Part shown: positions 1 through 64,000 of the stretch, piece by piece
Numbering within the stretch: the first letter of the stretch is position 1
How the letters are laid out: each line of letters opens with the position of its first letter
Origin: Candidatus Kryptoniota bacterium
Lineage (GTDB): Bacteria > Bacteroidota > Ignavibacteria > Kryptoniales > JAKASW01
Assembly: GCA_024641705.1 (NCBI GenBank)
Contig: JAHECO010000002.1
Span: forward strand, 8,282 to 72,281
Length of the DNA stretch: 64,000 nucleotides
Direction: 5' to 3'
Notes under the pieces: generated by a model
What the model was told of the DNA's origin: nothing
The model's database searches: none
The model's input: the letters and a program-made list of their open reading frames with translations, nothing else
Program-made: the position numbers and the translations under genes

Positions 1-1
1 G

Positions 2-61
2 AAGGTCTATAGAATAAAAGACACGACCGAAGAAGCCCAGGGAGGCGGAGAGACCAAATGA
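2..61 (+). CDS. 3' end (19 codons) of a gene truncated by the window edge; product not identifiable (by position possibly the SpmA-like partner of the next gene)
   Basis: Frame 2 is open from the window edge (KVYRIKDTTEEAQGGGETK). Its TGA at 59-61 overlaps the ATG at 58 as ATGA. The SpmA idea rests on synteny only. Confidence 0.3.
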   Translation, partial: KVYRIKDTTEEAQGGGETK

Positions 62-594
62 TCAGGCAGATACTGGAAGCTCTCTCCATCATAGCCATCC
101 CGCTCATTGTTGCCGGGTTCGTCGCATACGCCGCGAAGAAGAAGGTGCCGGTGTACGAATCGTTCGTGGCCGGAGCGAAGGGAGGCTTCGAGATCGCGAT
201 TAAGATCATTCCGTACCTCGTAGCAATGCTCGTCGCGATAGGAATTTTCAGGGCAAGCGGCGCAATGGAGCTGCTGGTCAACGCGCTGTCGCCGGTCGCG
301 CGACTGATCGGGATGCCCCCTGAAGCTCTTCCGATGGCGCTCCTGCGGCCGCTCAGTGGAAGCGGTTCGCTCGGCTTGATGGCCGACATAATGAAAAAAT
401 ATGGCCCGGATTCCTTCATCGGGATACTCGTATCGACAATGTACGGCAGCAGTGAAACGACTTTCTATGTCCTGGCCGTCTACTTCGGCGCGGTCAACGT
501 GTACCGCACCCGCCACGCTGTAGCGGCAGGTTTGATAGCGGACTTCGTAGGAATGCTCGGAGCCCTGCTCATATGCAAAATACTTTTCGGATAA
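58..594 (+). CDS. Nucleoside-recognition-domain membrane protein, SpmB-like (spore maturation protein B family)
   Basis: 178-aa polytopic membrane protein. Stretches such as RPLSGSGSLGLMADIMKKYGPDSFIG and TFYVLAVYFGAVNV resemble the SpmB/Gate-domain family as I remember it. Confidence 0.7.
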   Translation: MIRQILEALSIIAIPLIVAGFVAYAAKKKVPVYESFVAGAKGGFEIAIKIIPYLVAMLVAIGIFRASGAMELLVNALSPVARLIGMPPEALPMALLRPLSGSGSLGLMADIMKKYGPDSFIGILVSTMYGSSETTFYVLAVYFGAVNVYRTRHAVAAGLIADFVGMLGALLICKILFG

Positions 595-609
595 TCAATG
601 AGGATAAAC

Positions 610-1953
610 ATGAAGACACTAATCGTGCTTTTGACTTCAACTCTCATCCTGAGCGCTTCGGCGTTTGCTCAGAACTATCCCAAACCGATGCTGGCGCCGG
701 GTGAGAGCCAGATCGCGGGGGGGCTCGGGATCTCATGGATAAACGAGAATGGCACTACCACGCCATATTACATGGTCGGCATAATGCCCGACCTCCAGTT
801 CGGAAAGATCGGCGTGGGGCTCGACCTCACCCTCCGTATTTCGACCAACAGCGGCAAGATCCGCAAAGCCGACTGGTCGGACGGCGCCTACCGCAAGGTG
901 ATCAGGTACATCAGCTGGGGGCAGAAGCATGACCCAGTGTATGCGAAGATAGGACAGCTCGACATGGCGACTATCGGACACGGTTTCATCGTATACAATT
1001 ACAGTAATAGCCCGAGCTACGACGATCGGAGGATCGGAGCGGAACTCGACCTCGATTTCACGAAGTTCGGATTCGAAACGATGTACGGCGACTTCAAGCA
1101 GGCTGGCGTGATCGGCGGAAGGGGCTATGTCAGGCCATTGAAGTTCACCACGCTGGCCGGCATCCCCGTCATCGGCGGGTTCGAGCTCGGAGCGACTTAC
1201 GTTACCGACCAGAACGACAACTCCGGCATGGTTTTGAGATCGATCTTCCCCGTTCCCGCGCCAAGTTCGGGACCGCCCTATTTCACCCAGGACAGGGGCA
1301 AGATCGCTGAATACGGCTTCGACGCGGGGTTACCGGTTCTCCGGATACCCTTCATGGACGCCGACCTCTACTACGACTATGCGCAAATACATAACTTCGG
1401 TCACGGCTCCGCCGTCGGCGTACTCCTCAACTTCAACGGCCTCGGGGTCGCAAAGGCATCTGTAAAACTGGAGCACCAGTGGGTCGGTGAACAGTTCATT
1501 CCCGAATATTTCGATCAGTTCTATGAGCTTAACCGATATGTCCCGGGTGACTCCGGCTACTTCAGCAAAGCAACTCAGCTTGCGAACGCGCCGAAGGGAC
1601 AGGGCTGGTACGGCCAGCTGACGATTGCAGTCCTGCAGAACTTCCAAATTGTCGGCGGCTACCGCGGCATAGACCACGATCCGAACGGCGGCCTGCTCCA
1701 CCTCGAGACGCGCTTCCCGAATGTCATCCCGATGATCGCTTTCAGCGCCGGCTACGACAGGTGGGGGATACAGGGCTTCAAGGACGCATTCCAGCTCGAC
1801 CAGCGTTCGCTCCTCTACGCGTTCTTCGGATACAAACCGTACCCGTTCATGACTGTCGGCTTCAACTACTACTGGACCTTCATCCCGGTGAACGGCAAAT
1901 ATGAAGTCCAGAAGAGAATCGAGCCGCGCGTAATGTTCAACTTCTCCTTCTGA
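610..1953 (+). CDS. Predicted outer-membrane beta-barrel protein, function unknown
   Basis: Signal peptide MKTLIVLLTSTLILSASAFAQ, alternating-hydrophobic strand-like sequence and a C-terminal NFSF (terminal Phe typical of OMPs). GAGGA lies 5 nt upstream of the ATG at 610; the ORF track start at 598 is the alternative. Confidence 0.6.
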   Translation: MKTLIVLLTSTLILSASAFAQNYPKPMLAPGESQIAGGLGISWINENGTTTPYYMVGIMPDLQFGKIGVGLDLTLRISTNSGKIRKADWSDGAYRKVIRYISWGQKHDPVYAKIGQLDMATIGHGFIVYNYSNSPSYDDRRIGAELDLDFTKFGFETMYGDFKQAGVIGGRGYVRPLKFTTLAGIPVIGGFELGATYVTDQNDNSGMVLRSIFPVPAPSSGPPYFTQDRGKIAEYGFDAGLPVLRIPFMDADLYYDYAQIHNFGHGSAVGVLLNFNGLGVAKASVKLEHQWVGEQFIPEYFDQFYELNRYVPGDSGYFSKATQLANAPKGQGWYGQLTIAVLQNFQIVGGYRGIDHDPNGGLLHLETRFPNVIPMIAFSAGYDRWGIQGFKDAFQLDQRSLLYAFFGYKPYPFMTVGFNYYWTFIPVNGKYEVQKRIEPRVMFNFSF

Positions 1954-2006
1954 CGGAGGAACCTTTACCGTTATCCATCCTGTTAATGATTTAAAATGGA
2001 GATGGA

Positions 2007-2414
2007 ATGGTGAAAAAAGGTTGGTTGGTCTTCCCCGTCCTTGTCGCCATGGGACTCGGTGGCCTGTCGATACACGATAAAGTATACGCGAAGCAGGAAG
2101 AGAAGCCGAAGTTCGGCAAGAACCTTCAGGTACTGACTTTCGTGAAGTCGAAGGAGGAGCTGAAGGGGTGGATGAGGATGATCAAGACGAGCCTCGGTGT
2201 GGACTGCGATTACTGCCACAACACGGACAATTTTGCCAGCGATGCGAAGCCTCCCAAGCGAGTCGCGCGCGTCATGATCAAGATGCTCCTGACAATACGG
2301 CAGGACTACTTCTCTTTTCCGAACGCCCCGCAGCCGACCTGCTATACCTGTCACCAGGGACATAAGAAGCCGATCAACGAGCCGTCTGGAGGATTTCCGA
2401 AAGGCGACGATTGA
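2007..2414 (+). CDS. Small secreted c-type cytochrome (resembles the photosynthetic-reaction-centre cytochrome c subunit family, PF02276-like)
   Basis: Signal peptide plus two CxxCH motifs (CDYCH and CYTCH). The context LGVDCDYCHN...KRVARVMIKM and TCYTCHQGHKKP matches my memory of that family. Confidence 0.8.
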   Translation: MVKKGWLVFPVLVAMGLGGLSIHDKVYAKQEEKPKFGKNLQVLTFVKSKEELKGWMRMIKTSLGVDCDYCHNTDNFASDAKPPKRVARVMIKMLLTIRQDYFSFPNAPQPTCYTCHQGHKKPINEPSGGFPKGDD

Positions 2415-2445
2415 TCCCGTCAGATTCGATGCGATAAGATGTCAG

Positions 2446-2473
2446 AAAGCCGGGCAAGAGCCCCGGCTTTTTT
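2446..2473 (+). terminator. Rho-independent terminator after the cytochrome gene
   Basis: Stem AGCCGGG / CCCGGCT with a 7-nt loop, followed by TTTTT and flanked by AAA. Confidence 0.6.
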
Positions 2474-2498
2474 GATCTTTGGGAGAGGAGAGGTGACT

Positions 2499-3587
2499 AT
2501 GCGAATAATATTCCTGATTCTCATGATCGCGGCAAACGCGGCATACGCCCTGCCGAGGTTCGCGATAACGACGGGGATGCAGTGCATCAACTGCCACATC
2601 AATCCGACGGGCGGCGAGCTGCAGAACAGCTACGGCAGCTCGGACTTCGTCGACGACCACCTCAGACTGGTCCCCGCACACGCCGGCGATTTCAATTTTA
2701 ATCCACAGCTCGGCGAAGATATCCTTGTCGGCGGGGATGTCAGATTTCAGTACCTCTACGACGGCAGCACAAAGAACACCACATTCCAATCGATGGAAGG
2801 CTCGGTCTACTCCTCCCTCCATCTTTACACCTCAACCAGGCTCTTCGTGAAATACGACTTCGCGAACACGGCATACGAAGCATACGGGATGTACAATTTC
2901 GGTTCAGGGGACACCCACTTAAAAGTGGGTGCTTTCTCCCCGGCGTACGGGATCAGGCTGGATGATCACACGGCGTACACACGGAGAGGCAATTTCGGAT
3001 ACCTGCAGGGGATTCCGCAGGTCGGCTTGATATTCGGCCCGGATTACAGGGGTCTCGGCGTCGAGCTCGGGTCCAAGTTCGGGGATTTCTTCGTAACCGT
3101 GGATGCGACGAACGGCGACGGGTTCTCAAACATCAATTTCAATTCGAAGAAGGCTTTCATAGGAAGAGCCGAGTATCTCACCAGGGGCGTCGTCAATTTC
3201 ATGCTCGGCGGATCGGCCTACCTTTCAGGCGGAACAAAGATGTACGGCATTCACGGTGGTGCCGGAATCGGCAAACGGCTTTCGATTCTCGCGGAGTACG
3301 ATTGGGCGAAGTCTCTCCCGAGCGCGTCCCTCCCGAGCGACGCAACTTCGAATGCGGCATTGGTCGAGGCGACGTACTATCTATCAAACGGGCTCTACGC
3401 AATGGGTCGCTTCGACTATTTCAAGACTTACGCCGACGGCCCGTACTATTCACGATACGTTCTCGGCGTAAATATTTATCCGTTTCCGCATCTCGACTTC
3501 ATGCCGCAAGTACGCTTCAATACGACAAACGCGGCGGGCGCGTCGCAGCCGTTCGAGGCGCTTGTTCAGTCGCACGTTTACTTCTGA
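2499..3587 (+). CDS. Predicted OM beta-barrel protein with an N-terminal CxxCH haem-attachment motif
   Basis: The ATG at 2499 is preceded by GGAGAGGAGAGG. Signal peptide MRIIFLILMIAANAAYA, with CINCH about a dozen residues after the predicted cleavage site. The rest is barrel-like and ends HVYF. The track start at 2439 would run through the upstream terminator. Confidence 0.6.
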   Translation: MRIIFLILMIAANAAYALPRFAITTGMQCINCHINPTGGELQNSYGSSDFVDDHLRLVPAHAGDFNFNPQLGEDILVGGDVRFQYLYDGSTKNTTFQSMEGSVYSSLHLYTSTRLFVKYDFANTAYEAYGMYNFGSGDTHLKVGAFSPAYGIRLDDHTAYTRRGNFGYLQGIPQVGLIFGPDYRGLGVELGSKFGDFFVTVDATNGDGFSNINFNSKKAFIGRAEYLTRGVVNFMLGGSAYLSGGTKMYGIHGGAGIGKRLSILAEYDWAKSLPSASLPSDATSNAALVEATYYLSNGLYAMGRFDYFKTYADGPYYSRYVLGVNIYPFPHLDFMPQVRFNTTNAAGASQPFEALVQSHVYF

Positions 3588-3609
3588 CCGGGAAGAATCG
3601 ATGTTGCAA

Positions 3610-3646
3610 CCGGAAGGTCGGAACGGCTCTTACCTCCGACCTCCGG
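3610..3646. terminator. Hairpin between convergent genes (possible bidirectional terminator)
   Basis: CCGGAAGGTCGGA ... TCCGACCTCCGG (12 bp with one bulge). It lies between the stop at 3587 (+) and the stop at 3666 (-). The U-tracts are weak. Confidence 0.4.
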
Positions 3647-3665
3647 CTCTTTACTTATCACCCAT

Positions 3666-4553
3666 TTACTGGCCGCCGCCCTTTTTCACGGGAACGATGC
3701 CTGCCATATCACCGATTACGTTGACCAATTCCTGATCCGCCGGTACGACTATTTTTGTGTTTTGTTCGAGGGATGCCTGAACCGTCTCCAGCCGTTTAAG
3801 GATCTGCGCATTGCCGACGAAATATTTGTTTGCGGCTTCATTCACGAGCCTGATGGCTTCCGCCTCACCTTCGGCCTGGAGGATCTGGGATTGCTTGATT
3901 CCCTCCGCTTTCTTAATCGCAGCGCGTTTCTCTCCATCTGCTGTCGTTTCCGCGGCGGTCGCGTAATCGACGGCAGCGATCTTCTCATTCTCGGCCTTCA
4001 CGATTTTGTTCATCGTCTCCTGGACGTCCTTCGGCGGGTCGATTTCCTTCAACTCGGCCCTTACAATCTCGATCCCCCAGCTTCCCGTCTCCCTGACAAG
4101 AATATCGATGAGGTCTTTGTTGATCCTGCCGCGCTCGCTGTTGGCCGACTTCAACGTCATCGTTCCGAGTATGTTTCTCAACGTCGTCCTCGTCAGGTTG
4201 ACGATCTGGTATTCGATGCTGTTGACGTTGTACTGGCTCTTCTTGACGCTCTCCTCGTCCTGTTTGATCTTATAATAGATTTGCGCGTCCACGGTCGCGT
4301 TAAGATTGTCGTTCGTGATGATCTCCTGCGGCTCCGCTCCGACCATAGTCTCGGTTATGTTGATGCTTACCATCCTGTCTATGATAGGAATGATCCAATG
4401 AAAACCTGGCATGGCAAATTTCTTGTACTTCCCGAGGCGCTCGACGAGTGCGCGGTGAGTCGGGCGAATGATGCGTATCCCCCACAAGAAAATTAGAAAT
4501 ACGACAATCGCTCCGATGATCCAGATTGCCGATAGTCCGCTTTGAGTGTCCAT
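3666..4553 (-). CDS. SPFH/band-7 (stomatin/prohibitin-like) membrane protein
   Basis: N-terminal TM helix, then a typical SPFH core (RALVERLGKY...PGFHWIIPIIDR...TNDNLNATVDAQIYYKI) and an Ala/Glu-rich coiled-coil tail. Confidence 0.9.
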   Translation of the reverse strand: MDTQSGLSAIWIIGAIVVFLIFLWGIRIIRPTHRALVERLGKYKKFAMPGFHWIIPIIDRMVSINITETMVGAEPQEIITNDNLNATVDAQIYYKIKQDEESVKKSQYNVNSIEYQIVNLTRTTLRNILGTMTLKSANSERGRINKDLIDILVRETGSWGIEIVRAELKEIDPPKDVQETMNKIVKAENEKIAAVDYATAAETTADGEKRAAIKKAEGIKQSQILQAEGEAEAIRLVNEAANKYFVGNAQILKRLETVQASLEQNTKIVVPADQELVNVIGDMAGIVPVKKGGGQ

Positions 4554-4675
4554 GATGAAGTGTCCCTTTGTTTGTTTTCATGCTTAGTAGAATAGTCAAT
4601 ATTGTGCAGGGGGTTCCTGCAAGACTCTAATTTCACGGAATTTGTGAGTGAGCGTTAACTGCGAAGCTTTCCACA

Positions 4676-6139
4676 TCAGTATGTTGCCTGGTACACCGAG
4701 CGCCGCTGCCACTTCAGGTATCCTTCCGCGTTTGGGAAGTCAACCCCCGTGTGCTCAACGAGCCACTCGTGGGCCTCCCGCTGCTCATCAGGGTAACCGA
4801 GCCAGTAAATCCCGATTGCATTCGATAATTCGATTCGCCTTTGAACCGCGGGCCATTCCTTCAACCAGTCCTCCTTGCTCCCCGGTTCCCGCAGGTATAA
4901 AACCCCGCGACCGAAACCGAGATTATACAGCTCAGTCCTAAAGTCCATGTCCGAAAACTTCTGATAAAAGTCATTCAGCAATTGCTCTTCGAGTGCCTTT
5001 GATTCGAGTCTTGATAGTCCGTCGAATTCTTGAGCCTTGTACCACGCTGTCCATTCTTGTGCAGTCGAAAACGATTCGCCTGTTATCAAACGCAACGCAT
5101 TCAGTGCTTGGTCCATATAGCTGCGGGCAAAATATCCGGGCAGATACTCTTGAAGCGTATCTACGTCTTCAATACACTTTTCGATAACTCTTCTGCTAAA
5201 GACTAAGTTACAAGTGTGATTTGGGATTGGAGGGGACTCATAGCGCAGGATGACGCCGTCATATTGGGCGAAGAACGACTCTGGCACGGGCATTTCGCTT
5301 CTGTATTTGAAAAAGATGGTGTCACTGGCGACACGGTAAGGGATGCCGTTCCAGTACATCGGCGCACCTGCCTGGTCAATACTGAGGACACTATCTTCGC
5401 CATAGTATCCTTTCAAATAGTGAACCAGGTAATAACCTTTTGAATCGAGCGTATCGGGACCGACGACACTAGGTGCTTTCGGAACGTATCCTTCGATTAA
5501 GTGCGCATTTCCGCAAAAAATCAGCAGTTTCTGAAGTGGATGCCGCTCCAGGTACCTCTCCAACTTCAAAGCATTCACACTATCTCTTGTTGACACGAAA
5601 TAGTGATAGGTGTCTTTAACAGATGCTTTGAAGAGAGACCTTCCGGCATTCGACTTCAGGCCCATGACCTCCTCACCGTAAATATCAAACATGATTCTTT
5701 CCGTGTTTGGTAGGAATTGATTGATGCTGTCCACCCTCTCGCAAAAGTGCCTCAGATTTACTGCGAACTCAAAAAAGTCGAGAGTCATTGTCGGTAAGTA
5801 GAACCCGATCAAAGGCTGCATATTTCCGGTCGAGATGTAATCATTCAAAACATGGATCATCGTGTCGTCTTCCTCAAGAACCAGCGTCAAATGATGGACA
5901 ACTTTCTCACCGGATGAAACCATGTCCAGCCAATCATTGAGCGTTGTTGTCACGGTGAAGAAGGGTAGAACATTCTCGTGCTGAAAATCCCCGAGCATCA
6001 CTATCCTCTTGGAATTCAATTCCTGGATTAGATAGCGTCCGGGTTGTGGAAATTGGACCCTCTCCTGTGCGCGCGAACTAACCTCCGGCAATAATAGGAG
6101 TGTGAGGGCAGTGACCAGGATCTTCCCAAGATACTGCAT
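4676..6139 (-). CDS. Secreted hypothetical protein; the N-terminal half weakly recalls ChaN/Tiki/erythromycin-esterase-type folds
   Basis: Long ORF. From Met16 (ATG at 6139) there is a signal peptide MQYLGKILVTALTLLLLPEVSSRAQ. The motifs IVMLGDFQHEN and LLIFCGNAHL recall ChaN/Tiki-superfamily signatures (weak, from memory). The track start at 6184 is TTG. Confidence 0.55.
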   Translation of the reverse strand: MQYLGKILVTALTLLLLPEVSSRAQERVQFPQPGRYLIQELNSKRIVMLGDFQHENVLPFFTVTTTLNDWLDMVSSGEKVVHHLTLVLEEDDTMIHVLNDYISTGNMQPLIGFYLPTMTLDFFEFAVNLRHFCERVDSINQFLPNTERIMFDIYGEEVMGLKSNAGRSLFKASVKDTYHYFVSTRDSVNALKLERYLERHPLQKLLIFCGNAHLIEGYVPKAPSVVGPDTLDSKGYYLVHYLKGYYGEDSVLSIDQAGAPMYWNGIPYRVASDTIFFKYRSEMPVPESFFAQYDGVILRYESPPIPNHTCNLVFSRRVIEKCIEDVDTLQEYLPGYFARSYMDQALNALRLITGESFSTAQEWTAWYKAQEFDGLSRLESKALEEQLLNDFYQKFSDMDFRTELYNLGFGRGVLYLREPGSKEDWLKEWPAVQRRIELSNAIGIYWLGYPDEQREAHEWLVEHTGVDFPNAEGYLKWQRRSVYQATY

Positions 6140-6331
6140 CTTTGATAGAATAACTCTTTGGTCCATCATATTCGCATCTCCCAATCCGATTTAATCTTGA
6201 AGACCGAAAATGAAAAATGTTGAAGTTCTCTATCTGAAATAGGCCAGCCGGGGACCCTATCTACCTTTATTCTTACAACTTAGCATTTATTTAACACGCC
6301 ACGCTGGACTTTTCAAGCGCATTGCCGCGCT

Positions 6332-7756
6332 TCAGACTATCCTCTCAATCCTTAGAGTGTTCGTCGTCCCTCTCGCGAGCAGCGGCGTGCCGGCGGTAAG
6401 GACATAAGTATCGCCTGGAGAAGCGAGCCCCGACGACTTCAGTATGGAACTTACCTGCGTCAGCATGGCGTCCGTGTCCGAGAGCGATTCCACTTCCACC
6501 GGCACCACCCCCCAAATGAGGAGGAGTTTTCGCACAACGTCTACGCTTTCCGTGATGGCGAAAACAGGGACTTGCGGCCTGTACTTGGAAAGCGCCCTCG
6601 CGGTTGTGCCGGTATTCGTTATAGGGATGATGAAAGATGCGTCGACGAACTTCGCCAGCGAACAGGCCGCCTCGGCGATCGCGTCGGTGAAATCGTCGCG
6701 GACCGTCTTGTAGCTAAGCTTCCTTTCTACAAGCCCGAGATGAGATTCGGCCATCTTGACTATGGAGACCATTGTCTTTACGGCTTCGACGGGGAAATTT
6801 CCTGTCGACGTCTCACCACTCAGCATGACGGCATCGGTCCCGTCGAATACCGCGTTAGCGACATCGGTAGCCTCCGCCCTGGTCGGGCGCGGCTCCCTTA
6901 TCATCGAATCGAGCATCTGCGTCGCAGTGATAACCGGCTTTCCGTATTCGTTGCACTTATGAATAATTGACTTCTGAAGAATAGGGACTTCCTCGATCGG
7001 CACCTCGACACCCAGGTCGCCCCGCGCCACCATTATCGCGTCACTGGCTTCGATGATCGGCTCTATCTCGTCGACGGCTTCGGGCTTTTCTATCTTTGCA
7101 ATTATTCCCTGTTCCCCCTTCAGGCTCGTGAGCAGATCCCGCAGCTCAAGTACATCTGTCACCTGCCGAACAAAGGACAGCGCGATGAAATCGACACCGC
7201 TCTTGACGCCGAAGCGGAGATCGTCCTTGTCTTTCTCAGTAAGCGAAGGTATGCTCACGCTCACCCCGGGAAGGTTGATTCCCTTGTGGGACGTCAGAGG
7301 GCCTCCGTTAACAACCTCGCATTCGATGCGCTTGCCCGACAGAGATCCCGCCTTGATCTCGAGCAGCCCGTCGTCCATCAGGATCCTGTCGCCCGCCTTC
7401 ACATCGTTCGTGATTCCCTCGTAAGTCACCGGGATCGTTCCGTCTCTCCCCTTTACGCTCTCGGTCGTCAGGATCACTTTCTCGCCGTTTTTCAAATTCA
7501 TGACGCCGTCGATCTCACCGACCCTTATCTTGGGTCCCTGGAGATCCTGGACGATGGCAAACCTCCTCCCGGTAACCTCTTCCAGATGGCGGATTATTTC
7601 TATATGCCTGGCATGTTCTTCACGTGTTCCGTGAGAAAAATTCAGCCTGAACACGTCCGCGCCCGCATCTATGAGGTTCCTGATTTCCTGCTCGCTGTCG
7701 GATGCTGGTCCGAGAGTGCATACTATCTTTGTCTTTCTATTATCCGCCTTTTGCAA
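6332..7756 (-). CDS. pyk: Pyruvate kinase
   Basis: RKTKIVCTLGPAS, FRLNFSHG, MVARGDLGVE and ATQMLDSM are all canonical pyruvate kinase blocks. The start at 7756 is TTG and overlaps the upstream gene's end by 17 nt. Confidence 0.95.
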   Translation of the reverse strand: MQKADNRKTKIVCTLGPASDSEQEIRNLIDAGADVFRLNFSHGTREEHARHIEIIRHLEEVTGRRFAIVQDLQGPKIRVGEIDGVMNLKNGEKVILTTESVKGRDGTIPVTYEGITNDVKAGDRILMDDGLLEIKAGSLSGKRIECEVVNGGPLTSHKGINLPGVSVSIPSLTEKDKDDLRFGVKSGVDFIALSFVRQVTDVLELRDLLTSLKGEQGIIAKIEKPEAVDEIEPIIEASDAIMVARGDLGVEVPIEEVPILQKSIIHKCNEYGKPVITATQMLDSMIREPRPTRAEATDVANAVFDGTDAVMLSGETSTGNFPVEAVKTMVSIVKMAESHLGLVERKLSYKTVRDDFTDAIAEAACSLAKFVDASFIIPITNTGTTARALSKYRPQVPVFAITESVDVVRKLLLIWGVVPVEVESLSDTDAMLTQVSSILKSSGLASPGDTYVLTAGTPLLARGTTNTLRIERIV

Positions 7757-8495
7757 CTTTGCGTGTCTCCTTTATTTGTTCGACTATTTCAACCAGCACT
7801 TTCGATGCGGGCCCCTGGAAGGAGTAATCTGCGTACCGGGAAAGTGGGGTCTCCTCCACGTTCACTTCGACGACCTTGCCGCCGCTTCTTTTTACCGTCA
7901 CCGGGAGTTCCGCCGCCGGATAAACGACAGCGGATGTGCCTATGACGAACATGACATCCGCCGAGGACGCGGCTTCTTCGGCCATATTCCACTGGTCGGC
8001 GGGCAGCATCTCGCCGAACCAGACGATGTCCGGCCTTATCAGGCCGCCGCATTTCTTGCACCTGAATGACTCGTTTCCTTCAAAGTCCTCGCCGTCATAC
8101 CTCATCCCGCAGCCGAGGCAGTAGTTCCGCTCGATGTTCCCGTGAAGCTCGGCGACGTTTCGGGACCCTGCACGCCTGTGAAGGTTGTCGATGTTCTGCG
8201 TGACTACCGTGAAATGCGGGAAGATCTTCTCCATATCGACAAGTGACATATGAGCAGGATTCGGTTTGGACAGCCTGGTTATGTGGCGTCGGTGCTCGTA
8301 CCACTCCGAGACCAGCTGGGGATTTCTCAGGAACGCGTCGAAGCTCGCAAGTTCCTCGGGCTTCAGCTTGCTCCACAAGCCGTCTTCGCCGCGGAATGTA
8401 GGGATCCCGCTCTCCGCGGAAATGCCCGCGCCTGTCAACGCCACGACCTCTTTCGCAGACAAGAGGATCTTCTGGAGCTCATCGGGCAGTTTCAT
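7740..8495 (-). CDS. cobB: NAD-dependent protein deacylase, Sir2 family
   Basis: GAGISAESGIPTFRG, TQNIDNLH and the Zn motif CLGCG...CKKCGG. The ATG at 8495 overlaps the upstream TGA as ATGA. The 43-codon extension in the track lies inside the upstream gene. Confidence 0.9.
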   Translation of the reverse strand: MKLPDELQKILLSAKEVVALTGAGISAESGIPTFRGEDGLWSKLKPEELASFDAFLRNPQLVSEWYEHRRHITRLSKPNPAHMSLVDMEKIFPHFTVVTQNIDNLHRRAGSRNVAELHGNIERNYCLGCGMRYDGEDFEGNESFRCKKCGGLIRPDIVWFGEMLPADQWNMAEEAASSADVMFVIGTSAVVYPAAELPVTVKRSGGKVVEVNVEETPLSRYADYSFQGPASKVLVEIVEQIKETRKVAKGG

Positions 8496-10912
8496 GGTGC
8501 AGGAAAAACATTGAGTCGGTGAACGGCCTGTTTCTCCGACATGGCCATCGGGAAAAACCTGAGATTTCCCTTCAGGTAATCGTTCAGGAAATCCTCGTAA
8601 TGCGGACTGAGTATCTGGCCGCATTCTCCTCCCGGCAGGCTGAAATACATGCCCGGCTTGCCCATGTCCACTATCATTCTCATCGAAGGTCCGATAAGCA
8701 TATCGTAGGGGCTATCGAGAGAGTATTCTCCGTTGTTCACGGTGGTGTTGTTCCCTCCTCTCGGGAACGGACCGAGGTCATAGATGCCCCTTATGATCGA
8801 GTTCGAACTCATTGGATGTTTCAACTCCAGCGTATGGATCTTCCCCCACATCCAGTCGATCGGATGCAGGCCGAACTCATCCCGCAATTCCTGGAGAGCC
8901 TGTTCAAGACTTTGCGCGAGCTTCATATTCAACAGGCTGTCGCTGTTAGCCACCCCGTACAGTTCCCCCAGCTCTTCCGGGTGGTTCAACATCCCCTCGA
9001 GTATTCTCGTCGGCACATTGCTTATCAGCACATACCGCTTGAACAGCTGTTCGCCCAGCACGGGCCTGAAGACGTTTCCTACAAGCTTCTCGAACGCCAC
9101 ATTGAGGATTGTCGCCGCGGAGCTCTTTGCCGTTATGTTCCCGTCGAAGTTCTTGAGATATATCAGTTCCTTCGGGAAGTATCTTTCGCTGTCACAGGCC
9201 GCGAGGATCCGGTGGTTCAGCATGATCATATAATCGGAGCGATAATCCAGCTGAAGATCACGCGAAAGCGAGACGCTCATCGTATCGCGATGCGCAATGA
9301 AAGAGGTTATCCTGTCGATGCGCGCGGATGGTTCGTACAGATTTGTTATGTAATAGGGGTAGTTATCGGAAGTCGTCCGGTTGTTCGCAGTTGCGACGAA
9401 CCCGGAATTCGGGTTGTAGCTTTCCGGCAGCGACTTAAAGGGGATGAAGCTGTTCCAGACATTCCTGCTGCTATTTCCCGCCTGGGGAATAAACAGGAGC
9501 GGATAGCGGCGCAGCGGGATATTGCCGGCGGCTTTGTAGCCTATATTGCCGTCGATATCGGCGTAGACGAAATTCTGAGACGGCGCCCCGAAGTATTTGA
9601 GAGCTTCGATGAAGTCCTGGAAGTTCCGTGCGGTATTCAACAAATACATCGATCTGACCTCGTCGCTCGGCCAGTAAGCCGACCATCGAAGCGCGACGAT
9701 CCCCCCGGGTTCGCCCTGGTCTGTCCTCAGCGCGGTGGTCCTGTAGGAACTCGATATCACTCCGCTGACGACGGGACCTAGGATTGTCATACGTTTGGTG
9801 AAGATGTACGGCGAGGTCCCCTTGACATCTACCGTGTCTTCAGTCGTGATGAAGGGAAAGAGTTTGCCGTCGTACCAGTACTCGCCGGGATCGGAGGAAT
9901 CGGGCTGCATGATGTAGAAATCTGAGTCGTCTGCCATGACGTTCGTCATCCCCCACGCGATGTCCGCGTTCCGCCCGATGACGATCCCCGGTGCGCCGGG
10001 AAGCGACACCCCCATTACGTGAAGTGACGGTGAAGAGATCGACACATAGTACCATTTGGCCGGCTCACTGAAAGCCAGGTGCGGATCGTTTGCCAGAATC
10101 GCCGAGCCGCTCTCGGTATGTCTCTTAGATATTGACCAGCTGTTGCTCCCAAAACAATCGGGCGCCTTTACGCCTTCAAGGATGTCCAGGGCGCGCGAGT
10201 TGGACTCGGTGAAGCCGACAAGCGCCGAAGACAACTTCCTCGCCGCGACGGGCATCTTTCTTTCCCTCGTGCCTGAGAACAAAGGAATGAGGAGTGCCGC
10301 CTTCTGGGCACCCAGGCTGTCGTACAGCTCTCCGAATACCGGTTTCGTCCACCAGGATATGTCGAGTTCCCAGGCCATCAGCCGGGCTACCACGAAACTA
10401 TCCCGCGGCTTCCAGGGGCGCGGCGAGAACTGGAGCATTGCGAACTCGGCCGGAAAGACTTTCGCGTTCGCGATGTAGGCGTTGACCCCGTTCGCATACC
10501 ACCGGAGTATCTCCTTGCTGAGCGGAGAACATGCCTTGTAGGCGGAATCTGCCATCTCCTTAAAGCGAAGTGTCCGAAACAACTCATCCACCGCCAGGGT
10601 CTTGCTTCCGAATACCTCGCTCAACTTCCCTTCTCCCACCCGCCTGTACATCTCCATCTGGAAAAGCCGGTCCTGGGCGTGCACGAATCCGAGCGCGAAA
10701 TACGCGTCCGAATCGGAATGTGCAACGATATATGGCACACCGAGGCTGTCGCGGAGCATCTGCGCAGTCCCGCCGAGGCCGGCAACGTCGATGCGACCGT
10801 CGAGCTGCGGCAAAGAAGACGTCCCGATCTTCTTCAGCAGCAGGATTACGCTTACAAGGATGATGAAAAGTGTAAGGGAAACAACCGCTGAGATGAACTT
10901 AAACCGTTTCAC
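8492..10912 (-). CDS. Penicillin acylase family Ntn hydrolase (penicillin amidase / acyl-homoserine-lactone acylase-like)
   Basis: N-terminal TM/signal sequence, ALGFVHAQDRLFQMEMYRR, and a GSNSW nucleophile-Ser context. The size (806 aa) is typical. Confidence 0.9.
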   Translation of the reverse strand: MKRFKFISAVVSLTLFIILVSVILLLKKIGTSSLPQLDGRIDVAGLGGTAQMLRDSLGVPYIVAHSDSDAYFALGFVHAQDRLFQMEMYRRVGEGKLSEVFGSKTLAVDELFRTLRFKEMADSAYKACSPLSKEILRWYANGVNAYIANAKVFPAEFAMLQFSPRPWKPRDSFVVARLMAWELDISWWTKPVFGELYDSLGAQKAALLIPLFSGTRERKMPVAARKLSSALVGFTESNSRALDILEGVKAPDCFGSNSWSISKRHTESGSAILANDPHLAFSEPAKWYYVSISSPSLHVMGVSLPGAPGIVIGRNADIAWGMTNVMADDSDFYIMQPDSSDPGEYWYDGKLFPFITTEDTVDVKGTSPYIFTKRMTILGPVVSGVISSSYRTTALRTDQGEPGGIVALRWSAYWPSDEVRSMYLLNTARNFQDFIEALKYFGAPSQNFVYADIDGNIGYKAAGNIPLRRYPLLFIPQAGNSSRNVWNSFIPFKSLPESYNPNSGFVATANNRTTSDNYPYYITNLYEPSARIDRITSFIAHRDTMSVSLSRDLQLDYRSDYMIMLNHRILAACDSERYFPKELIYLKNFDGNITAKSSAATILNVAFEKLVGNVFRPVLGEQLFKRYVLISNVPTRILEGMLNHPEELGELYGVANSDSLLNMKLAQSLEQALQELRDEFGLHPIDWMWGKIHTLELKHPMSSNSIIRGIYDLGPFPRGGNNTTVNNGEYSLDSPYDMLIGPSMRMIVDMGKPGMYFSLPGGECGQILSPHYEDFLNDYLKGNLRFFPMAMSEKQAVHRLNVFPAP

Positions 10913-10980
10913 TTACACAATTTAGCGAAGGGTGTGCCAATGTAACAAATGAAAGGATTCCTCGTCGCGCCGAAACTTAA

Positions 10981-11679
10981 TTACCGCAGGATGCTGAACA
11001 GGAATCCCGCCGAGACCGAAGGCACGAGGTATCTTGTCTGAGGCATGAACGAAGACGAGAAGAGGTCATAGTACCCCATCCCGCCGTTAAGATACACGCC
11101 GACGTATCTATCTATCCTGAGAGAGTTGCCGACTCCTATATATGCCGAGGCGCCGGAGGTGAAACGCGAATTAGGCACCGAGTAGTTTATGAAGGAACCG
11201 TTGGTCGGATAAGCCCATCCGAACAACAACCCCGCCGAGCTCTCGCCGTAAAGCGTATAACCGAGAGTCCCCAGCGTCGACCGCAAAAGCGGGATCCTGA
11301 TCCCGACCTGCACCGGCATAAGTATCCCCTGCGATTCCGGTATCGATCCGAACGACCGGGTCACGGGAGAGAACAGGTTTATTATCGATATTCTCAGGAA
11401 AATGTTGCTGCGGAGCGGTATGTCGCCGACTGCGCCGGCACCCAGCGAGGTCGCGTTCATAAGGAACGGCGAGTACTCCGGCATGGCGATGGCACCCTGC
11501 CTGGAAGAAAACGGGGAGACATCCCCCGTAAAAAGATTGTCTCCCGAATTAGCGTGCAGATACTTCTGGCCGTAGCTGAGATTGTCCGGACAAATGCCGC
11601 CGCCGAGTGTTTGCGCCTCAGCCGCAACTGACGCCAGTATAATGATGAACGGTACCAGGAATATTCTATATCGTGTCAT
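10981..11679 (-). CDS. Small predicted OM beta-barrel protein, function unknown
   Basis: Signal peptide (IIILASVAAEAQ), Gly/Ser/Tyr-rich strand-like sequence, and 8 nt downstream of the preceding barrel gene. Confidence 0.5.
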   Translation of the reverse strand: MTRYRIFLVPFIIILASVAAEAQTLGGGICPDNLSYGQKYLHANSGDNLFTGDVSPFSSRQGAIAMPEYSPFLMNATSLGAGAVGDIPLRSNIFLRISIINLFSPVTRSFGSIPESQGILMPVQVGIRIPLLRSTLGTLGYTLYGESSAGLLFGWAYPTNGSFINYSVPNSRFTSGASAYIGVGNSLRIDRYVGVYLNGGMGYYDLFSSSFMPQTRYLVPSVSAGFLFSILR

Positions 11680-11687
11680 GGTTCGCC

Positions 11688-13145
11688 TCAGAAATCGTAT
11701 TTGAAGGTAATCACAATATTCGAATTCGTCACTTTCTCATTACTGGTCCTCTGAGTAATGAGTTGGTTGCCGCTGGTATAGTAGCTGTACTCATATGAAC
11801 TCGTGTTCCACCAGCCGTACTGGTATGCCATGTCGAAGCTCACTGTGTTCTGGATTTTCAATCCTACGCCGCCGCTCATGAACTTCTGAGCCTGATTGTA
11901 TGTGTCGCCGGAATACGGCGACTCGATGTATCCTCCGCCGACCCTGAGGCACGGGACAAAGAGGGAGTACCTTGGGTCCACCAGCGCGTACTCAACGCCG
12001 CCGCGAAGTGTCAAAGCCCCCCGAAACTCTTGTCTTATCTGGCTATTCAGATTACTTATGAAATCCGAGGGGAGAGTGGAATTACTGAATTCAAGCTGCG
12101 AATAATCGGTATACTCCATGTCCGCTGCCACCGTAAGCTGGGATGTCCCGCCCGAAGCGCCGATTCCGAACTTGATAGGAGTAGTGACATCGTAGCTATT
12201 GTTCCCAGTCGGAAGTGTGTATGTCAGCGGGCTCGGCGGAGTGGTGTAGTAGGCCGTGCCTTTGTCGTTGAAATTGTCCGTCACAGTGTAGAATGACGGG
12301 AAGGTAATCGTCGCGCCGATCCTGGCCATGGTATTGCCTTCCACGTCGCGCACCCTGTACATCAAACCCACCTCTGCATTCCACCCGCTTATGTCCTGAT
12401 GATCCTCGTTGTTCAATGTGAACGAACTGAAGTAGAGCGGATTGTAATTGTAAATCCCTTGCGGGTCGGACTCCGTAAACCTTCTCGTATACTCGTAGGA
12501 CCCGCTCAGGAGGTTGAGCGTAATACCTATGGAAAAGTCGGGGGCGACGTCCAGACCCATCGACGCAAACCACTTGTTGATGCCTCCTGTCCTTTCTTCC
12601 GTCCCGTTCTGCTGCACGTTTTTCGTGATGAGAGGATTTCCAGCCGCATCCTCGAGATAGAGCATATAAGGGATATCCAGAGTGGTGTCGGGGTCGTAAA
12701 GCGAAGGAACGATGGAGCTGTTGGTATTGAACCCTTTAAAGGACAGTGTCGAGTTGAAATCGATTCCCCTGCCGTACCCGAAGGATATAACGAAACTCCC
12801 CCTCGTCGTGGGAAATGGATATACAATTCCCAGGTTTGTCAGATCGGTCTGGGTAATCGAAGAAGAAGTGTTCGTCCCGAGATATGTTGCATTGTCGCTG
12901 TAGCCCAGGAAGTTCAGTCCCAAAGTAACTTCGGACTCCCGCGATTGAGCCAACCCGGCGGGGTTGAAGAAAGCCGCGTCGAACCCCTGGGCCAGGCCCG
13001 TCATCGCGTTCCCCATCGCGATGGATCTGGCACTGACTCCATAACCGGTTTCGGCAAGTCTCAGAGCATCTTCAGGATACTGAGCATAAGCATTGAATGA
13101 AACTGATAGCATTAGGGAAGTGAGAAGGAATAATCTGCTTTTCAT
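11688..13145 (-). CDS. FadL/PorV-like OM beta-barrel protein
   Basis: Signal peptide ending AYAQ. The N-terminal hatch-like motif SIAMGNAMTG...FFNPAGLA is as in FadL-type transporters. The C-terminus is FKYDF. Confidence 0.6.
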   Translation of the reverse strand: MKSRLFLLTSLMLSVSFNAYAQYPEDALRLAETGYGVSARSIAMGNAMTGLAQGFDAAFFNPAGLAQSRESEVTLGLNFLGYSDNATYLGTNTSSSITQTDLTNLGIVYPFPTTRGSFVISFGYGRGIDFNSTLSFKGFNTNSSIVPSLYDPDTTLDIPYMLYLEDAAGNPLITKNVQQNGTEERTGGINKWFASMGLDVAPDFSIGITLNLLSGSYEYTRRFTESDPQGIYNYNPLYFSSFTLNNEDHQDISGWNAEVGLMYRVRDVEGNTMARIGATITFPSFYTVTDNFNDKGTAYYTTPPSPLTYTLPTGNNSYDVTTPIKFGIGASGGTSQLTVAADMEYTDYSQLEFSNSTLPSDFISNLNSQIRQEFRGALTLRGGVEYALVDPRYSLFVPCLRVGGGYIESPYSGDTYNQAQKFMSGGVGLKIQNTVSFDMAYQYGWWNTSSYEYSYYTSGNQLITQRTSNEKVTNSNIVITFKYDF

Positions 13146-13264
13146 ACTAATACCGTCTTGTTAAAGAGAATTTTCCGAATCGAGTCTACCGTAAGCGGCG
13201 GGTCGGTAGGACAGCTACGAGATTACGCGGCCCGCCGGTGAAACCAAAACATCAAAGAACAGTA

Positions 13265-14707
13265 TCAGTGTCGGGCTCTTCCTCCGCTTCCTCCGCTTGC
13301 ACCCTGTGAACTCCTCGCCGGGGCCGATGCCGTTCGCATCACCGGCTGGGACGCTGCGCGGTACTCATACCGGGGAGCGCTCTGTTGAAATCGCGGCGCT
13401 TCGTAACGCGCGACCTGTTGCGCCGGCATCGAGTACTCTGCCCTCTGTCTTGTCGCCTGAATTACCCTCACTTGCCGGTAGGAAGACTGAGGACGAACTT
13501 CTCCGTTGTTGTACGAGACGTAACCGTGCCTGATCCTCGGAGGCGGGGGAGGAGGCGGCGTATTGTTCTGCGGCGGGTTATTCTGCGGAGGAGGATTGTA
13601 GCTCGGAGCCGGGTTCTGCCGCTGAGGCGGATGCGTATAACTCGGCGCATTCTCCCTTACTCGCTGCTGCGGGTTCGACTGAGGCTGAGAGTTGGGCGTC
13701 GAATTCTGCTGAGGCGGCGTATTCCTGGGCGCCTGCTCACGAACGCGCTGCTGCGGGTTCGACTGCGGAGAGCTCGGAGCCTGGCTCGGATTCCGTTGCG
13801 GGAGAGGAGTATAGCTCGGTGCTCTCTCCCTCACCCTGTGCTGGGGATTCGGTGTGGCGTTCTGCTGAGTCGGCATGTACACCGGTGCTCGCTCGCGGGT
13901 GCGCGGCGCACTCGACGTGCCCCTGACGCCAGTGGCGGCCGGTTCGCCGGTAGAACCCACCCTGGTACGCGTTACAGTTCCTTCCCGGACGTTACCGGAA
14001 ACTCCGGTGGAAGCATTGGCAGTCCCTGTGTTTGCCTGACCAGTAAGAGCATTCGGTGGGATTACATCGCCGCCATAACCCGCCCGTCCATACCGCGTGT
14101 CGCCGCTGTTCCTCACTCTCGGGGTCGGCGTACCAGACATATAAGGAGTATACCACGGATAGAGGCTGTAGGGAGAATACGGCGAATAAACGTTGTAGTA
14201 CGGGCTGTTAGGATAATATCCCGCCATATAGGGGTAGTAGTAAGAAGGGTAGTTTCCCCATCCTGCCAAACCACCGTATGAAAACGGACCGCCGTACCAT
14301 GTGTTTAATCCGAACCCGAGGTACCAGGTGTCCATCGGCCACCAAGCGGCGCTGGGACTGAACATGCTGTAGGTCCAGAGCGGCTGGTACATATAAGGCG
14401 AGCCGTAATACCCGTACCCATAACCATAAGGTGGCCACGCGTTACCATAGCCGTAGCCGCCCATGCCGTAGCTCCCGTAACCGTAGTCGTTGTACCCATA
14501 GTTGGGATTCACAGCGAGGGCGCCCGTCGAATCATAATATGTGGGGCTATAACCGTACTGTGAACTGTCCTGGGCAGTTGCACTCGAGTTGTACGATGAC
14601 CCGTAATCACCGTAATTGCCGCTCGTGGTCGCGAATTCCGTATAACAACCCGACAACCCTGACACAACCAGGAGCGACACTGCCAAAACTGCTAATCTTG
14701 TTTTCAT
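13265..14707 (-). CDS. Low-complexity lipoprotein: Tyr/Gly/Pro/Trp-rich half followed by Pro/Gln/Asn/Arg-rich tandem repeats
   Basis: The ATG at 14707 gives MKTRLAVLAVSLLVVSGLSGC (lipobox LSGC), preceded by GAGGTGA. The ORF is long despite extreme composition. The opposite-strand ORF 13385..14281 is an Arg-rich mirror artefact. Confidence 0.7.
   Translation of the reverse strand: MKTRLAVLAVSLLVVSGLSGCYTEFATTSGNYGDYGSSYNSSATAQDSSQYGYSPTYYDSTGALAVNPNYGYNDYGYGSYGMGGYGYGNAWPPYGYGYGYYGSPYMYQPLWTYSMFSPSAAWWPMDTWYLGFGLNTWYGGPFSYGGLAGWGNYPSYYYPYMAGYYPNSPYYNVYSPYSPYSLYPWYTPYMSGTPTPRVRNSGDTRYGRAGYGGDVIPPNALTGQANTGTANASTGVSGNVREGTVTRTRVGSTGEPAATGVRGTSSAPRTRERAPVYMPTQQNATPNPQHRVRERAPSYTPLPQRNPSQAPSSPQSNPQQRVREQAPRNTPPQQNSTPNSQPQSNPQQRVRENAPSYTHPPQRQNPAPSYNPPPQNNPPQNNTPPPPPPPRIRHGYVSYNNGEVRPQSSYRQVRVIQATRQRAEYSMPAQQVARYEAPRFQQSAPRYEYRAASQPVMRTASAPARSSQGASGGSGGRARH
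13536..13905 (-). repeat. In-frame tandem repeats (about 28-30 codons, 4 units) inside the lipoprotein gene
   Basis: The 20-nt string CGCTGCTGCGGGTTCGACTG occurs exactly at 13662-13681 and 13746-13765 (84-nt spacing). The protein units are R(V/T)RE.AP.Y.P..Q...NPQQ. Confidence 0.8.
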
Positions 14708-14717
14708 GGCAATCACC

Positions 14718-15005
14718 TCACTTTTTTTGACGCAAACCTTCGTCGCTGCGCTTAACTCCACCCGATGCCTGATGCGGTCCGGTCACATCGTTATGCCCCC
14801 TTCGCCATTGACCGCGGCCGTAATCGAAATAGAAAGGCGCGAAGATGACGGGGGCTGCACCCGTCTGCCAATTCATCCCTCCGTCCAGAAGAACGGCCGG
14901 TGGAGCGTAGAATCTCTGCGCCTGAGCCGCAAGGCCCACGGTGCTCAGTGTGTCTCCCGTGACCGTTCCGCCGGCGATTAGAGCCGATATAAGAACCACA
15001 ATCAT
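14718..15005 (-). CDS. Small secreted hypothetical protein (95 aa)
   Basis: ATG preceded by GAGGAA, with a hydrophobic N-terminus MIVVLISALIAGG. It ends 10 nt before the lipoprotein gene. There is no family match. Confidence 0.45.
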   Translation of the reverse strand: MIVVLISALIAGGTVTGDTLSTVGLAAQAQRFYAPPAVLLDGGMNWQTGAAPVIFAPFYFDYGRGQWRRGHNDVTGPHQASGGVKRSDEGLRQKK

Positions 15006-15065
15006 CTTCTAAATTCCTCGATTGAATTTCAATAATGACACGACTCGATGCAAGGACATTCGATG

Positions 15066-15130
15066 CCCTTAAAATAAATTAATTTCCGGGTTTTCCGGAG
15101 ATGATACCCTTAAAATGAATTAATCCTCGG
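15066..15130. repeat. Two 24-nt direct repeats in the intergenic region upstream of 14718..15005
   Basis: CCCTTAAAATAAATTAATTTCCGG (15066-15089) and CCCTTAAAATGAATTAATCCTCGG (15107-15130), 41 nt apart. The palindrome ATTGAATTTCAAT lies nearby at 15021-15033. Confidence 0.6.
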
Positions 15131-15162
15131 CTGTCTTTCAGACTTGAGTACTCTGCGACGGG

Positions 15163-15936
15163 CTACATCGATTGGACGTACTCTATCCGGATTGTGCGCA
15201 GACTGCCGGTCTTTTTGAGGTCGAGTATGTTCTTGTAATCGAACTCGACGGTGAATCCGTTGCCGACGCTCCACTTTATGCCGGCGTTCAGGTAGCCGGG
15301 TCCTGCTTTAGAGAGCCCGGTCGTGTCTGCGAGGTTGTCGTTGAACCCGAAGTTATACTCCGCCACGATGGAAATATCGCGCCCGATTGTCTTGTCGGCC
15401 CCTACGTAGAAGTTCACATTCTTGTTCTTGTCACCGTTCTCGAGAGAATAGTTGATACCGCCGTGAACGCCGAGGTATCCAAGCATCGTGAAGTACTTTG
15501 ATGCGGCCGCAAAAAATCCCGGAGATTTGTAAGAGTACCTGCTGTATTGCGACAGGTAGACGTCCTTCCCCTGAGAATCGTACCCGAGGGTCAGTGCCGG
15601 AAAGTCCGCGGTCTCGTCCACCAGCCTGAAGCGTATGTTGACTCCGGGAAGCTTGTTCCAGTCGACGGGACCGGACCCGATTATGTTGGTGCCGCCGTAG
15701 CTGAGTCCGAATGTGAGCCGGTTGAAAGCCCCCGCTTCGAGAGACATAAGGACGCCGCTCATCTCATAGAAATGGACGCTCATTCCGATCATCCCGTTGT
15801 GAAGTATTCCCGCGGTAGGCATATCGATAAGATAACGCGGCTCGACTCCCGCATCGCTGCCCGCACTTCCGTTAAGGTTTCCGGCGAAAACAACGGATGA
15901 CGTCAGAAGTACCAGTATGAGAGCCTTCAACTTCAT
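15163..15936 (-). CDS. Predicted OM beta-barrel protein, function unknown
   Basis: Signal peptide MKLKALILVLLTSSVVFAG and strand-like alternation throughout. It sits 12 nt downstream of the amidohydrolase gene. Confidence 0.55.
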   Translation of the reverse strand: MKLKALILVLLTSSVVFAGNLNGSAGSDAGVEPRYLIDMPTAGILHNGMIGMSVHFYEMSGVLMSLEAGAFNRLTFGLSYGGTNIIGSGPVDWNKLPGVNIRFRLVDETADFPALTLGYDSQGKDVYLSQYSRYSYKSPGFFAAASKYFTMLGYLGVHGGINYSLENGDKNKNVNFYVGADKTIGRDISIVAEYNFGFNDNLADTTGLSKAGPGYLNAGIKWSVGNGFTVEFDYKNILDLKKTGSLRTIRIEYVQSM

Positions 15937-15948
15937 TACGATCTCCTT

Positions 15949-17361
15949 TCAAAATTCATCTTCACCAAATACTTTCCGGATGTTCTTGGGCAGCTCGACT
16001 TTCTTCGATTCTTCCTCTGTCTCGGATGTGTCTTCGTCCCTGGTCTCGGGCGCCCGCACGGACGGAGTCTTACCTTCCGCGGCGGGGACACTCTCTGCGG
16101 CGTACTTGCTTATCTTATCCACCAGCTGCCGCACTTCCGCCAACAGTTCTGCGCTGTCGTAGAGAAGCAGCTTGCGGTCCTTGTACACGAATTCTCCGTC
16201 CAGCATGACATCGGAGAAATCCGAGTCATCGTAGTCCTCGATCAAGGCGCGCGCTGCATCGCGCTGGGATAACTTCTCGAGTCTCCGCGCCGAAAGCTTC
16301 TTGGCGTCGATGAAGGCGAGGTTTGCCACCTTGCCAACCTCGATGCTTCCGACTTTTGAACTCATGTTGAACAAATCGGCTCCCGCGCGTGTGGCGCCGG
16401 CAAGAGCTTCCTGCGCTTCACATCCCAGCTCGAGAAGTTTCTTCATCTGAAGGAAAAGACCCGGGGTCGCCCAGTCGGAGCCGATTGCAAATTCCCCGTA
16501 CACGTTCCTTATGGTTTTAAAGTTCTGTGCATTAAGCTTGTCGGGGATCAGCACTATTTTGGCCCCTCCGGACCTGGCCACCTTCAGAGAGGCAGCCGGG
16601 GTCCCGCTCAGGCCCACCAGGATGGTGGAGCTGTCCAGTATCTTGCTTTTTCTAAGCAGCTGGATGATCCCCGTATTGAAATTCGATTTTGTGAGCTCGA
16701 TATCGTCCGCGTCTTCGTCGGCGTGTGTCATGATCCAGCCGGGTGCGTCGGAGTTGTTGCGGGCGACGGCGCTGAGCCCGAAGAGAGTCAGGTCTTTCTG
16801 GTACGGGACAAAGACGCCCGACTTAAGATGCCTGTCGACTATCCTTCTCATGAAACCTATCTGCTGTTCGCTCTCCGCGAACGCGACCGCGTCGACACCG
16901 GTGAGTTTGATTGCCGAATACATTCCCCTCGCCCCGGCTTCGTCCCCGATCACCGCGAAAGAGATAGCGCTGACGCCGCTCTGCAGGGCGCTGAAGAAAG
17001 TGACGTGGTACATCCTCTCGTAGAAAGACTCGTCCTGGGAATCGAGGGTAGACTCCAACTCTAGCAGCGGCTCGGTTCTCCACTGGGATATAGGGACCCT
17101 CGGTTCTGCGATCCGACAGATCAGAGACTCGGGATGAAAGTGAGAATTGAAAAGAGTAGGGAGGACAATCTTCTCCGACCCGTCGACGATCTCCGCGTCG
17201 GCATATTTGCGCTTCAAGCTCTCCAGGTCTTTCGATACTTCGACTATGAGGTTAGACCGGATTGCAATGTTGAAAAAGCCCGCCCGGTTTTCATCGTCGC
17301 AGGCAAAACCGTAGGCACCGGCTATGATCTTTGTCGCACTCATCTGCACTCCTTCACTCAT
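15949..17361 (-). CDS. Amidohydrolase-superfamily metal-dependent hydrolase with an acidic C-terminal tail
   Basis: HxH motif (NSHFHPES), GSDW, and GSIEVGKVANLAFID near the C-terminal end of the catalytic domain. The start overlaps the upstream stop as ATGA. Confidence 0.75.
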   Translation of the reverse strand: MSEGVQMSATKIIAGAYGFACDDENRAGFFNIAIRSNLIVEVSKDLESLKRKYADAEIVDGSEKIVLPTLFNSHFHPESLICRIAEPRVPISQWRTEPLLELESTLDSQDESFYERMYHVTFFSALQSGVSAISFAVIGDEAGARGMYSAIKLTGVDAVAFAESEQQIGFMRRIVDRHLKSGVFVPYQKDLTLFGLSAVARNNSDAPGWIMTHADEDADDIELTKSNFNTGIIQLLRKSKILDSSTILVGLSGTPAASLKVARSGGAKIVLIPDKLNAQNFKTIRNVYGEFAIGSDWATPGLFLQMKKLLELGCEAQEALAGATRAGADLFNMSSKVGSIEVGKVANLAFIDAKKLSARRLEKLSQRDAARALIEDYDDSDFSDVMLDGEFVYKDRKLLLYDSAELLAEVRQLVDKISKYAAESVPAAEGKTPSVRAPETRDEDTSETEEESKKVELPKNIRKVFGEDEF

Positions 17362-18374
17362 TGCGCATAAAGGTACTTCGCGTCGTAGAGTTTGTTTATC
17401 CCGTCTTGATAGACCGCATACTGAAAACCTTTCCTGATCGCGGCACCGCCTACTTCTCCGCGCTTGTTCAAGGCAATATAAGCAAGTTGGAATTCTTTAT
17501 CAGCTTTAATCTGTTTGGAGTGAACCTCAATTGCCCTCTTTATTGCAGTCTCACAGGCTTCCTGCGGAGTCTGCCTGTTCTTCATGCTTTCCACTACGAG
17601 GAAGCTCCCGACGATACGCATGTTTGCCTCGCCGACGCCCGTGGAGGCAGCTGCTCCGACCTTTCCGTCGACGTACAACCCAGCTCCGATTATCGGTGAG
17701 TCACCCACCCTTCCGCGGATCTTCCACGCCATTCCGGAGGTCGAGGTTCCTCCGCTTATCCGCCCTTTCTTGTCCATAGCAAGAAGGCCGATCGTATCGT
17801 GGTTATCGTTGAGGTCGTCCATATCGTGAGGCCCGACCCAGTTGTCCTTGTCGCTCAGGTTCTCTTTCCAGCGAAGCCATGTTTCTCTCGATTGGTCCGT
17901 CAGGAGGTCTACCGGTTTAAACCCGTGAGCAAGGGCAAACTCATACGCCCCCTTCCCGGACAACATAACGTGATTCGTACGCTCCATGACTTTTCTGGCG
18001 ACGCTAACCGGATTCTTGATCTTTTCTATGCAGCCGACTGCACCGCAGTTCATGCGCCAGTCCATTATCGCCGCATCGAGCGTGACTCTCATCGTCTCGT
18101 CAGGCAATCCACCGTATCCTATGCTCGTTATGGAAGGGTCATCTTCCACAACCCATATCCCCTGTTCCACCGCGTCGAGCGAATTCGATCCCCCGCTCAG
18201 CAGTTTCCATGCGGTCTCATTTGCGCGTAGCCCGAAATTCCACGTCGATATCGCTACCGGTGCCGACATCTTTCCTCCTCGTTCTGTGGCCAGACTTTGA
18301 ATTCCAAATTTAGAAGCGGCATACGTTCCAACGCCGACGACGGCGCTCTTCTTGATGAATTCACGCCTTCTCAT
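17358..18374 (-). CDS. Ntn-hydrolase of the asparaginase-2 family (glycosylasparaginase / isoaspartyl peptidase-like), Tat-type signal
   Basis: The N-terminus is [24 protein letters not shown] places the autoprocessing Thr in the usual context, followed by GRVGDSPIIGAGLYVD. Confidence 0.85.
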   Translation of the reverse strand: MRRREFIKKSAVVGVGTYAASKFGIQSLATERGGKMSAPVAISTWNFGLRANETAWKLLSGGSNSLDAVEQGIWVVEDDPSITSIGYGGLPDETMRVTLDAAIMDWRMNCGAVGCIEKIKNPVSVARKVMERTNHVMLSGKGAYEFALAHGFKPVDLLTDQSRETWLRWKENLSDKDNWVGPHDMDDLNDNHDTIGLLAMDKKGRISGGTSTSGMAWKIRGRVGDSPIIGAGLYVDGKVGAAASTGVGEANMRIVGSFLVVESMKNRQTPQEACETAIKRAIEVHSKQIKADKEFQLAYIALNKRGEVGGAAIRKGFQYAVYQDGINKLYDAKYLYAQ

Positions 18375-19843
18375 TTCGACACCTTATAAACAGTGGTCCC
18401 ATCTTTCTTGTCCTCCAGTATCACACCGATGTCCTGCAGCTGAGACCTTATGGCATCAGCCGCCTTGAAGTCTTTGTTCTTCCGGGCATCCGCGCGCATT
18501 TTTATGAGCAGATTAGCCAGATCATTTTCAATGTTCTTCCCGGCCGCGCCCGCGTCTTCCCCGGGAATAATCCCGAGCACTTCACCCGCAAGCGTCCGGG
18601 TGAAAGCGTAGAGCTGACTTGCGACGTCCACGGTCACGCCGACTCCGGAACCTAGGAGCGTATTGATGTCTTTGAACATTTCGAACAGCACGGCTATCGC
18701 AGCCGGCGTATTGAAATCATCGGCCATCGCCGCAAGCCACTCACCGTAATACCTTTTCAAGTCGACGGGCTCCTCGGGCAGATCGTCGAAATTTACCGCC
18801 TTGGCTGAATCGCCGCCCAACGCTTTCAACTCGCGCATTATGTTCTTGAGTCTCTCGAGTCCCTTCCCCGCTCCCTCGACGGCTTCCTCGGAGTAGTCGA
18901 GAGGACTTCTGTAGTGGCTCTGAAGTATGAAGAACCTGATCGTTATTGGATCAAATCTGGCAAAGGCATCCTTCAGAGTTACGAAATTTCCCAGCGACTT
19001 GCTCATCTTCGTGCCGTTTACCGTCACCATATTGTTGTGAAGCCAGTACTTGACGAACGGTTTTCCCGTCGCGGCCTCGCTCTGTGCGATCTCACACTCG
19101 TGGTGGGGAAACTGGTTATCGAGACCGCCGCCGTGTATATCGAACGTCTGACCGAGATACTTCATGCTCATCGCCGAACACTCAAGGTGCCATCCCGGAA
19201 ATCCTTCGCCCCACGGAGACGGCCACCTCATGATGTGCCCCGCTTCAGCCCGCTTCCAGAGGGCAAAGTCCGCGGGATTCTTCTTCTCGCTCCGGACATC
19301 GATCCTTGCACCAGCAATCAGGTCTTCAACCTTCTTTCCTGACAGCCTGCCGTACTGGGGAAACTTCGATACGTCGAAATATACATTCCCGCCGGCTTCG
19401 TAGGCGAAACCTTGAGCTGTCAACTTTTTGGCGAGTTCGATCTGTTCTATTATATGGCCCGTTGCGCGCGGGGAGATGTCGGGTCTCTCGATTCCCAGCC
19501 GGTCCATGTCCTCGAAGTAGCTCCGCATGAAGGTCTCGACTATTGCCATCGGGTTCACGCGGTCTCTCTTCGCCTCTTTTTCAATCTTGTCGTCACCTTC
19601 GTCGGCGTTGTCCGTCAGGTGCCCGACATCGGTTATGTTCTGCACATAAAGCACCTTATAGCCGACGAACCTGAAGAAACGTACGATTGCATCGAACGAG
19701 ACATAACTCTTGCCGTGGCCTATGTGCGAGTGGTTGTAGACGGTAGGGCCGCAAACGTAAATGCCCAGCTTTCCTTCTTCGGTGGGGACAAACTTTTCTT
19801 TCTGTCTGGAAAGCGAATTGTAAAGATAGATATCTGTCTTCAT
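18371..19843 (-). CDS. cysS: Cysteine--tRNA ligase
   Basis: Class I signatures HIGH (HSHIGHGKS) and KMSKS (KMSKSLGN), plus the typical CysRS WPGWHLEC motif. Confidence 0.95.
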
Positions 19844-21555
19844 TTGATTCCGATAAGTTCTTTTGCCCCGGAGATGCTGGATTGGGTCACGTCTTCGCCG
19901 CTGAGCAGTCTGGCAACCTCGAGGACGCGCTCGTCTTCGCTGAGCCTGGCTACATGGGTCACCGCGCGCTTGCCCTTCACACTCTTCTCGACCCTGAAAT
20001 GCACATCGGCCATCCCGGCGATCTGAGGCAGGTGAGTGATCGCAATTATCTGGTGATAGCCGGAGAGATTCTTGAGGCTTCTGCCGACCTTTGCTCCGAT
20101 CCTGCCGCTTATGCCGACGTCGATCTCGTCGAACACCAGGAGGGGGAGCCTGTCGCTTTTCGCCAGGATCGTCTTCATCGCAAGCATGATCCTGGAAATC
20201 TCGCCTCCTGAAGCGACTTTGGCGAGCGGCCGCGGTTCTTCACCGACGTTCGTCGAAATGAAAAACTCAACGGAGTCGAAACCCTTGTCTGTAGTCTCGT
20301 AAAAGTCTTTTCCCAGCCTGACGAGCGGTCTCAGTTCGGCCGCCTCGCCGGAGTATGTTTCGTTCTGTATGTTGATCTCGAATTTCGCGTTCTCTATCCC
20401 GATCTCCGCCAGAACGCCTACGATGCTTCTTGTCACACGCTCGGCCACTTCGCGCCGCTTGGCGGAGAGCCGTTCGGCAATCTCGGAGAGTCCGGTTCTG
20501 GCCGACGCGACATTCGCGCCGAGCTTGTGTATAGCCTCGTCGAAGTTCTCGGCCAGCTCGAATTCCTTGCCTATCTTCTCCCGGTACTCGATTGCCGCTT
20601 CAAGCGAGCCGCCATATTTCTTTCTAAACATCGAAAGCGCGCCGAGCCGCTCCCTGATCTCTTCCAGCCGCTCCGGGTTGAAGTCGATCTTGCTGCTGTA
20701 GCTCTGCACGAACCTTGTAATCTCGTCGACGACGGCCTTTGCGCTTTCGCTCTCTTCTTTGAGGGGATCGAACGACTTGTCTATCTGGGATAGATCCTCG
20801 AGCTGGTTCCGGACGACGACAAGCTGATCGTGTATCGAACTCTCGCTGTCGTAAAGAAGCTCGTACAATTTCATCGTGACTTCGAAGAGCTTCTCGGAAT
20901 TCTCAAGTATCTTGAGCTCCGCCTCGAGCCTGTCAATTTCACCCGGCTGCGGATCGATCGCATCTATCTCTTTGATCTGGAATGCGTACAGCTCGCGCTT
21001 TTCCTTCAGGGCGTCCCTCTTCGAGATCAGATCTTTCAGCTCGGACAACTCCCTGTTCAGGTCACTGTATGCCGCTTTGAAATTCCTGACAAGCGTCTCG
21101 AGACCGCCGAAGTCGTCGAGCAGATCGATGTGTGTCTCCGGCCTGAGCAGGGACTGGTGCTCATGCTGCCCGTGGAGGTCGACCAGGTGGTCTCCAAGCT
21201 CCTTGAGCTGCGCGATCGGAACGGGAGTATCGTTCACAAAGGCACGGCTCTGGCCCTTCTGGCTGACTTCCCGTCTGACGATAATCTCCTCATCGCTCTC
21301 GATCTCCGCGGCATCGAGGAGGCGTTTGACCTTCCTGTTTCCCGAAATCGTAAACACGCCTTCGACGACGGCCTTCTCCGTCCCGCTCCGTACCTCGTCG
21401 GACGTAGCCCGTTCCCCGAGCACGAGGCTGAGGGCATCGATGATTATCGACTTCCCCGCGCCGGTCTCGCCGGTAATTATGTTCAGCCCCGTTCCGAACT
21501 CTATCTCGAGCTCGTCTATCAAGGCGTAGTTCTTTATCGAGAGGCTCTTGAGCAT
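19840..21555 (-). CDS. recN: DNA repair protein RecN
   Basis: MLKSLSIKNYALID, Walker A GETGAGKSIIIDAL, a long coiled coil, and the C-terminal signature SGGE...LLVFDEIDVGISG. Confidence 0.95.
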   Translation of the reverse strand: MLKSLSIKNYALIDELEIEFGTGLNIITGETGAGKSIIIDALSLVLGERATSDEVRSGTEKAVVEGVFTISGNRKVKRLLDAAEIESDEEIIVRREVSQKGQSRAFVNDTPVPIAQLKELGDHLVDLHGQHEHQSLLRPETHIDLLDDFGGLETLVRNFKAAYSDLNRELSELKDLISKRDALKEKRELYAFQIKEIDAIDPQPGEIDRLEAELKILENSEKLFEVTMKLYELLYDSESSIHDQLVVVRNQLEDLSQIDKSFDPLKEESESAKAVVDEITRFVQSYSSKIDFNPERLEEIRERLGALSMFRKKYGGSLEAAIEYREKIGKEFELAENFDEAIHKLGANVASARTGLSEIAERLSAKRREVAERVTRSIVGVLAEIGIENAKFEINIQNETYSGEAAELRPLVRLGKDFYETTDKGFDSVEFFISTNVGEEPRPLAKVASGGEISRIMLAMKTILAKSDRLPLLVFDEIDVGISGRIGAKVGRSLKNLSGYHQIIAITHLPQIAGMADVHFRVEKSVKGKRAVTHVARLSEDERVLEVARLLSGEDVTQSSISGAKELIGIK

Positions 21556-21563
21556 CGGTACGT

Positions 21564-23339
21564 TTACTTGATGTTGAAAAACTTCGCTTCGGGATGGTGA
21601 ACGACTATCGCGGTCGTGCTCTGTTCTGGGACGAGCTGGAACTCTTCCGTGAGAGTCATGCCGATCCGGTCGGGGTGCAGTAGTTCGAACAGCTTCGCCT
21701 GGTCCTCGAGGTCCGGGCAGGCGGGATATCCGAAGGAGTAGCGTGATCCCTGGTAGCCCTGCGAGAAGAGCCGCTTCTTGTCCGGAGCGTCCTGGGAATC
21801 TATGCCGAGCTCGGTCCTGACGATCTTGTGCCAGTACTCCGCAAGCGCCTCGGCACTCTCAACGCTCAGCCCGTGGAGGTATAGATAGTCCTGGTAATTG
21901 CCGGCGTCAAACAGGTGTTTCGTGTACTCGCTCGCCTTCGAGCCGATCGTAACCGCCTGAACTGCGATCACGTCGAATAGACCGGATTCGACCGGCTTGA
22001 AAAAATCGGATATGCATAGGAACCGGTCGTCCATTTGCCGCGGGAATGTGAACCTAAACCACTCTTTGAGGTCACTGCCCTTCAGGTTTCCCGGCCTCAC
22101 AGAATTCCATTTTCCGTACAAATCTTCTTCTGCCGCCGGCCGGTAGATTATGAGGTCGTCCGCTGAAGACCGACACGGGAAATAGCCGTAGATGACCCTG
22201 GGTTCGAACATCCGCTCGCGTTTAACGGTAAGTTTTTGTTCATCGAGTACCGGATAGATTTGGGATTCAAGGAGCTTCTTATACTCTTCCTCGGTTTTGC
22301 CTTTTTTCGAGAATTGCCACTGACCGCGGAAAAGCGCGACCTCGTTAAGGTATTCCCAGATCTTCTCGAGCTTAATATTGGTTGCGACCATGCTTCCGTA
22401 GAACGGAGGCGTCGGAACCGCGACTTCTCTATTCACTTTGCTTCGGACCTTTACGTTTATTCCCTCTCCCCTCGCCGGTTCCCATGTCTCTTTCCGGTTC
22501 AGTTCGAGCGTTTTGTCGAGAGCGGACGAAGCGGTTGTCACGTTCGCCAGCTCGGCAATATCGATTTCCCCCGACTTCACGCCTTCTCCCGACATCGCGG
22601 GATCGTGCAGGCGGGACATGAAGTGCAGACCGTCGAACGCATCGTTCGCGTACGAAACATAGCCGTCATAGACTCTCCGCAGATCCTGCTCGACATATTT
22701 CCTCGTAAGCGCTGCCCCGCCGAGTACGACCGGTATTTTCAAACCCCGCTGTTCCATCTGCTCGAGGTTCTCCTTCATGATAACGGTAGACTTGACGAGG
22801 AGGCCGCTCATCCCGATGGCGTCGGCCGAGTTCGTCTCCGCAGCTTCGATCATGTTCTCGATCGGGACTTTGATTCCAAGATTTATTACGCGGTAGCCGT
22901 TGTTGGTCAGGATTATATCGACGAGGTTCTTCCCGATGTCATGCACGTCCCCCTTGACGGTGGCCAGGACGATCGTTCCCTTCTGCGAGCCCTCCACGCG
23001 TTCCATGAAGGGCTCGAGGTGTTTCACGGCGGCCTTCATCGTCTCGGCCGACTGCAGGACGAAGGGGAGCTGCATCTGACCGCTGCCGAAGAGCTCGCCT
23101 ACTACTCTCATCCCATCCAGCAGGATCTCGTTGATGATCTGGAGCGGTGGATACTTGTCGAGGGCCTTCTTCAGGTCACCGTCGATCCCGATCTTGTCGC
23201 CGTCGATGATCCGTCGTTTCAATTTCTCTTCGAGGCTCAGCGACTCCACAGATTCCACGGCCCTGGTGCCGGACTTTGCACCCGCGTAATAATTCATCAG
23301 CTCGACAAGCGGATCGTAAACGCATTTCAACTCTGCCAT
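21564..23339 (-). CDS. metH: Methionine synthase, C-terminal half (B12 cap, B12-binding and AdoMet-activation domains) as a separate ORF
   Basis: DxHxxG motif (GDVHDIGKNLV), MSGLL, and the activation-domain motif FGYPACPD. The ATG overlaps the upstream TGA (TGATG). Confidence 0.9.
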   Translation of the reverse strand: MAELKCVYDPLVELMNYYAGAKSGTRAVESVESLSLEEKLKRRIIDGDKIGIDGDLKKALDKYPPLQIINEILLDGMRVVGELFGSGQMQLPFVLQSAETMKAAVKHLEPFMERVEGSQKGTIVLATVKGDVHDIGKNLVDIILTNNGYRVINLGIKVPIENMIEAAETNSADAIGMSGLLVKSTVIMKENLEQMEQRGLKIPVVLGGAALTRKYVEQDLRRVYDGYVSYANDAFDGLHFMSRLHDPAMSGEGVKSGEIDIAELANVTTASSALDKTLELNRKETWEPARGEGINVKVRSKVNREVAVPTPPFYGSMVATNIKLEKIWEYLNEVALFRGQWQFSKKGKTEEEYKKLLESQIYPVLDEQKLTVKRERMFEPRVIYGYFPCRSSADDLIIYRPAAEEDLYGKWNSVRPGNLKGSDLKEWFRFTFPRQMDDRFLCISDFFKPVESGLFDVIAVQAVTIGSKASEYTKHLFDAGNYQDYLYLHGLSVESAEALAEYWHKIVRTELGIDSQDAPDKKRLFSQGYQGSRYSFGYPACPDLEDQAKLFELLHPDRIGMTLTEEFQLVPEQSTTAIVVHHPEAKFFNIK

Positions 23340-25168
23340 CAGCTCTCCGCCGCCTCGAACTGCCGTTCGTCGAATATGAGCTGCCGGGATATTTCTCTAC
23401 CGCGTTCCTCGATCTTGTAGAGCGGCATGATCTTCTGCGCGTTGACTATCGCCAGGTCGAGACCTGCCTCAATGGCATAGTAAAGGAAGACCGAGTTGAG
23501 GACATGACGGGCATGGGCGTTGAGGCCGAAAGAGGCATTCGATACACCGAGCAACGTGTAAGCCCGCGGAAATTCGTGCTTTATAAGCTTGATAGCCGCT
23601 ATAGTCTCGATGCCGGCCTTGCGAAACTCCTCGTCACCGGATCCGAGCGTAAATGTCAGCGTGTCGAATATCAGGTCCTCTTCGCGCATGCCGTACTTGT
23701 TCACGGCAAGATCGCGGATCCTTCCGGCAACCTCCAGCTTCTTCTTCCGGGTCTTGGCCATTCCCGACTCGTCTATCGTGAGCGCAATAACCGCCGCGCC
23801 GTACTTCCTGCAGAGCGGCAGGACATTCTTCATCCGCTCCTCGCCATCTTCGAGATTTATGGAATTTACTATCGCCCTGCCGGCGTACCGCTTAAGTGCC
23901 TCCTCGATAACCTTGTATTCCGTCGAGTCGATCATGAGGGGGAGCGCCACCTGGGTGTTGAATCTCTTCATCACCTCCCGCATGTCGCGGACCTCGTCCC
24001 TGCCGACGTATGCCACGCACAGGTCGAGTATGTGGGCCCCTTCCTTTATCTGCTCCTTCGCCAGCTGGACCATGCCGTCGTAGTTCTCGGCGAGGAGGAG
24101 TTCCTTGAATTTCTTGGAACCGTTCGCGTTGCAGCGCTCGCCGACGATGACCGGAGGCGGGTCGAGGTGGAGCGCCACGCTCGAATAGATCGACGATACC
24201 GACGGAGTGTAAGAGACCTCTCTCCGCATCGGTTTTGCCTGGGACGCGATCTTGACGAGTCTCGAGATATGTTCGGGAGTCGTGCCGCAGCAGCCACCTA
24301 TGATGCTCACGCCGAACTCCGTGACAAACCTCTTCATCCAGAACTCCAGCTCGTCGGGCGTGAGGTGGTAGCATGCCTGCCCGCCGATATTTTCGGGAAG
24401 GCCGGCGTTCGGCATGACAAAAACCGGTTTCGGCGAGTTCTCGCAGAGGTACCGGACATTCTCTTCCATTTCTTTCGGACCCGTCGCGCAGTTCATCCCG
24501 AAGACGGTCACTATGTCGTATGGCTCGATAGTCGTAAGGGCCGCCGAAATCTCAGTCCCCATGAGCATCGTGCCCATCGTCTCTATAGTGATCGAGACAA
24601 TTACCGCGATCGGGTTGCCTGTTTCTTCTATATGTTCATGTATCGCCGCCAGCGCCGCTTTGGTCTGGAGCAAATCCTGACAAGTTTCGACGATGAGGAG
24701 GTCCGCGCCGCCGTCGACGAGTCCTTTTACCTGTACTCTGTAAGAGTCCCGCATTTCGTCGAACTCTATATGCCCGAGCGACGGAAGCTTCGTTGTCGGG
24801 CCCATCGAACCGGCGACGTACCTGCGCCTGTCCGGGGTCGAATACTTGTCGACCATCTTCCGCGCGATCTCGGCCGATCGTTTGTTTATCTCGTAAGACT
24901 TATCGGCGAGGCCGTACTCGGCAAGCACTATCGATGCTCCGCCAAAGGAGTTTGTCTCGATAACATCTACACCGACATCTAGGAAACCGCAGTGGACTTC
25001 CTCGGGCGCTTCCGGCCTGGAAATGTTCAGATACTCGTTGCAGCCGGCAAGATCCTCTCCACCGAAATCGGCGGCGGAGAGGTTCTGCCTCTGCAGACTT
25101 GTTCCGGTCGCCCCGTCGAAAACGAGGACCCTATGTTTCAAAATTTCGAGAAGTTCCTGTCCTGTCAT
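23339..25168 (-). CDS. metH: Methionine synthase, N-terminal half (homocysteine S-methyltransferase and pterin-binding domains) as a separate ORF
   Basis: VLVFDGATGT, the Zn-ligand region GGCCGTTPEHI, and pterin-binding blocks (ILDLCVAYVGRDE, LMIDSTE, NSINLEDGEE). Confidence 0.9.
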   Translation of the reverse strand: MTGQELLEILKHRVLVFDGATGTSLQRQNLSAADFGGEDLAGCNEYLNISRPEAPEEVHCGFLDVGVDVIETNSFGGASIVLAEYGLADKSYEINKRSAEIARKMVDKYSTPDRRRYVAGSMGPTTKLPSLGHIEFDEMRDSYRVQVKGLVDGGADLLIVETCQDLLQTKAALAAIHEHIEETGNPIAVIVSITIETMGTMLMGTEISAALTTIEPYDIVTVFGMNCATGPKEMEENVRYLCENSPKPVFVMPNAGLPENIGGQACYHLTPDELEFWMKRFVTEFGVSIIGGCCGTTPEHISRLVKIASQAKPMRREVSYTPSVSSIYSSVALHLDPPPVIVGERCNANGSKKFKELLLAENYDGMVQLAKEQIKEGAHILDLCVAYVGRDEVRDMREVMKRFNTQVALPLMIDSTEYKVIEEALKRYAGRAIVNSINLEDGEERMKNVLPLCRKYGAAVIALTIDESGMAKTRKKKLEVAGRIRDLAVNKYGMREEDLIFDTLTFTLGSGDEEFRKAGIETIAAIKLIKHEFPRAYTLLGVSNASFGLNAHARHVLNSVFLYYAIEAGLDLAIVNAQKIMPLYKIEERGREISRQLIFDERQFEAAES

Positions 25169-25264
25169 TCCACTCTGTTTTGAATCAATTTAGCTGTGAA
25201 TATGGGGAAATTCAAACGAATCAAAAGGAAACGGCGCGCGATCCAAAGTCCTATCGGTGGATGA

Positions 25265-26206
25265 TCAGTTCTCCGCCGAAAGGATGCCGATCTGGGTCAG
25301 TTCGCTCTTGAGAGCAGCCACTATTCTCCTGGTAAGGTCGACGTTGCGTGGGTTGACGTGGTGGGCTTCGAGCCAGACGAGCTTCTTGGGTTCCCTGGCC
25401 TTCTCGTACAGCTCCTCCGCGTAAATCCTTGGGATCTGCTCATCATCGGTTCCGTTTATCATGAGGAGGCGCATCGGTGAAATCTTCTCCGCGTATCGCA
25501 GCGGCTCAAGCGGATGGAGGAGGACGGCCCCGACGATGCTGACGAAGTCGCTCATGAGGGGCCCCTTGTAGCGGCGGACATTGTGGCGTATCATGCCGCG
25601 AAGGTCCCCCCCGCCGAAGACGATTGCGGCCACTGCCGCCCGCCGGTCGTGAGCGGCGATGCACGGGACGAACGGAGCGCCAAAGCTGTATCCGAGTAGT
25701 ATGATCCTCGTGGTGTCGACATCCGGCCGCATCCAGAGGTAGTCAGTCAGCAGCATGACGGATGGAACCATGTCGAGCGCGGCCGTGCGCATCTCAGGGG
25801 CATCGGCCAGGAACTGAGAAAGTGTGTACGATTCGCGGGGATTGTACGGATAATTCGGGGCAGCGATGATCACGTCTTTGATGTCCAGTGCGTAATCGAT
25901 TGCATGCTTTCCCGTTGTCTTTCCCCCAAGGAGTATCACCACGGGGTATCGCTTGTGCTCCTTTTCGCGGGCAGGTGTCAGCAATCCGCACTCGACCGTC
26001 AAACCCGCGTCGCTACGGAGAGTCAGCCACTCTCTCACAAACACGCTGTCCGAGGCAAAAGAAGATAATTCAAAGTTGGCGAGTGTGCCCTTCGTCGCGA
26101 TGAAATAACCACCGTAGTCACGGCCGGCAAAGTACAGACCGCACAGGACCAACATCAGGAAGATTGCGAGAAGTATCAGGAGAAACAGCCTTACGACTTT
26201 CTTCAT
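25265..26206 (-). CDS. Membrane-anchored alpha/beta-fold hydrolase
   Basis: N-terminal TM helix, nucleophile elbow GYSFG, then GTDDEQIP and a C-terminal HH consistent with a Ser-Asp-His triad. The ATG at 26206 (MKKVV) is preferred; 26227 is the alternative. Confidence 0.7.
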   Translation of the reverse strand: MKKVVRLFLLILLAIFLMLVLCGLYFAGRDYGGYFIATKGTLANFELSSFASDSVFVREWLTLRSDAGLTVECGLLTPAREKEHKRYPVVILLGGKTTGKHAIDYALDIKDVIIAAPNYPYNPRESYTLSQFLADAPEMRTAALDMVPSVMLLTDYLWMRPDVDTTRIILLGYSFGAPFVPCIAAHDRRAAVAAIVFGGGDLRGMIRHNVRRYKGPLMSDFVSIVGAVLLHPLEPLRYAEKISPMRLLMINGTDDEQIPRIYAEELYEKAREPKKLVWLEAHHVNPRNVDLTRRIVAALKSELTQIGILSAEN

Positions 26207-26287
26207 GCCCACAGTTGCCCTCCTCACCCAAATATCGCTCGCGGTCCTCGAGTGTTCAATACCCTACCGGATCTCCCTCCGACCTAT

Positions 26288-26366
26288 CACCCCACCACCC
26301 CATCATTCCACTATTCCATCATTCCGTCATCCCCCTATTCCACCACTCCGCCACTCCATCACTCCA
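26288..26366. repeat. Degenerate octamer tandem repeat, about 9-10 units (NNCAYTCC on +; GGARTGRY on -)
   Basis: ATCATTCC ACTATTCC ATCATTCC GTCATCCCC CTATTCC ACCACTCC GCCACTCC ATCACTCC, read directly. It lies between the queC stop (26367) and the hydrolase start. Confidence 0.75.
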
Positions 26367-27020
26367 TTATTCGTAGAGTGTCGGATCCGGAATTCCCGCA
26401 AGTTGAAACGCTTCTTTTCTTTCTACGCAGGTTCCGCATTTGCCGCAATGCAAATCGCCTCCTTTATAACACGAGTATGTCCTCTCGAACGGCACGCCAA
26501 GTTCATTCCCGATAAGGACGATGTCTTTCTTGTGCATATTAACGAACGGGTCTTCTACCTCCACGCCAAGATAGGTGCCGGAACGTCCTGCCTCCGACAT
26601 CGCCCTGAGAAAGTCGGGACGGCAATCGGGGTACACGGCATGGTCGCCGGCATGGGCGGCATAGAGCACTTTCCTTGCATCGAGCGATTCCGCGAACCCT
26701 ATCGCGACCGACAACATGATGCCATTTCTGAACGGGACGACGGTGCTCTGCATCGACGAATCTTCGTAATGCCCTTCTGGTATACTTCCGCCGCTCCGGA
26801 GGAGGTCCGACTTGAACAGGTCGTTGATGAACGGCAGTCTGATGAGCGTGTGGGGAACGCCGGCAAGGTGCGCAATCCCAGTCGCGGCGGCTATTTCCTT
26901 TTCATTGTGTTTGGATCCGTAGTCAAATGTTACGGCGTGAACATCGTAGCCTCTCGAGGCCCAGTAGAGAAGTGTAGCCGAGTCGAGTCCGCCCGATAGT
27001 GTGACGATAGCTTTTTCCAT
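26367..27020 (-). CDS. queC: 7-cyano-7-deazaguanine synthase
   Basis: PP-loop SGGLDS (AIVTLSGGLDSATLLYWA) and the C-terminal Zn cluster CYKGGDLHCGKCGTCVERKEAF. The ATG at 27020 is preferred over the GTG at 27041. Confidence 0.9.
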   Translation of the reverse strand: MEKAIVTLSGGLDSATLLYWASRGYDVHAVTFDYGSKHNEKEIAAATGIAHLAGVPHTLIRLPFINDLFKSDLLRSGGSIPEGHYEDSSMQSTVVPFRNGIMLSVAIGFAESLDARKVLYAAHAGDHAVYPDCRPDFLRAMSEAGRSGTYLGVEVEDPFVNMHKKDIVLIGNELGVPFERTYSCYKGGDLHCGKCGTCVERKEAFQLAGIPDPTLYE

Positions 27021-27048
27021 AATTATCTTTCTGTCTGACACAAAAATT

Positions 27049-27172
27049 GGCGGTGTCTCAGTTTTAACTGAACCACATAGAGCACATAGGGATCATTATC
27101 CATGTCTGCTATGTGCCTATGTGGTTAATTTCTGGAACCGTCGCAATTCACACGTGAGATTGAGACACCACC
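27049..27172. repeat. 124-nt nested inverted-repeat element immediately upstream of queC (structured leader or MITE-like insertion)
   Basis: Outer arms GGCGGTGTCTCA (27049-27060) / TGAGACACCACC (27161-27172). Inner arms AACCACATAGAGCACATAG (27071-27089) / CTATGTGCCTATGTGGTT (27109-27126). AAAATT flanks both ends. Confidence 0.7.
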
Positions 27173-27475
27173 GAAAATTTAGAAGACTGCGGGCAGAGAG
27201 GCAATTTCGGATCGGACCAGACCGGCCTGAAGAGCGGCAACGCCGCTTAGACCGGTCCTGTATGAGCATTGATCCCCAAAAAAGCTTATCGGCCATCCCC
27301 TTGGGTTCGCGATTTTGCGAATAAAGCGACGAAAATGGAGTGGCTTCTGGTGACCGGCAGTGTTTCCCCGTCCGGTTTGCAAATGAGGCCTAGGGCTCCC
27401 ATATTCAAGCACGCGCCGGTCAACACTTATGCGGCGGGAATGCTTGAGGCAGTTCAATTAAGATGCGAGCTGGGT

Positions 27476-28456
27476 ATGCCAAAGTCATTTAAGCCTACCG
27501 TTCTGTCGGTCTTAGCTCTCTCGGCAGTTTTCACCTTTTTCTTCTTCCTGAGTAAACACAATCCCCTGTTCTCGGATGTAAACGCATTCGCTGAGGACCC
27601 CTACGACGCGATCGGGTCCTTCGGATTTCAATTGGCCCTCTTCGCCGCTCTCCTCTCTGTGATACGCGTGTTCCTCCCGAGGGGATCCGGCGAACTATCT
27701 GCAAGTCAGAAGCTGCTGGTCATTCGCGGCTGCACCGTCTCTGTCCAAGCGGTCGCAGTCACGCTGGCGGCGGAGATGGTCGCGATGTTTCGCAGCCCGT
27801 CGCTCTGGATGGATTCTCCCCGCGGCAGGTTGTTCGCGCTCCTCGTTGCGGTGATGACGTGGCTGGCGGCTTTCGTGGCGTGGCGGATTGACCGGCTTGC
27901 GTACAACGCCGGCCTTAAGTCCGAGGCATCTGCACGGAGGATGGCACTGGTCAATTCGCTCGCCGGGATAGCGATACTTGCGATCTATCCGTCGGCGTGG
28001 CGCGAGACCGTTACAGGGGCAATTCTTACAGCGCTGCTCGGGATGGCGCTTCTCTTCCTTCTCACCTGGTCATTGGCTGCAGCCCTCTCGCCCCGGATCG
28101 ACATCCACGATGAAGATTTCCTTGACGAACTGGGAGCCTCATACAGGTGGCTCAGGACCAGACTACATGCTCTCTACGGCACTTTGGGAGCTGTAGAGAA
28201 ATTTCTGTCGACTTCCCTGTTGAGGTCCTTTCTCAAATTCCTGAACCCGCACAGGCATAAATGGAATCTCGCCGTCCTAGTGGCGCTGATTGTCGGGATC
28301 ATACTGGCTCTCGTAGAGCTGGGTGGGGAGAGTATTCCAGGAGAGGGTGCACTGAGTATCATCGTTGCCACCTATGTCGGCATCGAGACAGTCGGCGTAC
28401 TTGTCGGATACGGGTTGTTCACCAGGTACCTGGGAATATTCAGGACCGGAAAGTGA
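27476..28456 (+). CDS. Polytopic membrane protein, function unknown
   Basis: From the ATG at 27476 (MPKSFKPTVLSVLALSAVFTFFFF) there are multiple hydrophobic helices along 327 aa. The 69-codon upstream extension in the track looks non-coding in composition. Confidence 0.6.
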   Translation: MPKSFKPTVLSVLALSAVFTFFFFLSKHNPLFSDVNAFAEDPYDAIGSFGFQLALFAALLSVIRVFLPRGSGELSASQKLLVIRGCTVSVQAVAVTLAAEMVAMFRSPSLWMDSPRGRLFALLVAVMTWLAAFVAWRIDRLAYNAGLKSEASARRMALVNSLAGIAILAIYPSAWRETVTGAILTALLGMALLFLLTWSLAAALSPRIDIHDEDFLDELGASYRWLRTRLHALYGTLGAVEKFLSTSLLRSFLKFLNPHRHKWNLAVLVALIVGIILALVELGGESIPGEGALSIIVATYVGIETVGVLVGYGLFTRYLGIFRTGK

Positions 28457-28970
28457 ACACCCACACTCTCCTTTTTCCTCCGGGGGCACTCATAGTCTCT
28501 TGAAGGAAGAAACACGTTGGCGCTTACCGCATCAAGTTAGGATTGCCAGGATGAACCCGGACGATTTTGGATTGACGCGAATTCCCTTCGCGTCATCCCT
28601 TCCTAGAGAGGCACTCTTCAGGCGGCGACCCTCTCCCGGAGCCCCCACATGGTCCGAAATCTGGAGCTCCTCTCGACAACGGTCGATACAACCGGGACCG
28701 GATTCAACGATGCCGATTCAACGCGGATGGCCTGGTATCATAACCAGCCCGGGAGGGGAAAATCGTAGAGGAGACATGTCTTCGTCGGATTCACTGATGC
28801 CGAGGCCGAGTTGTTCGGCGAAGAAGACATTAAAGGGCTGGAACGGAGACCAATGGTTCGTTTTGGAGAATAGAACGGTTCACTGCCTACGAACGAGGGG
28901 AGTTGTTTTCATTCAAGATCAGGTAGAATTCGTCTCCCTTGCTCTTGCAGGTCACAAAATCCTCTAATTA

Positions 28971-29183
28971 TTATTGAGAGAAGGTTACCTTCAATATCCT
29001 AGCTTGCCTCTTAAGCAAATTATCCGAGTATACCTTGTATTCCTTGCCTCGAGATAATTTGATCCACCACCGAGTCTTCTTCCCCTTCCAATAGAACCAA
29101 TAATAATCGTGATCACCACCGGGAGCTAACCGAAACCCCTTATCAGTGATGTTCTTCCGAATCGTCTCTCTGTCAACGGGCAT
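28971..29183 (-). CDS. HicA-like small toxin candidate (70 aa)
   Basis: By eye it aligns to the YcfA/HicA pattern: KGF..(G)GDH....GKKT....SRGKE......LLKRQARILKV. Basic and Trp/Tyr-rich. It starts 18 nt after the upstream ORF, in an AT-richer segment. Confidence 0.4.
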   Translation of the reverse strand: MPVDRETIRKNITDKGFRLAPGGDHDYYWFYWKGKKTRWWIKLSRGKEYKVYSDNLLKRQARILKVTFSQ

Positions 29184-29201
29184 TATACCAGGGACGATTC
29201 T

Positions 29202-29741
29202 TCAGATATTCAAGCTCTCGTGCAAATACTCCCGGAACGCAAACGCTGTTGCGTCTAGTTTATCGGTGGGGGTGCTATCCAGGTCTTCGCGAAGAAAGCG
29301 GATTGTCTCTTTCAGGTCATCGATCGCGAGTTGCAGCGTGGCGCCGCTACCACCAAGCGTCCAAGTCGGATGATATAGGGAAAAACCCTCTTGATCCCTG
29401 TACACCACGAATAGGTCGCCGAACAGTTCCAACTGGTGCTCATACTTCTGCGCGAAGATGACCTCACTGTTCATTTTCCCCTCCGGTGAGATGACCGCTG
29501 CAACCAGCCTCAGACTTTCCTCGTCATCCAAAAATCCGACAGAAAGCTCCCTCTGCGCCAATGAGGCGGGAATCGATGATTCAGACTTCATGCTGTCTAG
29601 GTTCACGTTCACGTTCCGCGATATAGCATTGATCCAAGATCCCCGGAGAGCTTGACTTGCCACTTCGTATTGCGTCGAAGCGTTAACCTCTTGCGTCATT
29701 TCAGACCTCCCAGAAGATTGTCGGCGTGCTTTATCAACCAT
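29202..29741 (-). CDS. Hypothetical protein whose C-terminal part resembles the HicB N-terminal (UPF0150) antitoxin fold
   Basis: FVVYRDQEGFSLYHPTWTLGGSGATLQLAIDDLKETIRFLRE fits the UPF0150 pattern (y.v..e.eG.y.a..p.l.g..G.T.eeA...l.eai...le). The roughly 100-aa N-terminal region matches nothing I recognise. Confidence 0.4.
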   Translation of the reverse strand: MVDKARRQSSGRSEMTQEVNASTQYEVASQALRGSWINAISRNVNVNLDSMKSESSIPASLAQRELSVGFLDDEESLRLVAAVISPEGKMNSEVIFAQKYEHQLELFGDLFVVYRDQEGFSLYHPTWTLGGSGATLQLAIDDLKETIRFLREDLDSTPTDKLDATAFAFREYLHESLNI

Positions 29742-29931
29742 TCACCAATTCCACTGAATGAGTCGTATAGCTGGGAAGGGTGCCATGGTCGATTGAGAGA
29801 TTCATGAGAATATGTCTTTGGTCAATCGTCGGGCCTCCCCAAGCTCCCGTCGCAGGATAGATACGATAGTCACTCGCCTTCCGAAAGGAATAAGTGACCT
29901 TTTTGGGGCGAGGCGATGGGTTGTCTGGCAT
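29734..29931 (-). CDS. Small hypothetical ORF (65 aa) overlapping the next ORF by 8 nt; may be real, or the 5' part of a frameshifted gene
   Basis: ATG-initiated, same strand as the two downstream ORFs, with plausible composition. There is no recognisable motif. Confidence 0.3.
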   Translation of the reverse strand: MPDNPSPRPKKVTYSFRKASDYRIYPATGAWGGPTIDQRHILMNLSIDHGTLPSYTTHSVELVNG

Positions 29932-30323
29932 TCTCAGTCTCCTTCAGTTGTTTCATCGGAATTCCGAACCGCATTCTTAAGTCGAATACAAGTCAGCCCG
30001 GTAGCATGGCCTTATGTTATTAACAATATATTACCCCTAATACTCTATTATGTCAAGTGATCCCGGTGCCCTGAATCACGTCAAGCACTTTGATTTTGGA
30101 GCTTTTTGCGAAGAATCACCATATCCCCCTTCGACCCCATCTCCAATCGTATCTGCGCTACGGGCATCTTCATATCTCCGCTGTCAAGTGACGGACGCAA
30201 TTATGTCCCCTCTCCCCGCAACTCGTCAGGACCGGGAAGCCCTGACCGTTATCTCTTCTAACACCAAGACACAGCCAGCAGACTCCCTCCTGCCAGAGCT
30301 CTCTACTCGGTCTCCTTTTGCCC

Positions 30324-30352
30324 TTGACATTCAAGTCCCAATAGCGTATAAT
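30324..30352 (+). promoter_or_regulatory. Consensus sigma70-type promoter for the rubrerythrin cluster
   Basis: TTGACA (30324-30329), exactly 17 nt, then TATAAT (30347-30352). It lies 43 nt upstream of the rbr ATG, which has an AAGGAGGA RBS. Confidence 0.65.
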
Positions 30353-30370
30353 GAGAACGATTCCTATTAT
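30348..30370 (+). promoter_or_regulatory. Imperfect palindrome overlapping the -10 box (candidate Fur/PerR-family operator)
   Basis: In ATAATGAGAA-CGA-TTCCTATTAT, 8 of 10 positions are symmetric. It is AT-rich like Fur-family boxes, and a Fur-family regulator is encoded at the end of the cluster. Confidence 0.35.
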
Positions 30371-30394
30371 TACAACCAACAAGGAGGAAATACA

Positions 30395-30820
30395 ATGGCA
30401 AAACCACTGAAGGGATCGAAGACTTTCGACAATCTTAAGGAAGGCTTCGCAGGAGAATCCCAGGCAAACCGCCGCTACCTGTATTTCGCGCGCCACGCCG
30501 ACATCGAAGGATATCCCGACGTCGCAGGCGTTTTCCGCGATACGGCGGAAGGCGAGACCGGTCACGCGTTCGGACACTTCGACTTCCTGAAAGAAGTCGG
30601 CGACCCTGTCACCAACGTCCCGGTCGGCGACACGAAGGCCAACCTCAACTCCGCAGTCACCGGTGAAACCTACGAGTACACGGAAATGTACCCCGGCTTC
30701 GCCAAGACGGCGAGAGAAGAAGGGTTCGAGGAGATCGCAACCTGGTTCGAAACCCTCGCGCGCGCCGAGAAGTCGCACGCCGGCAGGTTCCAGAAGGCTC
30801 TCGATACTCTGGGAAAGTAA
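30395..30820 (+). CDS. rbr: Rubrerythrin-family diiron protein without a rubredoxin domain (141 aa)
   Basis: [38 protein letters not shown] and AEKSHAGRF give the four-helix ExxH diiron ligand pattern. The ATG at 30395 has a strong RBS; the track start at 30050 is an upstream read-through. Confidence 0.9.
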
Positions 30821-30868
30821 AATTCAGAACTGCGCAGAACTGCGAGGTTGTCCCAAAACAAGGAAAAT

Positions 30869-30948
30869 GTCATTCTGAAGGAGCGGAGCGGCTGAAGAAT
30901 CCACTTATTCGTTCTGAAAAATGGATGCTTCACTTCGTTCAGCATGAC
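30869..30948 (+). repeat. 80-nt inverted-repeat (hairpin) element between rbr and the Fe-S oxidoreductase gene
   Basis: GTCATTCTGAAGGAGCGGAGCGGCTGAAGAATCC (30869-30902) faces GGATGCTTCACTTCGTTCAGCATGAC (30923-30948). The shared frame is GTCATKCTGAA...GAAGMATCC. Confidence 0.6.
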
Positions 30949-30999
30949 AGACAAGACTTTCTGGACAGCCTCGCAGTTGCTAACTCAAGAGGCTCAATA

Positions 31000-32310
31000 A
31001 TGGCAACGGCATTTGATTTCAACGCCCCGGATTTTTACGACTCCGTTTCTTACGCAAAGGAGACGGCCCGCATATTCGATATTTGCAACGGCTGCAGGCT
31101 GTGTTTCAACCTCTGCCCTTCGTTCGACGTGCTGTTCAAGCGCATCGACGAACTCGACGGCGATCTCGACAAGCTCGCCGACACGGACACAAAGAAGGTC
31201 GTCGAGCTCTGCTACGACTGCAAGCTTTGCTACCCGAAGTGCCCGTACACACCGCCCCATCACTTCATGCTCGACTTCCCGCGCCACATGCTCAGAGGAA
31301 AAGCGATCGAGGCCAAGAAGCACGGCGTTGCCCTTCGCGACAAAATGCTGAGTAAAACGGATCTCCTCGGAACTGTCTCGACAAAGGTGGCGCCAATCGT
31401 GAACTGGACGCTCGAGAGCAAGCCTTTCAGGGCGATCATGGAAAAGACCGCGGGTATCCACCGTGACAGGAACCTTCCGAAGTATTCAGGCCGGACCTTC
31501 GCTTCGTGGTACGAAAAGCATAAGAAGTCCGATACGAGGGGCGAAGCACAGGATGTTGAAAATTCCCCGCAACACGCGGAGGAATCACCGAAGGTCGTCT
31601 TCTTCCATACCTGCTCGGTGAACTATAACGACGTGGATACCGGTAAGGCGGCAATCCAGGTCCTCGAGAAGAACGGCGTTCAAGTGGAAGTGCCGCCTCA
31701 GAAATGCTGCGGCATGCCTTACCTCGACGGCGGCGACATCGATAACGCAAAGAAGCACGCCCATTACAATATCAGTCAGCTTGCTGACTACGTGAAGGAG
31801 GGATACGACATCGTTTCGCCCGGGCCGAGCTGCAGTTACCTGATGAAACAGGAGTACCCGATGCTCTCCGACGATCCCGACGCGAAGCTGGTCGCTTCGC
31901 ATACCTTCGACATGATGGAGTATCTCGCAAAGCTGAACAAAGATGGAAAGTTATCCAGGGATTTCAAGAAACCGGCGGGAAATGTGACATACCACCTCCC
32001 CTGCCACTTGAAAGCGCAAAATATAGGTTTCAAGTCGCGGGACGTGCTCGAGCTGATCCCCGACACGAAGGTGGAGGTCGTGGCGAAGTGCTCCGGCCAC
32101 GACGGGACATGGAGCCTGAAGAAGGAATACTTCAAGATGTCGCTCGAAGTGGGCAAGCCCCTTTTCGAGAAATTCGGCGACGGCGCCGCTGCGGCAAGCG
32201 ATTGCCCTCTGGCACAGCTGCAGATCGAGAAGGGATCAGGCACGAAGCCTCGCCACCCGATCCAGATTCTCCGCGACTCTTACGGGCTTGAACAGGATCC
32301 AAAAGTTTAA
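31000..32310 (+). CDS. Fe-S oxidoreductase with two 4Fe-4S ferredoxin motifs and two CCG-type cysteine-rich domains (HdrD/GlcF/GlpC-like)
   Basis: CNGCRLCFNLCP and CYDCKLCYPKCP are followed by CCGMP and PCH motifs. The ATG at 31000 (MATAFDF) is preferred over 30925, which lies inside the hairpin element. Confidence 0.85.
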   Translation: MATAFDFNAPDFYDSVSYAKETARIFDICNGCRLCFNLCPSFDVLFKRIDELDGDLDKLADTDTKKVVELCYDCKLCYPKCPYTPPHHFMLDFPRHMLRGKAIEAKKHGVALRDKMLSKTDLLGTVSTKVAPIVNWTLESKPFRAIMEKTAGIHRDRNLPKYSGRTFASWYEKHKKSDTRGEAQDVENSPQHAEESPKVVFFHTCSVNYNDVDTGKAAIQVLEKNGVQVEVPPQKCCGMPYLDGGDIDNAKKHAHYNISQLADYVKEGYDIVSPGPSCSYLMKQEYPMLSDDPDAKLVASHTFDMMEYLAKLNKDGKLSRDFKKPAGNVTYHLPCHLKAQNIGFKSRDVLELIPDTKVEVVAKCSGHDGTWSLKKEYFKMSLEVGKPLFEKFGDGAAAASDCPLAQLQIEKGSGTKPRHPIQILRDSYGLEQDPKV

Positions 32311-32326
32311 GAGAAAGGAAAGCAAA

Positions 32327-32806
32327 ATGAGACCAAACATAGGCATAAAAGACAGCGACCGCGCGTCGGTCGTCGAAATACTGAATGAACTTCTATCAGA
32401 CGAATTCTTGCTTTACACGAAGACCAGGAAATTCCACTGGAACGTGACCGGTCCCCGTTTTCACGATCTCCACAAGTTCTTTGAGTCCCTGTACGAAGAG
32501 CTTGACGGCATCATCGACGATGTCGCGGAGCGGGCCAGGTCGCTCGGTGGCCCGGCGTTCGGGACTATGGCCGAGTACTCGAAGAACGCAAGGCTGACCG
32601 AATCTCCCGACGAGAATCCAAGTGAGGACGGTATGCTGAAGGAGCTCCTGAACGACCACGAGGCCGTGATCAGAACTCTCAGGGAAGACCTGGTGAAAGT
32701 CGGTGAAAAGTACGGCGACATGGGTACGAACGACTTCCTCACCGGCCTGATGGAAAAGCACGAGAAGACCGCCTGGTTTATCCGGGCATTTATGTCAGAA
32801 AAGTAA
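32327..32806 (+). CDS. dps: Dps (DNA-binding ferritin-like protein)
   Basis: LNELLSDEFLLYTKTRKFHWNVTGPRFHDLHKFFE...DDVAER is the canonical Dps ferroxidase-site context. The ATG at 32327 has the RBS GAGAAAGGAAAG. Confidence 0.9.
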   Translation: MRPNIGIKDSDRASVVEILNELLSDEFLLYTKTRKFHWNVTGPRFHDLHKFFESLYEELDGIIDDVAERARSLGGPAFGTMAEYSKNARLTESPDENPSEDGMLKELLNDHEAVIRTLREDLVKVGEKYGDMGTNDFLTGLMEKHEKTAWFIRAFMSEK

Positions 32807-32890
32807 CACAAACGCGCGGCAGGCGGCGCCGTCGGACGATGGCGCCGGCGAACCGCCGCGTCAAAAAGAGATAGGAGCAGAGAAAAAGAA

Positions 32891-33496
32891 GTGAAACCGA
32901 TCGAATTCAACGAACTGAAGAATATCATAGAGTATGAGAAGATCCGGCAGGATTTCCGGAGCAAGATTATCGAGATGAAGAACAGGCGCAGGCTGAAGGT
33001 CGGGGACCTGGTGACGCTTACATTCGAGAACAGGTATACCGTTACATTCCAGATAGAAGAGATGATGCGCGTCGAGAGAATCGTTGACGACGCCAAGATC
33101 AAGTCCGAGGTGGAAACCTACAACGAACTCATACCGAGAGAGAATGAGCTGAGCGCCACGCTGTTCGTGGAGGTGGACGAGCAATCGAAGATCAAGCCGA
33201 CCCTCGATTCACTCGTCGGCATGAACAAAGACTCCGTCTACATGAAAATCGGAGAGAAGATGATACCCGCCGTGTTCGAGGAAGGTCATGCCACGGACGA
33301 CAGGATAAGCGCGGTGCAGTACGTCAGGTTCAAGTTGTCGGCTGAAGAGTCCAGGGCTCTGGCAAATCCCGCGGTTCCCGTCAAGGTGATTATCAAGCAC
33401 GAGAACTACAACGCGGATGTCGATATGTCGAAGGCGATGAGGGAGGCCCTATACCGCGACATGACTGAAGGCAGCTCCGTGAACGTTTGGAATTGA
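32891..33496 (+). CDS. DUF3501-family protein
   Basis: YEKIRQDFRSKIIEMKNRRRLKVGDLVTLTFENRYTVTFQIEEMMRVERI matches my memory of the DUF3501 N-terminal signature. GTG start. Confidence 0.65.
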   Translation: MKPIEFNELKNIIEYEKIRQDFRSKIIEMKNRRRLKVGDLVTLTFENRYTVTFQIEEMMRVERIVDDAKIKSEVETYNELIPRENELSATLFVEVDEQSKIKPTLDSLVGMNKDSVYMKIGEKMIPAVFEEGHATDDRISAVQYVRFKLSAEESRALANPAVPVKVIIKHENYNADVDMSKAMREALYRDMTEGSSVNVWN

Positions 33497-33526
33497 AGGA
33501 ACGTTTTCATATTGAGGTCAAACGAT

Positions 33527-33919
33527 ATGCTAAGCGACACACGCCAGAGAAAACGAAGCAAGCAGCGCGAAAAGGTGCTTGACGTCGTTCGCTCCACGAA
33601 ATCCCACCCGACCGCGGACTGGGTCTTCCACGAGGTACGCAAGGAGCTGCCGAACGTCAGCCTTGCGACCGTTTACCGGAACCTCAACCTTCTCGCCGAG
33701 TCGGGAAAGATAAACGAGGTCCTTTGCGACGGCCAGCTCAGGTTCGACGCGAACCGGGACGAACATTTCCACTTCATCTGCCGGTCTTGCAAAGGGATAT
33801 TCGATATAGATGAGACCCGGGTCACCTCCCCCGACTTCAAGCTGCCGAGAGGCTACGTCGTCCAGGACGTGAGGATGGATTTCTACGGGATCTGCCCCTC
33901 CTGCCAGGCAAGTCAGTAA
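33527..33919 (+). CDS. Fur-family transcriptional regulator (PerR-like by context)
   Basis: Winged-helix region (HPTADWVFHEV...ATVYRNLNLL) and two CxxC pairs (CRSCKG, CPSCQ). The ATG at 33527 is preferred over the TTG at 33512. Confidence 0.85.
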   Translation: MLSDTRQRKRSKQREKVLDVVRSTKSHPTADWVFHEVRKELPNVSLATVYRNLNLLAESGKINEVLCDGQLRFDANRDEHFHFICRSCKGIFDIDETRVTSPDFKLPRGYVVQDVRMDFYGICPSCQASQ

Positions 33920-33945
33920 TCCCAGCTGGAGCTACCTTTCGCGTT

Positions 33946-35214
33946 TCAGAACAGGTTTACGGTCACTGAGAGAGTTACGATGTCGTCCGTGAACTTGTAG
34001 TACTCGTCGTTGGACGAATTCCCGATGTGGTCGTAGTTCAGTCCCAGCGTATATCCCGCGGGGAAGCCGACCGACGGGAAAGACCTTGTTAGCCCGATAG
34101 AGATGTCCGTGTACCTGTCGTGCCGTTTGTCGGCCACGACGACGGTTTGACTGGTATCGTATGCCGGGCGATTGTAGTCCTTGCCGGCCGACCTGAATCC
34201 CACGGAGAGACCGATCCCGGCAATCAGGGAGTCTCTCTTTACCCCGATGTTGAATTCGCTCCCCTGGTATGAATACGGGTCATCATAAACCTCGGACGAC
34301 AGGCTCGTAAACTTCGCGACAGCACTGATGTATCTAGCCGTTCCCGATACATCTCTTCTGATGAGGAAACTCCCGTTCGCCTTCCACTGTCCGAGAAGGA
34401 TATTCAGACCTGCCCCGTAAGTCGTCTGGGCCGCGGATGGAGAATCGAGCACGTAAGTCTTCGCGGCGGAGGATGATTGTCCGCCGCCCTTCCCTTTCCC
34501 TTTGTAACGTCCCTGCGAATGCATGTTGATCAGGTTCTTCACGGTGGAGCTCACCGTATCGACGCCGTAGTACTTCTTGCTTCCGTAAGACCCGTTCACA
34601 TAGAAGTAGACGGAGCGCGTCGGCATGAAGGAGAGTGATACGCTGCCGCTGTTTACGAGGTTCGAAAGAGACGTGATCTCATCATAGCCGGTGTAGTTTA
34701 TGCCGTAATGCAGTCTCAGCATCGCGAGGCGTGCAATCGTGTAACGCAAGCTCCCCCCGGCGGCGGAGTTGAAGTTGGCATATGCTGCGAAATCTCCGGA
34801 GTGCGGCACCGTCCTGTTGAGCACTCCTGAGAGAGCGAGATGCGTCTCGAGCGAATCGGGGGGCATTGACAGCGGGTCTTCCGTCAGCGACGCGGCTTCG
34901 CTGCTGTCGAGGTCGTCGGCGATCCTGCTGAGCTGTATGCGGTAGCTGACGTTCAGGCTGTGGTTCCAGTTGTCCTGCTCAGGGTAAGAGCCGTAGCTCG
35001 ACAGGCCTCCGTAGTATGACATGTCCAGGTCCGAATAGTCCCAACCGACATAATTGTCGAGACCGATATTCATGCCAAGATAATTGTCCGGCACCTGGGC
35101 GTAATTGCCGAAGACATTCGAGTCGTGCGTGTATCCAAGCTGTACCGAGCCGGTAAACTGAGCCATCGATGTTGATGCAAACAGGAAAACGGCGGCGACT
35201 GCGATCTTCTTCAA
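33946..35214 (-). CDS. Predicted OM beta-barrel (exopolysaccharide-export porin candidate)
   Basis: Signal peptide MKKIAVAAVFLFASTSMAQ, N-terminal LGYTHDSNVF (seen in EPS-locus barrel families), C-terminal VNLF. It starts 3 nt after the GT2 gene. Confidence 0.6.
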   Translation of the reverse strand: MKKIAVAAVFLFASTSMAQFTGSVQLGYTHDSNVFGNYAQVPDNYLGMNIGLDNYVGWDYSDLDMSYYGGLSSYGSYPEQDNWNHSLNVSYRIQLSRIADDLDSSEAASLTEDPLSMPPDSLETHLALSGVLNRTVPHSGDFAAYANFNSAAGGSLRYTIARLAMLRLHYGINYTGYDEITSLSNLVNSGSVSLSFMPTRSVYFYVNGSYGSKKYYGVDTVSSTVKNLINMHSQGRYKGKGKGGGQSSSAAKTYVLDSPSAAQTTYGAGLNILLGQWKANGSFLIRRDVSGTARYISAVAKFTSLSSEVYDDPYSYQGSEFNIGVKRDSLIAGIGLSVGFRSAGKDYNRPAYDTSQTVVVADKRHDRYTDISIGLTRSFPSVGFPAGYTLGLNYDHIGNSSNDEYYKFTDDIVTLSVTVNLF

Positions 35215-35217
35215 TTT

Positions 35218-36501
35218 CTATTTTCCTCCCGTGGGTTCTTCGAGCTTAAACCGGACTGTCTTGGACCACGTGCGTTTTTCCCTCTTGATATAGTCCAGGT
35301 AGATCGCGCGGCCGACGACGTATATCCAGAACTGGCAGTACGTAAAGTACATCAGGAAAACGAGCAGAAAATTCCTGAATGTATCGAGTCCTTCGTAAGA
35401 CAACACCAGCATTATCTCGAGTATGAACAAGATTATCGCGAGCACCCAAACGGTCGTATATGGGCCGGGCAACGGTATCGCGACTATGTGAGAAACACTG
35501 AGGATGAAAATCAGGTCGCTGACTCCGATCGCGAAGAGAAAGATATAGTAGAGCGAGAGGAGATAGAGGACCTCGAAAGCCAGGAATTTGTTCTGGAACT
35601 GCGGTATTTCCCTGAAGAACTTGGTGACGACGTAATTGTTTCCCCGCACCCATCTCGTCCGCTGCTTCGACCAGACCGTTATCGTTTCCGGCTCCTGCTC
35701 CAGAGTTACGGCAAAAGGGATGTATTTGATCTTATACCCTTTCATGTACACTCTGATACTCAGTTCCGAATCCTCGGTTATGGCGTCTTCGTCCCAGCCG
35801 TTGAGGTCGTCGACGAGATGCTTCCAAATGACGAAATTGGTGCCGGGCAGGGTGGCAACTTTGAACAGAGCCCAACGGCCGGCCTGCAGTATTGCCTGGA
35901 AGCTCATTGTTTCTATGCTGACAAACCGCGTAAGCCAGGTCCTGTCTTTGTTTATGGTCCGGAAATTCCCGAGGACCGCCCCGAGCTCCGGATGGAGGAG
36001 AAGCTCGGCCACCAGATATTTCAGAGCGTCCGGCAGAGGCTGGTTGTCGGCATCGTACACTGCGATCACCTCGGCGTCGGTCTGTTTCAGACCGATGTTC
36101 AGAGCCCTCGATTTTCCTTTTCCCCCTTCGCCTTTCGGCACATTGTAACACCGGACACGTCTGTCGTGCTTCGATATGCTCTCGACGATTTCCCCCGTCT
36201 TGTCCGAAGATCCGTCGTTGATCACGAGTATCTCGAGTTTCTCCTCCGGATAGTCCAGGCGAAGCATCGCTTCGAGTGTCTTCTGTATCACTGTCTCTTC
36301 GTTGTGGGCCGGGATGAGGATACAGACCCTGGGACTCTCAAAATGTGTGAGATTATCTATCGACTTCTTCTCTTTCGCCGAACTCCAGTTATGGGAAAAA
36401 CCCGCTATTGTTAGAACAAGCTGGTAGGCGATCATGAACCAGATGAAAATTACGGAAAGGACAAACAGCGCACCCAGCAGCGTGGTGAAGAAATCAAACA
36501 T
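35218..36501 (-). CDS. Processive family-2 glycosyltransferase (PgaC/IcaA/BcsA-class polysaccharide synthase-like), membrane-integrated
   Basis: N-terminal TM, ILIPAHNEE, NDGSSD, YDADN, TED (AITEDSELS) and QRTRW (the QxxRW motif), then several C-terminal TM helices. Confidence 0.9.
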   Translation of the reverse strand: MFDFFTTLLGALFVLSVIFIWFMIAYQLVLTIAGFSHNWSSAKEKKSIDNLTHFESPRVCILIPAHNEETVIQKTLEAMLRLDYPEEKLEILVINDGSSDKTGEIVESISKHDRRVRCYNVPKGEGGKGKSRALNIGLKQTDAEVIAVYDADNQPLPDALKYLVAELLLHPELGAVLGNFRTINKDRTWLTRFVSIETMSFQAILQAGRWALFKVATLPGTNFVIWKHLVDDLNGWDEDAITEDSELSIRVYMKGYKIKYIPFAVTLEQEPETITVWSKQRTRWVRGNNYVVTKFFREIPQFQNKFLAFEVLYLLSLYYIFLFAIGVSDLIFILSVSHIVAIPLPGPYTTVWVLAIILFILEIMLVLSYEGLDTFRNFLLVFLMYFTYCQFWIYVVGRAIYLDYIKREKRTWSKTVRFKLEEPTGGK

Positions 36502-39500
36502 GCGCAGCTGCCCTTCTTCTTCTCAGCTTGAGTGTAAAGTATAAGATGATCAAAATCCCGCCGGCGAGCGAGCCGAAGATAGCGATAAGAGAGGATGACC
36601 AGAGACTTGTCATGTCGATCCCGTACGAGACCGTACTCTCAAGTACAACGAGGACTTTGTGCTGCCCCGGGGGGAGGACGATTCCGTAATGTTGCTCTTC
36701 GCGGGCAACGGTGAACGACACGTCGTGATCGTCGACAAGGACGGCATAAGGAATCTTTCCGAAAGAAACAGCGCATCTTCCTGGAGAATCGTACGTGAAT
36801 TCCACTCCTCTCTGGAATGTCCGTTCACTCAGGATGTTGCACGAGGCCGCTTCGATGTGCGACTGCATAAGGCCGCTTTCGAACGGATTCACGTCGGCCT
36901 TCACGATCTTCACCAGATGGTCACCGGCAGGAATGGAGAAATTGCCGGGCTGGTAGGGGTAGACTGTTTTTCCATCGACGGAGATCTCAGCCACGTCGTC
37001 GCTCAACCGAAGCGAAGTAGAGTACGGCGCGCCTATGCTGAACCCGTCGGGAGTCACCTGGAAGTCTGCCTGCGGCACCGACGCGAAGGAGAACTCTGCC
37101 ACGTCCTGGGGATAGGCCGTCGCCTCCGAGTAGACTGTCGTTCTCGGCGCGGCCGTAGCGGCGGAATTGACGAGAAGGTAACTCTCTATTCCGGTCGGTG
37201 TCTTCGTCGGAAACACGCCGTTGTAGTTGGACTGCCTGAACTCGAGTATGTTAAGGTCGATCATCAAATCTGATGAATCGGGTCCGAGCAGCCGCTTGTA
37301 TGTGTCACCGATCGAAATATAGCGGCGCGGGTCCGAGTTCCAATTCGCTTCGGGGTCTTCGACATCAAGTATGAACTTGTACTGCTCCCGCAATCTTAGG
37401 ATTTGATCCATGTTCACACCGATAGTGGTCAACAGGGCGGGAAAGGTTTTCTGGTCGAGCACCGTGAGGACAATCTGCGCGCCGGGTTTATCCTTGAAGG
37501 CGCCGGTCGCAAGACCGAGGAAGTGTGCCGTCAGGCTCGTGACCAGCGAGGTGCGGAACGTGACGAAGCTCTTCCAGTCCTGCGGCGATGTCTTATAGTA
37601 ATGGGGCGAATTCTGCTGGAACAGCTGTACCGGATCGAATCCGTACTTCTTCCTGAACATGACCCGGGCGCTCTGATTAAACGGTGTGAGCACCCTCGGA
37701 TCGCCCGGCGCTCCTTCACCGCCGAAATATAGCTCGCCGATGTTCACGCCGTCCCAGTCGTACGACGTCAGGAACTTGTAGATCCAGTCGGAAGCGGCGT
37801 TAAGGCAGGCTGTGTCGGTAAGCGCAACGGGATAGCGCCAATCCGGACGCACATCCTCACCTTTGTAATTCTTCTCGTGCCATTGCGGGTGGTCATCGTA
37901 AAATTTCTTGCTGATCTGCGGCGGCTCAATCCAGGCATAAACTGTAATCCCGTAAGCGTGACAGAGCCTTATGAGCCTTTCGTAGTCGTACATGAATTTC
38001 GGGTACTCATGCCATCCCGCCACGTGGATGGTCCTGATTCCGCGGCTGGCCCATTCCTTCACGAGAGCTTCCACGCTGATGTTCCTGCGGAGGCCGGGAT
38101 CGAAATACATTTCAAGGTCGTTGCGTCTCAACGACGGGTACAGCTGCAGGTAATTCTTGATCCACTCGATGAAATACGGAAATCTCGAGTAACCTCCGTC
38201 GGTGACGGGATCGAAGCGGGCGGTTATTGCAATGAATTTCCCCTTCCCGTAGTTCCTGGCAATCGCCACCGGCGCGTCGTTCACATCGTTGGTGCAGATC
38301 ACCTGGTCGCTTTCTTCGACGTCGATCCGGTGGACCGACTCGAACGTGCCCCAGCTGAGGAGCTCCTCCGGAAACAGCCTGTCCCTCACCTTCTCGAGGC
38401 GCATTACATTCTGGCTGAACTTCACGCCGAGGTCGACAGCGAGAGGGTTTTTCGCGTCGGTGATCACGTTCCCTCCGTCGGATACAAACTTTTCGAGTAT
38501 TTCGTAAAGCGAATCCGGGAGGCTGTCTGCGACCGCATATGGTACGACGATCAGATTGTAGCCCTGAAGACTTCCAAGGTTCCCCGCGGCAAGAGTGTCG
38601 ACCGGGATTCCCACGCTCCTGAGGGCCGTCACGAAACTCGACTCGTCCAGCCTGGCACCGCCGGCCGCGGTCGGATTCCACAATATGCCGGCGACCCCCG
38701 GAGTCACGCGTTTCTTCTCGGGAAATATCCCGTTCCACATGTTCTTCAACGCGATCGTTACTCTGTCGAAAAACGTCAGTTCCTTTTCCCTGTACTCGAT
38801 CGGCTCCGCGGCGTAAATCCAACCCGGCTGGAGGTCGATGTTCCTTGATATGGTTTCGGTGATCCTTTTCGGAGTTATGTCTCTCTTTACCCTCTCGCCG
38901 TTCTGGTCGAGATAAACCTCTTTAAGATACTGGTCCTCGATGGAGACCTTGAACGACTCCTTTCCGGAGACGATGGCCCTGTCCGGAAGCCTGACGATGT
39001 TGCTGCTGTCCCTGAGGCTGACAAATGTATAACCGAGATCCCTGATCCCGTCCACAATTTCTTTGAGAAGGTGGATCGGCATGAAAGGGTGAAAGAAAGC
39101 TGTGGCGTAGCCGTCCCTGACGTACAGGTTCGCCTTCGCCGCGGCTAGTATATCCTGCACGGCCTTCTCTTCTTCCTGTGGAGATCCGAGGGGGACGTAG
39201 CCCACGTTCTCAGGAATGATCTTCTCCCCGTACATGTCGCTCTGTATCACGTACGGAAAATCCTGGCTGTAGTCGAGGTCGTCCATCACGATCCTCTCCT
39301 CGACTGCCGTCGAGAACACCTTCGCGATGGCTGCGTAATCGATTTCAGAGGCACCGTAGTGAGGCGTCTCCCAGGCCAGCGGGTAGATGCCGTTTCTCAT
39401 CAGTTCCTCGACTCCGGTTTCCAGTTTCTGCTGGACGTAAGCTGTGTTGTCGTTGGCGATCGGCCTGTTGAGTGCGCTGTCCCAGAACTCGTAATCGTTG

Positions 39501-40423
39501 TCGGTGACACCGTGATATTGATGTGTGACTCCGTGCATGACTATTGTAGCCCCATGCGCTTCGGCATACCTGAGGGCGTCGACCATGTCGGGCTTATCCG
39601 AAAGCGAGATGCGGACGTTGTTCGAAGGATCGACATAAAAGGGGACTACTGCAATCAGAAAGGGTACGTTTTCGCCGTACAACAGGTCGGTAATTTTCCT
39701 GATGCTACCTGGATCCTCAGTCGGGTCTACATCCTCTATCCGGATCATCGCAGAATGGAATTCCGGATGTTCCTGGCCGAGTATGTCATGAAGCTTCTCT
39801 GCGAAGAAGATGTATCTGTCCGTAGGGCCGATGTAGGAGAAAGGCGAGTCTCCGAAGAGGTACAGGTTGCCGGTATGGATTGCGTAAGGAGATACCACAT
39901 GGTGCGGCGCGAATGCGTTCGCAAGAACTTCGACTTTTGTCCTGTTCGTAATCGAGACCATTGTCAGGTAATTGTCGCCCTTGTCGAACCTGAAGTCCCT
40001 GTCGGTGGGGACGACGGCGTCGAACCCAGCCGTGGAATCGTAGTATTCGGGGACGAAGCCGTATTTCTCCGAGAGGCTATGACGGGCATTCAGCGCGATT
40101 ATGCCGGTGTTTAGCCAGACCAGCGTGCCTTTGTAATTGTATGCATCGTCAAGAAATTTGTCGGGGGGCTGGCAAGTGCTGGTGAACCCGTCGAAGAAGA
40201 GGTAGTCGTACCCGTTGCATTCTCCGGGTCGGTAGTCGTTGGCCGCCGCGAGTTTTTTCTGCAGATCGAAATGTCCCAGGAGCTGGAACAGCTGGAGTGC
40301 GTCTCCTTTGGCAGGGTTGCCGCGGACATCTTTTCCTTCATAGACTATCAGCACACGGTTTCCCGCAAAGAGGTTGCCGCTATAGAGCATCAGCATCGTC
40401 AGCACAATTCTTCTTATCATCAC
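36494..40423 (-). CDS. 1309-aa secreted, C-terminally anchored multidomain protein: DUF2334-type polysaccharide deacetylase-like domain plus glycoside-hydrolase-like TIM barrel
   Basis: Signal peptide. Residues ~225-470: IRIEDVDP, VPFLIAVVPFY, MHGVTHQY, WETPHY (DUF2334-like). Residues ~770-1060: IHVAGWHEYP, VYAWIEPP, YDWDGVNIGELYF (GH-like). C-terminal TM SLIAIFGSLAGGILIILYF plus RRRR. Confidence 0.75.
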   Translation of the reverse strand: MMIRRIVLTMLMLYSGNLFAGNRVLIVYEGKDVRGNPAKGDALQLFQLLGHFDLQKKLAAANDYRPGECNGYDYLFFDGFTSTCQPPDKFLDDAYNYKGTLVWLNTGIIALNARHSLSEKYGFVPEYYDSTAGFDAVVPTDRDFRFDKGDNYLTMVSITNRTKVEVLANAFAPHHVVSPYAIHTGNLYLFGDSPFSYIGPTDRYIFFAEKLHDILGQEHPEFHSAMIRIEDVDPTEDPGSIRKITDLLYGENVPFLIAVVPFYVDPSNNVRISLSDKPDMVDALRYAEAHGATIVMHGVTHQYHGVTDNDYEFWDSALNRPIANDNTAYVQQKLETGVEELMRNGIYPLAWETPHYGASEIDYAAIAKVFSTAVEERIVMDDLDYSQDFPYVIQSDMYGEKIIPENVGYVPLGSPQEEEKAVQDILAAAKANLYVRDGYATAFFHPFMPIHLLKEIVDGIRDLGYTFVSLRDSSNIVRLPDRAIVSGKESFKVSIEDQYLKEVYLDQNGERVKRDITPKRITETISRNIDLQPGWIYAAEPIEYREKELTFFDRVTIALKNMWNGIFPEKKRVTPGVAGILWNPTAAGGARLDESSFVTALRSVGIPVDTLAAGNLGSLQGYNLIVVPYAVADSLPDSLYEILEKFVSDGGNVITDAKNPLAVDLGVKFSQNVMRLEKVRDRLFPEELLSWGTFESVHRIDVEESDQVICTNDVNDAPVAIARNYGKGKFIAITARFDPVTDGGYSRFPYFIEWIKNYLQLYPSLRRNDLEMYFDPGLRRNISVEALVKEWASRGIRTIHVAGWHEYPKFMYDYERLIRLCHAYGITVYAWIEPPQISKKFYDDHPQWHEKNYKGEDVRPDWRYPVALTDTACLNAASDWIYKFLTSYDWDGVNIGELYFGGEGAPGDPRVLTPFNQSARVMFRKKYGFDPVQLFQQNSPHYYKTSPQDWKSFVTFRTSLVTSLTAHFLGLATGAFKDKPGAQIVLTVLDQKTFPALLTTIGVNMDQILRLREQYKFILDVEDPEANWNSDPRRYISIGDTYKRLLGPDSSDLMIDLNILEFRQSNYNGVFPTKTPTGIESYLLVNSAATAAPRTTVYSEATAYPQDVAEFSFASVPQADFQVTPDGFSIGAPYSTSLRLSDDVAEISVDGKTVYPYQPGNFSIPAGDHLVKIVKADVNPFESGLMQSHIEAASCNILSERTFQRGVEFTYDSPGRCAVSFGKIPYAVLVDDHDVSFTVAREEQHYGIVLPPGQHKVLVVLESTVSYGIDMTSLWSSSLIAIFGSLAGGILIILYFTLKLRRRRAAAHV

Positions 40424-40631
40424 GAGATCTTTTTCACCGGATTAGTTCTGTTGTAGGGTTAGCCGATCCGACCGCCGCAGGTATAACCTCCGCCGGCCGC
40501 GGAAGACAGTTGCCGCAAAACGCAATTGCCTCCGCCTAAGATGGGTTTCGGACATTCTGGACAAGGGCGGGACACTCTTTCGAGAGACAGACCCGATGTG
40601 CAGGTCTCTCCCCACATTTCATTCATACGAT

Positions 40632-41606
40632 TTAGTCTTTTCCGTCCCAGCTGTTGTATTTTTCGTACGCGTCGATGATGTCCTTGACGAGCTTGTGTCG
40701 TACGACGTCGGTCTTCTCGAGGTAAACGAAGCTGACACCCTCGACGCCCTTCAGGACTTTCTGAATCTCGACCAGACCGCTCAGGCTCTTCTGAGGAAGG
40801 TCGATCTGCGTAATGTCGCCCGTCACGATCGCCTTCGAGTTCACGCCCAGCCGGGTAAGGAACATCTTCATCTGCATGGCCGATGCGTTTTGAGCCTCAT
40901 CCAGGATAACGAACGCGTTGCCCAGCGTTCTCCCCCGCATATAGGCAAGAGGCGCAATCTCGATCACGTTCTTCTCGACGTACAGCTTCAGCTTGTCCTG
41001 CGGAAGCATGTCGTCCAACGCGTCATAAAGAGGCCGCAGATAGGGAATCACCTTCTCTTTGAGGTCACCCGGGAGAAAACCGAGACTCTCCCCCGCTTCG
41101 ACTGCAGGCCTGGTTAGCACGATTTTCTGGACCTCCCTGTTACGGAGTGCTGCGACGGCCATTGCCACGGCGAGGTAAGTTTTTCCCGTACCTGCGGGTC
41201 CTATCACAAAGACCACGTCGTTCTTCTGTACGGACCTCACAAACTGTCTCTGCCCGGGGGTCTTCGGCTTTATCAGGTCGTTCCTCGCCGAAAGGACAAC
41301 CGTATCTCTCGATCCCTCTTCGCCGGCCCTCGCAGATTCTCCTTCGCCCGAGACGAGTTCGACAACCGTCACAACATCGTCGGTCCTAAGGACGCCCGTC
41401 TTGTCGAGGACGTACATGAGTTCCTTGAAAACCTTCTCGACGCGGGCAGTCTCGTCCTCCTCACCCTTAATGGTGATGCTATCGCCGCGCACGATTATGT
41501 TCGCATCGAACCGGTCGGAAATTATCTGGAGATTTGAATCGTTGATTCCGAGGAGCGATAGAGGATCGACTCCCGAAATCCTTATCCGTTTTTCAACGAT
41601 ATCCAT
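40632..41606 (-). CDS. phoH: PhoH-family ATPase
   Basis: Walker A IGPAGTGKTYLAVA, GFLPGD, and ILDEAQN in the typical PhoH arrangement. Confidence 0.9.
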   Translation of the reverse strand: MDIVEKRIRISGVDPLSLLGINDSNLQIISDRFDANIIVRGDSITIKGEEDETARVEKVFKELMYVLDKTGVLRTDDVVTVVELVSGEGESARAGEEGSRDTVVLSARNDLIKPKTPGQRQFVRSVQKNDVVFVIGPAGTGKTYLAVAMAVAALRNREVQKIVLTRPAVEAGESLGFLPGDLKEKVIPYLRPLYDALDDMLPQDKLKLYVEKNVIEIAPLAYMRGRTLGNAFVILDEAQNASAMQMKMFLTRLGVNSKAIVTGDITQIDLPQKSLSGLVEIQKVLKGVEGVSFVYLEKTDVVRHKLVKDIIDAYEKYNSWDGKD

Positions 41607-41630
41607 TCAATCTGTGGAAAGGAATGGTTA

Positions 41631-41679
41631 AAGAAAAAACAAAACGCCCCTGCCTTGCTGATAAGAAGACAGGAGCGTT
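41631..41679 (-). terminator. Rho-independent terminator after the LysM gene
   Basis: On the minus strand: AACGCTCCTGTC ... GGCAGGGGCGTT followed by TTGTTTTTTCTT. Confidence 0.6.
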
Positions 41680-41714
41680 ATAGAAAATAGACGAATTTCC
41701 CGTGTTATTGCCGA

Positions 41715-42479
41715 CTACTTCGAAGGCTGAGCCGGAGTTCCCATCATGCGCGCCTTCTTTGCATAGTAGGCACGCGCGGCCGATTTCTCCTTTGCCGAGA
41801 GCGGAGCGTTTTCGGGAATGGTCAGGACTTCCTTCGGATAGATCAAATCGGGATTCTTGATCTTGTCGCGGTTGGCGACGTAGATCTTGGGCCACTTCCA
41901 GGGATCATCGTAGATGGTCTTCTTCTTGGAGATGTTCCACAAGCAGTCCCTGTTCCGTGCCCACGTGCCGACGGTATAGGTCTTCGTCGTCGCGCAGTTC
42001 GCGAGGCGGGCCTTCAGCTGCGCATAGTCGTTCGAAAGAGACTGCACCTTGTCGTAGAACTCCACGGAGAGGGCAAGCTTGCTTGCCTTCAGCGAGTCCA
42101 CCTGCGCACCGACTGCCTGGACATCTGCTCTGTGCGCGCAAAGATCCTGGTCGGACATCTTCATATAATTGTCAATCTGGCCGCTGAGGTTCTGGAGGGC
42201 GAGACCGAACGCGTTCATCCCGTCCTGGGTCGTTCCCAGCATGCCGAGGTATTTCTGCATTTCCGACTGGTACTGCTGATCGAGGCTGGCCAGCTGATTC
42301 TTCAGGTTGGTGATGTCGGTGTCCAGCTGACTCAGCACGTTCTTCAGCGAATCACGCTTGGCTGTCAGCGTCGTCATCTGGGCCTGCCAATCGTCCAGCT
42401 TCATTTCCTCCTGTGCGGAAGCCACAGAGGAAATCGCAAATACCAATGCGATCACTGCCAATATCGATAACCGTTTCAT
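41715..42479 (-). CDS. Secreted coiled-coil protein with a C-terminal LysM peptidoglycan-binding domain
   Basis: Signal peptide, heptad-like Gln/Leu-rich region, and a LysM-like segment YTVGTWARNRDCLWNISKK...IYPKEVLTIPE. Confidence 0.8.
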   Translation of the reverse strand: MKRLSILAVIALVFAISSVASAQEEMKLDDWQAQMTTLTAKRDSLKNVLSQLDTDITNLKNQLASLDQQYQSEMQKYLGMLGTTQDGMNAFGLALQNLSGQIDNYMKMSDQDLCAHRADVQAVGAQVDSLKASKLALSVEFYDKVQSLSNDYAQLKARLANCATTKTYTVGTWARNRDCLWNISKKKTIYDDPWKWPKIYVANRDKIKNPDLIYPKEVLTIPENAPLSAKEKSAARAYYAKKARMMGTPAQPSK

Positions 42480-42492
42480 CTATGGCTCCTTA

Positions 42493-42771
42493 TCAGTTTG
42501 ACTTAGTAGTGTCTTGCTGGGCCTGCATTCTCTGCTGCACGGCCTGCTCATTACTCTGCAACTTCTTGATCTCTTCCTGCTTGGCTGCAACTTGTTTCTG
42601 CAAATCAGCCTTCTGCTGGTTTGCTGTCTGAATCTGCTGCTGGAGTGTAGCAATTTCGTTCTTCATATCAGACATCTGCTGCATTTGAGTTTTGTCAGCA
42701 TACTTTGTACACCCAGCAAGCAAAATGGACGCTACAATGAGACTCAGGATAACACCTGGGGTTTTTCTCAT
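42493..42771 (-). CDS. Small coiled-coil lipoprotein (Lpp-like in architecture)
   Basis: Lipobox LLAGC after a signal peptide, then a Gln-rich helical 70-residue body. It ends 13 nt upstream of the LysM gene. Confidence 0.7.
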   Translation of the reverse strand: MRKTPGVILSLIVASILLAGCTKYADKTQMQQMSDMKNEIATLQQQIQTANQQKADLQKQVAAKQEEIKKLQSNEQAVQQRMQAQQDTTKSN

Positions 42772-42930
42772 TTTCTACCTCCTTTGCATATTTTCGTCGT
42801 TCTAAGTTTAATTGAATCAAGCGTTTTAGTCAAGGATTTGATATTAAAAATATCTTAAAATATTTTCACTGGCAATACAAATTCACCCGCGCTTTTTGTA
42901 AATTTCAATTCCAAAAGAGGAGTTTAGCAG

Positions 42931-44145
42931 TTGTCGAAAGTAAAGAAAGTAGTGCTCGCCTATTCGGGCGGGCTCGATACATCTATAATTATTCCTTATT
43001 TGAAGGACACGTACGGATGTCAGGTTATCGCCTATGCCGCCAATATCGGGCAGGGCGACGAAGAATTGAAGGGATTGGACAAGAAGGCGAAGAAGACCGG
43101 CGCGGACAAATTCTACCTGGTCGACCTGCGCAAGGAATTCGTGCAGAACTTCCTTTTCACGATGATTAAGGCGCATGCTATATATGAAAGGAAGTACCTG
43201 CTCGGCACTTCCATAGCCAGACCCCTTATCGCGAAGTACCAGGCAAAAATTGCCCTGAAGGAGGAAGCCGACGCCCTGGCCCATGGCTGCACGGGAAAAG
43301 GTAACGACCAGGTCAGGTTCGAGTTGACGTACAAGGTATTTGCCCCGCACCTCAAAGTAATCGCGCCCTGGCGTGAGTGGACCATACGCTCCCGCGAAGA
43401 TGCGATAAGGTACGCCGAGGAGCATCACGTGCCGATAAAAGCAACGCTGAAGAAGATCTACAGCAGGGACGGCAATCTGTGGCATCTCAGCCATGAGGGG
43501 GGAGAGCTCGAAAATCCCTGGACCGAACCGAAGCAGGACATGTTTATACGCACGAAGTCGCCGGAGGCCGCGCCGAACAAAGCGACATTCGTTCAGATCG
43601 AATTCAGGCGCGGAGTACCGGTTGCCGTCGACGGCAGGAAATACGATCCCGTCAGCCTGGTCGAAAAGCTGAACAGGATCGGGGCAGCCAACGGGATCGG
43701 CCGTGTCGACCTCGTTGAAAACAGGCTGGTCGGGATGAAATCGCGCGGGGTCTACGAAACGCCGGGAGGCACGATACTTTACGCCGCCCACAGTCAGCTC
43801 GAACATATCGTTCTGGATAAAGACACGCTTCACTATAAAGATCTGGTTTCGCAGCGGTACGCGGAGCTTGTTTACAACGGCCAATGGTACACGCCGCTGC
43901 GCGAAGCCCTGGATGCGTTCATGGAATCGACCCAGAAGCACGTTACGGGAACCGTTCGCCTGAAGCTCTACAAGGGAAACGTCATCGCCGCGGGAGTGAA
44001 GAGCCAGTACTCACTATACCGCGAAGACCTCGCGACGTTCTCACAGGATAAGGTTTACGATCAGAAGAAGGCCGAAGGCTTCATCGACCTGTTCGGCCTT
44101 TCCATGAAGGTGGCGTCGGAAGTGCATGGAAAGCCAAAGGAATGA
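42931..44145 (+). CDS. argG: Argininosuccinate synthase
   Basis: [12 protein letters not shown], the [14 protein letters not shown] signature, and [21 protein letters not shown] start preceded by AAAAGAGGAG. Confidence 0.95.
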
Positions 44146-45107
44146 GCCTGGAGTTTCGTGAGGTCAGGCTTGCGAACACACTGGCAAGGCTTCAGGGCGG
44201 AGACGATTTCTTTCTCTACTACTCGACTTTCCTGGGCGGTTACACCCGCGACCGCCTGCTCATGTCCGTCCCGATCGACGACCATATCGTGCACCGCGGC
44301 GACGGCGTCTTCGACAATGCCCTCTGCGTAGACGGAAGTTACTATCTCCTCGACCAGCATCTCGAGCGGTTCTTCTTCTCGGCTAACGCAATCGGGATCA
44401 AACCCCAGTTCACGCATTCCGATCTGAGACGGCTTCTGATTAGACTGGGAATCGAGTCGGGAAAGAAGAACTTCATAGCGCGGTTCTTCCTCTCCCGCGG
44501 ACACGGCAGCATGAGCGTCTACCCGCACGAGGCAGTGTCGCCGAACCTGTACGTTCTCATAGGAAAATTTTCACCGGCTCCGGAACGGTATTTTACGACC
44601 GGCATGATCGCCGCTACCAGCCCCACGCAGATGCGCCCGCCGATCTCTCCCCAGGTCAAATCTGTGGATTATTTGTCGAACGCTCTGATGGAGCTCGCCG
44701 CAAAGGCGAGCGGAGCCGATTCAGCAATAGGCGTTGACGTTTCCGGCAACCTGACGGAAGGCTCCAACAAGAATGTCGCGGTCGTCGGGAAAGACGGCAT
44801 AATGCGCATCCCGCCTCCGGAGAAGATACTTCGTGGAACGACGCTCGCCCGGGCGATCGAGATGTCGGGTGAGCTGAAGAAGAAAGGATTCATCCGCGAA
44901 CTCCAGGTTGAGAACATCCCGATCTCCGATGCGTACAATGCCGCTGAGATACTCTTCTTCAGTACTTCGTTTTTTTGCGCGCCGGTAGTAAAATATGACG
45001 GGCGAACGATCGGCGACGGCAAGCCCGGAAAAGTCTGGAAAGCATTCCATGATCTTTTCAAAAAGGATATTAAGTCTAACAAGAAAGTTTTAACTCCTCT
45101 AAGGTAA
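44142..45107 (+). CDS. Class IV (fold type IV) aminotransferase family protein
   Basis: HRGDGVFD...[10 protein letters not shown], a candidate catalytic Lys in the PQVKSVDY segment, and [10 protein letters not shown], as in BCAT/DAAT/ADC-lyase relatives. ATGA overlap with argG. Confidence 0.8.
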
Positions 45108-45115
45108 TTCAGCCA

Positions 45116-46507
45116 ATGCCAAAACTCTGGGGCGGAAGATTCACGAAAAGCGTGACCAAACTCATGGGAGAGTTTAACGACTCCCTCCCCTTCGACAAAA
45201 GGCTCTGGGAGGAAGAGATCGAAGCGAGCGGGGCCTACGCGGCCGCGTTGGCAAAAGCGGGAGTTCTCTCGAAATCAGAACAGAAGAAAGTCGCCGGAGC
45301 TCTCGCCGAGATCGGCAGGGAATTCTCCGCCGGCAAATTCGAATTCAGACCGGAAGACGAGGACATCCACACCGCCATCGAGCGGAGACTGGTCGAGAAA
45401 ATCGGCGAGCCCGGCAAGCGGATACACACGGGGAGGAGTCGCAACGAGCAGGTAGCGACCGACGAAAGAATATTCCTGAAATCGGCGGACATTGAAGTCA
45501 CGGAGTTGATACGTGAATTGCAGCTTCAGGTTCGCGATCTCGCGCGCAAGACAACTGACGATATTCTCCCTTCGTATACCCACCTCCAGCAGGCGCAGCT
45601 CATCAGACTCGGTCATTACTTCATGTCTCTATTCTTCATGCTGGAGAACGACAGGCAGCGCCTGGAGGACCTCGAGAAAAGGATCGACGTTCTCCCACTC
45701 GGCTCCGGCGCCGTAGCGGGTTCGACGATAAAGCTCGACCGGGGCTTGATGAAGAAAGCACTCGGCTTCGCCGAACTTTCGCCCAACAGCATAGCGGCAG
45801 TAAGCGACCGTGATTTCATCAATGAGTTCCTCTTCGCGGCCGCCCAGACGCTCGTCCACCTCAGCCGTTTCGCCGAAGACCTGATCATGTGGAGTTCGAC
45901 CGAATTCTCATTCGTCGAGCTCGACGATGCGTATTCGACGGGGAGCAGCATGATGCCGCAGAAGAAGAACCCTGATTCCCTCGAACTTATCCGCGGCAAG
46001 GTGGCCCGTACGATCGCGAACCTTAATGCCCTCCTGACCCTGCAGAAAGGCCTCCCCCTCACCTATTCGAAAGACCTGCAGGAGGATAAGGAGCCTCTTT
46101 TCGATTCGGTCGATACCCTTACATCTTCACTGAAGGTGTTCGCGGGCGTCGTTGCGACGCTCAAGGTTCGCAGACAGAACCTCTTGCGGAACACCGACGA
46201 TTCCATCTATGCGACCGACATCGCCGATTATCTCGTCGGGAAAGGCCTTCCCTTCCGCGAAGCTCATTCGGTTGTCGGCAGGCTCGTGCTGACCGGCGCC
46301 GAGAGTCAGAAAAGGTTGAGAGATTTCACGGCAGCCGAACTTAGGGCCATCTCCGAATTATTCGACGACAACTACCACAAAATTTTCGATCCGAAAAGGT
46401 CCGTGGAGAGGCACGACGTCTACGGCGGTACAAGCCTGAAAAGAGTTGAAGAGCAGATAGACCTTGCGGGCAAAATGTTGGCAAAGAAGAAGCTTCGCCG
46501 GAGATGA
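45116..46507 (+). CDS. argH: Argininosuccinate lyase
   Basis: MPKLWGGRF, TGRSRNEQVATD, and the GSSMMPQKKNPD signature loop. Confidence 0.95.
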   Translation: MPKLWGGRFTKSVTKLMGEFNDSLPFDKRLWEEEIEASGAYAAALAKAGVLSKSEQKKVAGALAEIGREFSAGKFEFRPEDEDIHTAIERRLVEKIGEPGKRIHTGRSRNEQVATDERIFLKSADIEVTELIRELQLQVRDLARKTTDDILPSYTHLQQAQLIRLGHYFMSLFFMLENDRQRLEDLEKRIDVLPLGSGAVAGSTIKLDRGLMKKALGFAELSPNSIAAVSDRDFINEFLFAAAQTLVHLSRFAEDLIMWSSTEFSFVELDDAYSTGSSMMPQKKNPDSLELIRGKVARTIANLNALLTLQKGLPLTYSKDLQEDKEPLFDSVDTLTSSLKVFAGVVATLKVRRQNLLRNTDDSIYATDIADYLVGKGLPFREAHSVVGRLVLTGAESQKRLRDFTAAELRAISELFDDNYHKIFDPKRSVERHDVYGGTSLKRVEEQIDLAGKMLAKKKLRRR

Positions 46508-48747
46508 ACACAGATTTTCTGAGAGATCTCAACCCGGCCCAGCTATCAGCGGTTAAATCGGTCGAGGGACCACAGCTTGTTCTCGCGGGCGCGGGAAGCG
46601 GAAAGACTAAGGTGCTGACGTACCGCGTCGCCTATCTCGTCGCCATCGGGGTCCCATTCCACAACATCCTCTGCCTGACGTTCACGAACAAGGCGGCAAA
46701 TGAGATGAGATCCCGCACCGAGAAAATGCTGGGCGTGGGCGAGAACGGAAAAGAGAGAAGACTCTACGGGTGGCTCGGAACTTTTCACTCTCTGTTCGGG
46801 AGAATCCTGAGGATGGAGGCCGACAAGCTGGGGTACACTTCGAACTTCACGATTTACGACGAAGAAGATTCCCTCAAGCTTGTCAAGCAGATCCTCCGCG
46901 AGAGGAACCTGTCCGAAGAGGTATTCGCGCCGGCCGGCATCAGGTGGCAGATAAGCAAGCTGAAGAACGGTCTCATACTTCCTTCCCAATTCGAGCAGTC
47001 AGCGAAGAGCAGGCTCGAGCAGGTTACCGCGGAAGTGTACGGTACGTATGACGACCGGCTCAAGAAGAATAACGCGATGGACTTCGACGACCTCCTTATC
47101 AAGCCGATCATCCTCTTCAACCACGACCGCGCTTCGCTGGAGAAATACCAGAACAAGTTCAGGTTCATCCTGGTGGACGAGTACCAGGATACGAACCGGG
47201 CGCAGTACATGCTGCTCAAGCTTCTTGCGGAGAGACACAGGAACCTTTGTGTAGTGGGGGACGACGCGCAAAGCATTTACTCCTGGCGGGGCGCAGACCT
47301 CCAGAATATTCTCGACTTCCAGACCGATTACCCCGAGGCAAAGGTATTCAGGCTCGAACAGAACTACCGTTCCACCGGGAAGATCCTCAAAGCGGCCAAC
47401 TCGGTCATCGTGCACAACCAGCGAAAGCTCGACAAGGAGCTATGGACGGAAAACCGGGAGGGCGAGCAGCTCTCTGTCCTGGAATGCGACAGCGACAGGG
47501 ATGAAGGCTACAAGATCGTTCAAAAGATCAGGAACGAGAGTATCAAGGACAAGCTCCAGCTGAAGGATTTTGTGGTGTTGTTCAGGACGAACTACCAGTC
47601 CCGCGCACTCGAAGAGGCCTTCAACCGCGGCGGGATCCCGTATATAATTGTCGGGGGCGTGGCGTTCTACAAGCGGAAGGAAATCAAGGACCTCCTCGCG
47701 TACCTGAAGCTCATCGTCAACCCGCAGGACGACGCATCTTTCCTGAGAGTGGTCAATTTCCCCGCCCGGGGCATCGGGGACGTGACAATAGACTACGTCC
47801 GCAGCTTCGCCTCCAAGAACCAGCTGTCCCTCCTGGAGGTAGCGGAACGCGTGGACGAGATCGTCGAAATACAGCCCAGGCAAAAGAACCAGCTGAAGCA
47901 GTTCGGGAGACTTATAGACAAATACCGCAAGCTGAAGGACGAACTCTCCATCAGTGAGTTCACGCGGTCGCTGACCGATGAACTACAGATCGTCAGGACG
48001 CTGAAAGAGGAAAATACGGTCGAATCGCTGAACCGCATGGAAAACATACAGGAGTTCCTGGCAGGCATTGCCGAATACCAGAGCGAGAATGCCGAAGGGA
48101 CCCTGCAGGATTACCTCGCGGAGGTATCGCTTGTCGCCGACGTCGACCGCTGGGACACGAAGAGAAATTCCGTCACTCTTATGACGGTGCATGCGGCGAA
48201 GGGTCTGGAATTCCCGGTAGTATTCGTCAGCGGGCTCGAGGAAGGACTGTTTCCATTGTCATCGAAGGAGCAGGACGAGCTCGAAGAGGAAAGACGCCTC
48301 TTCTATGTCGCGATCACCCGGGCCAAGAAGAAAGTCTACCTTTCATTTTCCAAACAACGGTTCCGTTTCGGGAAGCTCTCATACCAGGTGCCTTCTCGAT
48401 TCCTCGCCGAGATAGAGTCGGATCTCCTGGATCACGAGCACGGCGCACGCATTTCGTCCCAGCGTTCTCTCTGGGAGACTCCTTCGCCTTTCGAATCGCT
48501 CCGGCCCTCGCTGGACACCGCCGGGGTTGCGGCCGACGAAGACGAGCCCAGGCGTCGTGTGGAAAAAGAGCGAAGCGCGGCTTCGCATATCAAGATCGGC
48601 ACGATCGTCGAGCACCAATTCTTCGGCGAGGGGAAGGTCATTGAAATGTCGGGCAGGGGAGATAACGAGCGGGTCGTAGTCCTCTTCAGCGCGAACCAGA
48701 GGAAGCAGCTGATGGTGCGGTATGCCAATCTACGGATCGTGAGATAA
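46504..48747 (+). CDS. pcrA: ATP-dependent DNA helicase, UvrD/PcrA family
   Basis: LNPAQ, AGAGSGKTKVLTYR, VDEYQDTN, NYRS, VHAAKGLEF and YVAITRAK (SF1 helicase motifs). ATGA overlap with argH. Confidence 0.95.
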   Translation: MNTDFLRDLNPAQLSAVKSVEGPQLVLAGAGSGKTKVLTYRVAYLVAIGVPFHNILCLTFTNKAANEMRSRTEKMLGVGENGKERRLYGWLGTFHSLFGRILRMEADKLGYTSNFTIYDEEDSLKLVKQILRERNLSEEVFAPAGIRWQISKLKNGLILPSQFEQSAKSRLEQVTAEVYGTYDDRLKKNNAMDFDDLLIKPIILFNHDRASLEKYQNKFRFILVDEYQDTNRAQYMLLKLLAERHRNLCVVGDDAQSIYSWRGADLQNILDFQTDYPEAKVFRLEQNYRSTGKILKAANSVIVHNQRKLDKELWTENREGEQLSVLECDSDRDEGYKIVQKIRNESIKDKLQLKDFVVLFRTNYQSRALEEAFNRGGIPYIIVGGVAFYKRKEIKDLLAYLKLIVNPQDDASFLRVVNFPARGIGDVTIDYVRSFASKNQLSLLEVAERVDEIVEIQPRQKNQLKQFGRLIDKYRKLKDELSISEFTRSLTDELQIVRTLKEENTVESLNRMENIQEFLAGIAEYQSENAEGTLQDYLAEVSLVADVDRWDTKRNSVTLMTVHAAKGLEFPVVFVSGLEEGLFPLSSKEQDELEEERRLFYVAITRAKKKVYLSFSKQRFRFGKLSYQVPSRFLAEIESDLLDHEHGARISSQRSLWETPSPFESLRPSLDTAGVAADEDEPRRRVEKERSAASHIKIGTIVEHQFFGEGKVIEMSGRGDNERVVVLFSANQRKQLMVRYANLRIVR

Positions 48748-48770
48748 TCGGACAACACTCGGATCGACAG

Positions 48771-49253
48771 ATGGAAATTGAAATTGTTTCCCTCGGGGCG
48801 GAAGACCGCGCCTCCGCTGCCCTCGCAAGAGACCTGTTCCTCGAATACGCAGACTCCCTCGATTTCGACCTGGATTTCCAGGATTTCGACCGTGAGCTCG
48901 CGGAGCTGCCGGGCGAATACTCATATCCGGACGGGAGACTCCTCATCGCCTTCGTGTCCGGCAAACCGGCCGGCTGCGTTGCGCTCCGTAGAATCGAGGA
49001 GGCCATTTGCGAGATGAAACGGTTGTACGTGCGTACCGAATTCAGGGGAAAAGGAGTCGGGAGGATGCTGGCCCGAAAGATTATTGACGAGGCGAGGAAG
49101 ATCGGATACCGGAGAATGCGGCTTGATACGGTGAGCTCGATGAGGGAAGCTATCTCACTCTACAGATCGTTCGGTTTCAAAGAGATCTCACAATACCGGG
49201 TTAATCCGCGCCCCGACGCGATGTTCTTCGAACTCGATCTTGCAACCCGATAG
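48771..49253 (+). CDS. GNAT-family N-acetyltransferase
   Basis: The acetyl-CoA-binding motif RGKGVGRMLARKIIDEA is in the usual position of a 160-aa protein. Confidence 0.85.
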   Translation: MEIEIVSLGAEDRASAALARDLFLEYADSLDFDLDFQDFDRELAELPGEYSYPDGRLLIAFVSGKPAGCVALRRIEEAICEMKRLYVRTEFRGKGVGRMLARKIIDEARKIGYRRMRLDTVSSMREAISLYRSFGFKEISQYRVNPRPDAMFFELDLATR

Positions 49254-49282
49254 ATAGCACCGGTCTACCAACCGATCTCGTC

Positions 49283-50104
49283 CTAACGGATATCGCCGTT
49301 CGAGTAAATCTGCACCTTCCTTACAAACTCCAGCTTTCTTCCGAGAAATCTCTCCGCGATCTCGTTGAACTTCTGAGGGAAATCGCTGACGTAGAACTCA
49401 TATCGCGGCTTCGTTTTCTGTTTGTTCAGCATATTCCCTGATGAAAGTAGATCAAGTACAGACCTGGCCGTCGCCTCGCCGGCGTCGACAAGATCTACAT
49501 CGCCGCCAAGAATCCCCGATATCGCATCCCGAAGGAGCGGATAGTGCGTGCAGCCGAGGATCATAACGTCGATCCTCCCCGAGAACCGCGACAGGTATTC
49601 CCGTGCGACCAGATCCGTTACCGGGTGATTGAACATCCCTTCCTCCGCGAGAGGGACAAAAAGCGGGCATGCCTGTGACAGGATCGGAGTTTGCGAGTTG
49701 ATATCCTTCAGGGCGGTCTCATAAGCCGATGAATTAATGGTGGAGAGCGTTCCGATGACGCCCACCCCCCTCGACCTCACCTTGCCCATGGCGGCGTCCG
49801 CGGTTGGCTCTATCACGCCGATCGTCGGAACCGTCGAGTGCGAGCGGACCACGTCCATCGCCAGCGCGGAAGCCGTATTGCAGGCGATAACGATAACCTT
49901 CACTCCCTTCGAGAGAAGGAATCTTGCATCCTGCACCGCGTACTCTCTGATGACCTCCGCGGACTTGTTGCCGTACGGGACTCTTGCCGTGTCCCCGAAA
50001 TAGACGATGTTCTCGGATGGCAGAATATTCATCAGCTGGCGGACAACGGTCAACCCGCCGATGCCGGAGTCGAAAACGCCGATTGGATTTTCGCGAGAGA
50101 TCAC
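49283..50104 (-). CDS. murI: Glutamate racemase
   Basis: IGVFDSGIGGLTV, ACNTAS and GCTHYPLL (the two catalytic Cys contexts). GTG start overlapping the glnD stop. Confidence 0.9.
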   Translation of the reverse strand: MISRENPIGVFDSGIGGLTVVRQLMNILPSENIVYFGDTARVPYGNKSAEVIREYAVQDARFLLSKGVKVIVIACNTASALAMDVVRSHSTVPTIGVIEPTADAAMGKVRSRGVGVIGTLSTINSSAYETALKDINSQTPILSQACPLFVPLAEEGMFNHPVTDLVAREYLSRFSGRIDVMILGCTHYPLLRDAISGILGGDVDLVDAGEATARSVLDLLSSGNMLNKQKTKPRYEFYVSDFPQKFNEIAERFLGRKLEFVRKVQIYSNGDIR

Positions 50105-52734
50105 TTAAAGATGAGCTCGGAGTCTACTGATTCGTTGATGATCCGGAGGATGCTTTCTCTCAACCTGTTGAGTTCGTCCTGGGAAGGCTTCGTGCCGTCG
50201 TTGCGCAGTATGTAGAAGGTGTCGACTATCCCATCCACTCTCGTCGCAATCTTTGCGAAGTGGATGCTGAGTCCGGCCGACGACATGGTGGATGTCACTT
50301 TGTACAGGAAACCGAGGGAGTCCGGGGCAAAGACTTCGACGAGGGTGAAATCCTTAGTTTCCGACGTCTGGACCGCCACCTTGATGTTCGGGTTCGCCTC
50401 ATGTTTCAGCCTTCTCTGCCACTTCATCCTGTGGCGTTCGAAGAGTCGCTCGGGATCGGTCTCTCCTTTCAAAACAGCCTTGAGATCGGCTTCGATTTTT
50501 GCCGACTGCGCGTCCGTGAGATTTTTCCTCGTGATATTGTCGAACACCTTAAACCTGTCGATGATAATTCCGTCATCCCGTGTGAAGATGTTTGCGTCAA
50601 GGATGTTTGCATCGTTGGCACTGAGACAGGAGCAGAACCTCGCAAGCTGGAACGGCGCGTCGCGGGCAATCATCGTGACGTCCGTGTAATCTTCGCTCTG
50701 CTCGAAGTGCACGTTGACCGTGTCGAATTCCGCCTCTATAGCTTCGATGTGCTTCACTATCTCATCATCACCGAACACAACCGAATACAGATCGTTCTTT
50801 ATCCCGCCGAAGTGCTTCCTGACAAGGGAGGACTTTTCGGAAGGCATCCTTCCCACGATGGTATCTTCCTTCAGGCGGCGCTGCTCGGCCTGCAGCGAGG
50901 CGATGGCTTCCTTGTCGAGCGATCCCGCCAATATGGTGTGGGATTTCCTGTAAAGCTCGTAGAGAAGCTGGGCCTTCCATTTGGTCCAAACCGTCGGATT
51001 AACCGCACTGAGGTCAGCATAGGTAAGGAGGTACAGCATCTTCAGCTGTTCCTCACCGGCAAACAACCGTGTGAAGGAATACACCGTCTCGGGATCTCCG
51101 ATGTTCCTCCGGAAGGCAATCTGCTCCATCTTGAGGTGATTCCGGACGAGGAACCCCACGTCTTCAATGATGTCTTCGAAACCAATTCTGCCGAGCGCCT
51201 TCTCCGCCACCTCGACGCCGATCAGTTCGTGTTTTCCTATCGAGATCGGTTTTGCTATGTCGTGAAAGAGGACCCCGAGATAAAGTGCATCGAGACGTTT
51301 CACGCTTCTGAGAAGGCCGCCCAGGAGCTCGTCCTGTTCCCCCACGTTCTCCAGGTTTTCGATCGCAGTCAGCGTGTGCTCGTCCGCCGTGTAGTAGTGA
51401 TAAACATTATGCTGAAAGAAGCCTATGAGCTTGCCGAACTCCGGCAAGTACCTCCCCAGCACGCCGAGTTCGTTCATCGATTTCAGCGTGAAAGCCACAT
51501 AATTTCCGGAGAGGAGGACCGACTTGAAGATGGCAGCCGCGTCATCCGATTTTTGGAACGACGGCTCGCTGAAGACATTTAGTTCCCTCGCGAGTGTCTC
51601 ATGGACGTTCTCGTCGAAATGCATGCCGGTCTTTGCCTTGTGCTGGAACGCCTTGAATAGGCGGACAGGGTCCCGGGCTATTTCCCTTCTGAAGGCTATT
51701 TGATCCCCGACTAGCGCGTAATCTTCGTCGAAAGGGGTGGCCTGTGCTTCAGAACCCTGTGGTTTCAGTGCGGCCTTCATCTTTTCCGTAAGAACCTGGT
51801 TGAGCCTGAAGATCTTCCGCGCATGGCGGAAATAATCGCGCATGAAACTCTCAATGCCCTTGGTATAATCCGCACTTACGTATCCCATATCCGCGGCGAC
51901 CTTCTTCTGGATCTCGAAATCCAGCAGGTCATTCAGGGCCGAGGACTGGTAGTGAAGGCTCTGCCTTGTCCTGAGCACGAACTCGAATGCATCTCGGGTG
52001 TGGTTGAATTGCAGTTGGTTAATCAGCCCCTCTTCCAGGAGCCGGTTCAGGAAGTCGAGTATCGCGGGCTGTTTCAGAGAATAGCCTGCATCCGGCAGGA
52101 AATCAGGATAAACCGCGCGGTACATCCAGAGGAGGGCATGGATATCCCTGAGTCCGCCGGCGCTCTTTTTCAAGTTAGGCTCAAGAAGGGATGTCGACCT
52201 GCCGTACTTGTTATGTCTCACCCTTATTCCGTCGATCGTCGACTTCACGAAGCTCCGATCCGCGTTCCTTGAAACGAAATCTCGGATCGCAGATTCGAGT
52301 TTCACGAAAAGTTTCCTGCTCCCCGCGACATAGCGGTATTCGAGCGTGGCGGCCCAACTGTCGTGGTCATCCTTGTGTGTCTGAAGAACCTGCCCGACGT
52401 TCCGGACGGAATGACCGATGTTGAGCCCCATGTCCCATAAGAAATGCATGATGCGTTGGGCCAGGAAGCTGGACTCTATGCCGCTGCCCACGATGAAGAG
52501 GATGTCGATGTCGGAATGGGGACATAGTTCGGCGCGGCCGTAACCTCCCACCGCAACCGCCGCAAGATTCTCCGGATTACCCGCGTCCTCGACCGCCCTG
52601 GTTATCGCCTCGTCAATGGCGGCAGTAAGAACCAGCGATACCTCCGACCCTTTCGCACCCGAAGCGTGGAGATTCTTTGCTGTCTCTTTTCCCCGGTTCA
52701 GTTTATCTATGGCAATGCCGACTTCTTCTCTCAT
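50101..52734 (-). CDS. glnD: [Protein-PII] uridylyltransferase / uridylyl-removing enzyme
   Basis: Nucleotidyltransferase motif GGYGRAELCPHSDIDILF, HD domain (LFHDIAKP) and two C-terminal ACT-like repeats. The ATG at 52734 is preferred over the TTG at 52752. Confidence 0.9.
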   Translation of the reverse strand: MREEVGIAIDKLNRGKETAKNLHASGAKGSEVSLVLTAAIDEAITRAVEDAGNPENLAAVAVGGYGRAELCPHSDIDILFIVGSGIESSFLAQRIMHFLWDMGLNIGHSVRNVGQVLQTHKDDHDSWAATLEYRYVAGSRKLFVKLESAIRDFVSRNADRSFVKSTIDGIRVRHNKYGRSTSLLEPNLKKSAGGLRDIHALLWMYRAVYPDFLPDAGYSLKQPAILDFLNRLLEEGLINQLQFNHTRDAFEFVLRTRQSLHYQSSALNDLLDFEIQKKVAADMGYVSADYTKGIESFMRDYFRHARKIFRLNQVLTEKMKAALKPQGSEAQATPFDEDYALVGDQIAFRREIARDPVRLFKAFQHKAKTGMHFDENVHETLARELNVFSEPSFQKSDDAAAIFKSVLLSGNYVAFTLKSMNELGVLGRYLPEFGKLIGFFQHNVYHYYTADEHTLTAIENLENVGEQDELLGGLLRSVKRLDALYLGVLFHDIAKPISIGKHELIGVEVAEKALGRIGFEDIIEDVGFLVRNHLKMEQIAFRRNIGDPETVYSFTRLFAGEEQLKMLYLLTYADLSAVNPTVWTKWKAQLLYELYRKSHTILAGSLDKEAIASLQAEQRRLKEDTIVGRMPSEKSSLVRKHFGGIKNDLYSVVFGDDEIVKHIEAIEAEFDTVNVHFEQSEDYTDVTMIARDAPFQLARFCSCLSANDANILDANIFTRDDGIIIDRFKVFDNITRKNLTDAQSAKIEADLKAVLKGETDPERLFERHRMKWQRRLKHEANPNIKVAVQTSETKDFTLVEVFAPDSLGFLYKVTSTMSSAGLSIHFAKIATRVDGIVDTFYILRNDGTKPSQDELNRLRESILRIINESVDSELIFK

Positions 52735-52833
52735 AAGAATGAATATAATCAAGGCGTGTTTGAAAATGGAACGATATTCGGTGTGGTGTTACGGAGAGTT
52801 TACCAGCCTGTACCCGACGTCTGACCAGCGCCG

Positions 52834-55800
52834 TCAGGTCTCGTCCCCGTCGGAAGCCTCCAGTGCCGCCCTCACCTTCTGGACAAGCTGCTCGAAGTCG
52901 AAGGGTTTCTCTATTACCTCTACTATCCCTTTCAGCCCTGCGCGTTCCTCCGGTGTTATGTAACCGGTGGCGATCAGAACGCGAACCTTCGGATTTATGA
53001 TCGTGAAGTTTTCCAGGACCTCTCTGCCCGACAGTTCCGGCATATTAAGGTCCAGGACCACGAGGCTGATATCTTCCCACTCTTCCTTGTAGATATCGAG
53101 CGCGGTCATACCGTCCTTTGCGGTGACGACCACGTACCCCGCCTGCTCAAGGAGAAACTCCGCCGCTTCCCTGATCCCCGGTTCGTCATCCACGAACAAA
53201 ATCTTCTTCCCGTACGTCGAGTAGGGTTCTCCGACGTGCGACGGGCCCACATCCAGGTCTGAGCCTTCCTCCCCGGAACTCGGCGGCAGATATATGCTGA
53301 AGACCGTTCCCTTCTTGGCTTCGCTGTAGACCTTGAGGAATCCGTTGTGCGATCTCACAATTCCGTACACCACGCTGAGCCCGAGCCCCGTGCCTTTGCC
53401 TGGCGGTTTCGTGGTGAAGAAGGGCTCGAATATCTTGCTCATCAGTTCCGCCGGAATTCCCTCGCCGTTGTCTCTCACCATTATGAAAGCGTAAGTCCCC
53501 GGAGTGACCTGGTACACCTCCGCCTCCATCGGCGTGACGTCGCGGATCTCCGTCTTCAAAAGAAGGGTTCCCCCGTGAGGCATTGCATCTCTTGCGTTGA
53601 CCGCGAGGTTGAAAATGACCTGCTGAATCTGGCTCTGATCCCCTTCGACGTAGATGGGGGCAGGGTTGAGTTCGGTCTCGATCTTTATCGTGCGCGGGAA
53701 AGTTTCTTCAAAAAGCGGAAGCGACTCGACTATGATTGCATTTATGTCGAATGCCCTCCTCTGCTCGAGGCCTTTGTGCCTGCTGAACGTCAGAAGACGC
53801 CGGGAGAGATCGCTCCCGCGGAGCGCGACGTTAGTGATGTTGTCGGCGTACTTCTTAAACTCCGTATTCTCGAGCCTGCGCTGCAGCAGCTGCGACGACC
53901 CCAGGACCACCTGCAGGATATTGTTGAAGTCGTGGGCGATCCCCGCCGCCAGCGTGGCCATCGACTCCAGCCGCTCGAACTGTTCCAGCTTCTCCTTCTC
54001 TCTGAATTCGCTGGTGCTGTCGACGACAAGCGACTGAACGCCGACCTTGTTTCCGATGTGTATGAGGCTCGAATAGCCCGACAGCACAATGTGTCTCCCC
54101 GAGGCAGTCGTGCCGTTCGCCTGCCAGCGGTCTCCGTTCTTCTCCCCCCTAAGGATAGAACCGAAAACACCTAGAAGGGTAGTGTGATCTTTGGGATCCA
54201 AAAAGACGGACAGGTCGCTCCCGGAAAGGCGGTCGATTTCGGACTCCAGGATTTCAGCCAGACGCGCGTTGGCAAATATCAGCCTGTCGTCGACCATTAT
54301 AAAGCTTCCGATATACGGATTCTCAACGATCCTTCTATACTTGTCTTCTGAACTCTTGAGCTCACTGACCTTGTCCTGAACCTCCTTTTCGAGGCGCATC
54401 GACCACCGGAACGCCACCGAAAGTATCACTATTCCACCGCCGAAAAGGCCCAACATCAGGAGCCCGGCGAGAAGGAGGAGGGAATTTGTGGGTCTGAACA
54501 GCCCTGAAATCTTCCCTTCAGGCTGAATCGACGCAAAAACTCCCCGATATCCCTGGAAAATGAGGGGGGTCGTGACAAGCAAGTAATATTCCCCCATTCC
54601 GGAAGATGCCTGACCCCTTAGTATCTTGAATCCCTCGAAATCTGCTTGTGAAAGCGCGTCAAGTTTTCCGGCCAGGTCCCGACCATCGATATCGCCGTGC
54701 TTAAGTGCCGCATTAAGGAAATCTTCACCTATTTCCGTCTTATCGCTCGAATATATGATCCTCAGGTCTGGTGACACTAGCGCTAAATCGGCAGCATAAT
54801 CCGTCAGGTCGGCAATACAGCTTGAAATCATCCGATTGACATCAACCAGCGCAAAGGCGTAGGTGCTGTTCTTGTAACGATTTCTCGCCCTGACTACAAT
54901 CAGGTATTTGAGGTTGTCGCTCTGCGGGCTGACAGCGAGCTCGACTCCGTTGTCGTTGGCTCGAATTTGAGTCGTCATGAGAAGTTGCTTCACAAGAGTG
55001 TCGGTCATTGCCGACTTAGCCCCGTAGAGAAGCCCCAATGATTTCGCGCTGTCCGCATCGCCCACGGCGTCGACGTAGACTCTTCCCCTCTTCAAATCCA
55101 TCAACACCATCCTCGGGTCGACCGCATCTTCCGACCGCTGGAGTTTCAACACTACATCCTGCAAAGTAGACCGGACCCTGGCCGCCGCGAGTTTGCTTAT
55201 CGCAAGCCTCGACCTTGCATTGGTGTCCAGCGTCGATATTCTCAAATCTCCGTAAAGCGACTCAGCGACCAGGAGTATCACGAAGATGAAAGCCATCAGT
55301 CCTGCCCCGATCAGATAGAGGTCTCTCAGGACCCTGACTCTCAGTGTGTCCACGTAGGTGGTCTTCACCTGGCGCAGGACGATCGGGAGATAGAGCCGGA
55401 TAAATTGGATTATGAGAAGGCTCACGAACACCGAGATGGCTAGACCGAAGGTGTTCAGTAGAATCCTCGACGTCGGATAGAGGCTCATGCTCCCGCTCAT
55501 CCTGGCGATAACGAGCCACGCAGCAGGTTCGGCCAGGTAGTAGACAGAAAGCCCTCTAATGAGTTTCGACTTCCAGGCAACCTGGCTCTTGCCGAGCAGG
55601 TAGAAGAACTCTCCAATGTAGAACACAATCCCGAACAACGCTGCCTGTCTCAGGATATAGCAGGTGGCGCCGAGTCTCCAGTAGATCGGGCGATCGTATC
55701 CCAGGAAATAAGGTATAAACACTATGAGGAATATCAGGACGACGAACTCGCCTATCCTCGCGGTCTTCTTCGCCTTTCGGCTCAACTCCGGCTGGTTTAC

Positions 55801-56085
55801 AAGAAGGAATGAGTAAATTCGGTTCGTCCCGATCAGTGCCAGGACCAGGCCGAGTGCCATGCCGAAGGTCAGTATGAAAAGCCAGAAGGCATCGACGTTT
55901 CCGAAGACGATGTCGAAATAGATTTTGAAAAGGTAAGAGAATGTCAGGACCGAAGCGCCGGCAAAAAGGGACGTGCCTCCCCGCGATCTGCCGTAGGCCA
56001 GACCTATCCTGAAAGCGAGATGGGTCAAGGAAGCTATAGGGAGAATAACAAAAAGAAAGTCGAGTATGTCGGCAGCAATTGTCAT
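52834..56085 (-). CDS. Hybrid sensor histidine kinase / response regulator with a large polytopic N-terminal sensor region
   Basis: About 8 N-terminal TM helices, an extracytoplasmic segment, a further TM, a PAS-like region, H-box HDFNNILQVV, G-box GTGLGLSVVYGIV, and a C-terminal receiver (ILFVDDEP...VLDLNMPELSG). The ATG at 56085 is preferred over the TTG at 56139. Confidence 0.85.
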   Translation of the reverse strand: MTIAADILDFLFVILPIASLTHLAFRIGLAYGRSRGGTSLFAGASVLTFSYLFKIYFDIVFGNVDAFWLFILTFGMALGLVLALIGTNRIYSFLLVNQPELSRKAKKTARIGEFVVLIFLIVFIPYFLGYDRPIYWRLGATCYILRQAALFGIVFYIGEFFYLLGKSQVAWKSKLIRGLSVYYLAEPAAWLVIARMSGSMSLYPTSRILLNTFGLAISVFVSLLIIQFIRLYLPIVLRQVKTTYVDTLRVRVLRDLYLIGAGLMAFIFVILLVAESLYGDLRISTLDTNARSRLAISKLAAARVRSTLQDVVLKLQRSEDAVDPRMVLMDLKRGRVYVDAVGDADSAKSLGLLYGAKSAMTDTLVKQLLMTTQIRANDNGVELAVSPQSDNLKYLIVVRARNRYKNSTYAFALVDVNRMISSCIADLTDYAADLALVSPDLRIIYSSDKTEIGEDFLNAALKHGDIDGRDLAGKLDALSQADFEGFKILRGQASSGMGEYYLLVTTPLIFQGYRGVFASIQPEGKISGLFRPTNSLLLLAGLLMLGLFGGGIVILSVAFRWSMRLEKEVQDKVSELKSSEDKYRRIVENPYIGSFIMVDDRLIFANARLAEILESEIDRLSGSDLSVFLDPKDHTTLLGVFGSILRGEKNGDRWQANGTTASGRHIVLSGYSSLIHIGNKVGVQSLVVDSTSEFREKEKLEQFERLESMATLAAGIAHDFNNILQVVLGSSQLLQRRLENTEFKKYADNITNVALRGSDLSRRLLTFSRHKGLEQRRAFDINAIIVESLPLFEETFPRTIKIETELNPAPIYVEGDQSQIQQVIFNLAVNARDAMPHGGTLLLKTEIRDVTPMEAEVYQVTPGTYAFIMVRDNGEGIPAELMSKIFEPFFTTKPPGKGTGLGLSVVYGIVRSHNGFLKVYSEAKKGTVFSIYLPPSSGEEGSDLDVGPSHVGEPYSTYGKKILFVDDEPGIREAAEFLLEQAGYVVVTAKDGMTALDIYKEEWEDISLVVLDLNMPELSGREVLENFTIINPKVRVLIATGYITPEERAGLKGIVEVIEKPFDFEQLVQKVRAALEASDGDET

Positions 56086-56143
56086 TAAGGAACAGGGCTT
56101 TGCTGCCACTATAATAGTTAGCGGGCAAGGCGTAAGCAAGTGA

Positions 56144-56182
56144 AAATAAACAAAAAACGCATCCCGCGGGGACGGGATGCGT
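56144..56182 (-). terminator. Rho-independent terminator after the 487-aa barrel gene
   Basis: On the minus strand: AACGCATCCCG tcccc CGGGATGCGTT followed by TTTTGTTTATTTT. Confidence 0.7.
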
Positions 56183-56208
56183 TCGCAAGGGTGAGGTATT
56201 ATGTCAGT

Positions 56209-57672
56209 TCAAAACCGGAATTTCAGAATGCTGAGCACCACCGAAACATTCTTGGCGGCTGCCGGGTCGACGACTGCGTTGAAGGTTCCAACTCCGAGGT
56301 CGATATCCCAGAACGGCAGGTTGATGCCGAAACCGAGAGCCCACCTGAACCCGTACGCACCCCCGAAGCCGAGACCCGTTCTGATCGGGAAGAGACCGAT
56401 AGGTCTCCACTCGGCACCAAGGACAAATTCAGGGATCGTGGAATTTCCGAGCGAGTTGTTCAACCCCTGGTGATAGTCTATTGCGACCAGAAGCCGGCCC
56501 GGAATCATCGGGAACAACTCGTCAAGTTCCACCGACGCGCCCAGGTTGAATCGCGTCGGAAGCGGGGTTGTGAAGCCCGACGAGACCGAATCCCTGTTCT
56601 TGAAGAAATCCTTGAAGGCATTGTTAAGGCTGTCGACGTTGCTCGTGGCGTTCGGCACCCCCACCTGCGCGGGAGAGAACCCGCCGAACGTGAATGAGGT
56701 GTCACCGCTGGTCCTGATGGCATTCTTCGTCCACGCAATCCATCCGATGTCGGTGAAGCTATAGCCTACCTTTACGAATTCCATCACCTTCGCCGTCCCG
56801 CCGAGGTCGAATCCGAAACCTGTCCCCGCCGGGTCGAACGGGTTGAAGTTCATAGTGGTGTCGCCCACGTTGCTGTTGACCGCCTTCGACAACGCGTTGC
56901 TTATGAAGCCGGCCCTCTGTCCGTCGAAACCCATGCTCACGTCGAAGGCGTAGTTGGCTGAATCCGTGTGCAGAGAGCTGTTTACCGTATTTACATTGGC
57001 GTAGCCTATACCCGTGACGAACTTGATGCCGATTCCTGCCTCGAAATCCTTGGCAATTTCCTTGGGTACGATGAGGAAATGGGGCAATCTCATGGCAAAA
57101 TCCGCGTTGTAACTGCGATACCACCAGGTTGTTGATCTTATGTTGTTCCACGAGAAGTCGGTTCCCGGAGGATTGCCGTTCAGCACAAAAAGCATGAACG
57201 AGTTCGGAATCGACGCGCGGGCACCGATATGATCGTCTACTGAGAAGCCGAGGCCTATGTCAAGGCCCCGAACCGCGACTCCGAGGTCACGGATGGTGAC
57301 GTCGGTAAGAACCTCCCCCACGCCTCCCGGGAAAGCGGAAAGTATTCCCTGCTTGTCCGACTCGGTCAGGAACCTCCCTATCTGGTTCCCTGCGCTGTCA
57401 ACCTGGCCGGTGCCGGTGAAGTAGGTATTGTACAGGTCAAGACTTAGAAAATCGGAGCCGGCTCTTACACTCAGCGGCGCTATTTCCACGACCACGTGCC
57501 CCCGAGAGAGTGCGATGAGGTTCGCGGGATTCGTCCCGATGGCATCGGCGTCGGTCGAAACCGCCGTGGACAAACCGCCGAGTGAAACGAGTCTCGCGCT
57601 TGCAATCTGTTGAGCGCGCGCGCCGAAAACCGGCATCAGGAAGAAGAGTGCGATGGCTATTGTCTTTTTCAT
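56209..57672 (-). CDS. FadL/PorV-like OM beta-barrel protein (apparent paralogue of 11688..13145)
   Basis: Signal peptide ending GARAQ, N-terminal LGGLSTAVSTDADAIGTNPANL, C-terminal LKFRF. It is nearly the same length as the other FadL-like gene. Confidence 0.6.
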   Translation of the reverse strand: MKKTIAIALFFLMPVFGARAQQIASARLVSLGGLSTAVSTDADAIGTNPANLIALSRGHVVVEIAPLSVRAGSDFLSLDLYNTYFTGTGQVDSAGNQIGRFLTESDKQGILSAFPGGVGEVLTDVTIRDLGVAVRGLDIGLGFSVDDHIGARASIPNSFMLFVLNGNPPGTDFSWNNIRSTTWWYRSYNADFAMRLPHFLIVPKEIAKDFEAGIGIKFVTGIGYANVNTVNSSLHTDSANYAFDVSMGFDGQRAGFISNALSKAVNSNVGDTTMNFNPFDPAGTGFGFDLGGTAKVMEFVKVGYSFTDIGWIAWTKNAIRTSGDTSFTFGGFSPAQVGVPNATSNVDSLNNAFKDFFKNRDSVSSGFTTPLPTRFNLGASVELDELFPMIPGRLLVAIDYHQGLNNSLGNSTIPEFVLGAEWRPIGLFPIRTGLGFGGAYGFRWALGFGINLPFWDIDLGVGTFNAVVDPAAAKNVSVVLSILKFRF

Positions 57673-57682
57673 GTCGTCACCC

Positions 57683-59812
57683 TCACTTCCCTACCAAACT
57701 TTTGTCAACCCTGAAGGCGAAGTTGCCGTACACTTTCAGAGAGATGGTGTTGGTCTCCGTGAACGGAACTGGCTGCGATCCGACAGGATTGCCTAGAGGA
57801 GTCAGGAACTGATAGAGAAAGATCATCCGTGAACTCGCGAATGCTCTCGCCTGGGTCCCGGCAAGGAAAAGCAGGTTATGCTGGAATGTCGGAAGTCTGA
57901 CGGACCCGTCCTGATTAACTTCGGCAGCCGGAATCGCGAGAGAATCAAGCGGCGTGACCATACCGGTCAGAGTATCCAGAAGCGAGGTCTTGATCAACAC
58001 GGTCATCGGAAGGCCGTTATTCACATCGAAGTACACCTTTGCGCTGTCGACGTCTCCCATACGCACACTCGTGGTGGAATCGAAGACAGGGCTGCCCGTC
58101 GTATCTCTGAATGCCGCGTTTAAGATGCCCACCTGCAGCGGCAAAGTGATGGTATTTGTTATACCTATCCTGTCGGTATCGTTGATACTCCCCGGCTGAG
58201 TCTGCGGGGTATATGGAACACCCGGGGGAATATCCTGGGGAAGCGGATTCACTTTGGCATAGCCGGTTATTATGAATTGATCCGGTATCTTGCCGTAGTT
58301 TATCGCAAATGAGTTCATCGCATTCGCAAATTTCCTGCCAAGCCCGACGGTGTTGTCTTGATCAGGATAAACAACCACGGAAGTATCTGCCGAGTCCGGA
58401 GAGACCATGTTAGGAAGTGAGCTATTCATCGGGGTCAGGCTCACGTGAATGAAGTATGGAAATCCACGACTTCGAACCTTGAAACGGAGATGGGTCGAGT
58501 CCCCGAGAAATGTAATCCCTCCGCTGAACTTCATCTTGAAATCGCCGAGGTCCACCTGCTGCGTATCGCTCGCGAATGTAAACGTGTTCTTCGGATGAAT
58601 GACACCGGAGAATGAGCTGAACTGAATATCTGACGTGCTGAATGAGCTCTCAATCGTATTGGCAACATCCACGTCGATGAACTGACCTTGTGATCCCGGG
58701 ATCCCGACAGTCACTGTGTACCGGAGCGAATCGGTCGGATTGCCGTACGCGTCGGACATATTCAGGTTGTATCCCGACAGATCTATCGGTTCGGTGTAAC
58801 TGCTGCCGGGAGAACCGGCGGCAGACAGCGTGAACTGTCGCGTCAGCGGTACGTTCTGGCTGTCAAGACTATTGATAACTACTGTTACCGGATACACAGA
58901 CATGTTGAAATGATTCGTCACGCTGAGATAGAGATAACCGCTGCCAATCGTCGCCGAGGTAACCATATCCTGTTCAGACAAGGGGATGCTGTTTTGTATG
59001 ACAACGGGCGCCTGGCTGGGAACGATTGCGTTAGCCTGCGAGACTTGAAGAACTGTAAACCCCATATTAAATGAAAGGAGATTGTCGGATTGATATGTCT
59101 GCGGCGTACTTGAGCTATCGGCGCTGTACGTAAAGGAAAGAGTCGGATTATTGGTAAGGACTCTGCCCGCGAGCTGAAGCGTCGTGTCAAATGAGCTGTT
59201 GGCCTGTATGGAGTCGAGCGGGATGGGAAGCGGATTCCCGTTGGCGTCGAGGATGTTGACTTGCCCGCTGCTGAAATGCACCGTGGCGGGATAACCGTTA
59301 GCGATCGTGATATGGAGCAGGCCATTACTGATCGTCGCCGACTTGTAGCTCGCAAACGGAGCCTGGGGTCCCAGGTTATTTTCGGGTGTCGGCGGGATCG
59401 CGGGCACCGGGGCCGTTTGACCTTTGGTGATACCTCCCGGATACGGAATCACGTAACTAATCGAATCCGGAGAATCTATTGTGAAGCTCGAAACCCCCTG
59501 TGTCAGAGGGGTGCTGGGAATGGCCTGCATGCTCAGAGTTGCGCCGACCGGAATACCTTGCACCTCCTGAACCCTCTGGACATAGAACAGGTTGTTGTCA
59601 GGATAACTGCTGAGTCGCGTAGTGTCTCCATTCGACACCATTACCGAATCTTTCTGTAAAATCTCCGCGAGGCTGTACGTGCGGTCGAAAATCGGGGCCG
59701 AGAGCTGGGTATCCCAGCTCGGCATGACGAAGGACGCAACCTTGTACTTTGAACATCCGACCATAGCGACTATGATCGCCGTGATCGAAGCGTAAAGTAC
59801 TCCTTTCTTCAT
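57683..59812 (-). CDS. Large lipoprotein (about 710 aa), function unknown
   Basis: The ATG at 59812 gives MKKGVLYASITAIIVAMVGC (lipobox). Ser/Thr/Asn/Pro-rich, beta-rich sequence. It ends 10 nt upstream of the barrel gene. Confidence 0.6.
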   Translation of the reverse strand: MKKGVLYASITAIIVAMVGCSKYKVASFVMPSWDTQLSAPIFDRTYSLAEILQKDSVMVSNGDTTRLSSYPDNNLFYVQRVQEVQGIPVGATLSMQAIPSTPLTQGVSSFTIDSPDSISYVIPYPGGITKGQTAPVPAIPPTPENNLGPQAPFASYKSATISNGLLHITIANGYPATVHFSSGQVNILDANGNPLPIPLDSIQANSSFDTTLQLAGRVLTNNPTLSFTYSADSSSTPQTYQSDNLLSFNMGFTVLQVSQANAIVPSQAPVVIQNSIPLSEQDMVTSATIGSGYLYLSVTNHFNMSVYPVTVVINSLDSQNVPLTRQFTLSAAGSPGSSYTEPIDLSGYNLNMSDAYGNPTDSLRYTVTVGIPGSQGQFIDVDVANTIESSFSTSDIQFSSFSGVIHPKNTFTFASDTQQVDLGDFKMKFSGGITFLGDSTHLRFKVRSRGFPYFIHVSLTPMNSSLPNMVSPDSADTSVVVYPDQDNTVGLGRKFANAMNSFAINYGKIPDQFIITGYAKVNPLPQDIPPGVPYTPQTQPGSINDTDRIGITNTITLPLQVGILNAAFRDTTGSPVFDSTTSVRMGDVDSAKVYFDVNNGLPMTVLIKTSLLDTLTGMVTPLDSLAIPAAEVNQDGSVRLPTFQHNLLFLAGTQARAFASSRMIFLYQFLTPLGNPVGSQPVPFTETNTISLKVYGNFAFRVDKSLVGK

Positions 59813-60030
59813 CTCAAGACTCCTTTCAACATTAACGGGATGTGAAAATCGCGTTGCGCTCTCGAGAGAAAATAAGCAGAACGGGATACACATAATTTGT
59901 CATGAGTCACACCGGCTTGCGCCAGGTCACTCATGTACTTAATCGGATGTTTAAATGAAGACTTTATGCGAAAAGTCCGATGCATATATGACCCTAAACA
60001 CGGGCTCTAAGGTCTCTCGATGACTCGGGT

Positions 60031-60348
60031 TCATGCGCCAGGTGATTGAAACCCGAACGGCGCGGTCGGAGGAACGGGACCCGCAAAGACTTTGATCTCC
60101 CCGAAATTCCGCTCATACTTCTCGACATTCTCGCGCAGCGCGCCCAACAGCATCTTGGCATGCTGAGGAGTCATTATAATTCTCGCATGCACTTTCGCCT
60201 TCGGTACTCCCGGCAACAGCCTCGTAAAATCTATGATGAATTCCGCCGGCGAATGCGAAATGATGGCAAGGTTGGAATATATCCCCTCCGCCTCCTTGTC
60301 GCCAAGCTCGATGCTGATCTGCTGCGGCGCGTTCTTCTCTTCCGACAT
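60031..60348 (-). CDS. DUF3467-family protein
   Basis: GIYSNLAIISHSPAEFIIDFTRLLPG...KVHARIIMTPQHAKMLLGAL matches my memory of DUF3467. Confidence 0.65.
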   Translation of the reverse strand: MSEEKNAPQQISIELGDKEAEGIYSNLAIISHSPAEFIIDFTRLLPGVPKAKVHARIIMTPQHAKMLLGALRENVEKYERNFGEIKVFAGPVPPTAPFGFQSPGA

Positions 60349-60487
60349 CTCAAACTCCTGGGTTCTCCGGGAAGATCACGCATTCCCGGCTGTAATTCCT
60401 ATTCTTTGTTGGTTCGTGAGCAACTAGCTGACTTGGACAGGTACTCTCAAGAATAAGCCTAAAACAAGATTGAAACAACGGATGACT

Positions 60488-60532
60488 TAAAAAAAGAGCC
60501 GCCGAGAAGCATCCTCCCGCATTCCCGGCGGC
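60488..60532 (-). terminator. Rho-independent terminator after the TPR gene
   Basis: On the minus strand: GCCGCCG (21-nt loop) CGGCGGC followed by TCTTTTTTTAAG. Confidence 0.6.
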
Positions 60533-60556
60533 ATCTCTAAACTTCCCGGTCTCTGT

Positions 60557-61981
60557 CTAGTGCATCTGTCTCAACGAGTCCGCTTTCTGCATGGCGTTCT
60601 GTGCCTTCTGTACTTCGTTCAGGTAGGCATAAACCTTCCCAAGCAGCTCCCAGATATTCGGGTCGTCGGTCTTGTAGGTGGAATATTGCTCGAGATAAGG
60701 AAGTGCCTTGGCGAATTTTGAGCTCACTGCCTTCCTCAGCGAATCGGGGTCGCTGTTCGGAGAAGCGCCGGTTTGCATGTCGACTCCCCAGTTCACGTAC
60801 GACGCGCCGATGTTGTATATCGCATTCCAGTATTTCGGATCGATCTTCAGGGTCTTATCGAACTGGTCTATCGCCTGCGCGTAGTTGTTTCCCTTAAGGA
60901 GTATCACTCCGTAATTGTACTGGAAGTCCTTGTTGTCAGGATTCTCCTCTGCGGCCAACTTGAACGCCTCTGCCGCTTCCACCGTCATGTCTGCTCCGAT
61001 ATAGCAGTTCGTGAGTATCGTCATGATGTTCGAATCGTTCGGATACAGTTGACTTGCCGGCTTAAGGATATCGAGGCCTTTCATGAAATACTCGACGGCG
61101 AGTTTGTACTTGGTAGAATCGATCTTGGGATTGTAAACAAAATCTGCCTTTTTCGTCGCCAGTGTGTCGTTCTCAAATGTGATGGTCAACCCCAGTGTCT
61201 TGTATACCCAGATAACCTTCGCTTGCTCCTGGGAGGCCTTCCTCCGCTTCCCTTTCGCCTTGGGCGGCTGCTGCGTTGTTTTTTCGTCGGGCTGCCCGAT
61301 AGCGGATGTGACATCGCCTTCAGACATTCCCGTCTTAAGAGACTCCAATCCACCGGCGATTTTTATTTTGTCTCCGTTCTCGTCCTCGAACGCCTGCTTG
61401 AGAGCGTGTCCCTTCTCATAATAGATCTCGCCCAGGAATTTTGCCGCATCCTGATCTTTCTCCCTGGTCCACAGGACCTTAAGCGGGTCAATCGCACTGT
61501 CTGTCTTGCTCATGTTCAGATAAGCGTAAGCCAGCCCGCGGAAGCTCATCGTGCTGTCCGGTTCGAGAAGAATAGCTCCCTGGAATGACTTCACTGCCTG
61601 GGGATAATACGAAGCCGTATCGCGGCCTTTCTGGAGTGCCGAACTCCCGGCGTTGTAGCTGATCACCCAGTAGTGTTGCCTGACCTGCTGAATGTCTTTC
61701 TCGTGAACGTTGGAAATTTTCAGGGCATGGCCGAAAGCATCCAGCAATCCCTCAATATTCTTCTTCTCGCCCCGCACTATACCGAGGTAATACCACCCTT
61801 CCTCGTCGAGAGAATCGCTCTGCACGTCCTTCTCGAGCTCCGCTTCAGCCTTATCCCACTCACTCTTCTGCATATACAGCTTTGCGCTTGTCAGTTCCGC
61901 CGAAGAACACTGGAAGCCGACAAATGCGAAGCTCACTGCGAGAAGTCCTATGAGAGGGGCCCAAACACTGTACTTCTTCAT
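60557..61981 (-). CDS. TPR-repeat envelope protein with an internal BamE/SmpA-OmlA-like segment
   Basis: N-terminal signal/lipoprotein-like sequence (FVGFQCSS) and multiple TPR-like helical repeats. The central LKTGMSEGDVTSAIGQPDEK...VIWVYKTLGLTITFEND resembles BamE. Confidence 0.7.
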   Translation of the reverse strand: MKKYSVWAPLIGLLAVSFAFVGFQCSSAELTSAKLYMQKSEWDKAEAELEKDVQSDSLDEEGWYYLGIVRGEKKNIEGLLDAFGHALKISNVHEKDIQQVRQHYWVISYNAGSSALQKGRDTASYYPQAVKSFQGAILLEPDSTMSFRGLAYAYLNMSKTDSAIDPLKVLWTREKDQDAAKFLGEIYYEKGHALKQAFEDENGDKIKIAGGLESLKTGMSEGDVTSAIGQPDEKTTQQPPKAKGKRRKASQEQAKVIWVYKTLGLTITFENDTLATKKADFVYNPKIDSTKYKLAVEYFMKGLDILKPASQLYPNDSNIMTILTNCYIGADMTVEAAEAFKLAAEENPDNKDFQYNYGVILLKGNNYAQAIDQFDKTLKIDPKYWNAIYNIGASYVNWGVDMQTGASPNSDPDSLRKAVSSKFAKALPYLEQYSTYKTDDPNIWELLGKVYAYLNEVQKAQNAMQKADSLRQMH

Positions 61982-62072
61982 TATCTCTCACTCCATTCCA
62001 AAGTTTTACAAATTTGTTTCAATAAATATAAAGTCCGTCGCCTGGATATGCAATTTGTTGTAAGGCGGCAAC

Positions 62073-62669
62073 TTACAGGTAGATCGAATTCGTCCGGATA
62101 TAGTCTTCCACAGCGGCCGGTACCATATACCGTATCGATCTTCCGGATTTGACGCGCCTCCGGATGTTCGTCGACGAGATATCGACACTCGGCACATTCA
62201 CGAGTTCAACCTGGGCGAGCAGCCGCTTGTCAACCACGGCGAGATCGAAACCCGGCCGGTTCATTGCGATGAGCCTGCATTCTTTCAGGATCTCCTCGGG
62301 ATGCTTCCATGTATCGAAATCTGTCAGAAGATCTATGCCCATTATGAGATGGAGATCGTCATCAGGCCTGCTCCGCTTCAGCTCCCTGATGGTATCGATC
62401 GTATACGAAGGCCCTTTTCTCCGGAGCTCAATATCCGACAATTCGAAGAACGGGTTCCCCTGTATCGAGAGCCTGACCATCTCAAGCCTGTGCTTTGCCG
62501 GCACCACGTTTTCTTTCATCTTGTGAGGGGGGATTGCTGCGGGTACAAAGAGAATTCTGTCCAGTTTGAGATGATCGCGTACGCTTTCGGCGGCAAGAAG
62601 GTGCGCCAAGTGCGGCGGGTTGAACGTTCCGCCAAAGATCCCAAGTTTCTCGCAGGATCTTCCGGGCAT
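62073..62669 (-). CDS. nadD: Nicotinate-nucleotide adenylyltransferase
   Basis: GIFGGTFNPPHLAHL (the (H/T)xGH nucleotidyltransferase motif) and ISSTNIRRR. The ATG overlaps the upstream TAA by 1 nt. Confidence 0.9.
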   Translation of the reverse strand: MPGRSCEKLGIFGGTFNPPHLAHLLAAESVRDHLKLDRILFVPAAIPPHKMKENVVPAKHRLEMVRLSIQGNPFFELSDIELRRKGPSYTIDTIRELKRSRPDDDLHLIMGIDLLTDFDTWKHPEEILKECRLIAMNRPGFDLAVVDKRLLAQVELVNVPSVDISSTNIRRRVKSGRSIRYMVPAAVEDYIRTNSIYL

Positions 62670-63364
62670 TAAATCTCGCTGTATTTGTCCTTCAAACCGA
62701 GTAGGAAATCAGTCGTACGGCGTGCGTTCTCGATGAGCTGTCCGTTCCTGACAAAAGACGTAAACAGCCTTCTCAAAGCCGCGAGGTCACGTATACACGC
62801 ATACCGGTCGAGGGTAAACATCATCGCGGAAAGAGGGGACGAGATTTTCATAGAAACCTCGAACGGGTCCTTCGCGTTCAGGGCGTCGAATACCTGGACA
62901 TGCGGTTTCTTCAGCCCGACCATGTAAAGCTGGTCGGCGACGTCGGGACCGAGGACGACCACGTCGTCTTCGAGGCTGAGCAATTCGTAGGTATGCCGCA
63001 ACGCCTGAAGCGGGATAAGCGCTGCATCGACGTCGAGGTAAATCAGTTTCTTCGTCCCGTCCGAAAACACATTGTCGACCGCGTTGGCTATCTTGTCCGA
63101 GAACTTGTTCCCGACCGCGGGTTTCAGTTTGTATTCGAAACTCGCGTGCCTGAATACATGTTCGAAGTCCGGGCGGGCGTCCGCGGGGTCGAAATAGACG
63201 TAAGGCTGCGCATGCAGGTGTAAGGCTGCGCGTTCGACAACGTCAAATAGCAGCGACGCGTGAAGCTCCGCCGCCTCTTCGTTGGTCAGAGGAGGCACAA
63301 GATTGATCTTCACTTCTTTCGGGAGCGGAGTTCGCGAGACGACGAGCAGTGATTTCTCTATCAT
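62669..63364 (-). CDS. DUF2064-like (TIGR04282-type nucleotide-diphospho-sugar-transferase fold) protein
   Basis: N-terminal LLVVSRTPLP..VK..L.P.L..EEAAELHASLL and central LIYLDVDAALIP...VVLGPDVADQLYMVGL resemble DUF2064. This is from memory and the conserved KTRL is not exact. Confidence 0.45.
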   Translation of the reverse strand: MIEKSLLVVSRTPLPKEVKINLVPPLTNEEAAELHASLLFDVVERAALHLHAQPYVYFDPADARPDFEHVFRHASFEYKLKPAVGNKFSDKIANAVDNVFSDGTKKLIYLDVDAALIPLQALRHTYELLSLEDDVVVLGPDVADQLYMVGLKKPHVQVFDALNAKDPFEVSMKISSPLSAMMFTLDRYACIRDLAALRRLFTSFVRNGQLIENARRTTDFLLGLKDKYSEI

Positions 63365-63550
63365 GCTGTAAAAAGTTATAACCGATGCGAATAATATTCA
63401 AGAAAATCGCGAAATCATTTTGACTTCCCGAAATTCACGAAGCGCACGCAATATCCAAGATTGAATATCAAACTCCCCTTGATTAAGTTTGCAGGCAAGG
63501 AGCATAACCAACGATTCACAAATTTAGATTCACGGCAACGGATCAGCGAC

Positions 63551-64000
63551 ATGGCACGGTTCGGTTCTGACAGCGTCGTCGAGTCGGTCCGCCAGGCGAC
63601 GGACATCGTCGACATAATATCGCAGTACGTCCGTCTGCAGAAACGCGGCAAGAACTATCTCGGGCTGTGCCCGTTCCACACAGAGAAGACTCCCTCGTTC
63701 ACGGTGAACCGGGAAAAGGGGCTGTACCACTGCTTCGGATGCGGGGCAGGAGGAAACGTCTTCACATTCCTCACCCAGCACGACAAGATATCATTCGGCG
63801 AAGCGCTGAGGCAGCTGGCTGCCCGCGCAAACATAACTCTTCCCTCCTATTCCGACGGGAAACAGAGCGAGGTGGACGAGGTCCTCGACGTCAACGAAAA
63901 GGCTTCCCGATACTACCGGGACATGCTCCGGTCGGACGAAGGCGCCCCCACGCTGTCCTACCTTAAAGACAAGCGGCGATTCAATGACGATTCCATCGAA
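63551..64000 (+). CDS. dnaG: DNA primase, N-terminal part (runs off the window)
   Basis: My own translation from the ATG at 63551 gives IVDIISQYVRLQKRGKNYLGLCPFHTEKTPSFTVNREKGLYHCFGCGAGGNVFTF, the CHC2 zinc finger of DnaG. It is not in the ORF track because there is no stop within the window. Confidence 0.9.
   Translation, partial: MARFGSDSVVESVRQATDIVDIISQYVRLQKRGKNYLGLCPFHTEKTPSFTVNREKGLYHCFGCGAGGNVFTFLTQHDKISFGEALRQLAARANITLPSYSDGKQSEVDEVLDVNEKASRYYRDMLRSDEGAPTLSYLKDKRRFNDDSIE

Follow-up and report, generated by a model that had tools for sequence, protein, structure and literature searches.

A short, Cyc2-like fused cytochrome-porin linked to a dihaem cytochrome in Candidatus Kryptoniota, and its probable role in electron relay at the outer membrane

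The 64,000-nucleotide stretch of Candidatus Kryptoniota DNA analysed here (the window) carries a gene, ORF3, whose 362-aa product combines a single haem-binding motif with a predicted outer-membrane barrel, and which by its sequence belongs to a distinct, shorter sister clade homologous to the Cyc2 fused cytochrome-porins. ORF3 is probably an outer-membrane cytochrome-porin that relays electrons from a solute in its pore, most likely Fe2+, to the small dihaem cytochrome encoded immediately upstream by ORF2. The most likely function of the pair is to conduct electrons from the outer membrane into the periplasm, and a third gene, ORF1, lies outside this route.

An earlier note on this DNA had described three co-directional genes separated by short gaps, and the arrangement is real: ORF1 (610..1953), ORF2 (2007..2414) and ORF3 (2499..3587) follow one another on the plus strand. 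The proteins are also as the note described them, namely a signal peptide and C-terminal NFSF in ORF1, a signal peptide with CDYCH and CYTCH in the 135-aa ORF2, and a signal peptide, CINCH and a terminal HVYF in the 362-aa ORF3. The reading frame of ORF3 is open from 2439, and the start at 2499 (MRIIF...) agrees with the gene call and with an alignment of 36 homologues; the predicted signal peptide, MRIIFLILMIAANAAYA, is cut between AYA and LP. The mature N-terminus and haem module that follow, LPRFA....CINCHINPTGGELQN, occupy residues 18-43 (nt 2550..2627). Within this module CINCH spans residues 29-33 (nt 2583-2597), with C29 lying 12 residues past the predicted cleavage site. It is the sole CxxCH of ORF3, and its two cysteines are the only cysteines in the protein, two also being the median count for the family.

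Searches with ORF3 yielded 96 close homologues and 1890 representative clusters matching at E<=1e-3, in a family that may be centred on Ignavibacteria and Kryptoniota and extend to MAGs labelled Proteobacteria. Across 207 full-length homologues, with identity down to ~30%, residues P19, C29, C32, H33, N35, P36, G38 and G39 are conserved at 86-100%, and C29, C32 and H33 at 100%; ORF3 itself has Q42, a position occupied by R in 98% of the family. This conservation bears directly on whether the CxxCH could be a chance motif in an ordinary porin, a reading that might appeal to the absence of any Pfam or NCBIfam match to ORF3. The missing annotation is shared by canonical Cyc2, which likewise has no NCBIfam model, and retention of the motif in every one of 207 homologues, within a stretch of conserved flanking residues, already refutes that reading, to which we assign next to no probability.

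The remainder of ORF3 is predicted to form a porin-like barrel. The AlphaFold2 model contains 16 strands between residues 75 and 361, and the predicted barrel segment covers residues 75-362 (nt 2721..3584), ending in HVYF with an aromatic last residue. Confidence in the model is moderate (pLDDT 64.5) and falls to a low level in the haem module and in a loop, RLDDHTAYTR, at residues 153-162 (nt 2955..2984) between strands 5 and 6. Foldseek matched the model to PorB, OmpU, OprP (2o4v) and OprO (4rjw) with E-values of 1e-11 to 1e-9; these porins share the barrel fold of ORF3 (TM 0.5-0.6) but have no haem module, and their sequence identity to ORF3 is 9-15%. A sequence search of the PDB with the ORF3 profile returned noise only, and a weak N-terminal match to the multihaem structure 8e5f was rejected as driven by the signal peptide and the CxxCH. 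Structure prediction and motif conservation support the earlier proposal of an outer-membrane barrel and an N-terminal CxxCH on one polypeptide.

What does not survive is the claim that such an arrangement is undescribed. The Cyc2 fused cytochrome-porins have a haem site on the barrel polypeptide, the same architecture as ORF3, and OprP and OprO are the templates reported for Cyc2 as well (Keffer et al. 2021, PMC8406198). That a barrel polypeptide can carry its own haem was already established, which corrects the first reading of the locus. Homology between the ORF3 family and Cyc2 is evident from reciprocal profile matches. A genome scan with a back-translated motif pattern recovered 81 canonical Cyc2 sequences from named genomes that include Sideroxydans, Gallionella, Zetaproteobacteria and Nitrospira; the HMM built on them gave ORF3 a score of 39.7 bits, and an HMM of the ORF3 family scored 52.7 bits against the Cyc2 of Candidatus Nitrospira defluvii. 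The two families align over their whole length in hhalign (326 columns, probability 99.3%, E 3.5e-20), and each part also matches by itself, the N-terminal haem module with a probability of 97.8% (E 1e-12) and the barrel with 97.3% (E 2.4e-11), against 3% for an unrelated-barrel control. The spacing from A-x-P-x-F-A to CxxCH is identical in ORF3 and Cyc2, and a downstream N-x-[FY]-G is common to both families. Like ORF3, the Cyc2 proteins of Acidithiobacillus ferrooxidans, Mariprofundus ferrooxydans (Cyc2PV-1) and Leptospirillum (Cyt572) (Keffer et al. 2021; McAllister et al. 2020) begin with a signal peptide, bear their only CxxCH 11-12 residues after the start of the mature protein, and have a 16-strand OprP/OprO-like barrel; an invariant RLDDHTAYTR loop and a 3-residue insertion set the ORF3 family apart from them.

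Compared with the operational definition of Cyc2 (Keffer et al. 2021 and FeGenie), ORF3 has the signal peptide, the single N-terminal CXXCH, a predicted 16-strand OprO/OprP-like porin and the homology, but departs from the definition in two motifs and in length. Where the definition has AXPXFAR[Q/K][T/Y], ORF3 reads A-L-P-R-F-A-I-T-T, without R[Q/K][T/Y], and PxFAR[QK][TY] is found in 0 of 207 family members. Where it has PXL, ORF3 reads CINCH-INPTGGEL; a CxxCH followed by 3-4 residues and PxL occurs in none of the 207, and hhalign places the 3-residue insertion of the ORF3 family in this region, giving CxxCHxNPTGG. At 362 aa, ORF3 is also shorter than the minimum of 365 aa, as are 45 of the 207 members. 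Because two defining motifs and the 365-aa filter fail, the function of Cyc2 cannot be confidently transferred to ORF3. Median length is 374 aa in the ORF3 family versus 456 aa in canonical Cyc2, and mean identity between the two is 15.4%, versus 23.4% within canonical Cyc2. The first split in an identity clustering, which is not a phylogeny, separates them exactly, and one genome neighbourhood (L182) holds a protein of each type. Our search found no solved structure of any canonical Cyc2, and the literature tying Kryptonia or Ignavibacteria to the ORF3 clade consisted only of general reports of Cyc2 homologues.

Along with CxxCHxNPTGG, the RLDDHTAYTR loop is a signature of the ORF3 family. 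The loop is invariant in a 36-sequence alignment, and over 207 sequences D156 is kept in 93%, H157 in 96% and R162 in 95%, while DDH is found in just 1 of the 81 canonical Cyc2 sequences. Its conservation makes the loop a candidate haem-distal or metal-binding site, and M99 and H359 are conserved in the same 207 sequences. That the invariant DDH...R loop could form a metal or ligand site with M99 and H359 lends something to the idea that the haem of ORF3 does not carry electrons and acts instead as a structural plug, as a gating or sensing cofactor, or within a channel for haem or iron uptake, as does the absence of a redox gene beside most family loci. Homology to a family of proven redox enzymes and the enrichment of small cytochromes and cupredoxins among neighbouring genes argue the other way. 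No haem-uptake porin is known to attach haem covalently through CxxCH. We regard a haem of this non-carrier kind as improbable.

The neighbour most closely tied to ORF3 is ORF2, in which CDYCH lies at nt 2205-2219 and CYTCH at nt 2340-2354; both motifs are retained in 66 of 68 homologues. ORF2 belongs to the PufC-like non-photosynthetic family NF033196 (c_type_nonphoto), with 82.3 bits against a cut-off of 70, and matches Pfam PF02276 at 51.1 bits against a cut-off of 22.4 (E 1.6e-13). The match takes in at least model positions 46-139 of 310. The tetrahaem reaction-centre cytochrome PufC has four haems, whereas ORF2 is a 135-aa protein with two, from a host that is not a phototroph, and its association with a cytochrome-porin is a feature of the Kryptoniota clade alone. 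A methionine is present in the segment preceding each haem site, which suggests that the haems are of the high-potential His/Met type, a reading that presumes likeness to what is generally known of PufC. In L002, L129, L131, L133 and L214 the ORF3 orthologue is immediately preceded by an orthologue of ORF2, which in L132 is only partial, at a contig edge; the order holds in every close-clade Candidatus Kryptoniota locus with enough flanking sequence. The co-occurrence of a PF02276-like cytochrome with ORF3 that the earlier note raised is borne out as a tight linkage limited to this clade; distant relatives of ORF2 stand alone among uninformative genes. ORF2 is probably the protein with which ORF3 exchanges electrons in the periplasm.

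The gap between the two genes contains an intrinsic-terminator-like hairpin and T-run (2444..2478, plus strand), which was correctly noted before: the hairpin spans 2444-2472, 6 of the 11 bp in its stem are G-C pairs, and T6 follows it. A hairpin with a T8 run occurs likewise in the closest relative, L129, and none comparable is evident in L131, L133 or L002. The suggestion that ORF3 might have its own promoter 3' of the hairpin fails, because the T-run and the ORF3 start codon are only 27 nt apart and this gap already contains the ribosome-binding site. Most simply, the hairpin acts as a partial terminator or as an element at an mRNA 3' end, through which the ORF2 and ORF3 transcripts come to differ in level. 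No terminator was predicted in the ORF1-ORF2 gap, and Rfam and tRNA scans gave no matches.

ORF1 has a different set of associations. Its frame could begin at 598 or 610 and ends at 1953; independent gene calls and homologues favour 610, which gives a 447-aa secreted protein. It starts 3-15 nt past the stop codon of a membrane protein gene with a Gate domain (58..594, plus strand; PF07670, 1.2e-12), the second of two such genes and a conserved partner of ORF1. The AlphaFold2 model of ORF1 is all-beta (pLDDT 78), consistent with a predicted outer-membrane barrel, and its top Foldseek matches are Occ/OprD barrels (E 2e-9), but with a TM of only ~0.35. ORF1 matched no Pfam family, and assignment to NCBIfam NF047543 (ImpL63) was rejected at 50.2 bits versus a cut-off of 1000, a distant partial similarity only. 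Gate-Gate-ORF1 synteny is present in L001, L002, L209, L210 and L214, and Ignavibacteria homologues of ORF1, at 44-47% identity, have no adjoining cytochrome.

The earlier note had placed all three genes in one undescribed minimal porin-cytochrome module, with two barrels around a soluble cytochrome. The genes are indeed co-directional, with short gaps and no predicted terminator between ORF1 and ORF2, and close relatives (L002, L129, L133 and L214) retain the triad. The Gate-Gate-ORF1 unit, however, is kept without ORF2 or ORF3 in Candidatus Thermokryptus mobilis and an Ignavibacterium, and ORF3 relatives beyond the close clade have neither ORF1 nor ORF2 alongside. L131 has ORF2 and ORF3 with no ORF1-like gene detected; ORF1 is unrelated to ORF3 or Cyc2 (profile probability 3% and 1%); and ORF3 is built in the way already described for Cyc2. 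Synteny has thus largely refuted the three-gene module, which is very improbable, and ORF1 is a member of the upstream Gate-Gate gene unit, outside the cytochrome path.

Beyond Kryptoniota, ORF3-like genes keep different company. An adjacent redox protein is encoded on the same strand in 12 of 46 family loci and is of at least four unrelated kinds, which include a dihaem cytochrome, a PSCyt1 monohaem cytochrome, a Temptin_C-type haem protein with a type IX secretion tail, and cupredoxins; CxxCH occurs in only 2.7% of non-adjacent ORFs. About three quarters of the family loci have no adjacent redox gene. In several loci the neighbouring haem protein or cupredoxin has the C-terminal domain of type IX secretion, a sign that it would lie outside the cell. 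The rus operon of A. ferrooxidans holds cyc2, cyc1 and rusticyanin, and some ORF3-family members are similarly adjoined by a small periplasmic cytochrome or cupredoxin.

The proposed ORF3 system resembles MtrCAB, MtoAB, PioAB and the Geobacter porin-cytochrome complexes in being a trans-outer-membrane conduit that combines a barrel with c-type haem. In those complexes, a larger, haem-free barrel sheathes a separate multihaem cytochrome, whereas ORF3 has one haem site on the barrel polypeptide itself and a partner, ORF2, with only two haems. A complex of the Mtr/Pio/Mto type was rejected for this locus: ORF2 and ORF3 are the only CxxCH ORFs in the window, and the partners of ORF1 are Gate-domain genes.

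That ORF3 attaches haem, lies in the outer membrane and transfers electrons is inferred, as are its substrate and the direction in which electrons move; the mechanism that we favour would run as follows. An N-terminal module of ~55 residues would carry one covalent haem and be joined to the 16-strand porin barrel. By analogy with the model for Cyc2, this module would lie at, or inside, the periplasmic mouth of the barrel to which it is joined, and its haem would exchange electrons with a small redox-active solute entering the pore, most likely Fe2+. ORF3 would then hand the electrons to a periplasmic carrier, which in this Candidatus Kryptoniota lineage would be ORF2, and ORF2 would connect to the inner-membrane respiratory chain. 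Scans of the window turned up no further gene for respiration or cytochrome maturation; Candidatus Kryptonia genomes are reported to contain the cytochrome c maturation genes ccmABC, along with a menaquinol-cytochrome c reductase and a subunit of cytochrome c oxidase (PMC4737851). Weighing for the mechanism are the invariant CxxCH, the barrel prediction, the homology to Cyc2, the linkage with ORF2, the redox neighbours and the ccmABC genes of Kryptonia. Against it weigh Q42, the strong terminator-like hairpin between ORF2 and ORF3, the moderate pLDDT, the many family loci that lack a redox neighbour, the departures from the Cyc2 definition, and a window with no further respiratory or maturation genes.

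The same components could also work in reverse, with respiratory electrons leaving through ORF2 and ORF3 to acceptors outside the cell, for example humic quinones, chelated Fe(III) or redox proteins of the cell surface. Relatives are present in Ignavibacteria, a group whose family members are described as reducers of Fe(III) and humic substances and in whose MAGs Cyc2 homologues have been reported (PMC6344600), iron respiration has been proposed for Candidatus Kryptonia (PMC4737851), and the neighbours with a type IX secretion domain are presumably extracellular. However, the only biochemically tested relatives, Cyc2 and Cyt572, oxidise Fe(II) (Keffer et al. 2021, PMC8406198), and high-potential His/Met haems, if that is what ORF2 carries, would suit electron uptake better than export. 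Outward flow is rather unlikely on this evidence, and inward relay from Fe2+ is the reading that we retain.

The ORF3 clade could be an unrecognised fourth major Cyc2-type clade, acting as a general trans-outer-membrane relay with interchangeable partners, a tentative reading that we place slightly on the doubtful side. Such a clade may comprise at least ~1,900 clusters at 50% identity, with its own CxxCHxNPTGG signature and an invariant DDH-containing barrel loop, and in some lineages its partners may be haem or copper proteins that type IX secretion exports to the cell surface. Microbial iron oxidation is inferred from metagenomes chiefly with Cyc2 as the genetic marker, and the published motif screen would drop every ORF3-family member examined here, the 365-aa filter about a fifth of them. 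A large homologous clade that these criteria of motif and length reject would escape counting or be filed wrongly, and the outer-membrane redox potential of Ignavibacteria- and Kryptoniota-type bacteria, which our homologue and contig searches recovered from many metagenome assemblies, would be understated. The clade also offers a natural comparison for the fused cytochrome-porins, with the same scaffold, a different haem pocket and an extra invariant loop, and with partners that vary from a dihaem cytochrome to monohaem cytochromes and cupredoxins and in some cases bear a secretion tail.

In the window, the three co-directional forward-strand genes of the cytochrome locus were re-found with the features that the earlier note had given them: ORF1 (610-1953; 447 aa, C-terminal NFSF), ORF2 (2007-2414; 135 aa, haem motifs CDYCH and CYTCH) and ORF3, a 362-aa protein with a signal peptide ending AYA/LP, CINCH at residues 29-33 and C-terminal HVYF. 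The ORF3 frame is open from 2439, but all aligned homologues begin at 2499, and so does an independent gene call made on a public contig of identical sequence. The N-terminal CxxCH is no chance motif, as C29, C32 and H33 are 100% conserved among 207 full-length family members. The family is large: 96 homologues were found among 5.8 billion proteins, and among 1.84 billion cluster representatives its profile matches 1890 at E<=1e-3, 821 of them at E<=1e-10. Family proteins contain a median of two cysteines, which means that a typical member has none besides the pair that would attach haem. Around the haem site runs the signature [A]LPRFA-x6-CxxCH-x-NP[TS]GG-x-[LM]RN; M99, Y104, D156, H157, R162, E189 and H359 are conserved in at least 93%, and the RLDDHTAYTR loop between strands 5 and 6 is invariant in a 36-sequence alignment. 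Speculatively, the D155-D156-H157 part of this loop, M99 and H359 could be distal haem ligands or a metal site. Residue 42 of ORF3 (2622-2624), in the GGxxRN part of the signature, is Gln, a position that is Arg in 98% of the 207 members and in the closest relatives (77-81% identity).

Structure prediction upheld the proposed barrel. The AlphaFold2 model, built from the 36-sequence alignment (pLDDT 64.5, pTM 0.68), has exactly 16 strands over residues 75-361, with low confidence in the haem module (residues 24-72) and the conserved loop, and Foldseek matches it to 16-strand porins of the PDB at E 1e-11 to 1e-9, OprP (2o4v) and OprO (4rjw) among them. Family-wide conservation and the predicted barrel together confirm a conserved haem-attachment motif on what is, by modelling, a barrel polypeptide. 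Such an arrangement had been thought undescribed, which is incorrect: Cyc2, the outer-membrane Fe(II) oxidase of Acidithiobacillus and neutrophilic iron oxidisers, is a 'fused cytochrome-porin' with a signal peptide, one CXXCH, an upstream AXPXFAR[Q/K][T/Y], a downstream PXL and a 16-strand porin part modelled on OprO/OprP (Keffer et al. 2021, PMC8406198).

For comparison, 185,579 species genomes were scanned with a back-translated Cyc2 motif pattern, yielding 81 complete canonical proteins from Sideroxydans, Gallionella, Zetaproteobacteria, Candidatus Nitrospira defluvii, Acidobacteriota, an Ignavibacteriales MAG and others. The first alanine of the motif, at -12 and probably the last signal-peptide residue, is equally spaced from the first cysteine in Cyc2 and the ORF3 family. 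HMM searches are significant both ways (ORF3 at 39.7 bits against the Cyc2 HMM; the family HMM at 52.7 bits on the Nitrospira protein). Profile-profile alignment of the two families gives a probability of 99.3% (E 3.5e-20, 326 columns) at full length, 97.3% (E 2.4e-11) for the barrel alone and 97.8% (E 1e-12) for the N-terminal module alone, against 3% for the ORF1 barrel family as control. The agreement of these matches with the shared spacing and the reciprocal HMM hits indicates that the ORF3 family and Cyc2 descend from a common fused ancestor.

Judged from its sequences, the family is homologous to Cyc2 yet fails part of the Cyc2 operational definition. Neither PxFAR[Q/K][T/Y] nor PxL occurs in any of the 207 members, a 3-residue insertion follows CxxCH, ORF3 at 362 aa falls below the 365-aa length filter, and the family median is 374 aa whereas that of canonical Cyc2 is 456 aa. 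The first average-linkage split of a joint alignment, an identity clustering rather than a phylogeny and one in which the canonical set is itself motif-selected, sets the 52 family members sampled apart from every one of the 81 canonical proteins; on the same terms, mean identity is 15.4% between the groups and 23.4% within the canonical set. A 1.09-Mb metagenomic contig (L182) carries a family gene (8001-9074) followed, some 2 kb further downstream and on the other strand, by a 403-aa canonical Cyc2 (AIPAFARKYNMSCKTCH), and canonical Cyc2 also occurs in the Ignavibacteriales MAG (L067), which argues for two paralogous types and against the drift of a single type within one lineage. The 'Cyc2 homologs' reported from Ignavibacteriaceae and Ignavibacteriales MAGs (PMC6344600, PMC8478452) could be of either type, and literature searches found no paper describing the ORF3-family clade.

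The neighbouring cytochrome, ORF2, passes the curated cut-off of NCBIfam NF033196, a family of non-photosynthetic cytochromes related to PufC of the reaction centre, and also matches PF02276; 66 of its 68 homologues retain both CxxCH motifs. Its close homologues (at least 56% identity) come from Candidatus Kryptoniota, and the two genes do co-occur: wherever a close-clade locus extends far enough upstream (L002, L129, L131, L133 and L214), the gene immediately before the ORF3 orthologue is an ORF2 orthologue, and L132 has a partial copy at its contig edge. More distant relatives stand alone in unrelated contexts. Between the two genes lies a hairpin (2444-2472; 11-bp G+C-rich stem, then T6), from which it had been suggested that ORF3 may have its own promoter. 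Because only 27 nt, ribosome-binding site included, separate the T-run from the start codon, any ORF3 transcript must have its start before the hairpin and run across it. The closest relative (L129, 80% identity) has a comparable hairpin; relatives at 63-70% identity lack one.

The proposed three-gene module did not hold for ORF1. The predicted structure of this protein is all-beta (pLDDT 78) and most resembles outer-membrane barrels, at low TM-scores (about 0.35); the protein is better conserved than ORF3 (44-47% identity in Ignavibacteria). Its constant neighbours are two upstream Gate-domain genes, the second of which (58-594) ends 3-15 nt before ORF1. Since Gate-Gate-ORF1 persists without downstream cytochrome genes in Candidatus Thermokryptus mobilis and an Ignavibacterium, gene order marks ORF1 as a bystander to the cytochrome pair, which lies directly downstream of the unit in one Kryptoniota subclade. 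The unit (58-1953; also L209, L210 and L214) is conserved across Kryptoniota and Ignavibacteria as a pair of PF07670 membrane proteins and, after them, an uncharacterised predicted barrel (about 445 aa) with distant similarity to Leptospira ImpL63. Elsewhere on the minus strand of the window are a 502-aa secreted-looking protein (4676-6184) and, at 10981-14761, a row of three more (232, 485 and 498 aa), all without a Pfam family, and a cobalamin-dependent methionine synthase (21564-25168) apparently split into two genes abutting at nt 23339. Its homocysteine S-methyltransferase and pterin-binding domains lie in one of these genes, its B12-binding and activation domains in the other.

Partners vary in the wider ORF3 family. 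Among 83 loci, 46 have at least 600 nt on both sides, and 12 of these 46 have a same-strand small redox protein within 500 nt, about three quarters being without one; CxxCH occurs in only 9 of 332 non-adjacent ORFs of the same loci. The neighbours differ by lineage: the dihaem ORF2 type, a PSCyt1 monohaem cytochrome, a monohaem Temptin_C-type protein with a type IX secretion tail, or cupredoxins that are lipoproteins or carry such a tail. This exchange among unrelated proteins is the pattern expected of an electron-transfer protein. Cupredoxins with a type-1 copper site motif (L006:7311-7706, L175:9273-9668 and L166:689-1318; two lipoproteins, one with the tail) lie on Ignavibacteriaceae-type contigs, an association reminiscent of Cyc2 with rusticyanin in Acidithiobacillus. 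Temptin_C-type proteins of 224-233 aa lie directly upstream of family genes in L159 (~640-1315), L169 and L172, with a further 309-aa copy 774 nt upstream of the family gene in L169. A Pfam scan, run on the L159 protein, also gave type IX secretion tail domains (sub-threshold on Por_Secre_tail). The haem signature of these proteins, SCxNCHVxPxGGGxRNAFG, is spaced like the family's CxxCHVNPTGGGxRNxYG, and hhalign matches the two N-terminal regions (probability 98.2%, E 3e-14, 46 columns), so the porin may share its haem module with a cell-surface protein family. Upstream of a distant family member (L213:2954-4921) are genes for a CxxCH protein that faintly matches FlgD-Ig (PF13860), a member of the YceI family and a lipoprotein that is PSCyt1-like by eye, with CAVSDCH (CX4CH) in place of CxxCH.

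In the proposed mechanism, ORF3 would be exported and receive haem from a cytochrome c maturation system; ccmABC genes are reported from 15-16 of the Candidatus Kryptonia genomes first described (PMC4737851), and a scan of the 64-kb window found none. ORF3 would then insert in the outer membrane, its haem module lying where the Cyc2 model puts it, in the periplasmic mouth of the protein's own barrel. A small redox-active solute would enter the pore and exchange electrons with ORF2, which would connect to the respiratory chain. By analogy with Cyc2, Fe2+ oxidation is the most likely activity; a serious rival is outward electron transfer through ORF3, with Fe(III) chelates, humics or surface proteins as acceptors. 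The family of ORF3 makes up a large Cyc2-like sister clade that current Cyc2 criteria would exclude; at this locus, its member is paired with a dihaem cytochrome of PufC-like type.

Follow-up and report, generated by a model that had tools for sequence, protein, structure and literature searches.

ydaJKLMN of Bacillus subtilis is an exopolysaccharide (EPS) locus controlled by c-di-GMP and YdaK, in which YdaJ is a GH8 protein, YdaK is a degenerate-GGDEF receptor, and YdaN has 703 residues. The GH8 family holds cellulases as well as chitosanases. In the PNAG system, PgaB joins a CE4 deacetylase to a GH153 glycosidase in the periplasm, and its C-terminal domain was long held to be a binding domain. 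PelA of the Pel system is likewise one periplasmic protein, with GH166 and CE-like deacetylase domains acting on a HexNAc polymer, and the Pel synthase, PelF, is a GT4. BcsB has its bulk in the periplasm and a single C-terminal transmembrane (TM) helix, as in structure 4HG6. NfrB-NfrA-YbcH form a c-di-GMP-dependent EPS system that contains ManNAc and is needed by phage N4 to infect Escherichia coli. NfrB is a fusion of GT2 and MshEN, and NfrA is a barrel with TPRs. In E. coli, the Nfr system requires the UDP-GlcNAc 2-epimerase WecB/NfrC (PMC8669469). Firmicute yda-type loci have been linked to secreted EPS (PMC5422440, PMC13274460), and the B. subtilis yda polymer bound an alpha-Gal/GalNAc-specific lectin, which has no obvious fit to a PNAG-like product (PMC13274460).

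Here, we analysed a stretch of 64,000 nucleotides of DNA from a Candidatus Kryptoniota bacterium (the window), which carries a three-gene locus that we lean towards reading as a synthase-dependent EPS system of a diderm FCB-group bacterium. An earlier note had proposed that the locus follows the logic of such systems but is built from different parts. This proposal was supported: profile-HMM and structure searches bore out the GT2, the deacetylase-like and GH-like folds, and the barrel fold, and none of them refuted it.

Organisation of the locus

The locus comprises three genes on the minus strand: gene 1 (36494..40423; 1309-aa ORF with a GTG start), gene 2 (35218..36501; 427-aa ORF with an ATG start), and gene 3 (33946..35214; 422-aa ORF with a TTG start). 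The ORF coordinates agree with the tight packing described earlier, genes 1 and 2 overlapping by 8 nt (36494-36501) and genes 2 and 3 being separated by 3 nt (35215-35217). These ORFs are not due to chance because of their length and their hundreds of homologues. The second codon of gene 1 is an ATG at 40420, and the 1308-aa product read from it is an exact database match (P0409). Since this form is on record and close homologues are also 1308 aa long, the true start of gene 1 is probably ATG 40420, not the GTG.

Upstream of gene 1 lies phoH on the same strand, after a gap of 208 bp; downstream of gene 3 lies a convergent fur, with DUF3501, ferritin-like, and Fe-S genes beyond it. The flanking phoH and fur are unrelated to polysaccharide synthesis. 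The earlier note had seen no TPR scaffold, PilZ, or PgaD-like gene, and a search of the neighbours between 30.9 and 46.5 kb likewise found no TPR, PilZ, GGDEF, or PgaD-like gene. Profile searches of the three proteins detected no TPR scaffold, PilZ, PgaD, GGDEF I-site, or MshEN, although a scaffold or receptor of this kind could have its gene at another site in the genome. No c-di-GMP riboswitch was found at the locus, and no regulator was detected there among the neighbours or by the riboswitch search.

The putative synthase

The gene 2 product is predicted to be a 427-aa inner-membrane GT2 synthase of the processive type. It matched Pfam GT2 families in a profile search and carries D96, YDADN (D150-A-D152), TED (242-244), and QRTRW (280-284); the D, DxD, TED, and QxxRW motifs were invariant in 67 of 67 relatives. 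Hydropathy placed hydrophobic segments at residues 1-36 and 305-397. The best NCBIfam family was PgaC_IcaA (TIGR03937), which matched residues 18-379, nearly end to end (E 9e-51), at 173 bits against a cutoff of 422 bits, and the next curated family reached 94 bits. The motifs, the hydropathy, and the PgaC/IcaA match bear out the previous description of a membrane GT2 with the full set of processive-synthase motifs. In addition, the protein matched cellulose synthase and MftF families, and its sequence matches in the PDB included BcsA, the best solved structure, and hyaluronan synthase.

Two identities were considered and rejected for the synthase. E. coli PgaC was only 27.5% identical (115 bits) and the PgaC/IcaA score lay below its cutoff, which speaks against a PNAG system. 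A cellulose synthase was rejected on the grounds that the 427-aa GT2 has no PilZ, that its score with the CelA model was 85 bits against a cutoff of 699, and that BcsB and TPR matches were absent.

Architecture of the 1308-aa protein

The gene 1 product, for which a homology search returned 876 homologues, appears from its sequence to be a periplasmic, inner-membrane-anchored multidomain protein in which a YdaL-like DUF2334 module is joined to a GH-like one. Its AF2 model covers residues 21-1195 (pLDDT 87.9, pTM 0.75). All of the following coordinates are on the minus strand. The protein begins with a signal peptide (residues 1-20, 40364..40423; N-terminus MMIRRIVLTMLMLYSGNLFA followed by GN), a stretch without conservation within the family. 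The N-terminal alpha/beta domain (residues 21-190, 39854..40363), delimited by the AF2 secondary structure, is also present in stand-alone YdaL-like proteins, and BLAST/MAFFT alignments with Ralstonia and Firmicute DUF2334 proteins start at residues 15-23. It is followed by the DUF2334 deacetylase-like domain (residues 204-465, 39029..39814; Pfam PF10096, E 3e-50) and, in the AF2 model, by a beta-sandwich domain (residues 475-542, 38798..39001) and a linker helix (551-566). Next come a GATase1-like domain (residues 578-733, 38225..38692), which in the AF2 model resembles the GH42 'trimerisation' domain and had a profile match to domain B of GH42 structure 5xb7, and a (beta/alpha)8 TIM barrel of the GHL6/GHL10/GH42 type (residues 751-1114, 37082..38173). 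A C-terminal beta-sandwich region (residues 1120-1270, 36614..37066), with AF2 strands at 1120-1174 and two copies of the motif 'vDG...G.F.iPxGxHxV', leads to a single C-terminal TM helix identified by hydropathy (residues 1272-1300, 36524..36610), directly after which stands an RRRR tail. The signal-peptide-like N-terminus, the lone hydrophobic segment at residues 1274-1300, and the RRRR tail fit the secreted, C-terminally anchored protein that had been proposed.

As for the GH-like module, GHL6 matched the TIM barrel weakly in 15 of 20 family members and Glyco_hydro_42M matched the GATase1-like domain in 19 of 20 (best E 4.4e-7); both matches were under the Pfam thresholds in the window protein. 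Longer variants in the family contain an extra, second GHL6/GHL10 barrel, which scored above the Pfam cutoff. The best Foldseek matches of the barrel were Cwp19 (GHL10; 5oq2, TMt 0.60), GH42, and GH164. These weak profile matches, together with the high-confidence AF2 model and Foldseek, uphold the suggested fusion of a GH-like TIM barrel and extra domains to the deacetylase-like domain. Stand-alone homologues of the C-terminal half occur in unrelated gene contexts. Many carboxylates of the barrel are invariant, including D891, E897, E1022, D1023, D1056, E1080, and E1100. Because the GH-like matches in the window protein are under the Pfam thresholds, the barrel could be a binding module instead of an enzyme.

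The deacetylase-like domain had been described as DUF2334-type, not CE4, and this assignment held, with the PF10096 match given above and no match to PF01522 (CE4) in a Pfam search of the protein. In the family, 27% of the DUF2334 columns are invariant. Eleven candidate metal or catalytic residues (R228, E230, D231, H297, H301, E312, W314, E352, H355, E405, and H445) are invariant across proteins of 23-35% identity from Ralstonia, Bacillus, Priestia, Paenibacillus, and others, and the R-x-E-D, H-G-x-x-H-Q, E-x-P-H-Y, and F-x-H-P motifs are invariant down to 23% identity. Among them is a putative Asp-His-His set, D231/H297/H301 with HxxxH spacing, which, together with E230 and H445, is wholly invariant. 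This conserved pattern resembles the Asp-His-His pattern typical of CE4 N-deacetylases, in which the metal triad works with a catalytic acid and base in a distorted (beta/alpha) barrel. When DUF2334 was compared with a lone CE4 sequence by hhalign, the match was not significant. NCBI gives family members the name 'polysaccharide deacetylase family protein', and both JGI and NCBI use 'uncharacterized protein YdaL', which agrees with the suggestion of the earlier note that YdaL is DUF2334-like. One family member (P0406) additionally matches CE4 PF01522. No solved structure and no published assay of a DUF2334 member was found.

The topology and conservation of this protein also bear on a different explanation, in which it would serve mostly as a non-catalytic scaffold or co-polymerase partner like BcsB, its helix activating the synthase, its periplasmic domains doing no more than guide the chain, and its DUF2334 and TIM modules serving as binding modules or including one enzyme only. 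Periplasmic bulk on a single C-terminal TM helix is the topology of BcsB, and the helix is the most conserved segment of the protein: 9 of its 29 columns are invariant (T1272, S1273, W1275, S1276, S1277, I1280, F1283, G1284, and L1291), at 31% the highest share of any region. The sub-threshold GH-like matches and the former view of the PgaB C-terminal domain point the same way. However, neither domain varies at its putative catalytic residues (D231/H297/H301/H445 in DUF2334 and several TIM-barrel carboxylates), and such invariance at 23-45% identity exceeds the needs of folding alone. A mainly structural role is rather improbable, and we retain the reading of an enzyme-bearing partner of the synthase.

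Relation to yda-type and Nfr-type loci

ydaJKLMN is the closest characterised relative of the locus because the pair of DUF2334 protein and GT2 also occurs in Firmicutes beside GH8, in yda-type loci. The N-terminal half of the 1308-aa protein (alpha/beta, DUF2334, and beta-sandwich domains), its signal peptide, and its TM anchor make up a YdaL-like architecture, and the stretch from the N-terminus up to and including the beta-sandwich can be aligned with Firmicute YdaL-like proteins that have a TM segment at their C-terminus. Along its whole length, the window GT2 shares 35-38% identity with DUF2334/GH8-adjacent GT2s of Priestia and Radiobacillus, and loci of Ectobacillus and Paenibacillus contain the same kinds of genes (DUF2334, GH8, and GT2). 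The link to yda looks like homology for the DUF2334 part and the GT2, beyond analogy. The earlier note had named yda as the nearest analogy; yda does stand as the closest relative, but for two parts homology looks likelier than analogy alone, and the locus is therefore somewhat less novel than that note implied. Compared with yda, the window locus is a diderm version with an outer-membrane barrel, and its large protein has a 750-residue insertion of GATase-like, TIM-barrel, and beta-sandwich domains ahead of the anchor. It has no GH8 (YdaJ), no GGDEF receptor (YdaK), and none of the ~255-aa and 340-370-aa partners of the Firmicute loci, whose 337-350-aa partners gave no match with the 1308-aa protein.

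On the megaplasmid of Ralstonia solanacearum, an operon with an nfrB-like GT2, an nfrA-like porin, and wecB also encodes a DUF2334 protein that stands alone and shares 32% identity with residues 23-468 of the 1308-aa protein. Synthase-dependent systems of the HexNAc type are therefore a recurrent setting for DUF2334. The window locus itself was rejected as an Nfr system: its GT2 shares only ~22% identity with the NfrB-like GT of Ralstonia and lacks an MshEN domain, and its barrel had no significant match to NfrA.

These comparisons bear on the nature of the polymer, which might instead be a glucan or mixed and not N-acetylhexosamine, with DUF2334 catalysing a different hydrolysis, for example O-deacetylation or the breaking of some other ester or amide bond. 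In favour of this are the GT2 score far under the PgaC cutoff, its matches to cellulose synthase and MftF, the pairing of DUF2334 with GH8 in Firmicute loci, and the binding of the yda polymer to an alpha-Gal/GalNAc lectin (PMC13274460). On the other hand, no other curated family comes near the PgaC/IcaA match of the GT2 (173 vs 94 bits), the neighbours of DUF2334 in Ralstonia include a UDP-GlcNAc 2-epimerase, which the E. coli Nfr system needs (PMC8669469), and an NfrB-like synthase, and the Asp-His-His pattern resembles CE4 N-deacetylases. We consider a polymer other than N-acetylhexosamine unlikely and continue with a HexNAc product.

Outer-membrane barrel and conservation of the locus

The gene 3 product is modelled as a secreted 16-stranded outer-membrane beta-barrel, a strand count comparable to that of PgaA. 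It has the signal peptide MKKIAVAAVFLFASTSMA followed by QF, a C-terminus ending in VTVNLF, and no hydrophobic helix by hydropathy. Its AF2 model (pLDDT 74, pTM 0.71) contains 16 long strands and matched mainly outer-membrane porins in Foldseek, first the OprD/Occ family and OmpG, and also chitoporin. Both results are consistent with the 422-aa outer-membrane barrel ending in Phe of the earlier note. Of 13 barrel homologues, seven matched SlipAM and three BBP2_2.

The 1308-aa protein has relatives in at least 576 species, in hosts that include Kryptoniota, Ignavibacteria, Bacteroidota, and Acidobacteriota; the best 80 species are all represented by MAGs. In 67 of 68 loci, its gene precedes that of the GT2. 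The barrel gene adjoins GT2 in 19 of 65 loci, is nearby in 8 more, and is absent within 8 kb in 38, very close relatives among them. It is missing in the close relatives L003, L012, L015, and L019, and only remnants are left in L011 and L013; some barrel-less close relatives have fur directly after GT2, and the genes in its place at barrel-less loci are unrelated. Given the linkage of GT2 in 67/68 loci and the adjacency of the barrel in only 19/65, the conserved core consists of two genes. The proposed three-gene unit thus held for the pair but not for the barrel.

This distribution raises the alternative that the pair makes an envelope-retained glycan, located in the periplasm or bound to the membrane or wall, and that the barrel is optional or an unrelated neighbour. 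The absence of the barrel from 38/65 loci, its loss or truncation in close relatives, and the unrelated neighbours in its place would fit such a glycan. However, where it adjoins GT2, the barrel occupies the same slot in all 19 loci, which come from relatives with large proteins 70-82% identical to that of the window as well as from relatives at only 43-47%. It is nearby in 8 further loci, and only 3 nt separate it from GT2 in the window. Genomes without a local copy could carry the barrel gene elsewhere, and homologous Firmicute loci are tied to secreted EPS (PMC5422440, PMC13274460). An envelope-retained glycan appears quite unlikely, and we favour a secreted polysaccharide.

Comparison with other systems and proposed pathway

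The closest architectural analogue is PgaB. The locus shares with PNAG systems a PgaC-like GT2, a putative periplasmic deacetylase combined with a glycosidase-like TIM barrel, an outer-membrane barrel, and, with E. coli pga, the order of modifying enzyme and synthase with an 8-nt overlap. Unlike in the PNAG system, DUF2334 takes the place of CE4 and a GHL6/GHL10-like barrel that of GHL13/GH153, a TM helix and not a lipid anchors the putative modifying enzyme, the barrel has no TPR, and PgaD is missing. PgaB and PgaA gave no BLAST match to the window proteins, Pfam detected no GHL13 (GH153) match in the 1308-aa protein, and the ORF list leaves no room for a small PgaD ORF between the tightly joined genes. 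By BLAST and profiles, the parts are not orthologous to PgaABCD and the triad is not PNAG, a possibility that the earlier note had raised. Bcs systems have in common with the locus a processive GT2 and a large periplasmic partner on a single C-terminal TM helix; in contrast to Bcs, where BcsA carries PilZ at its C-terminus, the locus has no PilZ, no BcsB fold (no Pfam match), and no BcsC TPR-porin, and its partner bears enzyme-like domains. As in PelA, where hydrolase and deacetylase domains are united, one periplasmic protein here contains hydrolase-like and deacetylase-like domains, but the folds and families differ and no sequence relation was seen.

From these observations, we propose the following pathway. 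Judging by its family, the inner-membrane GT2 would polymerise a nucleotide sugar, most likely UDP-HexNAc, and thread the chain across the membrane via its own TM helices, as do PgaC, BcsA, and hyaluronan synthase. The 8-nt overlap suggests that genes 1 and 2 are translationally coupled. The signal peptide would export the 1308-aa protein and the C-terminal helix would tether it to the inner membrane; this highly conserved helix probably lies against the synthase, in the way that BcsA is contacted by the anchor of BcsB. The DUF2334 domain may remove part of the N-acetyl groups via its Asp-His-His metal site, and the GHL6/GHL10-like TIM barrel may bind and/or cleave the polymer, which would be the division of labour of PgaB (CE4 + GH153) or PelA achieved with different folds. 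The 1250-residue ectodomain may bridge the periplasm in place of a TPR scaffold, and the 16-stranded barrel, where present, would offer the polymer a way across the outer membrane.

In its overall logic, the locus follows the Pga, Bcs, Pel, and Nfr systems and represents no new principle or new kind of system. Tentatively, and with somewhat more doubt than confidence, we suggest that it belongs to a distinct, undescribed synthase-dependent pathway of at least 576 species, made up of a large protein with a DUF2334 deacetylase and a GHL hydrolase that is held to the synthase by its helix, the GT2, and an optional TPR-less porin. In such a pathway, the functions of PgaB plus BcsB would be provided by non-homologous parts. 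Its product would be a partly deacetylated HexNAc polymer, neither classical PNAG nor a characterised EPS, and would also reveal the yda product.

If true, this reading would uncover a so far unnoticed matrix polysaccharide pathway that is common among FCB and Acidobacteriota lineages from soil, sediment, and hot springs, and would give DUF2334 (COG5298/YdaL) a role as polysaccharide deacetylase and GHL6/GHL10-type barrels an EPS-processing context. It would also allow the polymer of B. subtilis ydaJKLMN, the c-di-GMP control of which has been studied for a decade, to be approached by comparison: the common core of DUF2334 and GT2 would point to the catalytic essentials, and the lineage-specific GH8, YdaK, barrel, and fused TIM module would point to envelope-specific adaptations.

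Gene organisation and neighbourhood

An earlier note, made from the sequence alone, had described three tightly packed minus-strand genes and proposed an operon for synthase-dependent exopolysaccharide (EPS) production, with the Bacillus ydaJKLMN locus as the nearest analogy. All three ORFs were present in the ORF list of the window: gene 1, encoding a giant protein (36494-40423, minus strand; 1309 codons from a listed GTG start), gene 2, encoding a processive-type GT2 synthase (35218-36501, minus strand; 427 aa, ATG start), and gene 3, encoding a beta-barrel protein (33946-35214, minus strand; 422 aa, TTG start). Genes 1 and 2 overlap by 8 nt, and a gap of 3 nt separates genes 2 and 3. The codon following the listed GTG of gene 1 (window 40420-40423) is ATG. 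Since the exact 1308-aa product from this ATG is recorded on an NCBI/Logan contig (213,689 bp) and the close homologues are also 1308 aa, the true start of gene 1 is probably at 40420. The homology search for gene 1 did not retrieve the window's own protein, since a 109-aa fragment stands for its 90% cluster, and the top listed match was the homologue P0004 (87% identical); the exact sequence is nonetheless in the collection.

The neighbouring genes are unrelated to polysaccharides. Upstream, phoH lies on the same strand as the operon after 208 bp, with argG, an aminotransferase gene and argH farther away, and downstream a convergent fur is followed by DUF3501, ferritin-like and Fe-S genes. 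This cluster (30925-33919; CCG/4Fe-4S protein, ferritin-like protein, DUF3501 and Fur), which has the appearance of an iron/oxidative-stress cluster, converges on the operon and is also kept beside the GT2 gene in close relatives. Among genomes, Candidatus Kryptoniota MAGs are the closest relatives, and the sequences that cluster with the GT2 carry the labels of Candidatus Kryptobacter or Bacteroidetes MAGs. Rfam detected nothing, including riboswitches, in the window or the 208-bp leader, and no regulator or c-di-GMP domain was found at the locus or in its neighbourhood. A scan for sigma-70 promoters and terminators gave background-level, uninformative results, and the upstream regions are poorly conserved among close relatives.

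Distribution and gene linkage

The giant-protein family is widespread: when a single genome was scanned for each species, at least 576 stretches encoded a relative. The best 80 of these were all full-length, ca. 1300-aa genes from MAGs, assigned to Kryptoniota or 'Bacteroidetes' at 70-86% identity and otherwise to Ignavibacteria, Bacteroidota, Chlorobi-labelled bins, Acidobacteriota and Thermoanaerobaculaceae at 43-49% identity. The GT2 gene directly followed the giant gene in 67 of the 68 loci with enough DNA. When the barrel family was traced by jackhmmer across 65 loci, the barrel gene was adjacent on the same strand in only 19, elsewhere within the 8-kb flank in 8, and absent from 38. Based on this difference in linkage, the conserved functional unit is the pair of the giant gene and the GT2 gene. 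As a conserved unit, the three genes of the earlier note reduce to this pair; the barrel gene is optional, an ancestral-looking third gene that is frequently lost or relocated.

Four loci of relatives (L003, L012, L015 and L019; about 13200-13700 in their own coordinates) keep the phoH...fur synteny with the barrel gene entirely missing; in L003, fur begins at 13218, just after the end of the GT2 gene at 13212. Two others with this synteny (L011 and L013; 13176-13541) retain only an N-terminal remnant of ca. 100-135 residues. These missing and remnant barrels in close relatives suggest that the exporter gene was lost recently. No replacement exporter was found in the barrel-less loci, where the genes 3' of the GT2 gene were unrelated (amidase, MoxR ATPase, transposase, T9SS-tailed propeller and M61 peptidase). 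In locus L050, a DDE transposase gene directly after the GT2 gene (13368-14861) occupies the usual slot of the barrel gene.

Architecture of the giant protein

A Pfam search of the giant protein identified DUF2334 (residues 225-459, E = 3e-50) together with sub-threshold matches to GHL6 (815-876) and Glyco_hydro_42M (597-655). Among 20 members of the family, the GHL6 match recurred in 15 and the Glyco_hydro_42M match in 19. The AF2 model of residues 21-1195, built with 55 homologues, was confident (pLDDT 87.9, pTM 0.75) and consisted of an alpha/beta domain (21-190), the DUF2334 barrel (204-465), a beta-sandwich (475-542), a helix (551-566), a GATase1-like domain (578-733), a (beta/alpha)8 barrel (751-1114) and a C-terminal-side beta-sandwich (1120-1174). 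A second copy of the sandwich-type motif follows in the sequence, before a single hydrophobic helix (1274-1300) with an RRRR tail closes the protein. Given the N-terminal signal peptide and this C-terminal anchor, the body of ca. 1250 residues should be located in the periplasm. Foldseek against the PDB placed Clostridioides difficile Cwp19, which has a GHL10-type TIM barrel, at the top (TMt 0.60), followed by GH42 beta-galactosidases, GH164 and similar enzymes. PDB sequence searches, run with the giant protein itself and with the profile of its family, returned nothing useful, only a marginal match to GH42 domain B; for neither half, therefore, is there a close relative of solved structure. 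Four longer homologues (P0143, P0228, P0265 and P0282; 1580-1770 aa) carry an extra N-terminal GHL6/GHL10 TIM barrel before DUF2334. This barrel scores 44.7 bits against GHL6, above the Pfam cutoff of 35, and brings the number of GH-like barrels in each of these variants to two.

DUF2334 as a putative deacetylase

NCBI names the family members 'polysaccharide deacetylase family protein', and one of them, P0406, also matches CE4 (PF01522). We aligned the N-terminal half of the window protein with stand-alone DUF2334 proteins of Ralstonia, Bacillus, Priestia, Radiobacillus, Ectobacillus and Paenibacillus (23-35% identity). Invariant positions were R228-x-E230-D231, H297-G-x-x-H301-Q, E312-x-W314, E352-x-P-H355-Y, P404-E405 and F443-x-H445-P. 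CE4 enzymes carry the motifs TFDD, H-S/T-x-x-H and LxH, and an Asp, an HxxxH and a late His form the pattern expected of a metal-dependent de-N-acetylase. A deacetylase role of DUF2334 is thus predicted with good support from this indirect evidence. An hhalign comparison of the family profile with one CE4 sequence was not significant. In the searchable literature, DUF2334 was mentioned only in two unrelated papers, and the giant-protein family is apparently unstudied there.

The GT2 synthase and the barrel protein

The GT2 has the motifs D96, D150-A-D152, T242-E-D244 and Q280-R-T-R-W284, and hydrophobic segments at residues 1-36 and 305-397. Across the 67 GT2s of the family, the motifs do not vary, and 113 positions in all are invariant. 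Its top curated family was PgaC/IcaA, matched nearly end to end at 173 bits, far under the 422-bit equivalog cutoff, followed by MftF (94 bits), CelA (85 bits) and NodC (81 bits); among solved structures, BcsA and hyaluronan synthase were the best sequence matches.

No Pfam family matched the window barrel protein, whereas its homologues matched SlipAM in 7 of 13 cases (best E = 2.7e-8) and BBP2_2 in 3 of 13; a faint match to a PEP-CTERM-associated outer-membrane protein family was also seen. In the AF2 model (pLDDT 74, pTM 0.71), the signal peptide is followed by 16 long strands in antiparallel arrangement. Foldseek retrieved chiefly outer-membrane barrels, among which OprD/Occ porins, OmpG and chitoporin ranked highest. 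The model thereby bears out the outer-membrane barrel proposed earlier; since the TM-scores were ca. 0.45-0.5, the likeness to porins is generic. A PDB sequence search with the barrel protein gave no match. A low-complexity Lys/Gly/Ser loop, YKGKGKGGGQSSSAAK (window 34460-34510; residues ca. 236-251), lies within a long, poorly modelled loop (residues 218-258), and its G239-K-G241 core is invariant among the 13 homologues. The barrel also evolves faster than its partners: in the related locus L002 it is 64% identical to the window protein, whereas the giant protein reaches 82% and the GT2 90%.

Comparison with known systems

The earlier note had considered that the triad might prove to belong to a characterised EPS system such as PNAG (PgaABCD/IcaADBC). 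Escherichia coli PgaC was only 27.5% identical to the window GT2 (115 bits), PgaB and PgaA matched none of the window proteins, and neither PgaD, TPR nor CE4 was found in the three proteins or their neighbourhood; the locus is therefore not a member of the PNAG system. The analogy is nevertheless close: PgaB is likewise a deacetylase followed by a TIM-barrel glycosidase, and E. coli pgaB precedes pgaC with an overlap of 8 nt, as the giant gene does the GT2 gene. In E. coli K-12 (L092, 1084992-1092289), phoH adjoins pgaD, and in the window it adjoins the operon (36494-41606). The shared phoH adjacency and 8-nt overlap are probably coincidental.

Both JGI and NCBI label the giant-protein family YdaL, in agreement with the YdaL likeness suggested in the earlier note. 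Firmicute YdaL-like proteins consist of a signal peptide, an alpha/beta domain, DUF2334, a beta-sandwich and a C-terminal TM helix, corresponding to the N-terminal half of the giant protein with the anchor moved. Their gene contexts were GH8 - DUF2334 - 254 aa - GT2 - 337 aa in Priestia koreensis, DUF2334 beside a divergent 262 aa - GT2 - 340 aa set in Radiobacillus, DUF2334 - GT2 - 350 aa in Ectobacillus, and DUF2334 - GH8 with GT2 nearby in Paenibacillus; in three further Firmicute contexts DUF2334 was alone. Over their full length, the Priestia and Radiobacillus GT2s were 38% (266 bits) and 35% (251 bits) identical to the window GT2, more than twice its PgaC score. The yda likeness noted earlier thus stands, but rather than mere analogy it is probably homology of the DUF2334-GT2 core, as judged from these Firmicute loci. 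In Bacillus subtilis, ydaJKLMN produces a structurally uncharacterised EPS and is controlled by YdaK/c-di-GMP (PMC5422440, PMC7064775), and a 2026 study reported binding of the alpha-Gal/GalNAc lectin GSL-I to the yda polymer (PMC13274460).

A fusion of YdaL and YdaN (576 + 703 aa) as the giant protein was unsupported in comparisons with sequences from outside B. subtilis. The partners encoded in the Firmicute DUF2334-GT2 loci (337-370 aa) had no similarity to the giant protein, and a search seeded with a Bacillus thuringiensis plasmid YdaL-like protein was dominated by B. cereus-group matches. Searching with the C-terminal half yielded many stand-alone homologues of 700-740 aa and no match in the plasmid collection. 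Neither a GT2 nor a DUF2334 gene occurred in five contexts of such homologues (L081-L085, for P0181, P0186, P0223, P0188 and P0166), of which two lie near a contig end. These five proteins, with GATase-like, TIM and sandwich domains, had no Pfam matches, and one context looks archaeal (archaeal-type GatD/GatE genes on the contig).

A 578-aa DUF2334 protein on the Ralstonia solanacearum megaplasmid was 32% identical to residues 23-468 of the giant protein. In strain OE1-1 (L086; CP009763.1, 533296-541590), the operon comprises an nfrB-like GT2 gene, an nfrA-like porin gene, wecB (UDP-GlcNAc 2-epimerase), a hypothetical gene, the DUF2334 gene (578 aa) and a further hypothetical gene (295 aa), and looks like an Nfr-type system plus a DUF2334 enzyme. 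The DUF2334 gene was matched in 136 Ralstonia plasmid records, of which this operon was the one read. The operon links DUF2334 to a synthase-type system a second time and independently, although its nfrB-like GT2 was only ca. 22% identical to the window GT2. The E. coli Nfr system depends on WecB (PMC8669469).

Proposed function

In the proposed scheme, the GT2 synthase would polymerise and translocate the chain. A beta-linked HexNAc chain is favoured, since the closest curated family is that of PgaC, the giant partner resembles a deacetylase and wecB is part of the Ralstonia operon. The giant protein would be anchored next to the synthase. Of all its regions, the TM helix is proportionally the richest in invariant columns (9 of 29, as against 27% in DUF2334 and 18% in the TIM barrel), which is unusual for a passive anchor and suggests specific packing against the synthase; in BcsA-BcsB, the BcsB anchor packs against the synthase. 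DUF2334 would then deacetylate the chain, the TIM barrel may bind or cleave it, and the barrel product, where its gene is present, may export the polymer. The arrangement and linkage of the genes, the domain folds and the conservation of the motifs are established by the analysis, and from them are inferred the substrate, the two catalytic activities, the contact of the TM helix with the synthase and the route of export. The operon is thus confirmed and its synthase-dependent EPS interpretation supported, with the barrel optional and the yda likeness probably reflecting homology, and the locus fits the established synthase-dependent paradigm.
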